Position numbers and translations under genes: made by a program | NCBI RefSeq assembly: GCF_006345805.1 | Contig: NC_043026.1 | Location: 11,569,751-11,633,750, forward strand | Origin: Octopus sinensis | Taxonomy: Eukaryota | Reading direction: 5' to 3' | Length of the DNA stretch: 64,000 nucleotides | In this document: positions 1 to 64,000 of the stretch, one piece after another | How the letters are laid out: the number at the start of each line of letters is the position of its first letter | How positions within the stretch are numbered: position 1 is the first letter of the stretch | The notes under the pieces: generated by a model | Told to the model about the DNA's origin: nothing | Databases searched by the model: none | Seen by the model: only the letters and a program-made list of their open reading frames with translations

Positions 1-528
1 CACAAACATGTTCATACAGGAGAGAAACCATATCATTGTGATATCTGTGGTAAATCATTCTCTCAGAGTGGAACCTTAACTAATCACAAACGTATTCACA
101 CAGGAGAGACACCATATCACTGTGATATCTGTAGCAACTCGTTCTCTAAAAGTCGTGAATTAACTATTCACATGCGTATTCACACGGGAGAGAATCCATT
201 TCACTGTGATATCTGTGGTAAATTTTTTTCTCGAAATCAGCACCTGACTGAACATAAACGTATTCATACAGGAGAGAAACCATATTGCTGTAATATCTGT
301 GGGAAATCATTCTTTCGAAGTGGTGATTTAACTATTCACATCCGTATTCACACTGGAGAGAAGCCATATCAGTGTGATATCTGTGGTAAATCGTTCTCTC
401 AAGGTCATCACCTAACTGAACACAAACGAAGTCATACAGGTGAGAAACCGTATCATTGTGACACCTGTGGCAAATCATTCTCTGAAAGTGGTAAGTTAAC
501 CAGACACAAACGTACTCACACAGGATAA
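1..528 (+). CDS. ZNF-1: tandem C2H2 zinc-finger protein, 3' part only (frame open from base 1; 6 complete fingers in window)
   Basis: Frame 1 reads [61 protein letters not shown]... without a stop into the listed ORF 172..528. CX2C-X12-HX3H units with TGEKP linkers; ends HTG-TAA-TAG. Confidence 0.9.
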
Positions 529-715
529 TAGCGATATCACTATATAGCTGTATCTGTGGTAAATCAATCTCTAGAACAAGTCAGTTAACTATAGAGAGTT
601 CATATATTTTCAGCAAAACATTCCGTCAAAAGATTCATTTAACAAAACATGTACTACAGCAGGTGTATCATTGTGAACATTTAGGTTCTCAATAAATGAA
701 GAATTTCTCTTGTAT

Positions 716-924
716 GGTATTTAAACCGGCCATAAGTATTCTGCCTGTTTTATGTTCAAAATGGCCAGATCTGGTCTCTCACACCAACCCTACAATATCA
801 TTTAAAAAATTAACAGCTACCTCATCAAAATCTCAAAGCTACAAGGTAATGCCTGATTAGTTCAAGGCAATGTGGATGAAAAAACCTTAATTTTGGTAGA
901 ATAATGTGAACAGTAAAGGGTTAA
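716..924. mobile_element. piggyBac-like MITE, family P1 (left terminus missing)
   Basis: Ends ...CAGTAAAGGG|TTAA (921-924); body is the reverse complement of the 30713..30935 and 49177..49397 copies. Confidence 0.65.
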
Positions 925-1226
925 TTGTACTTTCTTTGCTTATATTATTCAAATTCCAGCTATTGCCTACTCTGAGTTTCTTTATTTTATTTCTGTGTGT
1001 GTGACATTAAATTATAAAGATGAACTGAACTACTGATTCTTCTACATATAGTTATATGTATATCAAGAGAATATAGATATATACACTGTGAATTTTGATG
1101 AAAAATAAATCTGTTGTCATTAAAATGTTTGAACATCTTGAGATATTTTTGTAATCAATCAAAATAGATTCTTCATTAGATGTTTGATATGCTACATGTG
1201 TCATTATTGGTGCAAATATATGGCCA

Positions 1227-1503
1227 CACCTTTTTTTGTTTTGTTTGTTCCTTCTTGAGCTATGCTTGGCTCATAAGGGCCGGTTTCTTGGCGTATAGGT
1301 TCCCCACCTGGATGGGATGCCGGCCTGTCGCAGGTGAGCTGCAAGATGCAGGAGGAAAGAGTCAGAAGATGTTCGTCATAACCATCTGCCGGAGCTATGT
1401 GGAGCTTAGGTGTTTCGCTCATAAACACACACATCACCTGGTCTGAGATTCGAACCCGCGATCCCTCGACCGCGAGTCCGCTGCTCTAACCACTAGGCCA
1501 CAC
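1227..1503 (-). mobile_element. tRNA-derived SINE, family D, with RTE-like (ACAA)n tail
   Basis: Minus strand starts TGGCCTAGTGGTTAGAGCAGCGGACTCGCGG...GGGTTCGAATC (A and B boxes) and ends CCTTATGAGCC...GAAGGAACAAACAAAACAAAAAAAG. Head is shared with 41176..41545. Confidence 0.75.
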
Positions 1504-1811
1504 CTTTGGGTACAAGCATTTATATATATAGGTCTTTGTCTATATGTTCATGTGTGTGATTGTGCATGTGTACCTATCCATCTCCTTCACATATTCTCTC
1601 TCTCTCTTTCTCTCCCCTGCAGACACACATTCTATTTCTTCCTTTTTGTGTGCAGTGGTGAGTTTGCATGAATATATATGTATGAAACAATGTGTTTGTG
1701 TATTTATGTATAAGACATACATACTCATAAAATTTTATGCATCTGCATGAAACGCCTAAGAATCTAGGAGGATACCTCTACATTTTAGCTTGTGAAGAGA
1801 CGGTATATCAT

Positions 1812-2095
1812 AATCATCGTTTAACGTCTGCTTTCCATGGTTTGACCGAGGACTGGTGAGCCAGATAGCTGCACCAGGCTCCAATCTGATCTGGCAGAGT
1901 TTCTACAGCTGGATGCCCTTCCTAACACCAACCACTCTGAGAGTGTAGTGGGTGCTTTTACGTGCCACCGGCACAAGGGCCAGTCAGGCGGTACTGGCAA
2001 CGGCCATGCTCAAATGGTGTTTTTATGTGCCACCTGCACAGGAGCCAGTCTAGCGACACTGGCAACGACCTCGCTCAAATGTTGTTTTTCATGTG
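1812..2095 (-). mobile_element. SINE-like family C ((GAT)n tail), partial copy
   Basis: CATCATCGTTTAACGTC tail and GGATGCCCTTCCTAACACAACC core, same as the 32808..33385 copy. Confidence 0.8.
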
Positions 2096-2444
2096 GAGTT
2101 GGCACATTCCTTACTCTCTTCTGTTCTAGCACGAATCACATAATATGAACCTTTAACCATCAATGCCAACTGGCTTATTCTCCAGCCAACTACCGACCAA
2201 CTTATTTTCACTAGTTATGAAACAATCACGTTTGTGAACCTTTTACTATTTCACATGCACTTTTTGCAAAAGTATAGTTATATATAAAAACTTATCTTTG
2301 ACTGAATGTTATTTGTCACGCCAATGTACAACACAAAAAAGAAAAATGGATTCATGTTGAACTCCTAACTAAAAGTCCCTCAACATTAACAAGCCGTCCT
2401 GGACCGTCAGCAGTAAAAAAAACTCCCAAAATATTACCTTAGGT

Positions 2445-2875
2445 AGTTAGTTAGTTAGTTAGTTAATTTGGCTCAAAAGCAAATAGCAAGGCCATGGAGT
2501 TAAGTACAGGGTGGTGTTCATGTAAAGAGTTCAGGCCACTTGAGGTCAAGGGAGGCTTTGAACCGAGCGGTCGTCGGCATCTTCACCATCTCGTCTGGCA
2601 GCTTGTTCCACGGATCCGCAACCCGGACGGAGAAAGCTCCTCTCCTTCGATTGAAATGAAATCGTCGCAGGTAGAGCTTTTCGGAGTGACCCCGCAGCCG
2701 ATGCTCTGGAGCAGGAGTGAAGAACAGCTCTTTCGAGAGGTTACACTTTCTGCTTATGATGTTGTGGGCGAGAATGAGATCACCACGGCGGCGGCGTTTT
2801 TCAAGAGAATAAAGGTCAAGCGTCCTCAGCCTTTCTTTGTAGGACAAATTTTTGAGACCATGAACCATGCGGGTA
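2445..2875 (-). mobile_element. CR1-type LINE 3' end (ORF2 C-terminus plus (TAAC)n tail), 5'-truncated
   Basis: ORF 2518..2868: YKERLRTLDLYSLEKRRRRGDLI...RLRGHSEKL...FSVRVADPWNKLP, a typical CR1 ORF2 C-terminus, followed by a short UTR and TAAC repeats at about 2445-2465. Confidence 0.85.
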
Positions 2876-2964
2876 TGTGTTTTTCACTCTGTTTCACTAC
2901 CACTGCATTTCAAAACATGATTCATCTTAATATATTACCTTCTGCCTTCCATCCAGCATGAATG

Positions 2965-3360
2965 TGTGTCCAATGCAGACGTTTCTTTCATAACAGCAGT
3001 CAATAAATGTCTATGTACCAGCTTTCTGGCACGTCTGCTAACTCCAAGGAACCTTCGTCAGACAGTTGAAGAGGAAACATTCACACCTGCTGAAGCCAAA
3101 TCTCCCTGAAGGTCATTACTGGTTATTCTTGGATCCTTCATGCTATTTCTGATCAACACCTTGTCATCGTATGGTGTTGTCTTGCGCCGTCTTCCACATC
3201 TTCTTAGGCGCAGTGTTGCTTGTATACCAGTGTCTTCATTCAGCTCTCTTCACAATTGACTTTGCTACATTCATTTTTTCAGCACTCTATCTAATACTAA
3301 AACCAGCCTTTTCTCTAAGAGCTACAATATTTGCACCTTTCATGAATTTCAGGGCTAATA
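2965..3360 (-). pseudogene. Tc1-family transposase N-terminal (HTH) fragment, degenerate
   Basis: Hand translation: GANIVALREKAGFSIR*SAEKMNVAKSIVKR ... CGRRRKTTPYDDKVLIRNSMKDPRITSNDLQGDLASAGVNVSSSTV*RRF. Matches the Tc1 GRPRKTT/DPRxT/VSxSTVRRRL pattern, with stops. Confidence 0.75.
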
Positions 3361-3676
3361 ATGAACACACGCAGAAACACAGGAAGAACTCTGGTGTAGC
3401 ACTGAAGGAAATGTTTGAGTGAATTCACAACTGATTAGATGCTTGGTGTCGCCGTAGTGGCACCTAACAAGAAAATCTTCATTAGTCATAGATTGCGACG
3501 TATGAAAAGGTCCTACCCAGATTAATTTGCACACTACTGTGCAAATTATATATATATATATCCATCCCATAAGTTCTGTCCAAATTTTGAATAAAGAAAA
3601 CAAGTGATCAAATGTTATATTTAATTGAAATTTAATCATCAATGTACTTTCCCTGATTATCTATGGCTTCCTTCCA

Positions 3677-3820
3677 TGAGGTCGACTTTGCCTTTCATCC
3701 TTTCGGGGTCGATAAATTAAGTACCAGTTACACACTAGGGTCGATGTAATTGACTTAATACCTTTGTCTGTCCCTGTTTGTCCCCTCTATGTTTAGCCCC
3801 TTGTAGGTAATAAAGAAATA
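3677..3820 (+). mobile_element. SINE family A, 5'-truncated
   Basis: GTCGACTTTGCCTTTCATCCTTTCGGGGTCGATAAATTAAGTACCAG core and AAAGAAATA end. Confidence 0.85.
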
Positions 3821-3824
3821 TATT

Positions 3825-4090
3825 TACAAGCTTTTTAATCCCTTCCATGTAAAACTGTTTTGGATTCAAAGCGAAGAACTCTGAAATGTCAGTTTTGATC
3901 ACCTCCTGGCTTGCAAAAGTTATGTTCCCCAAACGATTCTGTAAACTACGAAACAAATGGTAGTCTGAAGGAGCAAGGTCGGAAGAATAATGTGGATGAA
4001 GAATTTTGTCCCAACCAAGTTCTTTGATCTTTGCAGTGTGGGGTCATGCATTATCCTGATGAAACATCACTCCTTTTCGATTCACTAAAT
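3825..4090 (-). pseudogene. mariner transposase C-terminal fragment
   Basis: Minus strand: NRKGVMFHQDNA*PHTAKIKELGWDKILHPHYSSDLAPSDYHLFRSLQN..., containing the HDNARPH and YSPDLAPSD motifs of D,D34D mariners. Confidence 0.85.
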
Positions 4091-4094
4091 CGTT

Positions 4095-4280
4095 TAACAT
4101 CTGCTTTCCATGCTAGCATGGGTTGGATGGTTTGACTGGGGTCTGGGAAGCCAGGAGGCTGCACCAGGCTGATCTGGCAGTTTCTACAGCTGGATGCCAT
4201 TCCTAACACCAACCACTTCGTGAGTGTAGTGGGTGCTTTTTACGTGCCAGAGGAGGCTGGCAACGGCTTTTTATGTGCCA
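4095..4280 (-). mobile_element. SINE-like family C fragment
   Basis: CGTTTAACATCTGCTTTCCATGCTAGCATGGG...GGATGCCATTCCTAACACCAACC. Confidence 0.75.
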
Positions 4281-4454
4281 CCCTCTTCTTGTTAGGGATT
4301 CTAGTCTGTAATATTACTTTATTCAATTATACGTCTGCCCTACTCTTCCCTTTTAAATTCCTCTTTATTCATTTCTTTCTTTTTATTTATATGCCTTTTG
4401 TTTTATTGTCTCTTCCATCTCTCTTTCTCTTCCCCTCATCTTTTGTACCTAGGA

Positions 4455-4543
4455 TACTTCCTTACTGAAGAATGTGCAATGTCTCAGTAGCAGACTTCCC
4501 AAGTTTAATGCACATTGGCTCTTTGTTCCAACTTCCTGTCCAT
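4455..4543 (-). pseudogene. mariner transposase N-terminal relic
   Basis: MDRKLEQRANV/(frameshift)IKLGKSATETLHILQ*, resembling the mariner N-terminal EQRANIKFCxKLGKSATET motif. Confidence 0.5.
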
Positions 4544-5171
4544 GACAAAATCACAGACTACAGCATACACGTAATCACAAAAATATAAATTTCACAACTT
4601 ACAAAGTAAACAGTGATATCACTTAGTACAGTCTCATGAATGTCACTGCCAACTTTCACTACCCACGCAACTGTGTGCTGCCACTTGTTGGCATGTAGCA
4701 GAACTAGTCTGAGAATACTAGATACCACCTTGTAGAACTTAGTCTTTGCTCAGTAAATTCTGAGGCCCCTTGATTCCAGGTTTTGCTTCCACACCTGGAA
4801 TTTCTTCTTTAATTTCATTGTAGATTCAACAACATAAAGAAGCTCCCATTGGTAATCAGTCTTAACGCTTTCATTAATATATTTTTAACCAAAATACACC
4901 CCCTATGGGTTTCAATTAAGTTCTAATATAATTGTAAATTTAGAATGATTTCATTAGGCACTTCTAAGTTTTTTATTTATTAACATATTATTGTGATTTT
5001 TGGAACACAATTTAACAAGAGGTTCTTAAACAAATCTAATCCATAATTTTTCTCTCAAGGCGACTCTAATTACAGGTGAATGCAGATAAATTAAACTAAG
5101 CATGAAATTATTTCAATTTTCTTTAAACATCAGTAAAGAAAATTAGTTATTAGCTAATATTCAACTGGGTA

Positions 5172-5370
5172 TAAGGTGCTAAGCTGGCAGAAACGTTAGC
5201 ACGCCCGGTGAAATGCTTAGCAGTATTTCATCTGTCTTTATGTGTTGAGTTCAAATTCTGCTGAGGTCGACTTTGCCTTTCATCCTTTTCGGGTTGATGT
5301 ATTAAGTTGTGTACTGGAGTCGATCCTATCGACTGGCCTCCTCCCTCAAAATTTTGGGCCTTGTGCCTGG
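5172..5370 (+). mobile_element. SINE family A, divergent subfamily
   Basis: GCTGGCAGAAACGTTAGCAC head, GAGTTCAAAT B box and central core; 3' part differs from the young copies. Confidence 0.7.
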
Positions 5371-5837
5371 ACAGGCTGTTGAAGCGGATTTCGAATGTGC
5401 ATTCTGCAAACTTTCATTATGTAGTGTGGGGTGCTTTACAAGGTACCATGATTGAAACATTGTGTGTGGTTTGTATATACAGGGTTTCTGTCAAATTATT
5501 TCTCTATGCTGACACAGATACAATAAAAAAAAATCTAAAGAGTTAAAAGAAGTAACTCAGAGTAAGCACTAGAATGAATTTGGACAATAGTAGGAAATCA
5601 AGTTATGTTAAAAACAAAACAAAATAAATTCATCATTTATTTACACCATTATTGACATAGTTATTGTAGTATATGAATACCTATTTATTTTGTTAAATGA
5701 ATCCTTCAAAAGAATGATTTGCTAAAGATATGCTAATATAGTTTCTCCTAGTATGAATATAGCTTCTTTCTTGTATGATTTTATTTGTGTTAAGCAATCA
5801 TATATTGAAAGAACAATTTACCACAGTGATGTGGTTA

Positions 5838-7211
5838 CTATCTCGTGTGAATATATTTGTGTTTAGTCAAGCGGCTCTTTACATAGAAAGATTTGCCACA
5901 GATGTCACAATGAAATGGTTTTTCTCCAGTGTGCATGAGTTTGTGAAGAGTTACTTCACCACGTCGAAGGAATGCCTTGCCACAGATATTACAGCAATAT
6001 GGTCTTTCTCCCGTATGTGTACGTTTGTGGTCAAGCAGATGTTGGTTTTGATTGAATGATCTACCACAGATTTCACAGTGATAAGGTTTCTCCCCTGTGT
6101 GAATACGTTTGTGAACAGTTACACTGCTGCTTTCAGAGAATGACTTACCACAAATATCACAGAAATAACGTTTCACTCCTGTGTGAACACGTTTGTGTGT
6201 CGCAAAGTTACCACTTCCAGTGAATGATTTACCGCAAACCTCACAATGATATGGCTTCTCTCCTGTATGAATTCGTTTGTGTTCAGTTAGGTGATATTTA
6301 TCAAAATATGATTTACCACAGACATCGCAATGATATAGCTTCTCACCTGTATGTATACGTTTGTGTTGAGTTAAGTTATGATTAAGAGAGAATGATTTAC
6401 CACAGATATCGCAGAGATACGGTTTCTTTCCGGTGCAAATATTCTTGTGTGACAGAAGTTCACTATTTTCAGAGAATGATTTACCACAGATCTCACAGTG
6501 ATATGGCTTCTCTTCTGTATGAATACGTTTGTGCTTAGTTAAGAAATGATTGAAAGAAAATGAATGCCCACAAACATCACAGAGATATGGTCTCTCTCCT
6601 GTATGGATAATACGTTTGTGTTCAGTCAGGTGATGATTTTGAGAGAATGATTTACCACAGATATCACAGTGATATGGCTTCTCTCCTGTATGACTTCGTA
6701 TGTGTTTAGTTAGATGTTGATTTCGTAAGAATGATCTACCACAGATATCACACTGATGCGGTTTTTCTCCTGAATGAATACGTTTGTGTCTAGCTAAGTA
6801 ACTACTTTCAGAGAATGATTTACCACAGATATTACAATAAAATGGTTTCTCTTCTGTCTGAAAACATTTATGTTTATTTAAATAATAATTGAGAGGGTAA
6901 GATTTCCCACAAATATCACAGTGATACGGTCTCTCTCCAGTATGAATAACACGTTTGTGTTCTATTAGATTTTGATTTTGAGAGAATGATCTACCACAGA
7001 TATCACAGTGATGTGGTTTCTCTCCTCTATGGATTATACGTTTGTGTCTTCTGAAGCTAGACTCATGAACGAATGATTTCCCACAAACATCACAGTTAAA
7101 CGGCTTCTCTCCAGTATGAATGTATTTGTGTGTTACTAATGTACGATTGTCACAGAGAAATTTCCCACAGATATCACAGTGGTGTAATTTTTTCCTTTTC
7201 TCTTTATCCAT
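5838..7211 (-). CDS. ZNF-2: C2H2 zinc-finger protein, 457 aa, 16 fingers (two with a degenerate last ligand)
   Basis: The listed ORF begins at GTG 7265. The first ATG (7211, MDKEK...) lies 11 codons before the first Cys, as in the paralogs. Close paralog of ZNF-3. Confidence 0.9.
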
Positions 7212-7596
7212 GCCTCTATGCAAATCAATACTTTTCAATTGTATTTTATATCTAAACTTATTCACACATCATTCAACTTCCATTGTTTATTTTCTCTCTT
7301 GACAATATAGAGATGTGTATCTTCTTTATGTTTCTATACTTCATTCCTATTAAATATTTCTTCTATTGTGATTTTTGTCAATACATGGACTGAATTGTAA
7401 ACTCCTTTTTAAATCTGTCCAAGTGTAATTCATATGCAAAGACGTCTTGTTCACATTCCAGACAATCAACAAAACAATTATTGCAATCAATCTCAGTATA
7501 CAAAAAATATTTGCTTGTCGTTTGGTATAGATTTGTATAACATCTTTCTTGAGAGTTTAAGATGTAAAAAAAATTTTTTCGATGCCGATTGTTATT

Positions 7597-7620
7597 CTGA
7601 AATAGTAGAAAAACAACAGT
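7597..7620 (-). promoter_or_regulatory. Conserved 3' splice acceptor upstream of the ZNF coding exon (homologs at 17139, 24583, 32616, 45131, 51662 on minus; 59168 on plus)
   Basis: Polypyrimidine tract plus TTTCAG| in a homologous context in all seven full-length genes, e.g. GTTTTTCTACTATTTCAG|AATA (ZNF-2/3) and TTTCTTTGTTATTTCAG|ATTA (ZNF-9). Confidence 0.7.
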
Positions 7621-7794
7621 ATAAGATACAAGGGTTACTGAAAATACAAGAGTGGAAACTTTTGTATATTTTTTATAGAAGTAAACTGTAGAACTAAACA
7701 TTAACCTGAACTGTTTCCCACTAGTTTTAAGATCTATATGATAGTGTGTTTTTATATATATATATATTTATTTACGGTGTTTATATATGTTTAT

Positions 7795-8020
7795 GGTGGC
7801 ACGTAAAAAGCACCAACCGATTGTGGCCATTGCCAGCCACCCCTGGCACGCAAAAAGCACCCACTACACTCATAGAGTAGTTGGCATTAGGAAGGGCACC
7901 CAGCTGTAGAAACACTGCCAGATCAGACTGGAGCCTGGTGCAGCCTTCTGGCTTCCCAGATCAATGTCGAACCGTCCAACCCATGGAAAACGGACGTTAA
8001 ACGATGATGATGATGATGAT
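7795..8020 (+). mobile_element. SINE-like family C
   Basis: GGTGGCACGTAAAAAGCAC subrepeats, TTGGCATTAGGAAGGGCA core, CGTTAAACGATGATGATG tail. Confidence 0.8.
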
Positions 8021-8249
8021 ATTATAGGCATGAGTCTGTGGTGAAGAGGCTATGTGTGTCAGATTTAGTTCCACTGTGTGGTGCAAAAGGCAGCTGTTCC
8101 CTACATTATTAACCCTGGATGACCCAAAGCCTATGAGTGATTTTCCAGAGAGACAAGCTTGTTGTATAAATCTATATCTACATAGACACACACATATATT
8201 ATATATATCTGTGTGTGTTTGGGGGTATAAATTTATATATAGATATATA

Positions 8250-8390
8250 TAAATTCTACGATGACATCCCTCATGCCGGACTTCTCTCTGATGATCTTAC
8301 TACTAATGTGCTCTCTCAACGAGATTCCAAGCATTGACCTCTCCATGGCTAGGAAATATTGTAATCTCCGAAATTTAGGAATCCGCTGAA
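8250..8390 (-). mobile_element. RTE-clade LINE fragment (C-terminal)
   Basis: LAMERSMLGISLREHISSKIIREKSGMRDVI matches the RTE AMERxMLGxSLRDxIRNxxIRxxTG motif. Confidence 0.7.
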
Positions 8391-8859
8391 AAAAAAATGG
8401 AAAGGTCTGTTTTAGGTGTGTGTGGTGGGGGTGACTGTGCGCCAGGTCCGTCGGAGAGGTGGGTGACATTTCTAAAATTTAAAATTTGATGGGAGGAGGG
8501 GTGAAATTTGAAAAAAAAGGTGTTTTTCTTGCATATTCGTAATCCCCGATATCTAAAATGTGGGAATCTGTAAAAAAATTTTTCATAAAAAATGCATTTT
8601 TTGAGTGGGGAGGGGCGATGTGGGGGAGGGTAAAATTTGAAAAATTTTTTTTTTGTATATTCGTCATCTCCGATATCTTAAACGTAGAAATCCGAAAAAG
8701 CTTTTTTTCAAAAATGCATTTTTCAAAGAGAGGTGCAAACTTGCATTAGCCTAGGGGGTTTGGGACATAATAGGAGGTTAGGGTACTTGATTCGACACAA
8801 AAAATCCGAGTGTTTTTTTTTTTTTTTCTTAGTGAAAATATGGAAATTCAGTCTTGATT

Positions 8860-9430
8860 TTTCGCCCACACATCAAATTGCAAGAATATCGTAATGTACA
8901 ACATTTGAAGGGTATTTAATGAGCGTTATATCTTAAAATATCCATTTTTTCACACTTGTGTAGTTATGTGTCAATCTGTTTAATTCATTGATTTTAGACA
9001 AAAGCGGCGGAGGAAAAAAATAAAAATCTATGTCTCACAAGTAACATCAGAAGGTTTTAAATTATACACGACCAACTACTTTTTACTAAATTAACTGTAT
9101 TATTATAATCTTACCTGTTACGCTACAGGAATTTGTGTTTTAAGTGAAAAAGCTCGAATTACAACAGAATATATTTCAGGACGCCATTTCAATGAAATTA
9201 ATTTTCATAACAGAAATTATAAAATTAGACTCGGAAACACAAATGGCGAAACGTACTTTATTTTTTTAAGCTCAAAGGAAAATACATAGGTATTAAATAT
9301 CTGAAGCAATTGATTTGAAATACGCAAGGTATCACTGTTAAATGTATTGGAATTGTTAAAATTTTTATTCCAAATAAAAATAATAATTGAATTTTGTATA
9401 TTTTCGTTTTAGTATGTTTCGTTTAACCCA
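8860..9430 (-). promoter_or_regulatory. Candidate promoter/non-coding exon 1 of ZNF-2 (block repeated at about 20468..20930 and 25865..26500)
   Basis: The block recurs collinearly upstream of ZNF-2, ZNF-3 and ZNF-5. All three copies keep a CAG|GTAAG donor (exon ends at 9115, 20639, 26031). CGCCATTT (YY1-like) motifs occur in two of the copies. Confidence 0.5.
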
Positions 9431-9510
9431 TTTTGTTGTTTGAAGTTGTGCTGTCAAATCTTGACCCCAGTTGAATGACACAATGGAATGACACAGCGAA
9501 TTACATTTAA

Positions 9511-9721
9511 CCCTCTCGTTACTAACCCGGCTCTGGCTCTGAGTAGAAATGTCTTATTTTCATAAGTTTTGAATTCAAATCTTCCACCAAACCTTAGTCA
9601 CAATTTATGTTCCTAACACTAGCTGAATGATAACGAAGTTATTTTACTAAATTCTTTGTTATATTTAAAATTAATTGAAAGAAACACAGAGCATCTCAAC
9701 AGAAAAATGGTAACAAGAGGG
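9511..9721. mobile_element. piggyBac-like MITE, family P2
   Basis: TTAA|CCCTCTCGTTAC ... GTAACAAGAGGG|TTAA (TTAA at 9507-9510 and 9722-9725). A second partial copy follows to about 9930; an inverted full copy lies at 43546..43765. Confidence 0.8.
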
Positions 9722-10279
9722 TTAAAATATATAATAGAGAAACAATTGGCTCTGTAGTACGGATGTCTTGTTTTCATAAGTTTGGAATTAAAATCTTCCA
9801 CCAAACCTTAATCACAATTTATGTTCATAATACTAGCTAAATGATAACTAAGTTATTTTACTAAATTCTTTGGTATATTTAAAGTAATTGAAAGAAACAG
9901 TGAGCATCTCAAAATAAATACAGTAACGAAAGGACATCACACACTTGTCGTCTCCCGTCATTCATTCAAACCTGGATTGAGACACTGTGGTAATAGGAAA
10001 TATGTCAACAGGGATCTGGACATCGGAGCAAGGGTCTGTCCTACTAAGGACGTCAGACCTGGAGGTAGAAGGCGGAGCTGAGTGAACAACATTAACTCTG
10101 ATGGGTGAGACTCGGGTGACGTGCAGGTGATGCAGACAGGCTGGCTGTAACAGGAGAGGTGGGGGAAGGTTAGCGATCGAGATGGGAGCTGGATGAAGGG
10201 CGTTAAAACTGGCGGTGGGCTTCAGGGCGAGAGGGGATGGCGGCAGGCTGGTTATAAAAGGACGAGCAAGATTAATACC

Positions 10280-10855
10280 TATTTCTTTACTATCCACAAG
10301 GGGCTAAACATAGATGGGACAAACAAGGACAGACAAACGGATTAAGTCGATTACATCGACCCCAGTGCGTAACTGGTACTTAATTTATCGACCCCGAAAG
10401 GATGAAAGGCAAAGTCGACCTCGGCGGAATTTGAACTCAGAACGTAACGGCAGACGAAATACCTATTTCTTTACTGCCCACAAGGGGCTAAGCACAGAGG
10501 GGACAAACAAGGACAGACATAGGTATTAAGTCGATTATATCGACCCCAGTGCGTAACTGGTACTTAATTTATCGACCCCGAAAGGATGAAAGGCAAAGTC
10601 GACCTCGGCGGAATTTGAACTCACAACGTAACGGCAGACGAAATACCTATTTCTTTACTGCCCACAAGGGGCTAAGCACAGAGGGGACAAACAAGGACAG
10701 ACATAGGTATTAAGTCGATTATATCGACCCCAGTGCGTAAATCGACCCCGAAAGGATGAAAGGCAAAGTCGACCTCGGCGGAATTTGAACTCACAACGTA
10801 ACGGCAGACGAAATTCGGCTACGCATTTCGCCCGGCGTGCTAACAATTCTGCCAG
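10280..10855 (-). mobile_element. SINE family A trimer (one head, three bodies)
   Basis: 14-bp TSD GCAAGATTAATACC (10266-10279 and 10855-10868); two internal AAAGAAATA|GGTATTTCG junctions. Confidence 0.9.
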
Positions 10856-10999
10856 CAAGATTAATACCAGCCAAATCTGACGTTGGAAGAGGTGATGGAG
10901 AGATGGGGATACGAGTTAACTGCCCTAGAATGTGATGGCGTAGATGGAGAACGAGAAGACAACGGCTGATAGGGTGTGATGAAATCGTTTAAGCATGCT

Positions 11000-11268
11000 G
11001 GCGATCTTTCGATACTAGTAACATAACTGTCACTTATAAACCACGTGGGTTTATTTACATTTCTGAAGATATATATATATATATATGTACATACATACAC
11101 TGCGTGACATAGTGAGCAAGGGTCACTGGGTTGACATCTCGTGAGTGTACCTTTAATTCAAAGGGTTACAATGCGCAGTGTATGTATGTACATATATATA
11201 TATATATATATCTTCAGAAATGTAAATAAACCCACGTGGTTTATAAGAGACAGTATCGAAAGATCGCC
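11000..11268. mobile_element. Foldback MITE with GGCGATCTTTCG termini
   Basis: TIR GGCGATCTTTCGATAC / GTATCGAAAGATCGCC and about 100-bp inverted arms around a roughly 70-bp spacer; no TSD seen. Confidence 0.7.
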
Positions 11269-11974
11269 TGTAAACCAGCTGTGTTGCAGCATCTGCTTAG
11301 AACTGCAGATGGTCACACTGCTTTTGAGCCTCTCCTGATTTGGTATAGAGCATGAATGCTTTAACAATATTTGTGTTTACTGTATACCAAACCAAGTATC
11401 ACCATCATTTATTACCAGATCAGTAAACCTGGTAATAGCTCATCATCTGATCTCCACTTCTCGTGCACTTGTTATAATCGGGGTTCACAAACAAAGTGCC
11501 ATTTTTATCTACATGTGACTCTGCACAGGTAGATAGAAAATTGATAGCCAACAGGTTTCTTTTCTGCTGTTGGTTTATTCTGCATAACAATTAGTTTCCG
11601 CAGTGATTGCTTCAAACAAACTAAGAGGAAAAAGAAATAGAGTAATGGTTTTTGCCTTCTGGGAAAGACTATGACTAGGTGGAGTCTTCAGATAAATTTG
11701 TCAGAAAAACTGTTTTCACACTTTTGTTCCAGCCACGAAGAAAAAATCTCCAAAAATTCACAGTGGTCAGATATCACAGCAAATAATGTCAGATACTCTA
11801 ACTCAATTGTTTACGGAGTGAAATCACGTTTCCATGAAAGTACTGAGATTTGCACTAAAATTCATATTTTAATATAACTAGGTTATTATAACCGTTTTGG
11901 TGCCGTTTACCGAGAAAATTTTCAGCCAGATTTGGGAATTTTGCTAACAAAAACGTTAAACACCTTTCCTAATG

Positions 11975-12125
11975 CATCAAGAGCTAAGATGAATAAGAAG
12001 GGGCTAAGAACTGAGCCCTGGTAAACTCCTACCTGTACACCGAATTCATTGCTATACACATTACAGACTGTCATCTTACAGACAGCACCACAGTAAATGG
12101 CTTGGATGGTTCTCACCATTCAATC
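11975..12125 (-). mobile_element. RTE-clade reverse transcriptase fragment
   Basis: VRTIQAIY...EFGVQVGVYQGSVLSPFLFILALDAL (GxxQGSxLSPxLF RT motif). Confidence 0.75.
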
Positions 12126-12196
12126 ATCCTAGCTTGTACAGCAACTGCTTGATACAAGAGAGAGGGTTGCTGTCAAGTTATTTCTTCGTGCGGATA

Positions 12197-14235
12197 TGAT
12201 TGATTGATTGATTGATTGATTGATTCTAGTTTCAGCTTATGAGCTGTGGCCATGCTGGGGCACCGCCATTTGGTGTTGCTACTTGGTTTCACTTCATGGA
12301 GGCTTTCTAGCAACTGCTATTTGGTGCATGAGAGAGTTCGATGCAGCTGCCCTCATCTGCCCCTCCTGCCGTGAAGTTGGTTCATCTGGGACACCTGACA
12401 GGAAGAGATCCAGCTTCATTTTAAAGACATCTGTATCCACCCCATGCAGGTCTCTCAGGTTCTTCGGGAGGATATTGAAGAGCTGTGGGCCTCGGAAGCC
12501 CAGGCTATCACAGAATCTTGTCCTACATCTCGCGTCATCACTCATGTAAATACCTAGGTCACGCACTGATTGTGCCTCTGGGATTGCTATTCCTCCGGGT
12601 CCTGTGTATTCATTGGGTATTGCATTTAGTTTTGCATGCTGATAGTATAGAGCTTGAAACTTTTCAGCATTGAACTGCATGCTATTCTTTTCGGCCCACT
12701 TGTATATTTCGTCCAGCTCATATTGCAGGTGCCTAGTGTCTTCAGGGTTCTGTATTGCCTGTGAAACTTTTGTATCATCTGCATAACTTGTGATCGTGGC
12801 TCTCTGCGTGGCTGAGGGCATGTCTGAGAGGGCCATTATGAACAGTAGTGGTCCCAGAACAGTGCCCTGCGGAACACCGCTCACTATTTGCGTGTTAATG
12901 GAAGTGGCCCCATTGGCCACTACCACCTAACTTCTATCTTTCAGAAAGTCATGAAGCCATTCTCCCAGTTTTCCAACTATGTTGAGATCACGCAGTTTGT
13001 GACATATCATTCCATGATCGACTTTATCAAAGGCCTTTGCAAAGTCGAGATATATCACTTCCACATTTGAGTGGTTGAGCAGCCGTTTCAGCACCCAGTC
13101 ATAGTGTTGTAGGAGCTGAGTTAAACAGCTTCTCCCTGGTCGGAAACCATGTTGGGTGTCGGGCAGCAAGTCATTCTCTTCAAGGAAGGTGATCAGCTTC
13201 CTTCTGACTATTCGTTCCATGACCTTGCTGATGTGTGAGGTCAGAGAGATAGGTCTATAGTTCTTGGCTTCCGCTCTGCTACCTCCTTTATGAATGGGGC
13301 ATATTTTACCTTCCTTCAGTTTTCTTGGAAGTTTGCCAGCTGCAAGGAAGCTCTGAAAGAGGAACTGCAGTGGTCTTGCTAGGACTCTCTTACATGCTTT
13401 TAGGAGGATTGCCGGGAATCCATCGGGGCCAGTAGCTGAGTCTGTTTTCATTTCATCTATAGCCTTGATTACATCGTCTTCCTTTATATCGATGTAATCT
13501 ATCGTCGCCGCCTCTGATTTTATATCTACAGTGGTAAAAAAGTCAGTTGGATTGGTGATTTGGAGATGTCCAAGGGGTGGAGTGAAAACACTCTTGAATT
13601 GCTCATTCAGTATTTCACTTACCCTCATTGGTTTTCCTGTAAGTGTGCCATCCTTTTCGAGGAGTGGCCCTATTCTACAGTGCACCGTAGCTGTTTCTTT
13701 GGCATACCTGTAGAAAGCTCTGGGGTTAGATTTTATGTTGTCTATAGCCCAGGCTTCTTTGTCTGCTCTTTCCTTTTCATGAGACATTTTTCGATTTCCA
13801 ACAGTTTTATTTTTAGGCGGGACTTTTCACTGCTTTCAATCTGTTTGTTTAGGCGATTTGAAAATTTTGTACGCCGTCTCATTAAAATTTTCCTCTCTCT
13901 GGGGATTTTGTTCTTGTGTACAGTGGCCTTTCTCTCTGGGACACATTTGTAGCATATGGCTTGCATTACAGACATGAATTGTTGAAGTTTCACGTCGATG
14001 TCTGGCGAGGAGAGACATTTAGGCCAGTTTTGTTTGAGGATCTCTTTCTCAATTTGTTTCCAGTTTGCTTTATGGTAGTTCAAGATTCTGAGGGTTTCTT
14101 GTAGGCTGCATGTCCGTGCTCTCTTTTGGCCCGTACATGGTCAGCTCTATCATGTTGTGATCCGAGAGTAGTGTCGGTGTCACTTTCACATTATGGATGA
14201 GATCCATGTCATTTGTGAAGCAGAGATCCAATATA
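12197..14235 (-). mobile_element. CR1/L2-group LINE, 5'-truncated, inactivated ORF2 (end of endonuclease plus RT), (TCAA)n tail
   Basis: ILDLCFTND...LSDHNMI (APE end), NYRPISLTS, QHGFRPGRSC, YLDFAKAFDKVDH, GVPQGTVLGPLLF, YADD. Has a frameshift near 13780, an in-frame TAG at 12927-12929 and an in-frame internal deletion near 12540 (SDDA|RCRT). TCAA repeats at about 12197-12225. Confidence 0.9.
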
Positions 14236-14571
14236 TATACAATATAAAAAAAACAAAAGAGCTAAGAAAAATAACTCAGCAACAAAGTGAATTTGGACAA
14301 TAATAGGAAAAATAAAGTCATATTAAAAACAATATAAAATAAATTTGTCGTTTATTTAAACCATCATCATAGATTTGAATTTTCACATTGACATAGTTAT
14401 TGTAGTATATGAATACCTATTTGTTTTGTTAAGTCAATCCTTGGAAAAAATGATTTGCTAAAGATATGCTAATATGGTTTCTCCTTGTAAGAATAAGGCT
14501 TCTTGTATGATTTTATTTGTGTTATGTAATCATATATTGAGAGAACAATTTACCACATTGATATTATATGT

Positions 14572-15212
14572 CGGTGGCACGTAAAAGACACCATTCGAGC
14601 ATGATCGTTACCAGCATCACCTTACTGGCACCTGTGCCGGTGGCATTTGTAAAAGATTTGAGCAAGGTCATTGCCAGTACCGCCCGACTGGCCCCGTGCC
14701 AGTGGCACGTAAAAGCACCCACTACACTCTCGGAGTGGTTGGTGTTAGGAAGGGCATCCAGCTGTAGAAACTCTGTCAGATCAAGATTGAAGCCTGATGC
14801 AGCCATCTGGTTTGCCAGTCCTCAGTCAAATCGTCCAAGCCATGCTAGCATGGAAAGCGGACATTAAATGATGATGATGAGGCCAGATCAAGATTGAAGC
14901 CTGGTGCAGCCATCTGGTTTGCCAGCCCTCAGTCATACGTCCAACCCATGCTAGCATGGAAAGCAGACGTTACATGATGATGATGATGATGAGGCCAGAT
15001 CAAGATTGAAGCCTGGTGCAGCCATCTGGTTCGCCAGCCCTGTCATACATCCAACCCATGCTGGCATGGAAAGAGGACGTTAAACTATGATGATGATGAT
15101 GAGGCCAGATCAAGATTGAAGCCTGGTGCAGCCATCTGGTTCGCCAGCCCTCAGTCAAATCGTCCAACCCATGCTAGCATGGAAAGCAGACGTTAAACGA
15201 TGATGATGATGA
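14572..15212 (+). mobile_element. SINE-like family C with four tandem ~110-bp tail modules, inserted just 3' of the ZNF-3 stop
   Basis: Tail unit AGATCAAGATTGAAGCCTG...CGTTAAACGATGATGATGAGGCC starts at about 14778, 14884, 14996 and 15106. The flanking degenerate-finger sequence is contiguous in ZNF-2. Confidence 0.85.
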
Positions 15213-15220
15213 TGTGGTTA

Positions 15221-16759
15221 CTATCCCGTGTGGGTACGTTTGTGTTTAGTCAAAGTGCTCTTTACATAGAAAGATTTGCCACAGATGTCACAATGATATG
15301 GTTTCTCTCCTGTATGCATACGTTTGTGAATAATTATTTCACCATGTCGAAGGAATGATTTGCCACAGATATTACAGCAATGTGGTCTTTCTCCTGTATG
15401 TGTACGTTTGTGGTCAATTAGATGCTGATTTTGTGAGAATGAGTTGCCACAGATGTCACAGTGATACGGTTTCTCTCCTGTGTGACTACGTTTGTGATAA
15501 GTGATGCCACTCCTAACCGCGAATGATTTACCACAAATATCACAACAATAAGGTTTCTCACCTGTGTGAATACGCAGGTGTATCTTTAAGTGACTACTTC
15601 CAGTGAATGATTTACCGCAAACCTCACAGTGATATGGTTTCTCTCCTGTATGAATCCGTCTGTGTTCGGTTAGGTTAAGACTATCAGAGTATGATTTACC
15701 ACAGATATCACACTTATATGGTTTTTCTCCTGTATGTACACGTCTGTGTTTAATTAAGCTGCCACTTACAGTGAATGATTTCCCACAAATATCACAGCAA
15801 TAAGGTTTCTCTCCTGTGTGAATACGTGAGTGTCTCATGAAGCTACCACGTCCAGTAAATGATTTACCACAATCACCACAATGATATGGTTTCTCACCTG
15901 TATGAATGCGTTTGTGTTCAGTTAGGTGATAATTATCAAAGTACGATTTACCACAGATATCACAATGATATGGCTTCTCACCTGTATGTATACGTTTATG
16001 CTTATTTAAGACATAATCAATAGAGAATGATTTACCACAGATATCACAGTGATATGGCTTTTCTTCTGTGCAAATATTCTTGTGTGAAATAAGTTCACTA
16101 TTTTCAGAGAATGATTTATCACAGATGTTACAATAAAATGGCTTGTCTCCTGTGTGAATACGTTTGTGTTTAGTTAAGTGACGATTGAAAGAGAATGATT
16201 TACCACAGACATCACAGTGATATGGCTTCTCTCCTGTATGAATAACACGTTTGTGTTCAGTTAGATGTTGATTTTGAGAGAATGATCTACCACAGATATC
16301 ACAGTGATATGGCTTCTCTCCTGTATGACTTCGAATATGATTAATTAGATGCTGATTTTGAAGGAATGATTTGCCACAGATATTACAGTGATATGGTTTT
16401 TCTCCTGTATGAATACGCTTGTGTGTAGTTAAGTTACAACTTTCAAAGAATGATTTACCACAGATATTACAACTAAATGGTTTCTGTTCCGTATGAATAT
16501 ATTTGTGTTTATTTAAGTAATGATTTTCAGAGAATGATTCACCACAGATATCACAGTGATATGGTTTCTCTCCTCTATGAACAATACGTGTATGTCTGCT
16601 GAGACTAGACTTATGAAGGAATGATTTACCGCAGACATCACAGTTATGTGGTTTCTCTCCTGTATGAGTGTATTTGTGTGTTGTCAATTTATGACTTTCA
16701 GAGAAAAATTTCCCACAGATATCACAGTGGTGTGATGCTTTACTTTTCTCTTTATCCAT
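15221..16759 (-). CDS. ZNF-3: C2H2 zinc-finger protein, 512 aa, 18 fingers
   Basis: ORF 15221..16813 starts at GTG; first ATG at 16759 (MDKEKSKASHHC). The upstream ~400 nt is nearly identical to ZNF-2. Confidence 0.9.
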   Translation of the reverse strand: MDKEKSKASHHCDICGKFFSESHKLTTHKYTHTGEKPHNCDVCGKSFLHKSSLSRHTRIVHRGEKPYHCDICGESFSENHYLNKHKYIHTEQKPFSCNICGKSFFESCNLTTHKRIHTGEKPYHCNICGKSFLQNQHLINHIRSHTGEKPYHCDICGRSFSQNQHLTEHKRVIHTGEKPYHCDVCGKSFSFNRHLTKHKRIHTGDKPFYCNICDKSFSENSELISHKNICTEEKPYHCDICGKSFSIDYVLNKHKRIHTGEKPYHCDICGKSYFDNYHLTEHKRIHTGEKPYHCGDCGKSFTGRGSFMRHSRIHTGEKPYCCDICGKSFTVSGSLIKHRRVHTGEKPYKCDICGKSYSDSLNLTEHRRIHTGEKPYHCEVCGKSFTGSSHLKIHLRIHTGEKPYCCDICGKSFAVRSGITYHKRSHTGEKPYHCDICGNSFSQNQHLIDHKRTHTGERPHCCNICGKSFLRHGEIIIHKRMHTGEKPYHCDICGKSFYVKSTLTKHKRTHTG

Positions 16760-18264
16760 GCCTCTATGCAAATCAATACTTTTCAATTGTATTTTATATC
16801 TAAACTTATTCACACATCATTCAACTTCCATTGTTTATTTTCTCTCTTGACAATATAGAGATGTGTATCTTCTTTATGTTTCTATACTTCATTCCTATTA
16901 AATATTTCTTGTGAGTTTTGTCAATATATGGACTGAATTGTAAACTCCTTTTTTAATCTGTCCAAGTGTAATTCATATGCAAAGACGTCTTGTTTACATT
17001 CCAGACAGTCAACAAAAGAATTATTGCTATCAGTCTCAGTATACGAAAAATATTTGCTTGTCGTTTGGTATAGATTTGTATAACTTCTTCCTTGAGAGTT
17101 TAAGATGTAAGAAAAACTTTTCGATGCCAATTGTTATTCTGAAATAGTAGAAAAACAACAGTATAAGATACAAGGGTTACTTAAAATAAATTATATGCAA
17201 ACACCCTCCCTGCATATGAAAAAGACAGTTATTGGAATCTTTATTTATTTATGTAATTTGTATTAATTTTTAAAATAAAAATGCCTACATTAAGAAAAGC
17301 ACTTTCAACATTAAAAAAAATGTAAATTCTTAATGATATGCAATAAAAGAAAACTATGCATGAACCTCAGATGTTATACATGAAAGGTGAACACCATAAA
17401 ATAAGCATTAATCCGGAGATATTGAATTCACCTCAAGAGACGTCATTGATTGGTTGAAATTGCCGAAATGCAAGAAATTAAAGAACAAATAGCTTATAAA
17501 CTACAGAATTTTCTCAATAAAGCCAAAAGAAAAAGATGTTTTATAAACACATTCTACCAGTATACGAAGTTTAAAAGTGATTAGTTGCAAAGAATTTATT
17601 TTTAAAATGTGCAGGTCAAAGCGAAAAGATCCAATAATTTTTTAAACAAAGTAAATAAAACACAAAGTAAGGATCGACTAGTCACGACTAGCTAGTGCGG
17701 ATTCGAGTGTACGCGAACCGGGACCACTCTTCTGAAGTAGTACCTTATTTTCCATATTCTTAATCTCCATATTATTCCACGTAGATTGAAAAAAAAAATT
17801 TGGAAGTAAGTTAAAATTAAAAAATTTGTGGTGGGGAGGGGGGGGATTAAACATTTTGAAAACATGGTCTTTGGTATTATTCGGAATCTCCGTCATCGAA
17901 AACATAGGAATCTGCTTCAAAGAGAAAAAGGTGGGTAAAAGGCGGTTTTTCCGTACAGGTGTACTTGTAAACATTAACCAAAATTTTTGTTGAAGGGAGT
18001 AAAGAAGTTTCGATTTGTTTCCTCATAACTTTATGAAAACTGGATATATTTTTTTTAACAAAGTTTTCTACAAATCTGTGTCTGATAGTAAAAAATGACG
18101 ATTACAGAATTTGATGTGAAAACAAAATTTGGGATGGGGGTCACAAACCTCGATTTTGTTTCTTCATACGTTTTCCAGAAGTATGTTAATTATCACCACC
18201 CTTATTTTTCGTCCACATACCAAATTCCAAGAATACCGTAATGTACAATATTTCAAAGGTTTTT

Positions 18265-19473
18265 ATGTATACGTTTATGTTTATTTAGAACATAATCGAT
18301 AGAGAATGATTTACCACTGATATGGCTTCTCTTCTGTGCAAATATTCTTGTGTGAAATAAGTTCACTATTTTCAGAGAATGATTTATCACAGATGTTACA
18401 ATAAAATGGCTTGTCTCCTGTATGAATACGTCTGTGTTTAGTTAAGTGACGATTGAAAGAGAATGATTTACCACAGATATCACAATGATATGGTCTCTCT
18501 CCTGTATGGATAATACGTTTGTGTTCAGTTAGATGTTGATTCTGAGAGAATGATCTACCACAGATATCACAGTGATATGGCTTCTCTCCTGTATGACTTC
18601 GAATATGATTAATTAGATGATGATTTTGAAGTAATGATCTACCACAGATATTACAGTGATATGGTTTTTCTCCTGTATGAATACGCTTGTGTGTAGTGAA
18701 GTTACAACTTTCAAAGAATGATTTACCACAGATATTACAACTAAATGGTTTCTGTTCTGTATGAATATATTTGTGTTTATTTAAGTAATGATTTTCAGAG
18801 AATGATTCACCACAGATATCACAATGATATGGCTTCTCTCCTGTATGAATAACACGTTTGTGTTCAGTCAGGTGCTGATTTCGAGAAAAAGATTTGCCAC
18901 AGATATCACAGTGAAATGGATTCTCCCCCATGTGAATTCGCATGTGAATAGTTAATTCACGACTCTTAGAGAATGAGTTGCTACAGATATCACAGTGATA
19001 TGGTGTCTCTCCTGTGTGAATACGTTTGTGATTAGTTATGGTTCCACTCTGAGAGAATGATCTACCACAGATATCACAGTGATATGGTGTCTCTCCTGTG
19101 TGAATACGTTTGTGATTAGTTAAGGTTCCACTCTGAGAGAATGATCTACCACAGATATCACAGTGATATGGTGTCTCTCCTGTGTGAATACGTTTGTGAT
19201 TAGTTAAGGTTCCACTCTGAGAGAATGATCTACCACAGATATCACAGTGATATGGTGTATCTCCTGTGTGAATACGTTTGTGATTAGTTAAGGTTCCACT
19301 CTGAGAGAATGATTCACCACAGACATCACAGTTATGTGGTTTCTCACCTCTATGAACAATACGTGTATGTCTGCTGAGACTAGACTTATGAAGGAATGAT
19401 TTACCACAGACATCACAGTCATGTGGTTTCTCTCCTGTATGACTTCGAATATGATTAATTAGATGCTGATTTT
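18265..19473 (-). pseudogene. ZNF-4: chimeric zinc-finger cassette (13 complete fingers in one open frame 19471..18311, no family start codon, 3' frameshift)
   Basis: Hand translation upstream of the listed ORF gives HKSSLSR, four QSGT(L/I)TN fingers and KSRELTI before RNQHLTE. An 11-nt deletion at about 18317 causes the frameshift; both ends are truncated. Confidence 0.85.
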
Positions 19474-19478
19474 ATTTT

Positions 19479-20466
19479 AAAACTAGCAGTATCGCCCGGC
19501 GTTGCTCGGGTTTGTAAGGGAAATAACTATATAAGCATTTTTAGAGAGTTATAGCCAAAAAATGGAAAAAAAGAAAATGGTAAATTTTTTTTTAAATCGT
19601 TGACTCATCGTAGACATTTTTAGAGAGTTACTTCCCATATATAATAGCGAAAAAATGCCTTAAAATGGAAAAAAATGATGGTAAATAATTTTTTTAAATC
19701 GTTGACTCATCGTAGACATTTTTAGAGAGTTACTTCCCATGTATAATAGCGAAAGAATGCAATAAAATGGAAAAAAATGATGGTAATTTTTTTTAAAATC
19801 GTAGACTCATCGTAGACGTGCGCTAATATCCAGAAGGGCTCGAGATGAATCACGACTATAAGATACCCGGTTTTGGTTAAACTGCACCGCAAAATGTGGG
19901 AGTAGTTAGGAATCTAAATAGTAGGAGACAGACACACAACTTCACTTTTATATATAAACTAGCAGTATCGCCCGGCGTTGCGCGGGTTTGTAAGGGAAAT
20001 AACTATATAAGCATTTTTAGAGAGTTACTTCCCTTATAGATGCCAATTCGGGCTTTCTTGGCCATTTCTGTTTTGGTGTCTTCAAGCCATGAAGTCGTTG
20101 TTCTAAAAGAACGCTGGTCTCCTTGACAACGCTTTACGACGTTGATTTCCTTACACTCCCTTCCCCACAGCTTCACGAGGGAGGGAAGAAGGGGGAGAAG
20201 CAAACAGGTGCAGGTGTGACCATGGACGCCAACTCCACCGCCATCGACACACGAAAAATTATGCATTAAAATGGAATAAAAAATTATGTTAAATTATTTT
20301 AAAAATCGTAGACTCATCGTAGACGCGCGCTAATACCCAGAAGGGCTCGATATGAATCAAGACTATAAGATACCCGAATTTGGTTAAACTGCACCGCAAA
20401 ATGTGGGAGTAGTTATGAATCTAAATCGTAGGAGACAGACACAACCTTACTTTTATATATAAAGAT
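19479..20466 (+). mobile_element. Two head-to-tail Helentron/HINE-like non-autonomous elements (about 19479..19956 and 19957..20466)
   Basis: 5' ACTAGCAGTATCGCCCGGCGTTGCTCGGG (short palindrome), 3' GGAGACAGACACAC...CTTTTATATATAAAGAT, T-rich target and no TSD. Copy 1 has internal ~105-bp tandem repeats; copy 2 carries about 230 bp of unrelated sequence. Third copy at 29764..30136. Class assignment is inference from this architecture. Confidence 0.6.
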
Positions 20467-21081
20467 ATCCATTGTTCATCCTTGTGCAGTTCTGTCTCAA
20501 TCTGTTTAATTCATTGATTTTAGACAAAGCGGTGGAGGATAGAAAATGCAATCGATGTCTCACAAGCAACATCAAAAGGTTTTAAATTATACACGACCAA
20601 CTACTTTTACTAAATTAACTGTATTATTACAATCTTACCTGTTATGCTACAGAAATCTGGATTTTAGTGAAACAGCTTCAATTACAACAAAGAAAGTAAT
20701 TATACGACGCCATTTCACCGAAGTAGATTTTCACAACAGAAATTATAAAAATAGACTCGGAAACACAAATGACGAAATACACTTTGTTTTATTTTTTAAG
20801 CTCCAAGGAAAGATACATAGGAATTATGTCTCAAACAATTAACTTGAAATATGCAAAGTGTCGTTGTTAAATGTATTGGAATTGTTAAAATTTTATTTCA
20901 AATAAAAAGAATAATGATTCAGTAAATTTCTGTAACTTCAATGGCTAATAATAGATTTAGTACTGCGACGGAAGTTACAATATAATTTTATTTTGAATGT
21001 TTCTGGAGAAGAATAATGTATCAATCTTGATTTAAATGAATTCAAACAATAAATGACGTATCATTCTCACTTTTACGTTTT

Positions 21082-21444
21082 GGCAACCTTTCGTCTCTAG
21101 TTGATTTCCGTAAAAAATTTTTTTTTTTTACATATGGGCTTGCGGGAACTTTTGAAGTAATATACATACATATACATATACACCGAGTAAAAAATTTCAG
21201 TTATCTCTTTCTTTCACACATTACTCTCTCTGTCTCTTCACACACACTAACAGAAGCACTTCACTTACACAACATACTGTCTGTCTCCCACACCCCATCA
21301 AACACACACACACATGTACATCAATGCTTCACATGCACGGTAACTTCAAAAGAACTTCCCTCGTCATACAATCGCTTTCTCTTAGTCTCTTTCGCTCTCA
21401 TTACTTCAAAAGTTCCCGCAAGCCCATAGAGACGAAAGATTGCC
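21082..21444. mobile_element. MITE family M1 (GGC(A/G)ATCTTTCG TIR), both arms internally deleted
   Basis: Same body as 25421..25842, 36362..36786 and 57102..57303. Confidence 0.75.
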
Positions 21445-21774
21445 GTTTTTTTTTATCGTTTCGCTTTGGCCGACAGATTTTTAAAATAATTTCTTTGTAA
21501 CTAAAACATTTTAAACTTCGTATACTGGTAGAATGTGTTTATAAAACATCTTTTTCTCTTGGCTTTCTTGAGAAAATTCTGTAGTTTGTAAGATATTTGT
21601 TGTTTATTTTCTTGCATTTCGGCAATTTCAACCAATCATTGATGTCTATTGAGGTGAAAACGATTTCTGCCGTAGTGTGTCAACAACATTTTCTGGCGGT
21701 GTCATATGAAAATAGTGTTCAGTAACTTTGTGTGTAACTCCTTGTTTTAAAAATTATCATTCTAAATAAACTCT

Positions 21775-22170
21775 TTACTCTTTTACTTGTTTCAGTCATT
21801 TGACTGCGGCCATGCTGGAGCACCGCCTTTAGTCGAGCAAATCGACCCCGGGACTTATTCTTTGTAAGCCCAGTAATTATTCTATCGGTCTCTTTTGCCG
21901 AACCGCTAAGTGATGGGGACGTAAACACACCAGCATCGGTTGTCAGGCAATGCTAGGGGGACAAACACAGACACACACACACATATATATATATATATAC
22001 ATATATACGACAGGCTTCTTTCAGTTTCCGTCTACCAAATCCACTCACAAGGCATTGGTTGGTCCGGGGCTATAGCAGAAGACACTTGCCCAAGATGCCA
22101 CACAGTGGGACTGAACCCGGAACCATGTGGTTGGTTAGCAAGATACTTACCACACAGCCACTCCTGCGCC
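21775..22170 (-). mobile_element. SINE family B (tRNA-like head, LINE-derived 3' stem-loop tail)
   Basis: GGCGCAGGAGTGGCTGTGTGG...GGTTCAGTCCC head; GGCGGTGCTCCAGCATGGCCGCAGTCAAATGACTGAAACAAGTAAAA tail. Confidence 0.9.
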
Positions 22171-22647
22171 TATGAACTATCTCATTTTTTAAAAATTTTC
22201 CTTTGATTTAAAAGCAATACATCTTATAAAAACCGAAGATAGTAAAGTTATAAGTATTTTTTCAATGTTTGAGTTAACTCATTTAAATCCAAATGAGCAA
22301 AAGTACATTTTAATTACTATAATAAAAAATAAAGGAAACAAGATAAAAAAAAACCTTTTATTGTAATTAACAGTGTATATAATTAAAAAAGGAAATAAAA
22401 AAATATGTTCTGAAATGAAACACCATATCAAAATAATTGATCCATTAAGGGATTAAATTACTCATTCTAGAGAAAGATTTATCACAGAGAAGCTATCACA
22501 CTGATATGGAATCCCTCCTGTGTGAATGTATGTGTAGTTATGTAACTGTTTTGAGAGAATGATTTCCCTCAACTATGAATATATTTGTCTGGTTAAGTGA
22601 CTTCCCGCAGAGAATGATTGACCACATATATCATCGTGATTTGGCTA

Positions 22648-24182
22648 CTATCCTGTGTGAACGAGTTTGTGCTTGATTAACTGACCACTTTGGGGGAATG
22701 ATTTGCCACAAATATCGCAGTGATAAGGTTTATCACCTGTGTGAATACGTATGTGCATTGTTAAGTTCCAACTTTCAGAGAATGATTTGCCACAGGTGTC
22801 ACAATGATATGGTTTCTCACCTGTATGACTTCGTTTGTGTTTAGTTAGGTGATAACTTTGAGCGAATGATTTGCCACAGATATCACAATGATATGGCTTT
22901 TCTCCTGTGTGTATACGTTTGTGTTTATTTAAGTTATAGTTATGAGAGAATGGTTTACCACAGATATCACACTGATATGGTTTCTCTCCTGTATGAACAC
23001 GTATGTGCTTAATTAAGCTGCTATTTGCAGAGAATGATTTTCCACAAATATCACAACAATATGATTGCTCTCCTGTATGAATTTGTTTGTGTTTAATGAA
23101 GTAACTATTAACAGAGAATGATTTGCCACAGATATCACAGTGATATCCTTTCCTTCCTGTATGAATACGTCTGTGTTCAGTTAGATGATGATTTTGAGGG
23201 AATGACTTACCACAGATATCACACTGATATGGTTTCTCTCCTGTATGAATACGTTTGTGTTTAATTAAGTTGCTACTTCCAGCGAATGATTTACCACAGA
23301 TGTCACAGTGATACGGCTTCTCTCCTGTATGCATGTGCTTGTGTGTCTTTAAGTTACCACTTCCAGAGAATGATCTGCCACAGATATCACACTGATATGG
23401 TTTCTCTCCTGTGTGAATACGTTTGTGTTTCACCAAGGAACTTTTTACAGAGAATGATTTGCCGCAGATATCACACTGATATGGTTTATGTTTCTCACTT
23501 GTATGACCTTGTTTGAGTTGAATAAAGCTGCTACCTGCAGAGAAGGGTTTACCAGAAATGTCACAATATGGTTTCATTCCTGTATGAATACGTTTGTGAC
23601 GAGTTAGGGTACCCTCTGAGAGAATGATTTGCCACAAATATTACAGCAAAATGGTTTCTCTCCTGTGTGAATATGCTTATGAGAAATCAATCCACCGTTT
23701 TGAGAGAATGATCTGCCACAGATATCACACTGATATGGTTTCTCTCCTGTGTGAATACGTTTGTGCCTAGATAAGTTATTACTTCGTAAGAACGATCTGC
23801 CACAGATATCACAATGACATGATTTCTCTCCTGTGTGACTTCGTTTGTGTTCAGTTAGGTGATGACCTTGAGAAAATGATTTACCACAAATGTCACACTG
23901 ATACGGTTTCTCTCCTGTATGATTAAGTTTGTGTTTTGTTAAGTTACCACTTGCAGAGAAGGATTTACCACAAATATCACAGTGATATGGCTTCTCTCCT
24001 GTATGACTACGCTTGTGTATTCTTAAGCTACTATTTTTAAAGAATGATTTGCCACAGATATCACAATGATATGATTTCTCGCTTGTATGAATATATTTGT
24101 GTTTCATTAATTTATGACTTTCAGAGAAGAATTTCCCACAAACATCACAATGGTGTGATGTTTTCCCTTTCTCTTTGTTCAT
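22648..24182 (-). pseudogene. ZNF-5: C2H2 gene of about 18 fingers, interrupted by a 1-nt frameshift in finger 7 (true lesion or assembly error)
   Basis: ORFs 23604..24236 and 22648..23637 join into S-Q-(R/S)-G-T-L-T-R-H if one base is added at CAGAGGGTACC (about 23607-23617). Start ATG at 24182 (MNKEKGKTSHHC). Confidence 0.8.
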
Positions 24183-24775
24183 GTTACTATGCAAACCAAT
24201 TCTTTTAAACCGTGTTTTATATTTAAACTTATTCACACATTATTCATCTTGCATTCTTTTTCTTTTCTCATGACAATATACAGATATTTATCTTCTTTAC
24301 ATTTCTATATTTCATTCCTTTTAAATATTTCTACTTCAGTGATTTTTGTCAATATCTGGATTGAGTTGTAAACTCTGTTTTAATTCAAATGCAATGTCAC
24401 ATTCTAGTCAACAAAAGAATTATTTCTATCAATCTCAGCATACAAAATATACAAGCTTGTAATTTGACATAGATTCATATAAGGAAATTTATATCTTTCC
24501 TGTCTAACATTTTCTTTTAGATTTTAAAATATGATAGATATTGCTGATGTATACCATATATACAATTCTTTGGCGCCAATGTCTGAAATAGTAGAGAAAC
24601 GACAGTGTAAGACACAGAGATCACTTGGAATACAACAGAATAAATTTTAGTACATTTTTAGAGATTTTTAGATCGTAGTTTGGAGAATAGTGAAGAATAA
24701 GCTCGTTTGTTTATCTTGTTATTAATTAAATCTGGGCAAAACTACAGATGCGTGCCTGCCAAATGCGTTACTTAT

Positions 24776-25400
24776 TTCTTATTCAGAATTTTCAGGGATT
24801 ATTTTAGATGGTGCAGATTAGGGTCATATCGGAATTAGTAGTGAAAAATCTTTTCGGAAGCGTGTAGAGGAGTTTCAATTTGCTTCCTCGACATTCTGAA
24901 AGCTGGATATCTTTTGCATCAAATTTTCTACTAATCTCTTCCTGACAGTGTAGATGACGATAATATGGGAGTTTGATGTGAAAACAAAATTTGGGGTGAA
25001 GTCGGATAATTCACAAACCAACATTGATTTCTCGTACGTTTTCAAGAGGTACGTGAATTATCGCCACTCTTATTTTTCGTCCACACATCATATTCTTTCC
25101 GAAAAATACTTATTTCTTATTCAGAATTTTCAGGGATATATTTTAGATGATGCAGATTGGGGTCATATCGGAATTAGTAGTGAAATGTCTTTTCGGAAGC
25201 GTGTAGAGGAGTTTCAATTTGCTTCCTCGACATTCTGAAAGCTGGATATCTTTTGCATCAAATTTTCTACTAATCTGTTCTTGAGAGTGTAGGAGTTTGA
25301 TGTGAAAACAAAATTTGGGGCGAAGTCGGATAATTCACAAACCAACATTGCTTCCTCGTACGTGAATTATCGCCACTCTTATTTTTCGTCCACACATCAT
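24776..25400. repeat. ~330-bp imperfect tandem duplication in the ZNF-5 upstream/intron block
   Basis: TACTTATTTCTTATTCAGAATTTTCAGGGA...GGAGTTTGATGTGAAAACAAAATTTGGGG occurs twice; homologous to 17990..18260. Confidence 0.8.
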
Positions 25401-25420
25401 ATTCCGAGAAAATCATAATG

Positions 25421-25842
25421 GGCAATCTTTCGTCTCAAGTAGACCTTTCCGTCGATTTCCGTAAAAGAATTTTTTTTTTTTTTTACATATGGGCTTGCGG
25501 GAACTTTTGAAGTAATGAGAGCGAAAGAGACTAAGAGAAAACGATTGTATGACGAGGGAAGTTCTTTTGAAGTTACCTCTGTCTCTTCACACACACTAAC
25601 AGAAGCACTTCACTTACACAACATACTGTCTGTCTCCCACACCCCATCAAACACACACACACACACATGTACATCAATGCACCCATGCACGGTAACTTCG
25701 AAAGAACTTCCCTCGTCATACAATCGCTTTCTCTTAGTCTCTTTCGCTCTCATTACTTCAAAAGTTCCCGCAAGCCCATAAGTAAAAAAAAAAAAAATTT
25801 ACGGAAATCGACGGAAAGGTCTACTAGAGACGAAAGATTGCC
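25421..25842. mobile_element. MITE family M1, ~90-bp TIRs
   Basis: GGCAATCTTTCGTCTCAAGTAGACCTTTCCGTCGATTTCCG ... CGGAAATCGACGGAAAGGTCTACTAGAGACGAAAGATTGCC. Confidence 0.85.
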
Positions 25843-26525
25843 TATCGTTTTTATTTTAAATAATCCATTTTGCCCCTACGTATAAATCTGTCTAAATCTG
25901 TTTAATCAATGACTTCAGACAAAGCTGTGGAGAATGAAAGAACATCGATGTCTGACAAGTAACACCAAAAGGTTTTATATTACTCATGTCCAACTACTTT
26001 TACTAAAATATTTGTATTATTACATCTTACCTGTGATTCTACGTAAATCTGTGTTGATAGTGAAACATCTTCAATTACAACAATTATTCCTTTAATTACG
26101 CCACTCAGCAAAGTGTATAGTTTCGCAAAAGAAATTCTAAAAAACCGACTCGGAAACGCAAATGACGAAATGTATTTTGTTTCTGCTTTTTAAGCTCCAA
26201 GGAAAGATATATAGGAATTATGTCTCAAACAATTAACTTGAAATTGAAATATGCAAAGTGTCGTTGTTAAATGTATTGGAATTGTTAAAATTTTATTTCA
26301 AATAAAAAGAATAATGATTTAGCAAATGACGAAACGTACTTTGTTTCTGCTTTTAAGCTCCAAGAAAAATACCGAGGTATTATTATATCTCAAGCAATTA
26401 ACTTGAACTGTGTAAAGTGTATTGGAATTGTTAAAATTTGATTTCATATAAAAATAATAATGGAATTTCTGTATATTTCCGTTTTAGAACTTTTCGTTTT
26501 CTCCAGTTCATTTGTACTGGGAAAT

Positions 26526-26821
26526 TCAATATCTAGGCGTAGGAGTGGCTGTGTGGTAAGTAGCTTGGATTTGGTAGACGGAAACTGAAAGAAGCCCGTC
26601 GTATATATGTATATGTGTTTGTGTGTCTATCTCCCCCAACATCGCTTGACAACCGATGCTGGTGTGTTTAGGTCTCCGTAACTTAGCGGTTCGGCGAAGG
26701 AGACCGATAGAATAAGTACTAGGCTTACAAAGAATAAGTCTTGGGATCGATTTGCTCGACTAAAAGGCGGTGCTCCAGCATGGCCAGTCAAATGGCTGAA
26801 ACAAGTAAAAGAGTAAAGAGT
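26526..26821 (+). mobile_element. SINE family B with internal deletion
   Basis: GGCGTAGGAGTGGCTGTGTGG head joined directly to GGATTTGGTAGACG; normal tail. Confidence 0.8.
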
Positions 26822-27007
26822 CCCAATTGAATGACACCATATAGCGAAGCACAAATAATAAAAGTTCTTGAGAAATATAAATAAGTATTTTTGCCAGCAG
26901 TGATTTCATTGATTGAATCTATAAGACTAGTATATGTAGCCTTCTCTATATTTAGTGAAGTATAGTAATGAACGAATCACGATTGTTTATTCCAATAAAG
27001 ATATCTA

Positions 27008-27400
27008 GGATCTTTTCGGTTTGAACGACAGTTTTTAACATAATTTCTAGGTAACTAAAAAATGTTAAACTGCGTATTCTGGTAGAATGCGTTTATAAAA
27101 CATCTTTTTCTCTTGGCTTTATTGAGAAAATTCTATAGTTTGTAAGATATTTGTTGTTGTTTTTTCTTCAATTTCTGCAATTTCAACCAATCAATGACGT
27201 CTATTAAGGTAAAAAAAAACATTCTGTGCCGTATGAATGTCTGGGTTTATTTACATTTCTGAAGAAAACAGATACCCCTTCCCCCACCCCTAACCCTAAA
27301 AGAGATTGAAATGCAATGGATCGATACTAGGGTCATAATTATGGGTGACAATTTCATATGACACCGCTAGAAAAAACTACCGTTCAAACCGAAAAGATCC
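27008..27400. mobile_element. MITE family M2, Merlin-like (GG termini, 8-bp TSD)
   Basis: TIR GGATCTTTTCGGTTTGAACG / CGTTCAAACCGAAAAGATCC; TSD GATATCTA on both sides. Related partial copies at about 17410..17632 and 21455..21720. Confidence 0.8.
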
Positions 27401-27874
27401 GATATCTATCTCATACCAACCTATCTAATACTTCTAACGAGGAGACTTCCATCATGTCAAAAATTAATGACAAATCCCTCGTTTATCACGTGTAGAGTGT
27501 CACCTTTCACTATGACAACCACTGGTTTCCTTGGAAAGGATCTAACAGAATTTAATTTAAACAAGGCAGTGAGCTGGCAGAAACGTTAGCACGCCGGGCG
27601 AAATGCTTAGCAGTATTTCGTCAGCCACTACGTTCTGGACGTGGCCAGCTGGAGAGATATCCAGGCTCCAATTGTCTGTATTGACTTGGTTTCTATGGTT
27701 GGATGCCCTTCCTAATGCCAACCACTTCACAGTGTGCGATGGGGGCTTTTTACATGATACTGGCACAGCTGCTCTATATGTGGGATCAGCACAGGTGTTT
27801 TCTATGAGATACTGACACTATACAAAAAATATCATACCAGATTTATGAAAATACATTTGCATAACATTTACGTA

Positions 27875-28245
27875 TTTACTTGTTTCAGTCATTTGACTGT
27901 GGCCATGCTGGAGCACTGCCTTTAGTCAAGCGCAAATCGACCCCAGGACTTATTCTTTGTAAACCTAGTACTTATTCTATCGGTCTCTTTTGCCGAACCG
28001 CTAAGTTACGGGGACGTAAACACAAGTGATGTTGGGGAGACAAACACAGACACACAAACATATTTACACATACATATATATGGCAGGCTTCTTTCAGTTT
28101 CCGTCTACCAAATCTACTCACAAGGCTTTGGTCGGCCCGAGGCTATAATAGAAGACACTTACCCAAGCTGCCATGCAGTAAGACTGAACCCGGAACTATG
28201 TGGTTCGTAAGCAAGCTACTTACCACATAGCCACTCTTACACCTA
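27875..28245 (-). mobile_element. SINE family B
   Basis: Tail, body and head all recognisable; diverged. Confidence 0.85.
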
Positions 28246-28490
28246 TAACATAACATTTGTATAACATTTACCTACATTTGCAAATAAAAATAATATTTTC
28301 CTCCCTCTGCAAATGGTATTACAAAGATGGAGAAAGCATGTTAATAATAAGGTTGTGAATGGCAACAAAAAGACTGGCAAACTTCACTGATTGACGAACC
28401 AGACGGTTAATAAAACAGTTGATTAATTAATTGGATGCCTGTTAATGACAGGTTGTTATTGTTGCTGAGAGAAAAATACAAAGAGGTAAT

Positions 28491-29010
28491 CATCATCATC
28501 ATCATCATCGTTTAACGTCCGTTCTCCATGCTAGCATGGGTTGGACGGTTCAACCGGGGTCTGGGAAGCCAGAAGGCTGCACCAGGCACCAGTCTGATCT
28601 GGCAGTGGTTCTACAGCTGGATGCCCTTCCTAACGCCAATGTGTATATATATGGCTGCCTTTTCTAGCAGGTCAAGCAGACACCTAGAGATTTCCACAAT
28701 GATTTTTTCAATGACCATGTGAATTCTTGTGAGCTGATACTTCTACTAAGTTGTATAGTACATTTTTTTCTTTTTTTTTTTACTTCATCCACCAATCCGA
28801 TCGTGGCCGTTGCCAGCCTCGCCTGGCACGTAAAAAGCACCCACTACACTCACAGAGTGGTTGGCGTTAGGAAGGGCATCCAGCTGTAGAAACACTGCCA
28901 GATCAGACTGGAGCCTGGTGCAGCCTTTCTGGCTTCCCAGATCCCTGGTCGAACCGTCCAACACATGCCAGCATGGAAAGCGGACGTTAAACGATGATGA
29001 TGATGATGAT
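28491..29010. mobile_element. Two family C copies in inverted orientation (28491..28640 minus; 28795..29010 plus)
   Basis: (CAT)n...GGATGCCCTTCCTAACGCCAA on the left, mirrored by TTGGCGTTAGGAAGGGCATCC...(GAT)n on the right. Confidence 0.8.
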
Positions 29011-29012
29011 AT

Positions 29013-29394
29013 ATACTTTATTTAAAGTAGCAGAAAATTCAACAAAACCTGTTGAAACTCAGAGTAACAGGTTCTGTTGAATTTTCTGCTGCTTTAAATA
29101 AAGCATATTACTCTACCACTGGTATTTGAGTACTCTTTTTTCCACCTTGTTTCACATTTATGTGTTTACTCCGGTATATATATATATATATATATATATA
29201 CTTTATTTAAAGCAGCAGAAAAAAACCTGTTACTCTGAGTTTCCTGTTGCCGTTCATCGGACAGTTCGGCAACGGGAAACTCAGAGTAACAGGTTTTGTT
29301 GAATTTTCTGCTGCTTTAAATAAAGCATATTACTCTACCACTGGTATTTGAGTACTCTTTTTTCCACCTTGTTTCACATTTATGTGTTTACTCC
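29013..29394. mobile_element. Two tandem inverted-repeat units, Penelope-like pseudo-LTR architecture
   Basis: Each unit is an inverted truncated arm plus a direct arm ending ...TTTATGTGTTTACTCC, separated by (TA)n. Contains a hammerhead-like motif. No PLE ORF is present, so the class is inferred. Confidence 0.5.
29226..29266 (-). ncRNA. Candidate minimal type I hammerhead ribozyme (U4C core variant)
   Basis: 5'-CUGU-CCGAUGA-ACG-GCAA-CAG-GAA-ACUC-A-GAGU-A/ACAG-3'. Stem I CUGU:ACAG, near-palindromic stem III ACUC:GAGU, GUA cleavage triplet. Stem II is weak in this copy. Confidence 0.5.
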
Positions 29395-29450
<56 letters not shown>

Positions 29451-29763
29451 GTGTGTGAAAGATGAATAGGTAGACTGTTGTCACCATAATAACTAATTAG
29501 ACTTTCACTATATAACAGTCTACTATTAAAAGAAGGTAGGTGCATGATGAACAAATATTTTTACCAGCAGTGCAGTGATGGGTAAAGATTTAGTAATAAC
29601 AACAGAAGTAAAACAGAACCTGCTTATGACTTTATTATTGGCATTATGACCTTCTTGAGATACAACATAGATAGTTTCAGCACATGACTTCACATCAAGA
29701 ATCTTGCATACTTAAGACAAAAACACAGTATAAATGACTATTCTGAGGGAATGTTTTTATTAA

Positions 29764-30136
29764 AAACTAGCAGTATCGCTCGAGTTTGTAAGGGAAATAA
29801 CTATATAAGCCTTTTTAGAGAGTTATAGCCAAAAAATAGCAAAAAAATGCATTAAAAATGGGAAAAAAAATAATGGTAAATTTTTTTTTAAATCGTTGTC
29901 TCATCGTAGACATTTTTAGAGAGTTACTTCCCTTATATAATATCGAAAAAATTGATGGTAAATTTTTTTTAAATCGTAGACTCATCGTAGACGTGCGCTA
30001 ATACCCAGAAAGGCTCAATATGAATCACGACTATAAGATACCCGGTTTTGGTTAAACTGCACCACAAAATGTGGGAGCAGTTAGGAATCTAAATCGTAGG
30101 AGACAGACACACAACTTCACTTTTATATATAAAGAT
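29764..30136 (+). mobile_element. Helentron/HINE-like non-autonomous element, single copy
   Basis: Same 5' ACTAGCAGTATCG and 3' GGAGACAGACACACAACTTCACTTTTATATATAAAGAT as 19479..20466. Confidence 0.6.
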
Positions 30137-30164
30137 ATCAGTGTGAAGTTTTCTCATGGAAGTA

Positions 30165-30505
30165 GATATAGACAAAAAGTAAAGACCCCGCTTCGGTCAT
30201 GAATGACTGTGGTATTGCATCCTAGGCATGAATCTGGGAAAGGTTGTCCATGGAAGACTAGCAGTCGCTCATGCATATCAGCTTCCCCTTCTCTATGCCA
30301 CTGATGTTTCATCCAAGGGAAAGGCAAAAGTTGATACAGCTTGGCACCAGTGATGTTGCATCTCATTTCTACATCTGAGTGAACTTGAGCAACATGAAAT
30401 AAAGTGTCTTGCTCAAGAACACAACACAGCCCGGTTCGAGAATCAAACTCACTACCTCATGATTGTGAGCCCGATGCTCTTACCACTGAGCCATGTGCCT
30501 TTACC
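30165..30505 (-). mobile_element. tRNA-derived SINE, family E
   Basis: TGGCTCAGTGGTAAGAGCA A box, degenerate B box, then TTCTTGAGCAAGACACTTTA, a CORE/V-type central motif. Confidence 0.7.
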
Positions 30506-30712
30506 GATATAGATATGGTTATAAAAAAAAATATTGGGAGGTTGTTGCTACACAGTCATATCTTTTTCCAGTGTTACGTAAGAGAAAGAATTTTAACATT
30601 GCAATGGTTGCACTTGTGTGTATACAAACTTTTAGTTGAGACGTTTTTGACAAAACAATTTTACCACAGCTATCACAAGGATAGGGTCTCTTCTTTATGA
30701 ATAATTTTTTAA

Positions 30713-30935
30713 CCCTTTACTCTTCGCATTATTCTACCAAAAATTAATGCTTCTTCATCCACATTGTTTTGAATTAATCATGCATTAATCTTGTAGCTAT
30801 GAGATTTTGATGAGGTAGCTGTTAATTTTTAAAACGATATTGTAGGATTGGTGTGAGAGACCAGATCTGGCCAGTTTGAACATAAAACAGTTAGAATACC
30901 CTTGGCCGGATATGGTCAGTTTAAATACTAAAGGG
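30713..30935. mobile_element. piggyBac-like MITE, family P1, 33 nt past the ZNF-6 stop
   Basis: TTAA|CCCTTTAC ... TAAAGGG|TTAA (30709-30712 and 30936-30939). Confidence 0.8.
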
Positions 30936-30967
30936 TTAAGTATGTTATTCCTGTTTCCCTATAGAAA

Positions 30968-32083
30968 TCAGTGAGTGTTTTCTCTTCCTGTATGAATACG
31001 TTTGTGTCTAGTTAATTCTCCACTTTGACAGAATGACTTACCGCAGATATCACAGTGATATGGCTTCTCCCCTGAGTGAATACGTTTGTGAGAAGTTAAG
31101 ACACTACTTTGCGAGAATGATTTACCACAAATATCACAGTGATATGGTTTCTCTCCAGTATGAATACGTTTGTGATCAGTTAACTGGTGACTTTGAGCAA
31201 ACGATTTACCACAGATATAACAGTGATATGGTTTCTCACCTGTATGAATACGCTTGTGTCTATTTAATTCAAAACATCCCGAGAATGATTTACCACAGAT
31301 ATCACAATGATATGGTTTCTCACCTGTATGAATACGTTTGTGTCGAGTTACGTCACTATTTTGAGAGAATGTTTTATTGCAGATATCACAGTGAAACGGT
31401 TTCCCTCCTGTGTGGATATATTTATGCATAGTTAAGTGACTTTTCTGAGAGAAGGATTTACCACAGATCTCACAGCTGTACGGTTTGTCTCCTGTATGAA
31501 TACGTTTGTGAGTAGTTAAGTGACCGGTTTGAGAAAATGATATGCCACAGATATTACACTGATATGGTTTCTCACCTGTGTGAATACGTTTGTGTTTAGT
31601 TAAGTCACTAAATTCAGCAAATGATTTACTACAGGCATCACAATAATATGGTTTCTCTCCCGTGTGAATATGTATGTGTTTAGTCAGCTGACCTTTTTGA
31701 TAGAACGATTGACCACACATGTGGCAGTCATACGGCTCTTTTCGTGTATGAGCATTTAGATGTTTAGTTAAGTGACCTCTTTGAAAAAATGATTTACTAC
31801 AGATATCACAGTTATATGGCTTCTCTCCTGTATGGATACGTATGTGTATAGTTAAGTTATTACTTCTAGAGAACGATTTCCCACAGATATCACAGTGATA
31901 TGGCTTCTCTCCTGTATGACTTTGTTTGTGTTTAGCAAAGTTTTTGCTTCTAGAGAATGATTTACCACAAATATCACAGTGATATGGTATTTTCCTTTTC
32001 TCTTTCAGTTTTCCATCAAGAAAATCAATTCTTTTAGACTGTGTTTTACATTTAGCCTTGTTCACAATTGATTTATTCTCCAT
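30968..32083 (-). CDS. ZNF-6: C2H2 zinc-finger protein, 371 aa, 12 fingers, N-terminally extended
   Basis: ATG-initiated ORF; its leader aligns with the upstream region of ZNF-2/3/5. Confidence 0.92.
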   Translation of the reverse strand: MENKSIVNKAKCKTQSKRIDFLDGKLKEKRKIPYHCDICGKSFSRSKNFAKHKQSHTGEKPYHCDICGKSFSRSNNLTIHIRIHTGEKPYNCDICSKSFFQRGHLTKHLNAHTRKEPYDCHMCGQSFYQKGQLTKHIHIHTGEKPYYCDACSKSFAEFSDLTKHKRIHTGEKPYQCNICGISFSQTGHLTTHKRIHTGDKPYSCEICGKSFSQKSHLTMHKYIHTGGKPFHCDICNKTFSQNSDVTRHKRIHTGEKPYHCDICGKSFSGCFELNRHKRIHTGEKPYHCYICGKSFAQSHQLTDHKRIHTGEKPYHCDICGKSFSQSSVLTSHKRIHSGEKPYHCDICGKSFCQSGELTRHKRIHTGRENTH

Positions 32084-32261
32084 GATATTTCTCCTTCCAC
32101 CACAGTAGTATATATTTTATATGCTTGCATTAATGCTTCTAACAAATATTTTCACTCCTGTATCTTCATTAACAGAAATCTTTGTTGAATATCATCAGAT
32201 GCTGAAAATCCTTTATATACACTTTTATCCAAGCTTAATATGCAAATGTAAATTATTTCTA

Positions 32262-32484
32262 CCGAGCTGGCAGAAACGTTAGCACGCCGGACGAAATGCG
32301 TAGCCGTATCTCGTCTGCCGTTACATTCTGAGTTCAAATTCCGCCGAGGTCGACTTTGCCTTTCATCCTTTCGGGGTCGATAAATTAAGTACCAGTTACG
32401 CACTGGGGTCGATATAATCGTCTTAATCCATTTGTCCTTGCTTGTCCCCTCTGTGTTTAGCCCCTTCTGGGTAGTAAAGAAACA
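32262..32484 (+). mobile_element. SINE family A monomer
   Basis: Head, core and AAAGAAACA end; lies within the inferred 5' UTR of ZNF-6. Confidence 0.85.
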
Positions 32485-32807
32485 GATTCCAGGTGGTTAT
32501 TCAACTATAAACAGGGGCATATCTGTTCAGTGTAGCATTTCATCTACTCTTTAAAACATTTCCATAGATATTGTTGAAGGGTCTGATGTAAACATATTAC
32601 GTGTCATCAGATATTCTGAAACAGTAAAGCATAAAATATAATGGATACTTAAGCAGGGAATCAACAATGCAAATTTTAGTACATTTCTATTTTTATAAAC
32701 TGTAGGTATAAACATTTACCTGATAAACGAACTTTACTTTTTAGCAAATTAAAATTCTGTTAAGTCTACTTGTTTGTGGACTATGGCTTTAACTTTAGAA
32801 TATTGGA

Positions 32808-33385
32808 ATTGCGAAGACATGTTGGGGCAAGCGAAAGCGAAATCGAATTGAACCAGCCAGGATCCCTGGTCTGGTGGTACGTAAAAAGCCCTATCCGACT
32901 CGTGGCCGATGCCAGCGCCGCCTCGACTGGCTTCCGTGCCGGTGGCACATAAAATACACCAATCCGACCGTGGCCGTTGCCAGCCTCGCCTGGCACCTGT
33001 GCAGGTGGCACGTAAAAAGCATGTAAAAATCGAATTGAACCAGCCAGGATCCCTGGTCTGGTGGTACGTAAAAAGCACTATCCGACTCGTGGCCGATGCC
33101 AGCCCCGCCTCGACTGGCTTCCGTGCCGGTGGCACATAAAATACACCAATCCGACCGTGGCCGTTGCCAGCCTTGTCTGGCACCTGTGCAGGTGGCACGT
33201 AAAAAGCACCCACTACACTCACGGAGTGGTTGGCGTTAGGAAGGGCATCCAGCTGTAGAAACACTGCCAGATCAGACCGGAGCCTGGTGCAGCCTCCTGG
33301 CTTCCCAGATCCCCGGTCGAACCGTCCAACCCATGCTAGCATGGAGAACGGACGTTAAACGATGATGATGATGATGATGATGATG
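32808..33385 (+). mobile_element. SINE-like family C, longest copy, with an internal ~180-bp duplication
   Basis: GGTTGGCGTTAGGAAGGGCATCCAGCTGTAGAAA (resembles the Nin/Deu-type central domain), subrepeats and a (GAT)n tail. No tRNA head visible. Confidence 0.8.
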
Positions 33386-33667
33386 AATGCATGTGAGAGT
33401 CACAAAGAAATGAAGGTAATCAGGTGGTCGTGGGATATGCTAAAAACAACAACTAAATTGTCCTTAAATCACAAACTTCTTCCTTCCTTCCTTTTTTTGC
33501 AAAATCGTATGAACTCCCGTGTGTTGAACTCAAATTCGAAAAAAACTTTCCGACAACTCCAAAAAGTAAAAACAGTTATTAGGGGGGTAATGTGGAATAC
33601 TTAAACCTGAATTTTGCCCCGGCAAATTTCAATTTGGTAATTACGCTTTTCAAATTATACAGGTATC

Positions 33668-34119
33668 TCTCTTTTACTTGTTTCAGTCATTTGACTGCGG
33701 CCATGCTGGAGCACCGCCCTTTAGTCGAGCAAATCGACCCCGGGACTTATTCTTTTGTAAGCCCAATACTTATTCTATCGGTCCCTTTTCTCTTTTACTT
33801 GTTTCAGTCATTTGACTGCGGCCATGCTGGAGCACCGCCCTTTAGTCGAGCAAATAGACCCCGGGACTTATTCTTTTGTAAGCCCAATACTTATTCTATC
33901 GGTCCCTTTTCTCTTTTACTCTTTTACTTGTTTCAGTCATTTGACTGCGGCCATGCTGGAGCACCGCCTTTAGTCGAGCAAATCGACCCCGGGACTTATT
34001 CTTTGTAAGCCCAGTACTTACTCTATCGGTCTCTTTTGCCGAACCGCTAAGTGACGGGGACATAAACACACCAGCATTGGTTGTCAAGCAATGCTAGGGG
34101 GACAAACACAGACGCACAA

Positions 34120-34164
<45 letters not shown>

Positions 34165-35598
34165 TACGACAGGCCTCTTTCAGTTTCCGTCTACCAAATC
34201 CACTCACAAGGCATTGGTCGGCCTGGGGCTATAGCAGAAGACACTTGCCCAAGATGCCCCACAGTGGGACTGAACCCGGAACCATGTGGTTGGTTAGCAA
34301 GCTACTTACCACACAGCCACTCCTGCGCCTATTTATATACATATATACGACAGGCCTCTTTCAGTTTCCGTCTACCAAATCCACTCACAAGGCATTGGTC
34401 GGCCTGGGGCTATAGCAGAAGACACTTGCCCAAGATGCCCCACAGTGGGACTGAACCCGGAACCATGTGGTTGGTTAGCAAGCTACTTACCACACAGCCA
34501 CTCCTGCGCCTATTTATATACATATATACGACAGGCCTCTTTCAGTTTCCGTCTACCAAATCCACTCACAAGGCATTGGTCGGCCTGGGGCTATAGCAGA
34601 AGACACTTGCCCAAGATGCCCCACAGTGGGACTGAACCCGGAACCATGTGGTTGGTTAGCAAGCTACTTACCACACAGCCACTCCTGCGCCTATTTATAT
34701 ACATATATACGACAGGCCTCTTTCAGTTTCCGTCTACCAAATCCACTCACAAGGCATTGGTCGGCCTGGGGCTATAGCAGAAGACACTTGCCCAAGATGC
34801 CCCACAGTGGGACTGAACCCGGAACCATGTGGTTGGTTAGCAAGCTACTTACCACACAGCCACTCCTGCGCCTATTTATATACATATATACGACAGGCCT
34901 CTTTCAGTTTCCGTCTACCAAATCCACTCACAAGGCATTGGTCGGCCTGGGGCTATAGCAGAAGACACTTGCCCAAGATGCCCCACAGTGGGACTGAACC
35001 CGGAACCATGTGGTTGGTTAGCAAGCTACTTACCACACAGCCACTCCTGCGCCTATTTATATACATATATACGACAGGCCTCTTTCAGTTTCCGTCTACC
35101 AAATCCACTCACAAGGCATTGGTCGGCCTGGGGCTATAGCAGAAGACACTTGCCCAAGATGCCCCACAGTGGGACTGAACCCGGAACCATGTGGTTGGTT
35201 AGCAAGCTACTTACCACACAGCCACTCCTATGCCTATTTATATACATATATACGACAGGCCTCTTTCAGTTTCCGTCTACCAAATCCACTCACAAGGCAT
35301 TGGTTGGCCCGAGGCTATAGCAGAAGACACTTGCCCAAGATGCCCCGCAGTGGGACTGAACCCGGAACCATGTGGTTGGTTAGCAAGCTACTTACCACAC
35401 AGCCACTCCTATGCCTATTTATATACATATATACGACAGGCCTCTTTCAGTTTCCGTCTACCAAATCCACTCACAAGGCATTGGTCGGCCTGGGGCTATA
35501 GCAGAAGACACTTGCCCAAGATGCCCCGCAGTGGGACTGAACCCGGAACCATGTGGTTGGTTAGCAAGCTACTTACCACACAGCCACTCCTGCGCCTA
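33668..35598 (-). repeat. Composite SINE B array: 8 x 181-bp head modules (34167..35597) plus body plus 3 tail modules (33668..34030)
   Basis: CGACAGGCCTC recurs at 34167, 34348, 34529, 34710, 34891, 35072, 35253 and 35434. The ORF track also repeats every 181 nt. Confidence 0.95.
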
Positions 35599-35699
35599 TC
35601 TCCGTAAAATTTAATCTCATGACAAGATATTCATTAAACAAATTCCAGAAGGAAAAGCGTGGAATACTCCTGAAAAATAATTTTCTTTGTCAACATAAG

Positions 35700-36310
35700 C
35701 AGGCATGGTTGTATGTCTAAGAGGTTTGCTTTGCAATCAAACGGTTTCGGGTTCAATCCCACGGCACAGTACTTTGGGCAAGTGCCTTCTACTTGTAGCT
35801 CCGAGCCAACCAATGCCTTATGAGTGAGTTTGGTAGACGCAAACTGTAAACCAGTCGTTTATATGTATGTGTACCCCTCATAACTGTTTTTACTTTTTGG
35901 AATTGTTGGAAAGTTTTTGCGAATTTGAGTTCAATACACGGGAGTTTTTGTCCCAAATAGCCGCTTGACAATCCGTGTTGGACTCGGAAATTATTTCATT
36001 ATGTCTGAGTTCCAAGCCGAGCCGCAGCAACAAAGTCTACCCACCACAGTTTTCGGTCCATCATCGAGGTCCTCGATTCATTCCAGGCCAGTGTCTGCAA
36101 TCGAGTTGTCGATGTGTGACGAATGTTTTCCGTTTCTTACATCACGATGAGGTCAGTTCCACAAGACCGACTTGGGTGCTTCCAGTTCGGCAAAAGGCAC
36201 TGACAGAATAAGAAGCAGACTTTAAAAATAAGGGCCCTTTATTCAACTAAGCACCTCAAAGCGATGCTTCAGTATTGCCGCAGTCAAATGATCGAAATAA
36301 GTAAAAGACG
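35700..36310 (+). mobile_element. Old SINE B-related element(s)
   Basis: Diverged head (GGTTCAATCCC, TTGGGCAAGTGCCTTCTAC) and diverged tail GCCGCAGTCAAATGATCGAAATAAGTAAAAG. Confidence 0.55.
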
Positions 36311-36361
36311 AAAACATAATCGTTAATCTATTTCATCTGAAAAGTAGCAGCAGAAAATTTC

Positions 36362-36786
36362 GGCAATCTTTCGTCTCTAGTAGACCTTTCCGTCGATTTC
36401 CGTAAAAAAATTTTTTTTTTTACATATGGGCTTGCGGGAACTTTTGAAGTAATGAGAGCAAAAGAGACTAAGAGAAAGCGATTGTATGACGAGGGAAGTT
36501 CTTTTGAAGTTACCGTGCATGTGAGGCATTGATGTACATATGTGTGTGTGTGTGTGTGTTTGATGGGGTGTGGGAGACAGACAGTATGTTGTGTAAGTGA
36601 AGTGCTTCTGTTAGTGTGTGTGAAGAGACAGAGTAATGTGTGAAAGAAAGAGATAACTGAAATTTTTTACTCGGTGTATGTGTATATGTATGTATATTAC
36701 TTCAAAAGTTCCCGCAAGCCCATATGTAAGAAAAAAAATTTTTTACGGAAATCGACGGAAAGGTCTACTAGAGACGAAAGATCGCC
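36362..36786. mobile_element. MITE family M1, full length
   Basis: ~90-bp TIRs; AATTTC on both flanks; body inverted relative to the 25421 copy. Confidence 0.85.
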
Positions 36787-37260
36787 AATTTCATTTAAAA
36801 ATATCCATCTTTTACATATTTATGAAGGAACACACATTCGATATATTATAATAAACTATTGGTTTCTGTGATCGCTGTGTATTACAGAATATTCCTCAAA
36901 CTAAGACGTGCAACGGTGGAAAGTCAACAGGATAGCTTCAAGCGCTAGAAATAGCAGCTAAATCTTACACAAATCAGACATCTCTAATCTACAAAAGATA
37001 CAAGGTGTACAGGATTAAAAGATGAAGTATTCTCATTGCTTAATACTTACAGAAATGTTTTGTAAAGGATAGTATTGTTATAACTATATGTGGTAGTTGA
37101 AAAATGTGTGTAGTAGTCGGTTATTACAAATTCATGAATGAAATATAAATTACGACTTGAAGATGAAAACGGAAGTACGTTTAGTGCGCATGTGTATCTT
37201 GTAATTGGCATATTTGCGGCAGCTGACTCGCATTAATCGCCTTTCTCGTTCAGCTGGTTG

Positions 37261-39235
37261 GCAGAAACGTTAGCACGCCGGGCGAAATGCTAAGCGGTAT
37301 TTCGTCTGCCGTTACGTTCTGAGTTCAAATTCCGCCGAGGTCGACTTTGCCTTTCGTCCTTTCGGGGTCGATAAATTAAGTATCAGTTACGCACAGGGGT
37401 CGATGTACTCGACTTAATACCTATGTCTGTCCTTGTTTGTCCCCTCTGTGTTTAGCCCCTTGTGGGTAGTAAAGAAATAGGTATTTCGTCTGTCGTTACG
37501 TTCTGAGTTCAAATTCCGCCGAGGTCGACTTTGCCTTTCATCCTTTCGGGGTCGATAAATTAAGTACCAGTTACGCACAGGGGACGATGTAATCGACTTA
37601 ATACCTATGTTTAGCCCCTTGTGGGTAGTAAAGAAATAGGTATTTCGTCTGTCGTTACGTTCTGAGTTCAAATTCCGCCGAGGTCGACTTTGCCTTTCAT
37701 CCTTTCGGGGTCGATAAATTAAGTACCAGTTACGCACAGGGGACGATGTAATCGACTTAATACCTATGTTTAGCCCCTTGTGGGTAGTAAAGAAATAGGT
37801 ATTTCGTCTGCCGTTACGTTCTGAGTTCAAATTCTGCCGAGGTCGACTTTGCCTTTCATCCTTTCGGGGTCGATAAATTAAGTACCAGTTACGCACAGGG
37901 GACGATGTAATCGACTTAATACCTATGTTTAGCCCCTTGTGGGTAGTAAAGAAATAGGTATTTCGTCTGCCGTTACGTTCTGAGTTCAAATTCCGTCGAG
38001 GTCGACTTTGCCTTTCATCCTTTCGGGGTCGATAAATTAAGTACCAGTTACGCACAGGGGTCGATGTAATCGACTTAATACCTATGTCTGTCCTTGTTTG
38101 TCCCCTCTATGTTTAGCCCCTTGTGGGTAGTAAAGAAATAGGTATTTCGTCTGCCGTTACGTTCTGAGTTCAAATTCCACCGAGGTCGACTTTGCCTTTC
38201 ATCCTTTCGGGGTCGATAAATTAAAGTACCAGTTACGCACTGAGGTCAATGTAATCGACTTAATACCTATGTCTGTCCTTGTTTGTCCTCTCTATGTTTA
38301 GCCCCTTGTGGGTAATAAAGAAATAGGTATTTCGTCTGTCGTTATGTTGTGAATTCAAATTCCGCCGAGGTCGACTTTGCCTTTCATCCTTTCGGGGTCG
38401 ATAAATTAAGTACCAGTTACGCACAGGGGACGATGTAATCGACTTAATACCTATGTTTGTCCCCTCTATGTTTAGCCCCTTGTGGGTAGTAAAGAAATAG
38501 GTATTTCGTCTGCCGTTACGTTCTGAGTTCAAATTCCACCGAGGTCGAGTTTGCCTTTCATCCTTTCGGGGGTCGATAAATTGAGTACCAGTTACGCACT
38601 GGAGTCGATGTAATCGACTTAATACGTATGTCTGTCCTTGTTTGTCCCCTCTATGTTTAGCCCCTTGTGGGTAGTAAAGAAATAGGTATTTCGTCTGCCA
38701 TTACGTTCTGAGTTCAAATTCCGCCGAGGTCGACTTTGCCTTTCATCCTTTCGGGGGTCGATAAATTAAAGTACCAGTTACGCACAGGGGTCGATGTAAT
38801 CGACTTAATACCTATGTCTGTCCTTGTTTGTCCCCTCTATGTTTAGCCCCTTGTGGGTAATAAAGAAATAGAAATAGGTATTTCGTCTGCCGTTACGTTC
38901 TGAGTTCAAATTCCGCCGAGGTCGACTTTGCTTTTCATCCTTTCGGGATCGATAAATTAAGTACCAGTTACGCACAGGGGTCGATGTAAACGACTTAATA
39001 CCTATGTTTGTCTCCTCTGTGTTTAGCCCCTTGTGGGTAGTAAAGAAATAGGTATTTCGTCTGCCGTTACGTTCTGAGTTCAAATTCCGCCGAGGTCGAC
39101 TTTGCCTTTCATCCTTTCGGGGGTCGATTAATTAAGTACCAGTTACGCACAGGGGTCGATGTAATCGACTCAATCCGTCTGTCTGTCCTTGTTTGTCCCC
39201 TCTGTGTTTAGCCCCTTGTGGGTAATAATGAAATA
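37261..39235 (+). repeat. SINE family A concatemer: one head plus 11 body units (159-192 bp)
   Basis: GGTATTTCG junctions start at 37480, 37639, 37798, 37957, 38141, 38326, 38500, 38685, 38877 and 39051; GGTTG on both flanks. Confidence 0.95.
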
Positions 39236-39387
39236 GGTTGTTGCGTACGTACGCGCGCGTATGTATGTATGTATGTATAAATGTATGCATGTCTGTATGT
39301 AGGTGTGTGTATCGAATCTTTTACTTGTTTTAGTCACCAGACTGCGACCATGCTGGGGCACCGCCCTGAATTGAACTCCAGCACTCT

Positions 39388-39770
39388 CTTTTACTTGTTT
39401 CAGTCATGTGACTGAGGCCATGCTGGAGCACCGCCTTTAGTCGAGCAAATCGACCCCAGGACTTATTCTTTGTAAGCCTAGTTCTTACCCTATCGGTTTC
39501 TTTTTGCCGAACCGCTAATTTACGGGGACATAAACACACCAGCATTGGTTGTCAAGCGGCGTTGGGGGGACAAACAGACACACAAATACATATACATATA
39601 TATATACGACGGGCTTCTTTCAGTTTCCGTCTACCAAATCCACTCACAAGGCTTTGGTCGGCCTGAGGCTATAGTAGAAAACACTTGCCCGAGGTGCCAC
39701 GCAGTGGGACTGAACCCATAACCATGTGGTTCATAAGCAAGCTACTTACCACTCAGCCACTCCTGCGCCT
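39388..39770 (-). mobile_element. SINE family B
   Basis: Complete tail, body and head; a tail-only fragment lies at about 39320..39360. Confidence 0.9.
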
Positions 39771-39779
39771 ACATAGCTT

Positions 39780-40090
39780 GTACAGTCTTTGTAAGCCGTT
39801 TGTCTGAATCTGGTTTTGTTAGTGATCACCAAATTACTAAGCATGGTACCTTGTCAAATGCCTTCAGAAGAAGGCAACAAAAGCCAGGGATAGTGCTCTA
39901 TTCTTAATCCTGTAATTCTCCTGCAGATGCCTCACAAGTAAGATAGCAATTATAGTACTTCTTGTAGTCACCAAGCCAAACTATATCTCATCGAGATTTA
40001 CTGTCACAAATCGTCTGTGCTGATTTTTCCCACGACCTTCACAACCCCAGCCAGTAGTTTGACTGCTCTACAATTTCCCACTTCTAAGAC
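39780..40090 (-). mobile_element. RTE-clade RT fragment, heavily degenerate
   Basis: Across frames: KGRGNVLEVGNCRAVKLL ... FGLVTTRSTIIAILLVRHLQENYRIKNRALSLAFV..KAFDKVP. Confidence 0.65.
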
Positions 40091-40599
40091 ATTTCCTCTC
40101 CCTTAATAGGAGTTTACAATAATCCTTTCTTCTATTGGCACAAAGCCTGAAATTTCAGGGAAGGGGCTAAGTCAATTACTCAACTGATCCTTATTTTATT
40201 GACCCCAAAAGGATGAAAGGTAAAGTTGACCTTGGCCACATTTGAACTCAGGATGTAAAGATGGAGGGAATATCACTAAGTATTTTTACCTGGCATGCTA
40301 ATGATTCTGCCAGCTCACCACCTTGAAGTTTATAATACTACTAAACCAGTCAATGAGTATGACCCTTTCCTGTATAACTTGATTAACCATCCAAGAGGTG
40401 ATTATGCATCCTATATCCCTAGATATTTTGAGCATCACTGTAACTAATAAAATCCACTTTCAAGGTTTTGGTCAGCCTAGGGATATAATCTGGAGACACT
40501 TCCCAAAGCTGCCATGCAATTGTACTGAACCTAAAACCCCATGTTTGAGAGAAGCCATGCCTATGCACATTCTACACACACATACCTTATTAATGTTCA

Positions 40600-40925
40600 T
40601 CATCATCGTTTAACGTCTGCTTTCCATGCTAGCATGGGTTGGATGATTTGACTGAGGTCTGGCGAACCAGATAGCTGCACCAGACTCCAATCTGATCTGG
40701 CAGAGTTTTACAGCTGGATGCCCTTCCTAACGCCAACCACTCCGAGAGTGTAGTGGGTGCTTTTACGTGCCACCGGCACTAAGGCCAGTCAGGTAGTACT
40801 GGCAACGGCCATGCTCAAATGGTACTTTTTCTGTGCCACCTGCACAGGAGCAGGTCCAGTGGCACTGGCAACGACCTCACTTGAATGTTTTTCGTGTGCC
40901 ACCAGCACAAGTGCTAGTAAGGCGA
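40600..40925 (-). mobile_element. SINE-like family C
   Basis: CATCATCGTTTAACGTC tail, core and subrepeats. Confidence 0.8.
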
Positions 40926-41175
40926 TGCAAATAAATTCTTTTATAATTTGTGTTTGAGAAGACAAGTCAAGCTGAGTAAAATTGTGGATGTCTATGCATA
41001 CAGGCATATCTTCTATATCCCTCTCTTGGCTGAGAGATCCTGGTCTTGCAAGCTCACGGGTGCTGGTGCCACATAAAGGCACCTGTGCCATGTAAAGGCA
41101 CACATAAAATTGCCCAGTACACGATGTAAAGTGGAAGAGCATCCAGCCATAGAAACCATGCTATAACAGACAGGA

Positions 41176-41545
41176 GGCGCAATGGCCCAGAGGTTAGGGC
41201 AGCGGACTCGCGGTTTCGATTCCCAGACCGGGCGTTGTGAGTGTTTATTGAGCGAAAACACCTAAAAGCTCCACGAGGCTCCGGCAGGGGATGGTGGTGA
41301 TCCCTGCTGTACTCTTTCACCACAACTTTCTCTCACTCTTACTTCCTGTTTCTGTTGTACCTGTATTTCAAGGGGCCGGCCTTGTCACTCTCTGTGTCAC
41401 GCTGAATATCCCCGAGAACTACGTTAAGGGTGCACGTGTCTGTGGAGTGCTCAGCCACTTACACGTTAATTTCACGAGCAGGCTGTTCCGTTGATTCGGA
41501 TCAACCGGAACCCTCATCGTCGTAACCGACGGAGTGCTTCCATTC
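41176..41545 (+). mobile_element. tRNA-derived SINE with family D head and a different 3' half
   Basis: GGCGCAATGGCCCAGAGGTTAGGGCAGCGGACTCGCGG...GAGCGAAAACACCTAAAAGCTCCAC matches 1227..1503, then diverges. Confidence 0.7.
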
Positions 41546-42048
41546 CATAACAGACAAATGAAGCCTAGGCAGCTCTCCTGCTGGCCAACACTTGTCAAAC
41601 TGTTCAATCCATGCCAGTGCTTGAATAGCTGATCCCTCTCTAGGCTCAGCATGAGGTAAGCCTTCTTTATTTCACGAATCCTTCATAATCAGCAGCTTCT
41701 CATCATGTAATTTCCATGTCAATGGCAAATGTGCCTTCATCATTTCAGATACACTTCTTGCCAACGGTGTCTCCGCTCCCTCTTACACACTGTCCTACAA
41801 TTCTGAACGTTTCGTGCCTCTGCTCCTCGTGTAGGATGTATTTCTTGCTAACACAATAGCCATACAGTGATCTCGGGGAATATATTTCTCAACTATTTAC
41901 CTCCAATGTCAAAATATACCAATCTTCTCTCCTGCTGGAAATATGCTATACAGAGTATAATGAATATGAAATAAAAAAAATTAATTAATCTGATAAGCAC
42001 ACTCATTGTTGGTCTATATTTTACTTTTTTTTTTAAGCAGTTGATACT

Positions 42049-42430
42049 CTTTTACTTGTTTCAGTCATTTGACTGCGGCCATGCTGGAGCACCACCTTTA
42101 GTCGAGCAAATCGACCCCGGGACTTATTCTTTGTAAGCCCAGTACTTATTCTATCAGTCTCTTTTGCTGAACCGCTATGTGATGGGGACGTAAACAAACC
42201 AGCATTGGTTGTCAAGCAATGCTAGGGGGACAAACATATAGACACACACTTATATATATATATATACGACAGGCTTCTTTCAGTTTCTGTCTACCAAATC
42301 CACTCACAAGGCATTGGTCGGCCCGGGGCTATAGCAGAAGACACTTGCCCAAGATGCCACGCAGTGGGACTGAACCCGGAACCATGTTGTTGGTTAGCAA
42401 GCTACTTACCACACAGCCACTCCTGTGCCT
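42049..42430 (-). mobile_element. SINE family B
   Basis: Complete copy. Confidence 0.9.
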
Positions 42431-42691
42431 ATGTTTATGTTTCTCAGAAATATTTTTCGCAACACCACTGGGATGGCTACAGATTGGTGTAGTAGAAAAT
42501 TTTTCTGGGAACAAGAACACTAGCTGCTTTGGAAATAAAAGTAGTGAGATGTAGACAAACAACTGGTGCGTGTGTTTATAGGTTTTATTAATTGTGACTT
42601 TTCTAAATATAACAATATTGCTTTCAACATAGCAAACAAATTCAAAATCAGGAAGAAATTACTTTTATTAAAAGTTAAAGAGCTAAGTTAG

Positions 42692-43398
42692 CTCAACAAT
42701 AACTCTGAGCACCTCTTCAAACTCCACCCGTGGACATATTTACAAAGTCAGAAAACAGCACAGCTCCCATGACTTTAGGAAACATTTTTTCACGCTGAGA
42801 ATTGCTGAAGCATGGAACAAACTGTCGGCATCGGTTGTTAGTTGTCGGAGCACTGCATCCTTCAAAACTTCCATGCTTCCTGAGATTCGCCGACACTACA
42901 CTTGATTTTCTCCCCTCCATACACACACAAGCATGTATCTGACTCATACACTGTTCACTTTCCAGACATTTGTACATTACTGCATATGCAGACACCCATA
43001 AAATTATCAACCATCTTACAAACAATAACTCTGAGCACCTTTTCAAACTCCACCCGTCTAACACCCGTGGACATATTTACAAAGTCAGAAAACAGCACAG
43101 CTCCCATGACTTCAGGAAACATTTTTTCACGCTGAGAGTTGCTGAAGCATGGAACAGACTGCCGGCATCGGTTGTTAGTTGTCGGAGCACTGCATCCTTC
43201 AAAACTTCCATGCTTCCTGAGATTTGCCAACACTACACCTGATTTTCTCCCCTCCATACACACACAAGCACCTATCTGACTCATACACTGTTCACTTTCC
43301 AGACATTTCTACATTACTGCATGTACTTTATATGCACTTTCTGACAAGTTGTGGTGCACCTGAGCACTGCATACAATAATTTCATTATTATTATTATA
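42692..43398 (+). mobile_element. CR1-type LINE 3' end, tandemly duplicated (~326-bp period), (ATT)n tail
   Basis: ORF 42970..43242: TRGHIYKVRKQ...FFTLRVAEAWNRLPASVV...SFK. The first copy has lost 11 nt between CACCCGT direct repeats. Confidence 0.85.
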
Positions 43399-43545
43399 AC
43401 AGTGTAGATGAAAAATATAGTGTTTGGAGGCTGTTTTCAGATACTCTGTTGTATCTCCTTTCCAGCATATATATACAGAATTAGAATTTTTTTTGTCATA
43501 GAAGTATTTTTGACAGACTACATGTATGCATCAAAAGGTAATTAA

Positions 43546-43765
43546 CCCTTTCGTTACTGTATTTATTTTGAGATGTTCTGTGTTTCTTTCAATTACTTTA
43601 ACTATAACAAAGAATTTAGTAAAATAACTTATTTATCATTAAGCTAGTGTTAGGAACATAAAATGTGACTAAGGTTTGGTGGAAGATTTTAATTCAAAAC
43701 TTATGAAAACAAAACATTTGCACTCAGAACCAGAGCCGGTTTCAGCCGGGTTGGTAACAAAAGGG
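43546..43765. mobile_element. piggyBac-like MITE, family P2, about 210 nt past the ZNF-7 stop
   Basis: TTAA|CCCTTTCGTTAC ... GTAACAAAAGGG|TTAA. Confidence 0.8.
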
Positions 43766-43976
43766 TTAATGGGGTTGACCTCAAGAAATGTTAAAAAGCT
43801 TATAAAAAGACTACCTCAGAAGGGAAGCAATGAAGAACAGCTTCATTATTTCTGCGGGTAATGCCAGTAAGTCTATAGCCCACCATACACTTTGGCAGTA
43901 TCGTAAAACCTTTGTTGTTGAGAAGTTTCATATTGCTAGTTACACTTAGCAATACCGTTAGAGCATATTGCTACAG

Positions 43977-44777
<801 letters not shown>

Positions 44778-45309
44778 TTATTCCATTATTTTACTTCTGT
44801 CGTCACAACATATATATAAATTCTTGTTCTTTTGTTTTTATAGTTTATTCCTAAGAAATATTTCCACAGCTGTATTTCTGTTCGGTGTTACTTTTTGTGA
44901 ATTTGTCTTAGTTTAACAAGCAAACAAAATCACTTGTGTTGACACTCCAGATTGCAATGTATAGAAATTTTGCTAATAATCTGAGGTCAGAGAAAATATT
45001 CCAGAGGAATTCACCATAGATTTATAGAAACAATCTTATATATCTGTTCTGGAAAACATTTTCATTTCGTCTTTATAAGATGATAAATACTGAGAATAGA
45101 TCTTCTGTTATTCCAATGTCATCCGATATTCTGAAATAATAAAGAAACAACAGTGTAAGATAGAGAGGCTGATTAAAAAAAATCTGGATTCAGTTGTGGA
45201 AAATTTCCATTTCCATAGAAATAAACCTGAACAACTGAACTTTTAAATATATTAAAATTTACATCATAAAATCATGTGTGAAGCCTACACATTTATAAAC
45301 CAGTACTTA

Positions 45310-45520
45310 CTATTTCTTTACTACTCACAAGGGGCTAAACACAGAGGGGACACAGGTATTAAGTCGATTATATCGATCCCAGTGCGTAACTGGTACTTAT
45401 TTAATCGACCCCGAAAGGATGAAAGGGCAAAGTCGACATCGGCGGAATTTGAACTCAGAACGTAACCGCAGACGAAATGCTGCTAAGCACTTCGCCCGGC
45501 GTGCTAACGATTCTACCAAC
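45310..45520 (-). mobile_element. SINE family A monomer
   Basis: Head, core and tail on the minus strand. Confidence 0.85.
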
Positions 45521-45803
45521 CGGTGCTTACACCGGTACATATACTGTATGTATAGTGCATTGACAGTGGTTCTTTTCCACTTAGTTTGAAGATAGTGTAA
45601 TTAGAAAACTATCAGATGGATTCCATCAAATGTCGGGAAATACTAAAAATTCGGAATATAAAAAAAAAACCATAACTGCAAAAAATGCCTTCAGAATATT
45701 TGTCGATATTTAAGGGTGTCAAGCTTTTCGTTTAGGTGGCTCCTTCAGTTTTGTACTAGAGATCGTTGTCTACATACATATTCGACAATTTTAATGTATA
45801 TAT

Positions 45804-46113
45804 GGCGATGGCGAACCTTCGGTATAAGTACCCATTTCTTTACTACCCACAAGGGGCTAAACAAGGACAGACAAACGGATTAAGTCGATTATATCGACGC
45901 CAGTGCGTAACTGGTACTTATTTTATCGACCCCGAAAGGATGAAAGGCAAAGTCGACCTCGGCGGAATTTGAACTCACAACGTACCGGATACATTTCAAG
46001 AAAGTGTTTCTTTTTATATATGGGGGGTTAGAGTTAGGGGTGGGAGAAAAGGGTTTCTGTTATCTTCAGAAATGTAAACAAAGTCACGTGTGTACCTATA
46101 CCGAAGGATCGCC
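45804..46113. mobile_element. MITE family M3 (Merlin-like) with nested 5'-truncated SINE A (45832..45985)
   Basis: 8-bp TSD GTATATAT; TIR core CTTCGGTATA(A/G)GTAC. Confidence 0.75.
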
Positions 46114-46139
46114 GTATATATATATATGTGTGTGTATAT

Positions 46140-46300
46140 CTTACCTGCTATGGTATTTAAATATGAAAATTGATTAAATTAGAAATCAGCTCTTCCAATG
46201 TTTGCAAGAAAATGCTCTTTCGTTCTCAGTCTAAAGATGGTTGCAGAGGAAACGGAAGTTCGACATGTCATGTGAGCAAACATCCTCCGCTCTCCAGCAA
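46140..46300 (-). promoter_or_regulatory. Candidate promoter/exon 1 of ZNF-7 (homolog at 55770..55950 for ZNF-8)
   Basis: Both sites share GGAAACGGAAGT (ETS-like), TGTCATGTGA (E-box-like) and GCTCTCCAGC. A GTAAG donor lies 103-113 nt away on the gene strand (exon ends 46145 and 55779). Confidence 0.5.
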
Positions 46301-46399
46301 ATAAAATCACGAAGCCTGTCAGTGTCACAACAACAAACACAAAACAATAATAGTCCTATGTAAATTACCATGCTTACCCTCTGACTATTATAAACTATA

Positions 46400-46630
46400 A
46401 GGCGGCGAGCTGGCAGAAACGTTAGCACGCCGGGCGAAATGCTCAGCAGTATTTCGGCTGTCGTTACGTCCTGGGTTCAAACACCGCCGAGGTCGACTTT
46501 GCCTTTCATCCTTTCGGGGTTAATAAATAAAGTACCAGTTACGCACTGGGGTCGATGTAGTTGACTTAATCCCTTTGTCTGTCTTTGTTTGTTCCCTCTA
46601 TGTTTAGCCCCTTGCGGGCAATAAAGAAAT
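46400..46630 (+). mobile_element. SINE family A monomer
   Basis: 13-bp TSD TATTATAAACTAT. Confidence 0.9.
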
Positions 46631-46648
46631 ATATTATAAACTATTTCT

Positions 46649-46806
46649 GGCGATCCTTCGGTATAGGTACTTGAAGTGGCTTTGTTTACATTTCCGAAGT
46701 TAACAGAAACCCTTTTCTCCCACCCCTAACCCCCCATATATATATAAAAAAATACACTTTCTTGAAATGTATCCGGTACTTCCGGTACCTATACCGAAGT
46801 TACGCC
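46649..46806. mobile_element. MITE family M3, 158 bp
   Basis: TIR GGCGATCCTTCGGTATAGGTAC / GTACCTATACCGAAGTTACGCC; 8-bp TSD CTATTTCT. Confidence 0.85.
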
Positions 46807-47076
46807 CTATTTCTTCGTAAATAACACCACCAGCCTTGTTGGGGGTGACGGTACTCGGTGGGTGTGGCGGCGGCAATGGTTATGATGCTGGTGGTGTTCG
46901 TAGTTGCGGTAGATCTGACAGTGGTGGTGGTGATTGTGGTGGCGGCGGCAGCGGTTATGATTGTTGTTGTGGTGGTGGTCGATTGGATGCTAGTATTGTT
47001 GGTTGCAAAAGTGATGGTGCTGGGGTTGATGGTGGTGGTGGTGATGGTGATGATGGAGGTGGTTGTGGATAATTAT

Positions 47077-47310
47077 AAGGCGGCGAGCTGGCAGAAACGT
47101 TAGCACGCCGGGCTAAATGCGTAGCCGTATTTCGTCTGCCATTACGTTCTGAGTTCAAATTCCGCCGCGGTCGACTTTGCCTTTCATCCTTTCGGGGGCG
47201 ATAAATTAAGTACCAATTACGCACTGGAGTCGATGTAATCGACTTAATCCGTTTGTCTGTCCTTGTTTGTCCTCTCTGTGTTTAAGCCCCTTGTGGGTAG
47301 TAAAGAAATA
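47077..47310 (+). mobile_element. SINE family A monomer in GGT-rich low-complexity DNA
   Basis: 14-bp TSD GGTTGTGGATAATT. Confidence 0.9.
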
Positions 47311-48698
47311 GGTTGTGGATAATTGTGATGGTAGGGGTGAGAGGTCGTAATAGTGGTGATAGTATTGGTTGTGGTTGTGATAGTAACCAAAGGTGCTGAT
47401 GGTGGAGGGAGGAAATTCTCAAGAGTAATCACTGGTAGTATAATTCAAATTTTATTGTAGATATTTTCTGGGGTGACCAAGTCATCAGTGGAAGCAGATG
47501 CTCCAAGAGTATAGCTGCTAGAATAAGTATAGGCTCATAATGGAATTGAAGGTTTATGATACCTGTGGAGCACCTCCTTCTCCGATTATATTTCTGTAGC
47601 TTCAAGGAGCTCGAATGGGTCCCTGATTTGCGATGTCCATGCGAAGTGAGGTGATGAGAATGGCTCCTGAGTACATCACATGGTCGATACAGTAAATATA
47701 AATAGAACAATGCATATATGGAAATATATGAGGGAAATAAGAGACACAACTGGGTAGAATGTTTAAGAGAAGATTTATTGATATGTTAACATGTGATTGT
47801 GTGTACGTCATATATACAGAATAATTGACAGGCCGTCATAAGTACAAAATGTATGCGTGTGTTAAGTGGGACATAGACGTATGTTTGTTAAGAACATATA
47901 AGGATGGTGATGAAGAAGAGACAGTGAAAGAGTCTGTAGCCTTCGAAGTGAGGAGTAAGTTCATAGACACAAGAATGATAAGTACTGTATCAAGAAGTTG
48001 TGGCGATGATGCATAGCCGGTTGTGGTACATGTCGTATGTGAAGTTGTGGCTGTGATGCTACTGCTTGGGTCGCTTGGTACAGGAGTTCTCGCAGGTTGT
48101 ATATTCACTGTTGATCCATGGTGAAGTAATTCACAAATAGTGCAGTGTTGTAACCAGTGCAGGTAGATAGAGAGACGTTGACGTTAAGACAAACGGTGGC
48201 GACGGAGATGGAGGTCGCCGAATGCTGTTGGATGAAATTGGTTAGTCTGCACGTGGCTGCTGTTGTGTTGTCGGTGGAACTGACTGTGTCTTGTGTGGTC
48301 AGTGGCTAGACCTTAAAAGGTCTGGAACTGAGAGACATCAAGACAAGGAGAAGGTAGGGTTTTATAAGAACTTGTAGGCTCAAAGCTGGGTAGAAAACAG
48401 GCTGTCACACATGACCTTATTTGAAGGCTGCGATTGGTTGGGTTGCATACTGGCACGTGATAGAGCAAGGACAAATTGCGCCAATACCAACCAATCAGAG
48501 TAGTGGAGACAACAGGGTCCAAAAATGCGGCCGAAGGCTAGCTGCTACCTACTACTTTCGTATGTATGTATATATAATAGAGAGGAGAGGAATTTCACTC
48601 AAGTGTACGCTACAGACTGGACAAAGTTCAGAGAGCTTCTACCCTTGTTGGTAACAAAGTGCCTCTCCCTCAGAGTGAAAGGCACATTGTATGATGCC

Positions 48699-48932
48699 TA
48701 TTTCTTTACTACCCACAAGGGGCTAAACACAGAGAGGACAAACAAGGACAGACAAACGGATTAAGTCAATTATATCGATCCCCAGTGCATAACTGGTACT
48801 TAATTTATTGACCCCGAAAGGATGAAAGGCAAAGTCGACCTCAGCGGAATTTGAACTCAGAACGTGGCGACAGACGAAATACCACGAAGCATTTCGCCCG
48901 GTGCGCTAACGTTTCTGCCAGCTCGCCGCCTT
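48699..48932 (-). mobile_element. SINE family A monomer
   Basis: 11-bp TSD TGTATGATGCC. Confidence 0.9.
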
Positions 48933-49176
48933 GATGTATGATGCCTGTGTGTGACACACTGTTTTTGTCTCTTTTCCAATGTGAATACATTTACAGTTAC
49001 AGTTGAAGGGGTATATTCATGATTTTCATACAAAGAAATTTGACAGTAAATCATATCCCTTCAATCTGTAAGAGAAAATTAAAGCTGGAATGAGAAAAAG
49101 ATCAACCAGTTGTAAAAGAATACGTAGGAAAGAGAGCCGGGAGTGAAGTCCACAAAGCTAAACACACCTTGTTTAA

Positions 49177-49397
49177 TCCTTTAGTGTTCACATTATTCTT
49201 CCAAAATTAATCCTTTCTCATCCACTTTGTTTTGAACTAATCATGCATTATCTTGTAGCTATGAGATTTTGATGAGGAAGCTGTTAATTTTTAAAACGAT
49301 ATTGTAGGATTGGTATGAGAGACCAGATCTGGCCAGTTTGCACATAAAACAGGCAGAATACTTTTGGCCGGATATGGCCGGTTTAAATACTAAAGGG
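49177..49397. mobile_element. piggyBac-like MITE, family P1, 100 nt past the ZNF-8 stop
   Basis: TTAA|TCCTTTAG ... TAAAGGG|TTAA; body matches 30713..30935. Confidence 0.8.
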
Positions 49398-49497
49398 TTA
49401 AGGTAGAGCTTAAAATTTTCAAGAATTCTCGCACTGATACAGGTAAGTCATGACTTTGAGAGAATGAATTACCACAAACATCCCAGTGATGTGGCTT

Positions 49498-51030
49498 CTA
49501 TCCTGTATGAACACGTTTGTGTTTAGTTAAGTCATTGCTTTGTATGAAGGATTTACCACAAATATCACAGCAAAATGGCTTCTCTCCTGTATGAACACGT
49601 TTGTGTATTTTTAAATTACTACTTTGGGAGAATGTCTTCCTACAAATGTCACATTTATATGGTTTCTCTCCTGTATGAATACGTATATGTATTGTCAAGG
49701 TACCTCTTTGAGGGAATGATTTACCACAGATATCACATTGGTATGGCTTGTCTCCTGTATGAATACGTTTGTGTGTAGTTAAGTCACCACTTCCAGCGAA
49801 TGACTTACCACAGATATCACAGCGATATGGTTTCTCCCCTGTATGAATTCGCTTGTGCTTAGTTACATGACTACTTTGAGAAAATGATTTTCCACAGATA
49901 TCACACTGGTATGCCTCTTCTCCTACATGAATACGTTTGTGTATTGTTAAGTGAATATTTTCAGAAAATGATTTACAACAAATATCACATTGGTATGGCT
50001 TCTCTCCTGTATGAATACGTACATGTGTCGTTAAGCTACTACGTACAGAGAATGATTTACCACAGATATCACACTGATATGGCTTCTCTCCTGAGTGAAC
50101 ACGTTTGTGTGTTGTCAAGTTAGAACTTGCTGGGAATGACTTACCACAGATATTGCATCGATATGGCTTCTCTCCTGTATGGATACGTTTGTGAGTTGCT
50201 AAGTTCCAACGTACAGGGAATGATTTACCACAGATATTACACTGATACGGTTTCTCTCCTGTGTGAGTAAACTTATGAGACACTAAGTAATTAAAGTGAG
50301 AAAATGATTTACCACAGAAATCACAGTGATATGGTTTCTCTCCTGTATGAATTCGTTTGTGAGAAGTCAAGGAAGTATTTCGGGTGAAAGATTTGCCACA
50401 GACATCACAGTGATGTGGCTTTTCTCCTGTATGAGTAAGTTTGTGTTTTGTTAAACCACTACACTGAGCGAATGATCTACCACAGACATTACAGTGATAT
50501 GGCTTATCTCCTGTGTGAACACGTTTATGTTTAGTTAAGTCGCTACATTGAGAGAAAGATTTACCACAGATATCACAGTGATACGGCTTCTCTCCCGTAT
50601 GAATATGCTTGTGTGATGTTAAGTAATGAAATCGAGAGAATGACTTACCACAGTCATCACATTGATATGGTTTCTCTCCTGTATGAATATGTTGGTGGGA
50701 AATCAAGGCACTACTTACAGAAAATGATTTACCACAGATATCACAATGATACGGCTTCTCTCCTGTATGAATGCGGTGGTGTATAGTCAACTCACTACTT
50801 CCACAGAATGATTTACCGCAAATATCACACCGATATGGTTTCTCTCCTGTATGAATACGTTTGTGTTTAGTTAGGTTACCATTCTGTGAGAATGATTTAC
50901 CACAGATATCACACTGAAATGGTTTCTCTCCTGTATGAATACGTCTGTGTTTTGTTAGGTTACTATTCTCAGAGAAGGGCTTTTTACAGATATCACATTT
51001 ATATGATGGGTTTCCTATATCTTTAGGCAT
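49498..51030 (-). CDS. ZNF-8: C2H2 zinc-finger protein, 510 aa, 18 fingers
   Basis: The listed ORF starts at TTG 51048; ATG 51030 (MPKDIGNPSYKC) is 11 codons before the first Cys. Confidence 0.92.
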   Translation of the reverse strand: MPKDIGNPSYKCDICKKPFSENSNLTKHRRIHTGEKPFQCDICGKSFSQNGNLTKHKRIHTGEKPYRCDICGKSFCGSSELTIHHRIHTGEKPYHCDICGKSFSVSSALISHQHIHTGEKPYQCDDCGKSFSRFHYLTSHKHIHTGEKPYHCDICGKSFSQCSDLTKHKRVHTGDKPYHCNVCGRSFAQCSGLTKHKLTHTGEKPHHCDVCGKSFTRNTSLTSHKRIHTGEKPYHCDFCGKSFSHFNYLVSHKFTHTGEKPYQCNICGKSFPVRWNLATHKRIHTGEKPYRCNICGKSFPASSNLTTHKRVHSGEKPYQCDICGKSFSVRSSLTTHVRIHTGEKPYQCDICCKSFSENIHLTIHKRIHVGEEAYQCDICGKSFSQSSHVTKHKRIHTGEKPYRCDICGKSFAGSGDLTTHKRIHTGDKPYQCDICGKSFPQRGTLTIHIRIHTGEKPYKCDICRKTFSQSSNLKIHKRVHTGEKPFCCDICGKSFIQSNDLTKHKRVHTG

Positions 51031-51134
51031 GTCTTCAGAGAAAATCAATTCCTCAATTTTGTGACTTTATTTTTGCAAACCAGAGCATGCATATTTCTCT
51101 CTCTATATAGATATATATATTGTGGATAGTGTGG

Positions 51135-51305
51135 AAAAAGCACCCACTACACTCTTGGAGTGGTTGGCGTTAGGAAGAGCATCCAGTTGTAGAAACCTTG
51201 CCAGATCAAATTGGAGCCCGGTGCAGACTCCTGGCTTGCCAGTCCTCAGTCAAACCATACAACCCACGCCAGCATGGAAAGAAGACGCTAAATGATGATG
51301 ATAAT
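51135..51305 (+). mobile_element. SINE-like family C, 5'-truncated, in the inferred ZNF-8 5' UTR
   Basis: GGTTGGCGTTAGGAAGAGCATCC core and (GAT)n tail. Confidence 0.75.
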
Positions 51306-52159
51306 GATATATATATATACATACATACATACACATATTTGTTATTACCTTAGTGTTAATCATTCCTTACAAATTTTTTTAGCTATTGTATTTTTGTCCA
51401 GAGTTATCTATATCTAACAACACTTGAAAATACATCCAAGGTTAATTAGCACAGAAGCTCATTTTGTACACACTCAAGATAATGATGAACAGAAGTGTGC
51501 GGTTAACAATCTCAGTTCAGAGCAAATATGTCGCTGGAATTCTATGATAAATTTATAGAAGCAGTGCTAAATATCTGATCTATATAGCATCTTCCCTTAG
51601 TCTTGAAAAGGTGATATGTTTTGAAGGTGCATCTTCTGTAATGCCAATGTCATCTGGTATTCTGAAATAAATAAAGAAACATCAGTTTAAAATATAGTGG
51701 ATACTTAAAAAATAGAGATTCAACAATGGGAAATTTCTAACATTTTCACAGATATTAATTGCAGAAACAAACATTTACTTAACAACTGAATATTTTTTAT
51801 TTACTAAAATTTACATAACAGAATTTTGCGCAAAGTTTACATATTTGCAAACTAGAGCAACACCTTCACATTGTGTTAACCCTTTATGGGCCTGCAGGGT
51901 TGGAATTACACAAAAGGCAATTGGGGTCTTGTTTGTACATGTTTATTCTTATGACAGTTCCTCGCCGATCCGCCTCTATTTTAGTGGGGCTGGGAGTCCT
52001 TTGCGGATTATTCGATGGTGAGATTAACTTGGAAAAATAATTTCCCACGGAAATTGAGTGGGGTGTTCTAAAATATATCCGATTTAGAAATCATCGTTTT
52101 CCCTCAGTGGCAACTACGATTAAACTGAAGTAAATACAGTTTTACGGTCGTTGGTTACT

Positions 52160-53104
52160 TTTTTACTTGTTTCAGTCCTTTGACTGTGTCCATGCTGGAG
52201 CACCACCTTTAGTCAAGCAAATCAACCCCAGGACTTATTCTTTGTAAGCCTAGTACTTATTCTATCGGTCTCTTTTACTTGTTTCAGTCCTTTGACTGTG
52301 GCCATGCTGGAGCACCGCCTTTAGTCAAGCAAATCAACCCCAGGACTTATTCTTTGTAAGCCCAGTACTTATTCTATCGGTCTCTTTTACTGTTTCAGTC
52401 CTTTGACTGTGGCCATGCTGGAGCACCGCCTTTAGTCAAGCAAATCAACCCCAGGACTTATTCTTTGTAAGCCCAGTACTTATTCTATCGGTCTCTTTTA
52501 CTTGTTTCAGTCCTTTGACTGTGGCCATGCTGGAGCACCGCCTTTAGTCAAGCAAATCAACCCCAGGACTTATTCTTTGTAAGCCCAGTACTTATTCTAT
52601 CGGTCTCTTTTACTTGTTTCAGTCCTTGACTGTGGCCATGCTGGAGCACCGCCTTTAGTCAAGCAAATCAACCCCAGGACTTATTCTTTGTAAGCCCAGT
52701 ACTTATTCTATCGGTCTCTTTTACTTGTTTCAGTCCTTTGACTGTGGCCATGCTGGAGCACCGCCTTTAGTCAAGCAAATCAACCCCAGGACTTATTCTT
52801 TGTAAGCCTAGTACTTATTCTATCGGTCTCTTTTTGCCGAACCGCTAAGTGACGGGGATGTAACACACCAGCATCGGTTGTCAAGCGATGTTGGGGGGAC
52901 AAACACAGACACACAAACATATACATACACATACATATATATATATATATATACGATGGGCTTTTTTCAGTTTCCACTCACAAGGCTTTGGTCAGCCCGA
53001 GGCTATAGTAGAAGACACTTGCCCAAGGTGCCACGCAGTGCGACTGAACCCGGAACCATGTGGTTGGTAAACAAGCTACTTACCACACAGCCACTCCTAC
53101 GCCT
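52160..53104 (-). repeat. SINE family B with six tandem ~112-bp tail modules
   Basis: TTTTACTTGTTTCAGTCCTTTGACTGTGGCCATGCTGG...TTCTATCGGTCTC occurs six times (52160..52830), then a single body and head. Confidence 0.92.
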
Positions 53105-53189
53105 ACATCAACATTCGAAAATTCTAATGAATACAAACATACAGGACAGCATTTCTCTCTCTCTCTCTACATATATATATATATATATT

Positions 53190-53551
53190 CTTTTACTTGT
53201 TTCAGTCATTTGACTGCGGCCATTTGACTGATTCTATTGTAAGCCCAGTACTTATTCTATCGGTCTCCTTTGCCGAACCGCTAAGTGACGGGGACACAAA
53301 CACACCAGCATCGGTTGTCAAGCAATGCTATGGGGACAAACACAGACACACAAACACACGCACGCATACATATATATATAAACATATATACGACGGGCTT
53401 CTTTCAGTTTCCGTCTACCAAATCCACTCACAAGGCATTGGTCGGCCCGGGGCTATAGCAGAAGACACTTGCCCAAGATGCCACGCAGTGGGACTGAACC
53501 CGGAACCATGTGGTTGGTTAGCAAGCTACTTACCACACAGCCACTCCTGCG

Positions 53552-53553
<2 letters not shown>
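53190..53553 (-). mobile_element. SINE family B (tail partly deleted) followed by (TA)n 53554..53610
   Basis: Head and body intact. Confidence 0.85.
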
Positions 53554-53612
<59 letters not shown>

Positions 53613-53844
53613 TATACAAAGATATACATGTATGCCTATGGGATTTTTTTGAAAGAATAAAATCCGTAAAAAGATTATTTGCATTTATTTTTTGTTTTGA
53701 TATACAACACACGCTTTGATGTTCAAGACCAACTTTCATTCTCCTGACAGCTGAACACATATAGTCATTCACCCACGTACAAAGTCATTCACACACACAG
53801 TTATCGACACACATACAAAGATATATACATGAATCTGTTTAATG

Positions 53845-54230
53845 CTTTTGCGAAGACATGTTGGGGCAAGCGAAATTGAAATCGAATTGAACCAGCCAGG
53901 ATCCCTGGTCTGGTGGTACGTAAAAAGCACTATCCGACTCGTGGCCGATGCCAGCGCCGCCTCGACCGGCTTCTGTGCCGGTGGCACGTAAAATACACCA
54001 ATCTGACCGTGGCTGTTGCCAGCCTCGCCTGGCACCTGTGCAGGTGGCACGTAAAAAGCACCCACTACACTCACGGAGTGGCTGGCATTAGGAAGGGCAT
54101 CTAGCTGTAGAAACATTGCCAGATAAGACTGGAGCCTGGTGCAGCCTTCTGGCTGCCCAGATCCCCGGTTGAACCGTCCAACCCATGCTAGCATGGAGAA
54201 CGGATGTTAAACGATGATGATGATGATGAT
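53845..54230 (+). mobile_element. SINE-like family C, near full length
   Basis: Same 5' end (GCGAAGACATGTTGGGGCAAGCGAAA) as the 32808 copy; (GAT)n tail. Confidence 0.85.
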
Positions 54231-54339
54231 GTTGTTACTGTTGTTATACTTAATCTTTTTATGTAATTGTTTATAAGAATCGTTTGTTACTTCTTAGATA
54301 TTTTTGGTAATTTTTTCGTCTTGTTTCTTGAAACATTAT

Positions 54340-54685
54340 TAACCCACTTATCCAGCTTTTTCACTTTACCGATTTGAACCAGGTGAGTCAATATTGTTTG
54401 CTTGCTAACACCAAACAGCAACGATAATTCTCGGGCACTTTGAGATGGATCTGACTCGACGGTGGCTTTCAGTTCGTCATTATCCACCTTTGTTTCTGGT
54501 CGACCACGCTGTTCATTTGTGAGGTCGAAGTTACCAGAACGAAATTTTGCAAACCAATTCGATACTGTCTGCTGTGTAATAACATTAGAATGAAACACTC
54601 CATTAATATTCCGAGCCGCCTGTGATGCTGTATTTCCAAGAAAGAACTCGTATTTCAAAACTGTACGAATTTCCGACTTATCCAT
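54340..54685 (-). pseudogene. mariner transposase N-terminal half (HTH domains up to the WVPHEL linker), truncated
   Basis: MDKSEIRTVLKYEFFLGNTASQAARNIN...TVSNWFAKFRSGNFDLTNEQRGRP...IGKVKKLDKWV, a Mos1/Hsmar1-like N-terminus; homology stops at WV. Confidence 0.88.
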
Positions 54686-54835
54686 CTCTAAACAAAAAAC
54701 AGCAAAAAACGATTTGTAAATCCTTTATAAGACGCAAAATGAGTTAGGGTACTACTAGCGAACAGTGGTCCCGGTACGCACTAGCTAGTCATGACTAGTC
54801 GATCTTTACTTTGCGTTATTTACTTTGTTTAAAAG

Positions 54836-55392
54836 GCGAACCTTCGGTATAGGTACCGTAAGTGGCTTTGTTTACATTTCTGAAGATAACAGAAATACGC
54901 GCAGGAGTGGCTGTGTGGTAAGTAACTTGCTAACCAACCACATGGTTCCGGGTTCAGTCCCACTGCGTGGCATCTTGGGCAAGTGTCTTCTGCTATAGCC
55001 TTGTGAGTGGATTTGGTAGACGAAAACTGAAAGAAGCCTGTCGTATATATGTATATATATGTATGTGTGTGTTTGTGTGTATGTGTTTGTGTGTCTGTGT
55101 TTGTCCCCCTAGCATTGCTTGACAACCGATGCTGGTGTGTTTACGTCCCCATCACTTAGCGGTTCGGCAAAAGAGTCTGATAGAATAAGTACTGGGCTTA
55201 CAAAAGAATAAGTCCCCGGGGGTCGATTTGCTCGACTAAAGGCGGTGCTCCAGCATGGCCGCAGTCAAATGACTGAAACAAGTAAAAGAGTATAACAGAA
55301 ATCCTTTTCTCCCCCCCTAACCCCCCCCCCCCATATATATAAAAAAATACACTTTCTTGAAATGTATCCGGTACTTATACCGAAGTTACGCC
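54836..55392. mobile_element. MITE family M3 interrupted by a full SINE B (54897..55291, plus strand)
   Basis: SINE TSD ATAACAGAAAT on both sides; MITE TIRs GGCGAACCTTCGGTATAGGTAC / TATACCGAAGTTACGCC. Confidence 0.85.
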
Positions 55393-55431
55393 AAAACAAT
55401 TATTTATTTTGTGTTTTATTTACTTTGCTAC

Positions 55432-55805
55432 GTAGTCGTTGTAGGATCGACTAGTCACGACTAGCTAGCACGGATGCTCGAGTACGCGAGTGCGCGCACC
55501 GGGAGCACTGTTCGCGAGTTAGAATAAAGAAATAGATTTGTCAGCTTTATAACGGTGCAGGTAGGTAATCTTTCGATATAACTTACCTTTAGTTCTATAT
55601 GAATGAATGGTTAGTCGTTGTAGGATCGACTAGTCACGACTAGCTAGCACGGATGCTCGAGTACGCGAGTGCGCGCACCGGGACCACCTGTTCGCTAGTC
55701 GTACCCGAGTTAGAATAAAAGAAATAGATGTGTCAGCTTTATAACGGCGCAGGTAGGTAATCTTTCGATATAACTTACCTTTAGTGCTATATGAATGAAT
55801 GGTTG
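55432..55805. repeat. ~180-190-bp CpG-rich tandem duplication containing a minus-strand AAG|GTAAGT donor in each unit
   Basis: GGATCGACTAGTCACGACTAGCTAG occurs twice here, and related copies are at about 17670 and (inverted) 54780. Confidence 0.75.
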
Positions 55806-56021
55806 GAGCAAAAATAGATTTAGTCAGTGCAGATCTTCAAAAATTGGGACAAATTTCGATTTCGATTTCGCCATCGGAAGAGGTGTGCAGCGGAAACGGA
55901 AGTATAAAGTGTCATGTGACAAAAACCTACATCTTTCTGCTCTCCAGCGGAAGAAGATGAAATGAACAAGAGGGGAGACCACTCAGTGGATTCCTTGTAT
56001 GCTAAAAATAGATGTCAAACC

Positions 56022-56624
56022 TATTTCTTTACTACCCACAAGGGGCTAAACACAGAGAGGACAAACAAGGACAGACAAGCGGATTAAGTCGATTACATCG
56101 ACCCCAGTGCGTAACTGGTACTTATTTAATCGACCCCCGAAAGGATGAAAGGCAAAGTGGACCTCGGCGGAATTTGAACTCAGAACGTAACGGCAGACGA
56201 AATATCTATTTCTTTATTACCCACAAGGGGCTAAACACAGAGGGGACTAACAAGGACAGACAAAGGGATTAAGTCGATTACATCGACCCCCAGTGCGTAA
56301 CTGGTACTTATTTTATCGACCCCGAAAGGATGAAAGGCAAAGTCGACCTCGGCGGAATTTGAACTCAGAACGTAACGGCAGACGAAATATCTATTTCTTT
56401 ATTACCCACAAGGGGCTTAACATAGAGGGGACTAACAAGGACAGACAAAGGGATTAAGTCGATTACATCGACCCCGGTGCGTAACTGGTACTTAATTTAT
56501 CGACCCCGAAAGGATGAAAGGCAAAGTCGACCTCGGCGGAATTTGAACTCAGAACGTAACGGCAGACGAAATACCTCCAAGCATTTCGCCCGGCGTGCTA
56601 ACGTTTCTGCCAGCTCACCGCTTT
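56022..56624 (-). mobile_element. SINE family A trimer
   Basis: 13-bp TSD TAGATGTCAAACC; junction variant AAAGAAATA|GATATTTCG twice. Confidence 0.9.
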
Positions 56625-56811
56625 CTAGATGTCAAACCGTCCTACCACGAAATCTGTGCTCTCAAATTAGCATGCCCCACTAAACTGGGTTCCACTTCTA
56701 TCTTTCACTTCAAAATTTTTTTGTCTGATTAATGAATTCCATGTACAGTTATTAAACATCTCTCGCCTACCACTGTTATAATACATTTTTTAACAATTCT
56801 ACAATTATATA

Positions 56812-56975
56812 TTTCTTTATTGCCCACAAGGGGCTAAACATAGAGAGGACAAACAAGGACAGAGAAAGGGATTAAGTCGATTACATCGACCCCAGTGCGA
56901 AACTGGTACTTTTATTTATCGACCCCGAAAGGATGAAAGGCAAAGTCGACCTCGGCGGAATTTGAACTCAGAACC
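56812..56975 (-). mobile_element. SINE family A, 5'-truncated
   Basis: TSD CTACAATTATA. Confidence 0.85.
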
Positions 56976-57101
56976 TACAATTATAGGACAAACGTTCGCC
57001 CATGGTACGTTTCGTAATTACCATACACACACACACACGCAGTGTCCTTTATAAAACATTTCCGTAAGTATAATTAAACAATGAAAATATTTCATCTTTT
57101 T

Positions 57102-57303
57102 GGCGATCTTTCGTCTCTAGTAGACCTTTCCGTCGATCTCCGTAAAAAAAATTTTTTTTTTTTTTTTTACATATGGGCTTGCGGGAACTTTTGAAGTAAT
57201 ATACGTACATATACACATACACCGAGTAAAAAAATTCAGTTATCTCTTTCTTTCACACATTACTCTGTTCGACGGAAAGGTCTACTAGAGACGAAAGATT
57301 GCC
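57102..57303. mobile_element. MITE family M1, internally deleted
   Basis: TIRs present; CATCTTTT on both flanks. Confidence 0.8.
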
Positions 57304-57609
57304 CATCTTTTAATATCATCGTCATTTGTTTTTGACGAGTCGATTCTTTGTGTCTGTCCTACCTTTTATACATGAAATTTGCCTACTTTGTGCGTGATTT
57401 GGCTGCTATTTCTTGCTACGAAACCTATTTTGTTGACAGCCCATCGTTGCTACTTTAGATTGTTGTGTGATTTAGTTTGAGAAATATTTTGTATTACACT
57501 AGACTCGGTCTATTATAATTTGGTTTCAAATTTTGTGACAATGCCAGCAATTTAGCTGGTGAATAAGTCGATTACATCGATTCCAGTGTTTAACTGGTAC
57601 TTGCTTTAA

Positions 57610-58010
57610 AAGGCGGTGAGCTGGCAGACACGTTAGCACGCCGGGCGAAATGCTTAGCGGTATTTCGTCTGCCGTTACGTTCTGAGTTCAAATTCCGCCG
57701 AGGTCGACTTTGCCTTTCATCTTCTCGGGGTCGATAAATTAAGTACCAGTTACGCACTGGGGTCGATGTAATCGACTTAATACCTATGTCTGTCCTTGTT
57801 TGTCCCCTCTGTGTTTAGCCCCTTGTGGGTAATAAAGAAATAGGTATTTCGTCTGCGTTACGTTCTGAGTTCAAATTCCACCGAGGTCGACTTTGCCTTT
57901 CATCTTCTCGGGGTCGATAAATTAAGTACCAGTTACACACTGGGGTCGATATAATCGACTTAATCCGTTTGTCTTCTCTGTGTTTAGCCCCTTGTGGGTA
58001 GTAAAGAAAT
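57610..58010 (+). mobile_element. SINE family A dimer nested in an older opposite-strand family A-like copy (about 57560..58150)
   Basis: One GGTATTTCG junction near 57842; GGTACTT on both flanks. Confidence 0.8.
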
Positions 58011-58456
58011 AGGTACTTAATTTATCGACCCCAAAAGGATGAAAAGCAAATTCATCTTCGGCGGAATTTGAACTTGGAGCGCAGGGACAGTCGAATGCAA
58101 CTAAGCATTTTGCCTGGTATGCTAAAGATTCTGCTAGCTCGCCGCCTTATTGCATTATTTTATTTCTTTATTGCCCACAGGGGGCTAAACATAGAAGGGA
58201 CAAACAAGGACAGACAAAGGGTTAAAGTTGATTAGGTCAACCCCTGTACGTAACTGGTACAGTTCAACACTTAACCAGCATGGAAAATGTGTTTTATCAT
58301 GGTGATAATGACATTTTTGGATAGACTGTCTATTGTTTATTCTTTACAACTTTTTGTCCAGTCAAAGCTGACATGGGGCTGATTAACCATGTCCAATTCT
58401 ATTTCTGGAAAGAGAGATTTATTGTTGACTATTTTGTAGTTTAATATATATATATC

Positions 58457-58963
<507 letters not shown>

Positions 58964-59585
58964 TAACACAATGTGAAGGTGTATCTCTAGTTTACAAATG
59001 TGTATGCTTCTGTTATGTAGATTTTAGTAAATTAAAATGTTCAGTCGTTAAAGTAAATATTTGTTCCTGCAATTAATCTCTATAGAAATGGTATCAATTT
59101 TCCACTATTAAATCTCTGATTTTCAATTAGCCTCTGTATTTTAATCTGATGTTTCTTTGTTATTTCAGATTAATAGATGGACTAACAGAAGATGCACCTT
59201 CAAAGCGTACCTTCATTTAAAGACTGAATGTAAATGTTATATGGAAGAGACAGCTACCACTGTTTCTATGAATTCATTGTAAAATTCCAAAGACATTTTG
59301 CTCTGAACTGAGATTATCAACAAAATTTCTGCCGTAATCTGGAGTGTATACAAAGTGAGTTTGTGTGCTCTAATTAAACTTGGGATAAATTTTCATAAGA
59401 GATTGTAGATAAAGGTAACATTGAACAGAAATGCAGCAGCAGAAAAAGTTGTAAAGAATAAACAATAGAAATAGAATCAACAAGAAATATATAGAAATAT
59501 AGAAATATTTTGATTTGCGAAGGGAAAAGTATTGCAAAAACATCAAAAACTTAAAATTGATTTTTTCTTGAAGACATGCCTAAAG

Positions 59586-61148
59586 ATGGAGGAAAACCAT
59601 CGTGTGACTTTAATATCTGAAAAGTCATTCTCCCAGAAAGGTAACCAGTTTAAACACAAGCGTATTCATACAGGGAAGAAACAATATTGCTGTGATATCT
59701 GTGGGAAATCATTCTATCGAAATGATCACTTAACAGACCACCAGCGTGTACATACAGGAGAGAAGCCATATGGATGTGATATCTGTGGCAACTCATTCTC
59801 TCAGAATGGATACCTAACTAAACACAAACGTACTCATACAGGAGAGAAGCCATATCCCTGTGATATCTGTGGCAAATCATTCTCTCAGAATGGATACCTA
59901 ACTACACACAAACGTACTCATACAGGAGAGAAGCCATATCACTGTGATATCTGTGGTAAATCATATTCTATACGTAGTAACTTAATAGCTCACCAGCATA
60001 TACACACTGGAGATAGACCATATCACTGTGATGTTTGTGGTAAGTCATTCTCTAATGGTAGTGCTTTGAATTCTCACAAGCGAATTCATACAGGAGAGAA
60101 GCCATATCACTGTGATATCTGTGGTAAATCTTTCACTCAGACTTCTGCTCGAACTGCACACAAACGTATTCATACAGGAGAGAAACCATATCATTGTGGA
60201 ATTTGTGGTAAATCTTTCACACAAAATGCTTTCTTAACTTCTCACAAACGTACTCATACAGGAGAGAAGCCATATCAGTGTGATATCTGTGGCAAATCAT
60301 TCTCTGCCAGTAGTGTGTTAACAGCTCACCAACGTATTCATACAGGAGAGAAGCCATATCACTGTGATATTTGTGGTAAATCATTCTCTGAAAACAGTGC
60401 TCTGAATTCTCACCAACGTACTCATACAGGGGAGAAACCATATTGCTGTGATATCTGTGGTAAATCATTCGCTCAAAGCAATGTCTTAACTAAACACAAA
60501 CGAATACATACAGGCGAAAAGCCATATCACTGTAATATCTGTGGTAAATCATTTACTGGAAGTAGTCACTTAAAGATACACCACCGCATTCATACAGGAG
60601 AGAAACCATATAAGTGTGGCATTTGTGGTAAATCTTTCACCAGAAATTCATCCTTAATTTCTCACAAACATACTCATACAGGAGAGAAGCCATATCAGTG
60701 TAATATCTGTGGCAAATCATTCTCTGCCAATGGTGGGTTAACATCTCACCAACGTATTCATACAGGAGAGAAGCCATATCCCTGTGGTATCTGTGGTAAA
60801 TCATTCTCTGAAAGCGGTGCTTTGAATTCTCACCAACGTACTCATACAGGGGAGAAGCCGTATTGCTGTAATATCTGTGGTAAATCATTCTCTCAAAATA
60901 ATGTCTTAACTAGACACAAGCGTATTCATACAGGAGAGAAGCCATATCACTGTGATATCTGTGGTAAATCATTTACTGGAAGTAGCCACTTAAGGATACA
61001 CCACCGTATTCATACGGGAGAGAATCCACATCAGTGTGACATTTGTGGTAAATCTTATACCAGAAATAATACCTTAACTGCTCACAAACTGATTCATACA
61101 GGAGATAAGCCATATCAGTGTGATATCAGTAGTAAATCATTCTCTTAA
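59586..61148 (+). CDS. ZNF-9: C2H2 zinc-finger protein, about 520 aa, 17 complete fingers; first finger decayed
   Basis: The listed ORF starts at TTG 59532; first in-frame ATG at 59586. It is divergent (head-to-head) with ZNF-8. In-frame degenerate fingers continue past the TAA to about 61330. Confidence 0.85.
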
Positions 61149-62094
61149 ACTGAATGCTTAACTGCACACATGCGTTTACATACAGGAGAGAAACCTTATC
61201 ACTGTGATTTCTGTGGTAAATCATTCTGTTGAAGTAATGCCTTAAAAATACATAAGCGTATTCATTCAGGAGAGAGGTCATACAATTTTCATAACTGTAG
61301 TAAATCATTTTCTCAAAATATTCACTTAACTAGGTGCAAGTTTAGGTCCCACCCTGCCACCCATATCAACTACCTACATCTTGTACTAATTAAGCCATTT
61401 CTCCTTAATATATCCAACTAACCCCTTTTACAAATGCCAGGTACTTCATTCATGAACTTCTTTGAGAACATAGCACACAGCCAGTTCCAGCAACAACACC
61501 AACAGCAGCTCACAACTTCGTCCAGCAGTATTCAGGACCTCCATCACCGTCACCAACAACATCTCTATGTACACAGCAACAATCACTCAGGTTTAACTTC
61601 TCACTGTTTGTGAATTACTTCACCATGGTTAACAGTAAGCTCAACCTGCGAGAACCTTCAGTCCCAAGTAACCCGGCAGCAGCATGGTAGCCACCACTTT
61701 TTCGTACAACATGTACCACAAGCTCTGCTATTTTGCCTCAACTTCTTGTTACAGAACTTCAGTTGGTTTGTACTTTACTACAAACTGGTATTTATCTTCA
61801 TTGTGTCTGAACTTCTAGCGTCCTGTTATAGACTCTTTCAATGCTCTGTATTTTATCTCACACACATATACCCTTGTTTGTACACACATGCACATTATGT
61901 ATGCATGACGGCCTGTCCATTGTTATTATTTATGTACTTATGTCGTACACACGGACACACTCTGCTAACACCTAAATAAAACCTTTCTCTGTAACATTCT
62001 ACGGTTGTGTTGTCTTTCTTTTCGTTTCTGACACTCATCCTCATTTATCCATTTTTGTAAGCGATCGTGCATTGTATTAAAGGAGTCATTCATT

Positions 62095-62337
62095 CATCAC
62101 CTTTCCTTTCACACAGTTGTTCTATATATATATCTATATATATATATATATATATATATAATATGTATATTATGTATATATATGTATATGTATATTTATG
62201 TAAATATATGTATATATATGTATATATATATGTATAAATATGTATATACATATGTATATGTATATATACATATGTATATATATGTATGTATATATATATA
62301 TATGCATATATATATTTATATATATATGTATATAACT
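62095..62337. repeat. TA/TG-rich microsatellite-like low-complexity tract
   Basis: Imperfect (TA)n/(TATG)n. Confidence 0.9.
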
Positions 62338-62339
62338 TA

Positions 62340-63255
62340 GAAAGGTTTTGGCCAGTATTGGCCCAGGCCATGTCTAACTTAATAGCACCACCTGGCGAAG
62401 TGTTTCAATTCAGGATTTGGGCACCGAGGCCCATTCGAGCAGAGAGTTATTGTTTGCGGAAATATATCCGGGTGTAGGTGGTTTGTCCGGGACTGTTTGA
62501 AGGAATTTGTCCAAAGAATTCTTGAATTTTGTGTGGTCCGTTTCTGTTTTGTCGTTTTCTGGTGTAATGTTGAAGAGAGCGGGTCCATTGAGGTGAATAA
62601 TTGTGCCGTATTGTCGTTATGTGATGCGATTTAGATTTGTGTGTGGAGGGCACGTGGCCCAAGCCTTGGATGTATTTTGAAGGTGATGCCAACATCATTC
62701 GGACAGTGCTGATGGAATATTTTCCACATCATACAGATAATGTAGCGTTCACGGCGTCGTTGGAGTGAATACAGTTTCAGCTTCTCTATTCTACCCCAGT
62801 AGTCAAGGTCTGACATGCAATCCATCTTTGTGATTGACCTTTGGGAGCTTCAATTCTCATAATATATTTTGTTTGTGTAGGGAGACCACAGTGGACAGCA
62901 GTATTCAAGGTGGGTCGGGCAAAAAAGTGAAGAAGAGAAGGATAATAGTGTGGGAATCTCTCGACTGGACGGTTCTGAGAATCCTGGAACACATTCTGTG
63001 GGCCATGTCAACTTTGCTGCTTATATGTGTAGCCCAGCTTATGTTGTTGCCCACTGTTACTCCCAAGTCTCTGATGTTGTTGGACGCCATGAGAATTTCT
63101 CCAGAAAGAAGGGAGTATGGGAGTTTCAGAGCATCCTCCCTTCCAAAGTGGATCAGTTCGAATTTGTCCTCGTTTAGCAACATGTTGTTCTTTTCCGCCC
63201 ATTGGACAACAGCCAGTAGGTCTGACTGAAGGCTTATTCGGTCATCCATGAATGT
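62340..63255 (-). mobile_element. CR1/L2-group LINE 3' fragment, degenerate
   Basis: LQSDLLAVVQWAEKNNMLLNEDKFELIHF...IRDLGV...LKLYSLQRRRERYII (post-YADD region and C-terminal motif), with frameshifts. Confidence 0.8.
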
Positions 63256-63340
63256 ATATAGTGTATATATATATATATGTATGTATGTATATATATATAT
63301 GTAATGTATGTATGTATATTATATATGTATATATAATATG

Positions 63341-63372
<32 letters not shown>

Positions 63373-63534
63373 TATATATATATGTATATATATATGTATG
63401 TATGTATATATATATATGTATCTATATATATGGATATATATATATATATATAGATATCTATGTATATATATATGTATATATATGTATGTATATATATATA
63501 GATATATATGTATGTATATATATATATTGTAGGT

Positions 63535-63585
<51 letters not shown>

Positions 63586-63627
63586 TATGTATGTATTATA
63601 TGTATGTATATATATGTTGTATATATA

Positions 63628-63660
<33 letters not shown>

Positions 63661-63828
63661 TATGTATTTATAATATGTATGTATTATATATATGTATGTA
63701 TATATATGTAGTATATATATATATATATTATATATATTGTATGTATATATATACTATATATAATATATATATATATATGTTGTATATATATAATGTAATA
63801 TATATGTATGTATATATATATATGTAGG
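63256..63828. repeat. TA-rich microsatellite-like tract
   Basis: Imperfect (TA)n/(TATG)n over about 570 bp. Confidence 0.95.
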
Positions 63829-63829
63829 T

Positions 63830-64000
63830 ATCATCATCATCATCATCATCATTTTAGCGTCGTTTCCATGCTAGCATGGGTTGGACGGTTCAAATGGGTC
63901 TGGGGAGCCCGAAGGCTGCACCAGGCCAGTCAGATCTGCAGTGTGTTTCTACAGCTGGATGCCCTTCCTAACGCAACCACTCCGAGAGTGTAGTGGGTGA
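63830..64000 (-). mobile_element. SINE-like family C, cut by the window edge
   Basis: (CAT)n tail and GGATGCCCTTCCTAACGCAACC core. Confidence 0.8.

What the first reader, a model, noticed from the sequence alone, without database searches (positions are those of the whole stretch)
18262..20466. Shuffled zinc-finger cassette fused to a tandem rolling-circle-type element, inserted in the first intron of ZNF-3
Seen: in the ZNF-2 locus, ...GTAATGTACAACATTTGAAGGGTATTT (8890-8917) runs almost directly into ATATCCATTTTTTCAC (about 8938). In the ZNF-3 locus the same two segments (about 18238-18265 and 20466) are 2.2 kb apart. The gap holds the ZNF-4 finger cassette and two head-to-tail Helentron-like units. 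The cassette is a mosaic: ZNF-3 finger-5 end, ZNF-3 finger 2 (HKSSLSR), four 84-bp copies of a ZNF-1 finger (QSGTLTN), ZNF-1 fingers KSRELTI and RNQHLTE, then ZNF-3 finger-6 end (KRVIH) and ZNF-3 fingers 3-9. All joins fall in the conserved His/linker/Cys region, and the frame stays open for 387 codons. Known: Helitrons/Helentrons capture and move host sequence, and head-to-tail units are a rolling-circle signature. Inference: this may show a transposon-coupled finger-shuffling route for building new ZNF specificities in the cephalopod expansion. The cassette is sense to its host gene and has an internal ATG (18943, 210-aa ORF), so it could also be spliced in as an alternative exon.
Basis: partly seen in the sequence, partly recalled or inferred. 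Interest (0 to 1): 0.82.

Follow-up and report, generated by a model that had tools for sequence, protein, structure and literature searches.

The report
Zinc-finger mosaic beside a Helitron pair
An intron of an octopus zinc-finger gene holds a 1.2-kb patchwork of fingers copied from neighbouring genes and, 15 bases away, a separately inserted pair of small Helitron transposons, so the transposon did not capture or shuffle the fingers.

Summary
The window is Octopus sinensis chromosome CM016888.1. Compared with paralogous introns, the putative first intron of ZNF-3 carries about 2.2 kb extra. This is a 1.2-kb open, sense-oriented mosaic of zinc fingers plus two head-to-tail repeat units.

Two corrections follow. 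First, the repeat is a canonical non-autonomous Helitron on the minus strand, not a Helentron. It has 5'-TC, 3'-CTAG, a GC hairpin 12 nt from the 3' end, A|T insertion and no target duplication. The same family forms an array of at least eight head-to-tail units with precise CTAG|TC joins in O. vulgaris.

Second, the cassette is not fused to the Helitron or inside it. About 9-15 nt of original intron (19468-19482) lie between them, colinear with both paralogs. These are therefore two insertions.

All internal cassette joins sit in register within 8-15 nt of identity between finger repeats. Two of them are exact 339-nt shifts, one period of the four-finger higher-order repeat. The outer joins show only microhomology. 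This fits homology-guided copying from the neighbouring ZNF-3 and ZNF-1-like arrays, followed by 84-bp amplification and an 11-bp frameshifting deletion. Transposon-coupled shuffling is not supported. The cassette does lie where Helitron 3' read-through could pick it up. Interest is modest.

The parts
18204..18263 (.). Left intron flank, homologous to ZNF-2 8857-8918 and to ZNF-5 about 25370-25417
   Evidence: BLAST 85% identity; three-way alignment of the reconstructed empty site
18264..19473 (-). Mosaic zinc-finger cassette, 13 whole fingers plus truncated fingers at both ends. The junction zones 18264-18267 (TATG) and 19468-19473 (GATTTT) are microhomology shared with the intron, so the net insert is about 1.2 kb
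18311..19471 (-). Open frame of 386 codons plus a stop. It has no start codon until 18943 (210-aa ORF). It is ended by a frameshift from an 11-bp deletion near 18314
   Evidence: An annotated 1004-aa gene model ends at 18311
19016..19330 (-). Four tandem 84-bp QSGTLTN finger units. The three downstream units are 97.6-98.8% identical. The first is a hybrid
   Evidence: TRF period 84
19468..19482 (.). Remnant of the original intron (GATTTTATTTTAAAA) between the cassette and the Helitron array. Its first 6 nt overlap the cassette as microhomology
   Evidence: Colinear with ZNF-5 (13/15) and ZNF-2 (11/15) once both inserts are removed
19483..19958 (-). Helitron unit 1, the downstream unit in the element's sense. 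It ends ...CCCGAGCAACGCCGGGCGATACTGCTAG-3' followed by host T. It lacks the 5' TC. It holds about 2.5 internal 102-bp repeats
19959..20465 (-). Helitron unit 2, the upstream unit. It starts 5'-TCTTTATATATAAAAG after host A and ends in the hairpin plus CTAG-3'. It carries a unique 214-bp internal segment (20037-20250)
20466..20793 (.). Right intron flank plus the putative exon 1 and promoter (donor-like CAG|GTAAGA at 20639/40), homologous to 8926-9267 and 25887-26194
15221..16759 (-). ZNF-3 coding exon (512 aa from ATG 16759). It is the donor of the finger-5 end, finger 2, finger-6 end and fingers 3-10 of the cassette, at constant offsets of -3114, -2775, -2607 and -2268/-2279
37..267 (+). ZNF-1 fingers 9-11 (QSGTLTN, KSRELTI, RNQHLTE). 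They are the closest available relatives (95%) of the middle of the cassette, and they lie in the opposite genomic orientation
8857..8960 (.). Paralogous empty site in the ZNF-2 intron
29767..30135 (-). Solo copy of the same Helitron family. It has 5'-TC and 3'-CTAG, the hairpin is lost to a 10-nt deletion, and it is inserted A|T with no target duplication and no ZNF fragment beside it

Best explanation
Two separate insertions lie 9-15 nt apart in an AT-rich stretch of the putative first intron of an Octopus sinensis C2H2 zinc-finger gene.

(1) A dimer of a small non-autonomous canonical Helitron. It entered by rolling-circle transposition between an A and a T. It probably moved as a two-unit piece taken from a tandem array.

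(2) A 1.2-kb finger cassette made by homology-guided DNA copying, meaning break repair or replication with template switching, or serial gene conversion. The main template was ZNF-3's own finger exon 2.3 kb downstream. A ZNF-1-like array, which lies in inverted orientation, supplied the middle. Each switch occurred in register inside the 8-15 nt of identity that finger repeats share. Two of the switches moved by exactly one 339-nt higher-order period. The product was joined to the intron through microhomology of at most 6 nt and without target duplication.

Later changes were tandem amplification of one 84-bp finger, short conversion patches and an 11-bp slippage deletion that ends the frame. 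The cassette is most likely a non-functional pseudo-exon. It stays open because every event was in register and because it is only 3-5% diverged.

Shown: the anatomy, the donors, the junction positions, the Helitron identity, and the intron remnant between the two inserts. Inferred: the repair or replication mechanism, the order of events, and the lack of function.
For: - Source identified: L001 from O. sinensis CM016888.1 is 100% identical to the window.
- Empty site in two paralogs.
- Helitron features in three window copies: 5'-TC, 3'-CTAG, a 16-nt GC palindrome 12 nt from the 3' end (DNA fold -4.5 to -4.9 kcal/mol), host A on the 5' side and T on the 3' side, and no target duplication. These are the defining features quoted in PMC4067079 and PMC4778049.
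- The same family forms an array of at least eight head-to-tail units in O. vulgaris, with two precise CTAG|TC joins.
- The units are only 90-95% alike and differ in internal content. The dimer was therefore not made on site from one template.
- With both inserts removed, 19468-19482 joins the flanks into a sequence colinear with ZNF-2 and ZNF-5.
- Cassette segments match ZNF-3 at 96.5-100% and ZNF-1 at 95%. The next-best matches are far worse.
- The switch intervals are 8-15 nt of shared identity. The intra-ZNF-3 jumps are -3114 to -2775 and -2607 to -2268, both 339 nt, which equals the TRF period of 339.
- The outer joins share TATG and GATTTT with the inferred target.
- The ZNF-1 piece is inverted relative to its source, which fits conversion or template switching and not unequal crossing-over.
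Against: - No second individual, species or read set could be examined. The order of events, and even their independence in time, is untested.
- The target sequence before insertion is inferred from paralogs that are only 85% identical, so the microhomology lengths are approximate.
- True donors may be paralogs outside the window. ZNF-1 is only 95% identical, and the first Q finger has no exact donor.
- Two insertions 9-15 nt apart is a striking coincidence and could mean a causal link.
- Differences from the donors are 15 synonymous against 15 non-synonymous codons. This is not the roughly 1:3 ratio expected of a freely drifting copy, though both lineages contribute to the count.
- An annotated gene model uses the cassette's stop codon.
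Confidence: 0.62

Rival explanations
1. The Helitron array and the cassette are one composite rolling-circle element. The transposon captured ZNF sequence, by 3' read-through or during replication, shuffled it, and inserted the whole 2.2 kb in one event.
For: - The cassette lies on the 3' side of the Helitron's terminator, in the element's sense orientation. Helraiser experiments show read-through transduction from exactly this position (PMC4778049).
- Helitrons are known to carry gene fragments.
- The tandem units show that terminator bypass happens in this family.
Against: - The 9-15 nt between CTAG and the cassette match the resident intron at that very position in both paralogs. A composite would have had to delete those bases and bring near-identical ones with it.
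- The far end of the cassette (...CGTATACAT|AAAAACC) has no CTRR and no hairpin, and it abuts host A rather than T.
- The best donors are the host gene's own exon 2.3 kb away and a neighbouring gene, not a distant locus.
- The joins are in-register homologous exchanges.
- No ZNF fragment lies beside the 3' end at four other insertion sites of the family or its relatives.
Confidence: 0.08
2. Coupled but not captured. Helitron activity at this donor site, such as transposase nicking at or beyond the 3' terminus or a failed read-through, produced a break a few bases downstream. That break was repaired by template-switching synthesis on the neighbouring ZNF arrays and so created the cassette.
For: - The cassette starts 9-15 nt from the CTAG end, on the side where bypass and termination events occur (PMC4778049).
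- The junctions are of the microhomology type and carry no target duplication.
Against: - This is a single case.
- None of the other four sites shows any templated insertion by the 3' end.
- The homologous spot in ZNF-5 was hit by an unrelated MITE. This suggests an AT-rich, insertion-prone stretch, as expected from the AT-rich target preference of Helitrons.
- The order of events is unknown.
Confidence: 0.15
3. The cassette is a functional exon, for example an alternative 3' exon of a read-through transcript or an ORF starting at ATG 18943, kept open by selection.
For: - The frame is open for 386 codons in sense orientation.
- A 1004-aa annotated model ends at its stop codon.
- The cassette holds 10 acceptor-like (CAYACAG|G) and 8 donor-like (TGTG|GTARAT) motifs in frame.
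- The synonymous to non-synonymous count is 15:15.
Against: - The native acceptor and start codon were not copied.
- The frame is closed by an 11-bp deletion that destroys finger 10.
- In-register events and low divergence keep a frame open without selection.
- Neighbouring models are plainly artefactual. ZNF-3, an intact 512-codon ORF, is annotated as a 100-aa product spliced inside its own finger array.
- No transcript data could be examined.
Confidence: 0.1
4. Assembly artefact. The mosaic or its 4 x 84-bp array results from mis-joined or mis-polished reads in a highly repetitive ZNF cluster.
For: Near-identical 84-bp repeats and many similar paralogs are difficult for assemblers. Only one assembly could be examined.
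Against: - The cassette differs from every available donor by 3-5%, with its own private substitutions, an 11-bp deletion and clean unique junctions to intron sequence on both sides. A chimeric join of reads would give stretches identical to the donors.
Confidence: 0.05

Closest known systems
Canonical non-autonomous Helitrons (Helitron1 type, such as Helibat/Helraiser relatives), including their head-to-tail arrays
   Same: - 5'-TC and 3'-CTAG termini.
- A GC hairpin about 11-12 nt before the 3' end.
- Insertion between A and T with no target duplication, and an AT-rich 3' flank.
- Precise CTAG|TC head-to-tail joins, seen in the O. vulgaris array.
- No coding capacity.
   Different: - The elements are very short (370-510 bp) and have a variable number of internal 102-bp repeats.
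- In the window dimer the downstream unit lacks its 5' TC.
- No autonomous partner was seen.
- The ZNF cassette lies outside the element.
Helentrons / HINEs (DINE-1, Cg_HINE of oysters)
   Same: They are also non-autonomous rolling-circle elements with central tandem repeats between two conserved end modules and a palindrome near the 3' end. They are common in molluscs.
   Different: - No 11-15 bp subterminal inverted repeats.
- Insertion is A|T, not T|T.
- The termini are TC...CTAG.
This is therefore not a Helentron.
Helitron gene capture by 3' end bypass (maize Helitrons, HelibatN3, Helraiser transduction)
   Same: Host coding sequence sits immediately downstream of the Helitron terminator, in the same orientation.
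   Different: Here the flanking bases between the terminator and the host fragment are resident intron, and the fragment has no de novo Helitron end. The arrangement is at most a pre-capture state, not a transduced copy.
In-register finger gain, loss and exchange in tandem C2H2 arrays (vertebrate KRAB-ZNF clusters, the PRDM9 minisatellite-like array). This comparison is from general knowledge and was not tested here
   Same: Recombination, conversion or slippage between 84-bp finger repeats at the conserved linker and framework codons. This gives new finger orders while the frame is preserved, and it includes tandem duplication of single fingers.
   Different: Here the product is not inside the gene's array. 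It is an ectopic 1.2-kb copy placed in the gene's own upstream intron, and it combines two genes, one of them inverted.
Templated insertions and complex duplications from microhomology-mediated break-induced replication, fork stalling with template switching, or synthesis-dependent strand annealing. This comparison is from general knowledge
   Same: Donors lie nearby in cis. There are multiple template switches, one to an inverted donor. Microhomology occurs at the outer junctions, there is no target duplication, and the same short template is copied repeatedly.
   Different: The internal switches use 8-15 nt of homeologous identity in strict repeat register, rather than 2-5 nt of random microhomology. 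Part of the mosaic, namely the 84-bp amplification and the short patches, looks younger than the rest. This points to several events rather than one.

Membership tests
Canonical Helitron | 5' terminus TC joined to host A | tested here: met
   Unit 2 reads ggata|TCTTTATATATAAAAG and the solo copy reads tgata|TCTTTATATATAAAAG. Three O. vulgaris units start with TC. Unit 1 lacks the TC at the internal join.
Canonical Helitron | 3' terminus CTRR joined to host T | tested here: met
   CTAG is present in all three window copies. It is followed by host T (TTTTAAAATAAAATC at the array end, TTTTTAATAAAAAC after the solo copy) or by the next unit. The same holds at the end of the L006 array and in two L005 relatives.
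Canonical Helitron | 16-20 nt palindrome about 11 nt from the 3' end | tested here: met
   CCCG(A/C)GCAACGCCGGG is followed by 12 nt (CGATACTGCTAG). The DNA fold gives -4.5 and -4.9 kcal/mol for units 1 and 2. The solo copy has lost the palindrome through a 10-nt deletion.
Canonical Helitron | No target-site duplication; empty site restores A|T | tested here: met
   Removing 19483-20465 gives ...TTTTAAAA|TATCCATT, colinear with ZNF-2 (TTAAAATATCCATT) and ZNF-5. The flanks of the solo copy carry no duplication.
Canonical Helitron | Autonomous partner encoding a Rep/helicase protein with matching termini | not testable with these tools
   No whole-genome search of O. sinensis was available. No Rep/Hel ORF was seen in the window's ORF list, though that list was not screened against protein families.
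Helentron / HINE | 11-15 bp subterminal inverted repeats near both ends | tested here: not met
   The inverted-repeat scan of 19440-20500 found no pair linking the two ends of a unit. The alignment of the three copies shows none either.
Helentron / HINE | Insertion within a TT dinucleotide, with T runs at the boundaries | tested here: not met
   Both window sites are A|T. The T run first taken for an element end (19470-19478) is resident intron.
Helentron / HINE | Central tandem repeats between conserved end modules | tested here: met
   A 102-bp repeat is present, 2.5 copies by TRF in unit 1. The number differs between copies. This feature is not exclusive to Helentrons.
Helitron-captured gene fragment (3' transduction) | Host fragment contiguous with the element and ended by a new terminus, moved as one unit to a new A|T site | tested here: not met
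   Resident intron bases 19468-19482 separate the two. The distal end of the cassette has no CTRR and abuts host A. No second copy exists in the window or in the five outside loci.
Homology-guided templated insertion / ectopic gene conversion mosaic | High-identity donors nearby; switches in register within shared identity; microhomology at outer joins; no target duplication | tested here: met
   Donors lie 2.3 kb away (ZNF-3, 96.5-100%) and about 18 kb away (ZNF-1-like, 95%). Switch intervals are 8-15 nt. Two jumps are exactly 339 nt. The outer joins share TATG and GATTTT with the target, as inferred from paralogs.
Processed retrocopy | Poly(A) tail, target-site duplication, copy reaching the 3' end of the mRNA | tested here: not met
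   The cassette stops at finger 10 of ZNF-3's 18 C2H2 fingers. The AAAAA beside it is resident intron (AAATA in ZNF-2). There is no duplication.
tRNA-derived SINE (considered for the repeat units) | tRNA-like head with A and B boxes, simple-repeat or A-rich tail, target duplication | tested here: not met
   ARAGORN found no tRNA. Rfam gave no match at E<=1. There is no target duplication.

The most novel reading that the evidence does not exclude
The locus is a snapshot of the step before Helitron gene capture, and perhaps of a causal link. Nicking or terminator bypass at the 3' end of a resident Helitron array created the break that was repaired with a patchwork of neighbouring zinc fingers. 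The resulting open finger cassette now lies 9-15 nt downstream of the terminator. The next read-through transposition would export it, ready shuffled, to new sites. If that were general, Helitron ends would act both as initiators and as carriers of finger shuffling in the octopus ZNF expansion.
Probability: 0.1. Interest if true: 0.75.

Novelty: new member of a known kind. Interest (0 to 1): 0.35.

Why it matters
Octopus genomes carry a very large lineage-specific expansion of C2H2 zinc-finger genes. How new finger combinations arise in it is an open question.

This locus is a clean, base-resolved example of finger shuffling. A paralogous empty site shows what was inserted. The donors lie within 20 kb. 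Every join can be placed within a few bases. The pattern indicates that ordinary homology-guided copying between neighbouring arrays, including shifts by one 339-nt higher-order repeat unit, is enough to build a new 13-finger open frame without a transposon.

The locus also documents a small canonical Helitron family in Octopus sinensis and O. vulgaris that forms long head-to-tail arrays. It also puts a shuffled cassette where Helitron read-through could mobilise it, which gives a concrete hypothesis to test genome-wide.

On the practical side, gene models in this cluster fuse or split finger arrays through cryptic in-frame splice motifs. ZNF counts and isoforms taken from the annotation should therefore be treated with care.

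Tried and rejected
1. Three searches of the large protein database and the representative search (collected) were swamped by generic multi-finger proteins. They found no parent gene with the cassette's finger order and no close orthologue. They did return Octopus proteins, and one of those led to the source locus.
2. Exact-protein look-ups for the 210-aa cassette ORF, ZNF-3 and the 371-aa ZNF at 30968-32083 found nothing. The ZNF-3 query started one codon too early, which was my error. The true ATG is at 16759.
3. No fetched protein is a close match to the window outside O. sinensis. The orthologous O. vulgaris and O. bimaculoides loci could therefore not be retrieved.
4. A metagenome scan with a 28-nt Helitron motif found nothing.
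5. Simple tandem duplication of a 2.27-kb segment (15985-18263) was rejected. No second copy of the 1.4 kb of intron that such a duplication would carry is present.
6. The first boundaries I drew for the repeat on the plus strand, with a T-rich 5' end and GATATC at the 3' end, suggested a Helentron-like element with short terminal direct repeats. I rejected this once the paralog alignment showed those bases to be host sequence and the minus strand showed TC...hairpin...CTAG.
7. The ZNF-5 'palindrome' at the same intron spot at first looked like a foldback duplication of flank sequence. It is a MITE with three other copies in the window.
8. I considered reconstructing the 1004-aa annotated model by combining cryptic splice sites and abandoned it. 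Too many combinations give the same length.
9. dN/dS for the cassette gave 15 synonymous against 15 non-synonymous codon differences. The counts are too few, and they are shared between two lineages, so they cannot decide constraint.


Full report
**Source and setting.** The window is a cluster of C2H2 zinc-finger (ZNF) genes built from 84-bp finger repeats. A look-up of one Octopus protein returned a locus (L001: Octopus sinensis GCA_006345805.1, chromosome CM016888.1, 11,567,342-11,596,509, reversed) that is 100% identical to the window. Window position p therefore equals CM016888.1 position 11,569,750 + p. The genes used below are:
- ZNF-1: window 1-527, plus strand, cut by the window start. 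The full protein is 398 aa with 14 fingers.
- ZNF-2: 5838-7211, minus strand, 457 aa.
- ZNF-3: 15221-16759, minus strand, 512 aa.
- The cassette: 18264-19473, minus strand.
- ZNF-5: 22648-24236, minus strand.

In BLAST of 17900-20800 against the window, 18204-18265 matches 8857-8918 at 85% and 20453-20793 matches 8926-9267 at 85%. The two flanks are 8 nt apart in the ZNF-2 locus and about 2.19 kb apart in the ZNF-3 locus. ZNF-5 has the same flanks (about 25196-25431 and 25887-26194), with a different insert between them. A donor-like site (CAG|GTAAGA, 20639/40) in a segment conserved among the three paralogs, together with an acceptor-like site near 16801 just upstream of the ATG, makes 'first intron' reasonable. 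No transcript evidence was available.

**The cassette is a real mosaic, more complex than described.** I scanned the cassette in 48-nt windows against the rest of the window and then viewed it base by base against each candidate donor. In coding order the structure is:
- ZNF-3 finger-5 end (19473-19443, 31/31 identical, offset -3114).
- ZNF-3 finger 2 (19442-19336, 97%, offset -2775).
- A hybrid finger made of the finger-2 start, the 'GESFS' stretch of finger 3 and the QSGTLTN helix.
- Three more QSGTLTN units of 84 bp, 97.6-98.8% identical to one another.
- KSRELTI and RNQHLTE. The fourth Q unit plus these two fingers are 95.2% identical to ZNF-1 fingers 9-11.
- The KRVIH end of ZNF-3 finger 6 (18866-18807, 57/60, offset -2607).
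- ZNF-3 fingers 3-9 (18806-18316, 96.5%, offset -2268), with a short patch (18459-18542) that looks like another paralog.
- An 11-bp deletion, then the start of finger 10 down to 18264 (offset -2279).

Next-best matches for these segments have 7-19 mismatches per 48 nt, against 0-4 for the named donor. The assignments are therefore not chance. The frame is open for 386 codons and ends at PYQW* because of the 11-bp deletion. The first in-frame start codon is the ATG at 18943.

**Where the joins fall.** For each internal join I marked the sites that tell the two donors apart.
- Finger-5 end to finger 2: the switch lies within CATACAGGAGAGAA (14 nt).
- RNQHLTE to finger-6 end: within ACTGAACA (8 nt).
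- Finger-6 end to finger 3: within CCATATCA.TGTGAT (15 nt).
- The finger-2 to Q transition contains at least three short tracts.

All joins are in strict repeat register. The two jumps within ZNF-3 (-3114 to -2775 and -2607 to -2268) are each exactly 339 nt. That is the four-finger higher-order period Tandem Repeats Finder reports for this array. Fingers 2 and 6 are both the 29-residue type. The 507 nt that separate offsets -2775 and -2268 equal the six extra fingers. The cassette is therefore ZNF-3 fingers 2-10 with six ZNF-1-like fingers inserted in register and a finger-5 end in front.

This is the pattern expected from homologous exchange, conversion or template switching between repeats. 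It keeps the frame open automatically. The ZNF-1 piece is inverted relative to its genomic source, which rules out plain unequal crossing-over for that step. ZNF-1 as a whole does not have the cassette's finger order.

**The repeat is a canonical Helitron, not a Helentron.** I aligned the two units with a third copy at 29767-30135 and read them on the minus strand. Each has the following features:
- It starts 5'-TCTTTATATATAAAAG.
- It ends ...CCCG(A/C)GCAACGCCGGG-CGATACTG-CTAG-3', an imperfect 16-nt GC palindrome 12 nt from the end.
- It has host A before the TC and host T after the CTAG.
- It has no target duplication.

These are the defining features of canonical Helitrons as quoted in PMC4067079, and they were shown experimentally for Helraiser in PMC4778049. 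Helentron features fail: no subterminal inverted repeats and no TT target. ARAGORN and Rfam found nothing.

The family also occurs in O. vulgaris. At L006 24237-26374, an array of at least eight head-to-tail units has precise CTAG|TC joins at 24860/61 and 25151/52, variants at 24399/400 and 25447/48, and a terminal CTAG|T. Two more distant relatives that share the 3' 19 nt lie in another O. sinensis locus (L005).

In the window dimer the join is CTAG|TTTATATA, so the downstream unit lacks its TC. The units are only 90-95% identical. Unit 1 has about 2.5 internal 102-bp repeats, and unit 2 has a unique 214-bp segment. They were therefore not copied on site from one template. The simplest reading is that a two-unit piece of a heterogeneous array moved by terminator bypass.

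**Cassette and Helitron are adjacent, not fused.** The bases 19468-19482 (GATTTTATTTTAAAA) first looked like a T-rich element end, because the solo copy has a similar flank. When both inserts are removed, these bases join the flanks into a sequence colinear with the paralogs:
- ZNF-3: caaaggttttt-g-attttattttaaaa|tatccattg
- ZNF-5: ...tatcg-tttttattttaaat-aatccatttt
- ZNF-2: ...gagcgttatatcttaaaa|tatccatttt

The similar flank of the solo copy is explained by the reported preference of Helitrons for AT-rich sequence, strongest on the 3' side. So the Helitron dimer (19483-20465, 983 bp) went in between A and T of ...TTTTAAAA|TATCC.... The cassette went in 9-15 nt away. For a one-piece composite to have inserted, those resident bases would have had to be deleted and replaced by a near-identical stretch from elsewhere. 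The composite's distal end (...CGTATACAT|AAAAACC) would also lack a CTRR and a hairpin and would abut A instead of T.

The outer joins of the cassette share only TATG (18264-18267) and GATTTT (19468-19473) with the inferred target. There is no target duplication and at most a few bases are lost. That is a repair-type junction, not a transposition junction.

**Mechanism.** The best-supported account has two independent insertions.
- The Helitron dimer arrived by rolling-circle transposition.
- The cassette arose by homology-guided copying from ZNF-3's own exon 2.3 kb away and from a ZNF-1-like array. This was either one break-repair or replication event with several template switches, or an initial copy later reworked by gene conversion.

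The three near-identical Q units (at most 2.4% different) are younger than the copy from ZNF-3 (3.5% different). The short patches and the 11-bp slippage deletion also point to later events. So at least part of the history is stepwise.

Codon differences from the donors are 15 synonymous against 15 non-synonymous. This cannot decide whether the cassette itself is constrained, because the donors' lineages contribute to the count.

**Is the neighbourhood meaningful?** In the Helitron's sense orientation the cassette lies just downstream of the terminator. That is the position from which Helraiser transduces flanking DNA in about 12% of events. This allows two more interesting readings. Helitron nicking or bypass may have caused the break that was filled with fingers. 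Or the cassette may be poised for future capture.

Several points count against a causal link:
- None of four other sites (the solo copy, two L005 relatives and the end of the O. vulgaris array) shows a ZNF fragment or any filler by the 3' end.
- The homologous spot in ZNF-5 was hit by an unrelated 428-bp MITE that has three other copies in the window. This suggests an insertion-prone AT-rich stretch.
- There is only one case.

I give the coupled reading about 0.15 and true capture about 0.08.

**Possible expression.** The cassette did not bring the native acceptor or start codon. In the O. sinensis annotation, however, a gene with a 1004-aa product ends exactly at the cassette's stop codon (window 18311) and extends upstream beyond 26759, across ZNF-5. 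The cassette contains 10 in-frame acceptor-like motifs (CAYACAG|G in the H-T-G codons) and 8 donor-like motifs (TGTG|GTARAT in the C-G-K/R codons).

The same kind of motif appears to be used in the annotated 100-aa 'ZNF-3' product (P0162). That product skips from finger 2 to the linker before finger 8 within an intact 512-codon ORF. Such models are therefore suspect, and I could not inspect their evidence. The alternative-exon idea remains open but unproven.

**Limits.** Only one assembly of this locus could be examined. The protein searches were swamped by generic ZNFs, and no orthologous locus could be fetched. Three things therefore remain untested: a genome-wide search for a parent gene with this finger order, presence or absence in other individuals or species, and any genome-wide association between this Helitron family and ZNF fragments. 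These are the decisive next steps.

**Verdict.** Interest is modest (0.35). There is a roughly 10% chance of a more interesting Helitron-linked origin.

Noticed in passing
window 25418-25845 (also 36362-36790, 21082-21456, 57102-57311): A 428-bp foldback MITE with arms about 160 nt long and 90-96% complementary. One copy sits at the homologous intron spot of ZNF-5, within about 40 bp of the position hit in ZNF-3. Another copy lies just upstream of ZNF-3's putative exon 1.
   Followed up: partly
window 18311 to beyond 26759 (L001 1-8449): The O. sinensis annotation has a gene with a 1004-aa product that ends exactly at the cassette's stop codon and spans ZNF-5. It is probably a read-through or fusion model. 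Its exon structure could not be retrieved.
   Followed up: partly
window 7592-16759 (P0162, L001 10001-19168): ZNF-3 is an intact 512-codon ORF, yet it is annotated only as a 100-aa product. That product jumps from finger 2 to the linker before finger 8, apparently through in-frame G|GTAAAT and ACAG|G motifs, then to a distant last exon. Every finger carries such cryptic splice motifs, so finger-skipping isoforms or annotation artefacts may be common in this cluster.
   Followed up: partly
L006 24237-26374 (O. vulgaris CATOCA020000001.1): An array of at least eight head-to-tail units of the same Helitron family, with precise CTAG|TC joins and 176-bp deletion-derived subunits. It starts at a (GA)n microsatellite and ends about 45 nt upstream of the last exon of a DCLK1-like gene.
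   Followed up: partly
L006 9998-10378 (O. vulgaris): The annotated DCLK1-like protein P0161 begins with a 4.5-finger ZNF fragment that starts mid-finger (MHKRIH...) and is fused to kinase C-terminal exons. This is another dispersed ZNF fragment used as an exon in a model. No Helitron of this family lies next to it; the array is 14 kb away.
   Followed up: no
window 20037-20250: Helitron unit 2 carries a unique 214-bp internal segment between conserved ends. It has no match in the window or in five other loci. It may be a small captured fragment.
   Followed up: partly
L005 8410-9312 and 17155-17517 (O. sinensis, same chromosome): Two more distant Helitrons share the 3' terminal 19 nt (..GCCGGGCGATACTGCTAG|T) and a TCT(C/A)TATATATAAA 5' end. 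One is inserted in a (TA)n microsatellite.
   Followed up: no
window 22648-24236: ZNF-5 is split into two overlapping ORFs in different frames (22648-23637 and 23604-24236). This indicates a frameshift in the finger array, either a pseudogene or a sequencing error.
   Followed up: no
window 15221-16759 and 18318-19356: The ZNF-3 family array has a 339-bp higher-order repeat of four fingers, one of which has 29 residues with a five-residue H-x4-H spacing (RIVH / KRVIH). Recombination appears to follow this register.
   Followed up: partly
window 12294-13787 (-) and 54287-54685 (-): There are reverse-transcriptase-like ORFs (a non-LTR retrotransposon fragment) and a mariner-like N-terminal HTH ORF. 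Repeats rich in TATATA- and CACACA-type tracts lie at 32.7-35.6 kb and 53.2-54.2 kb.
   Followed up: no
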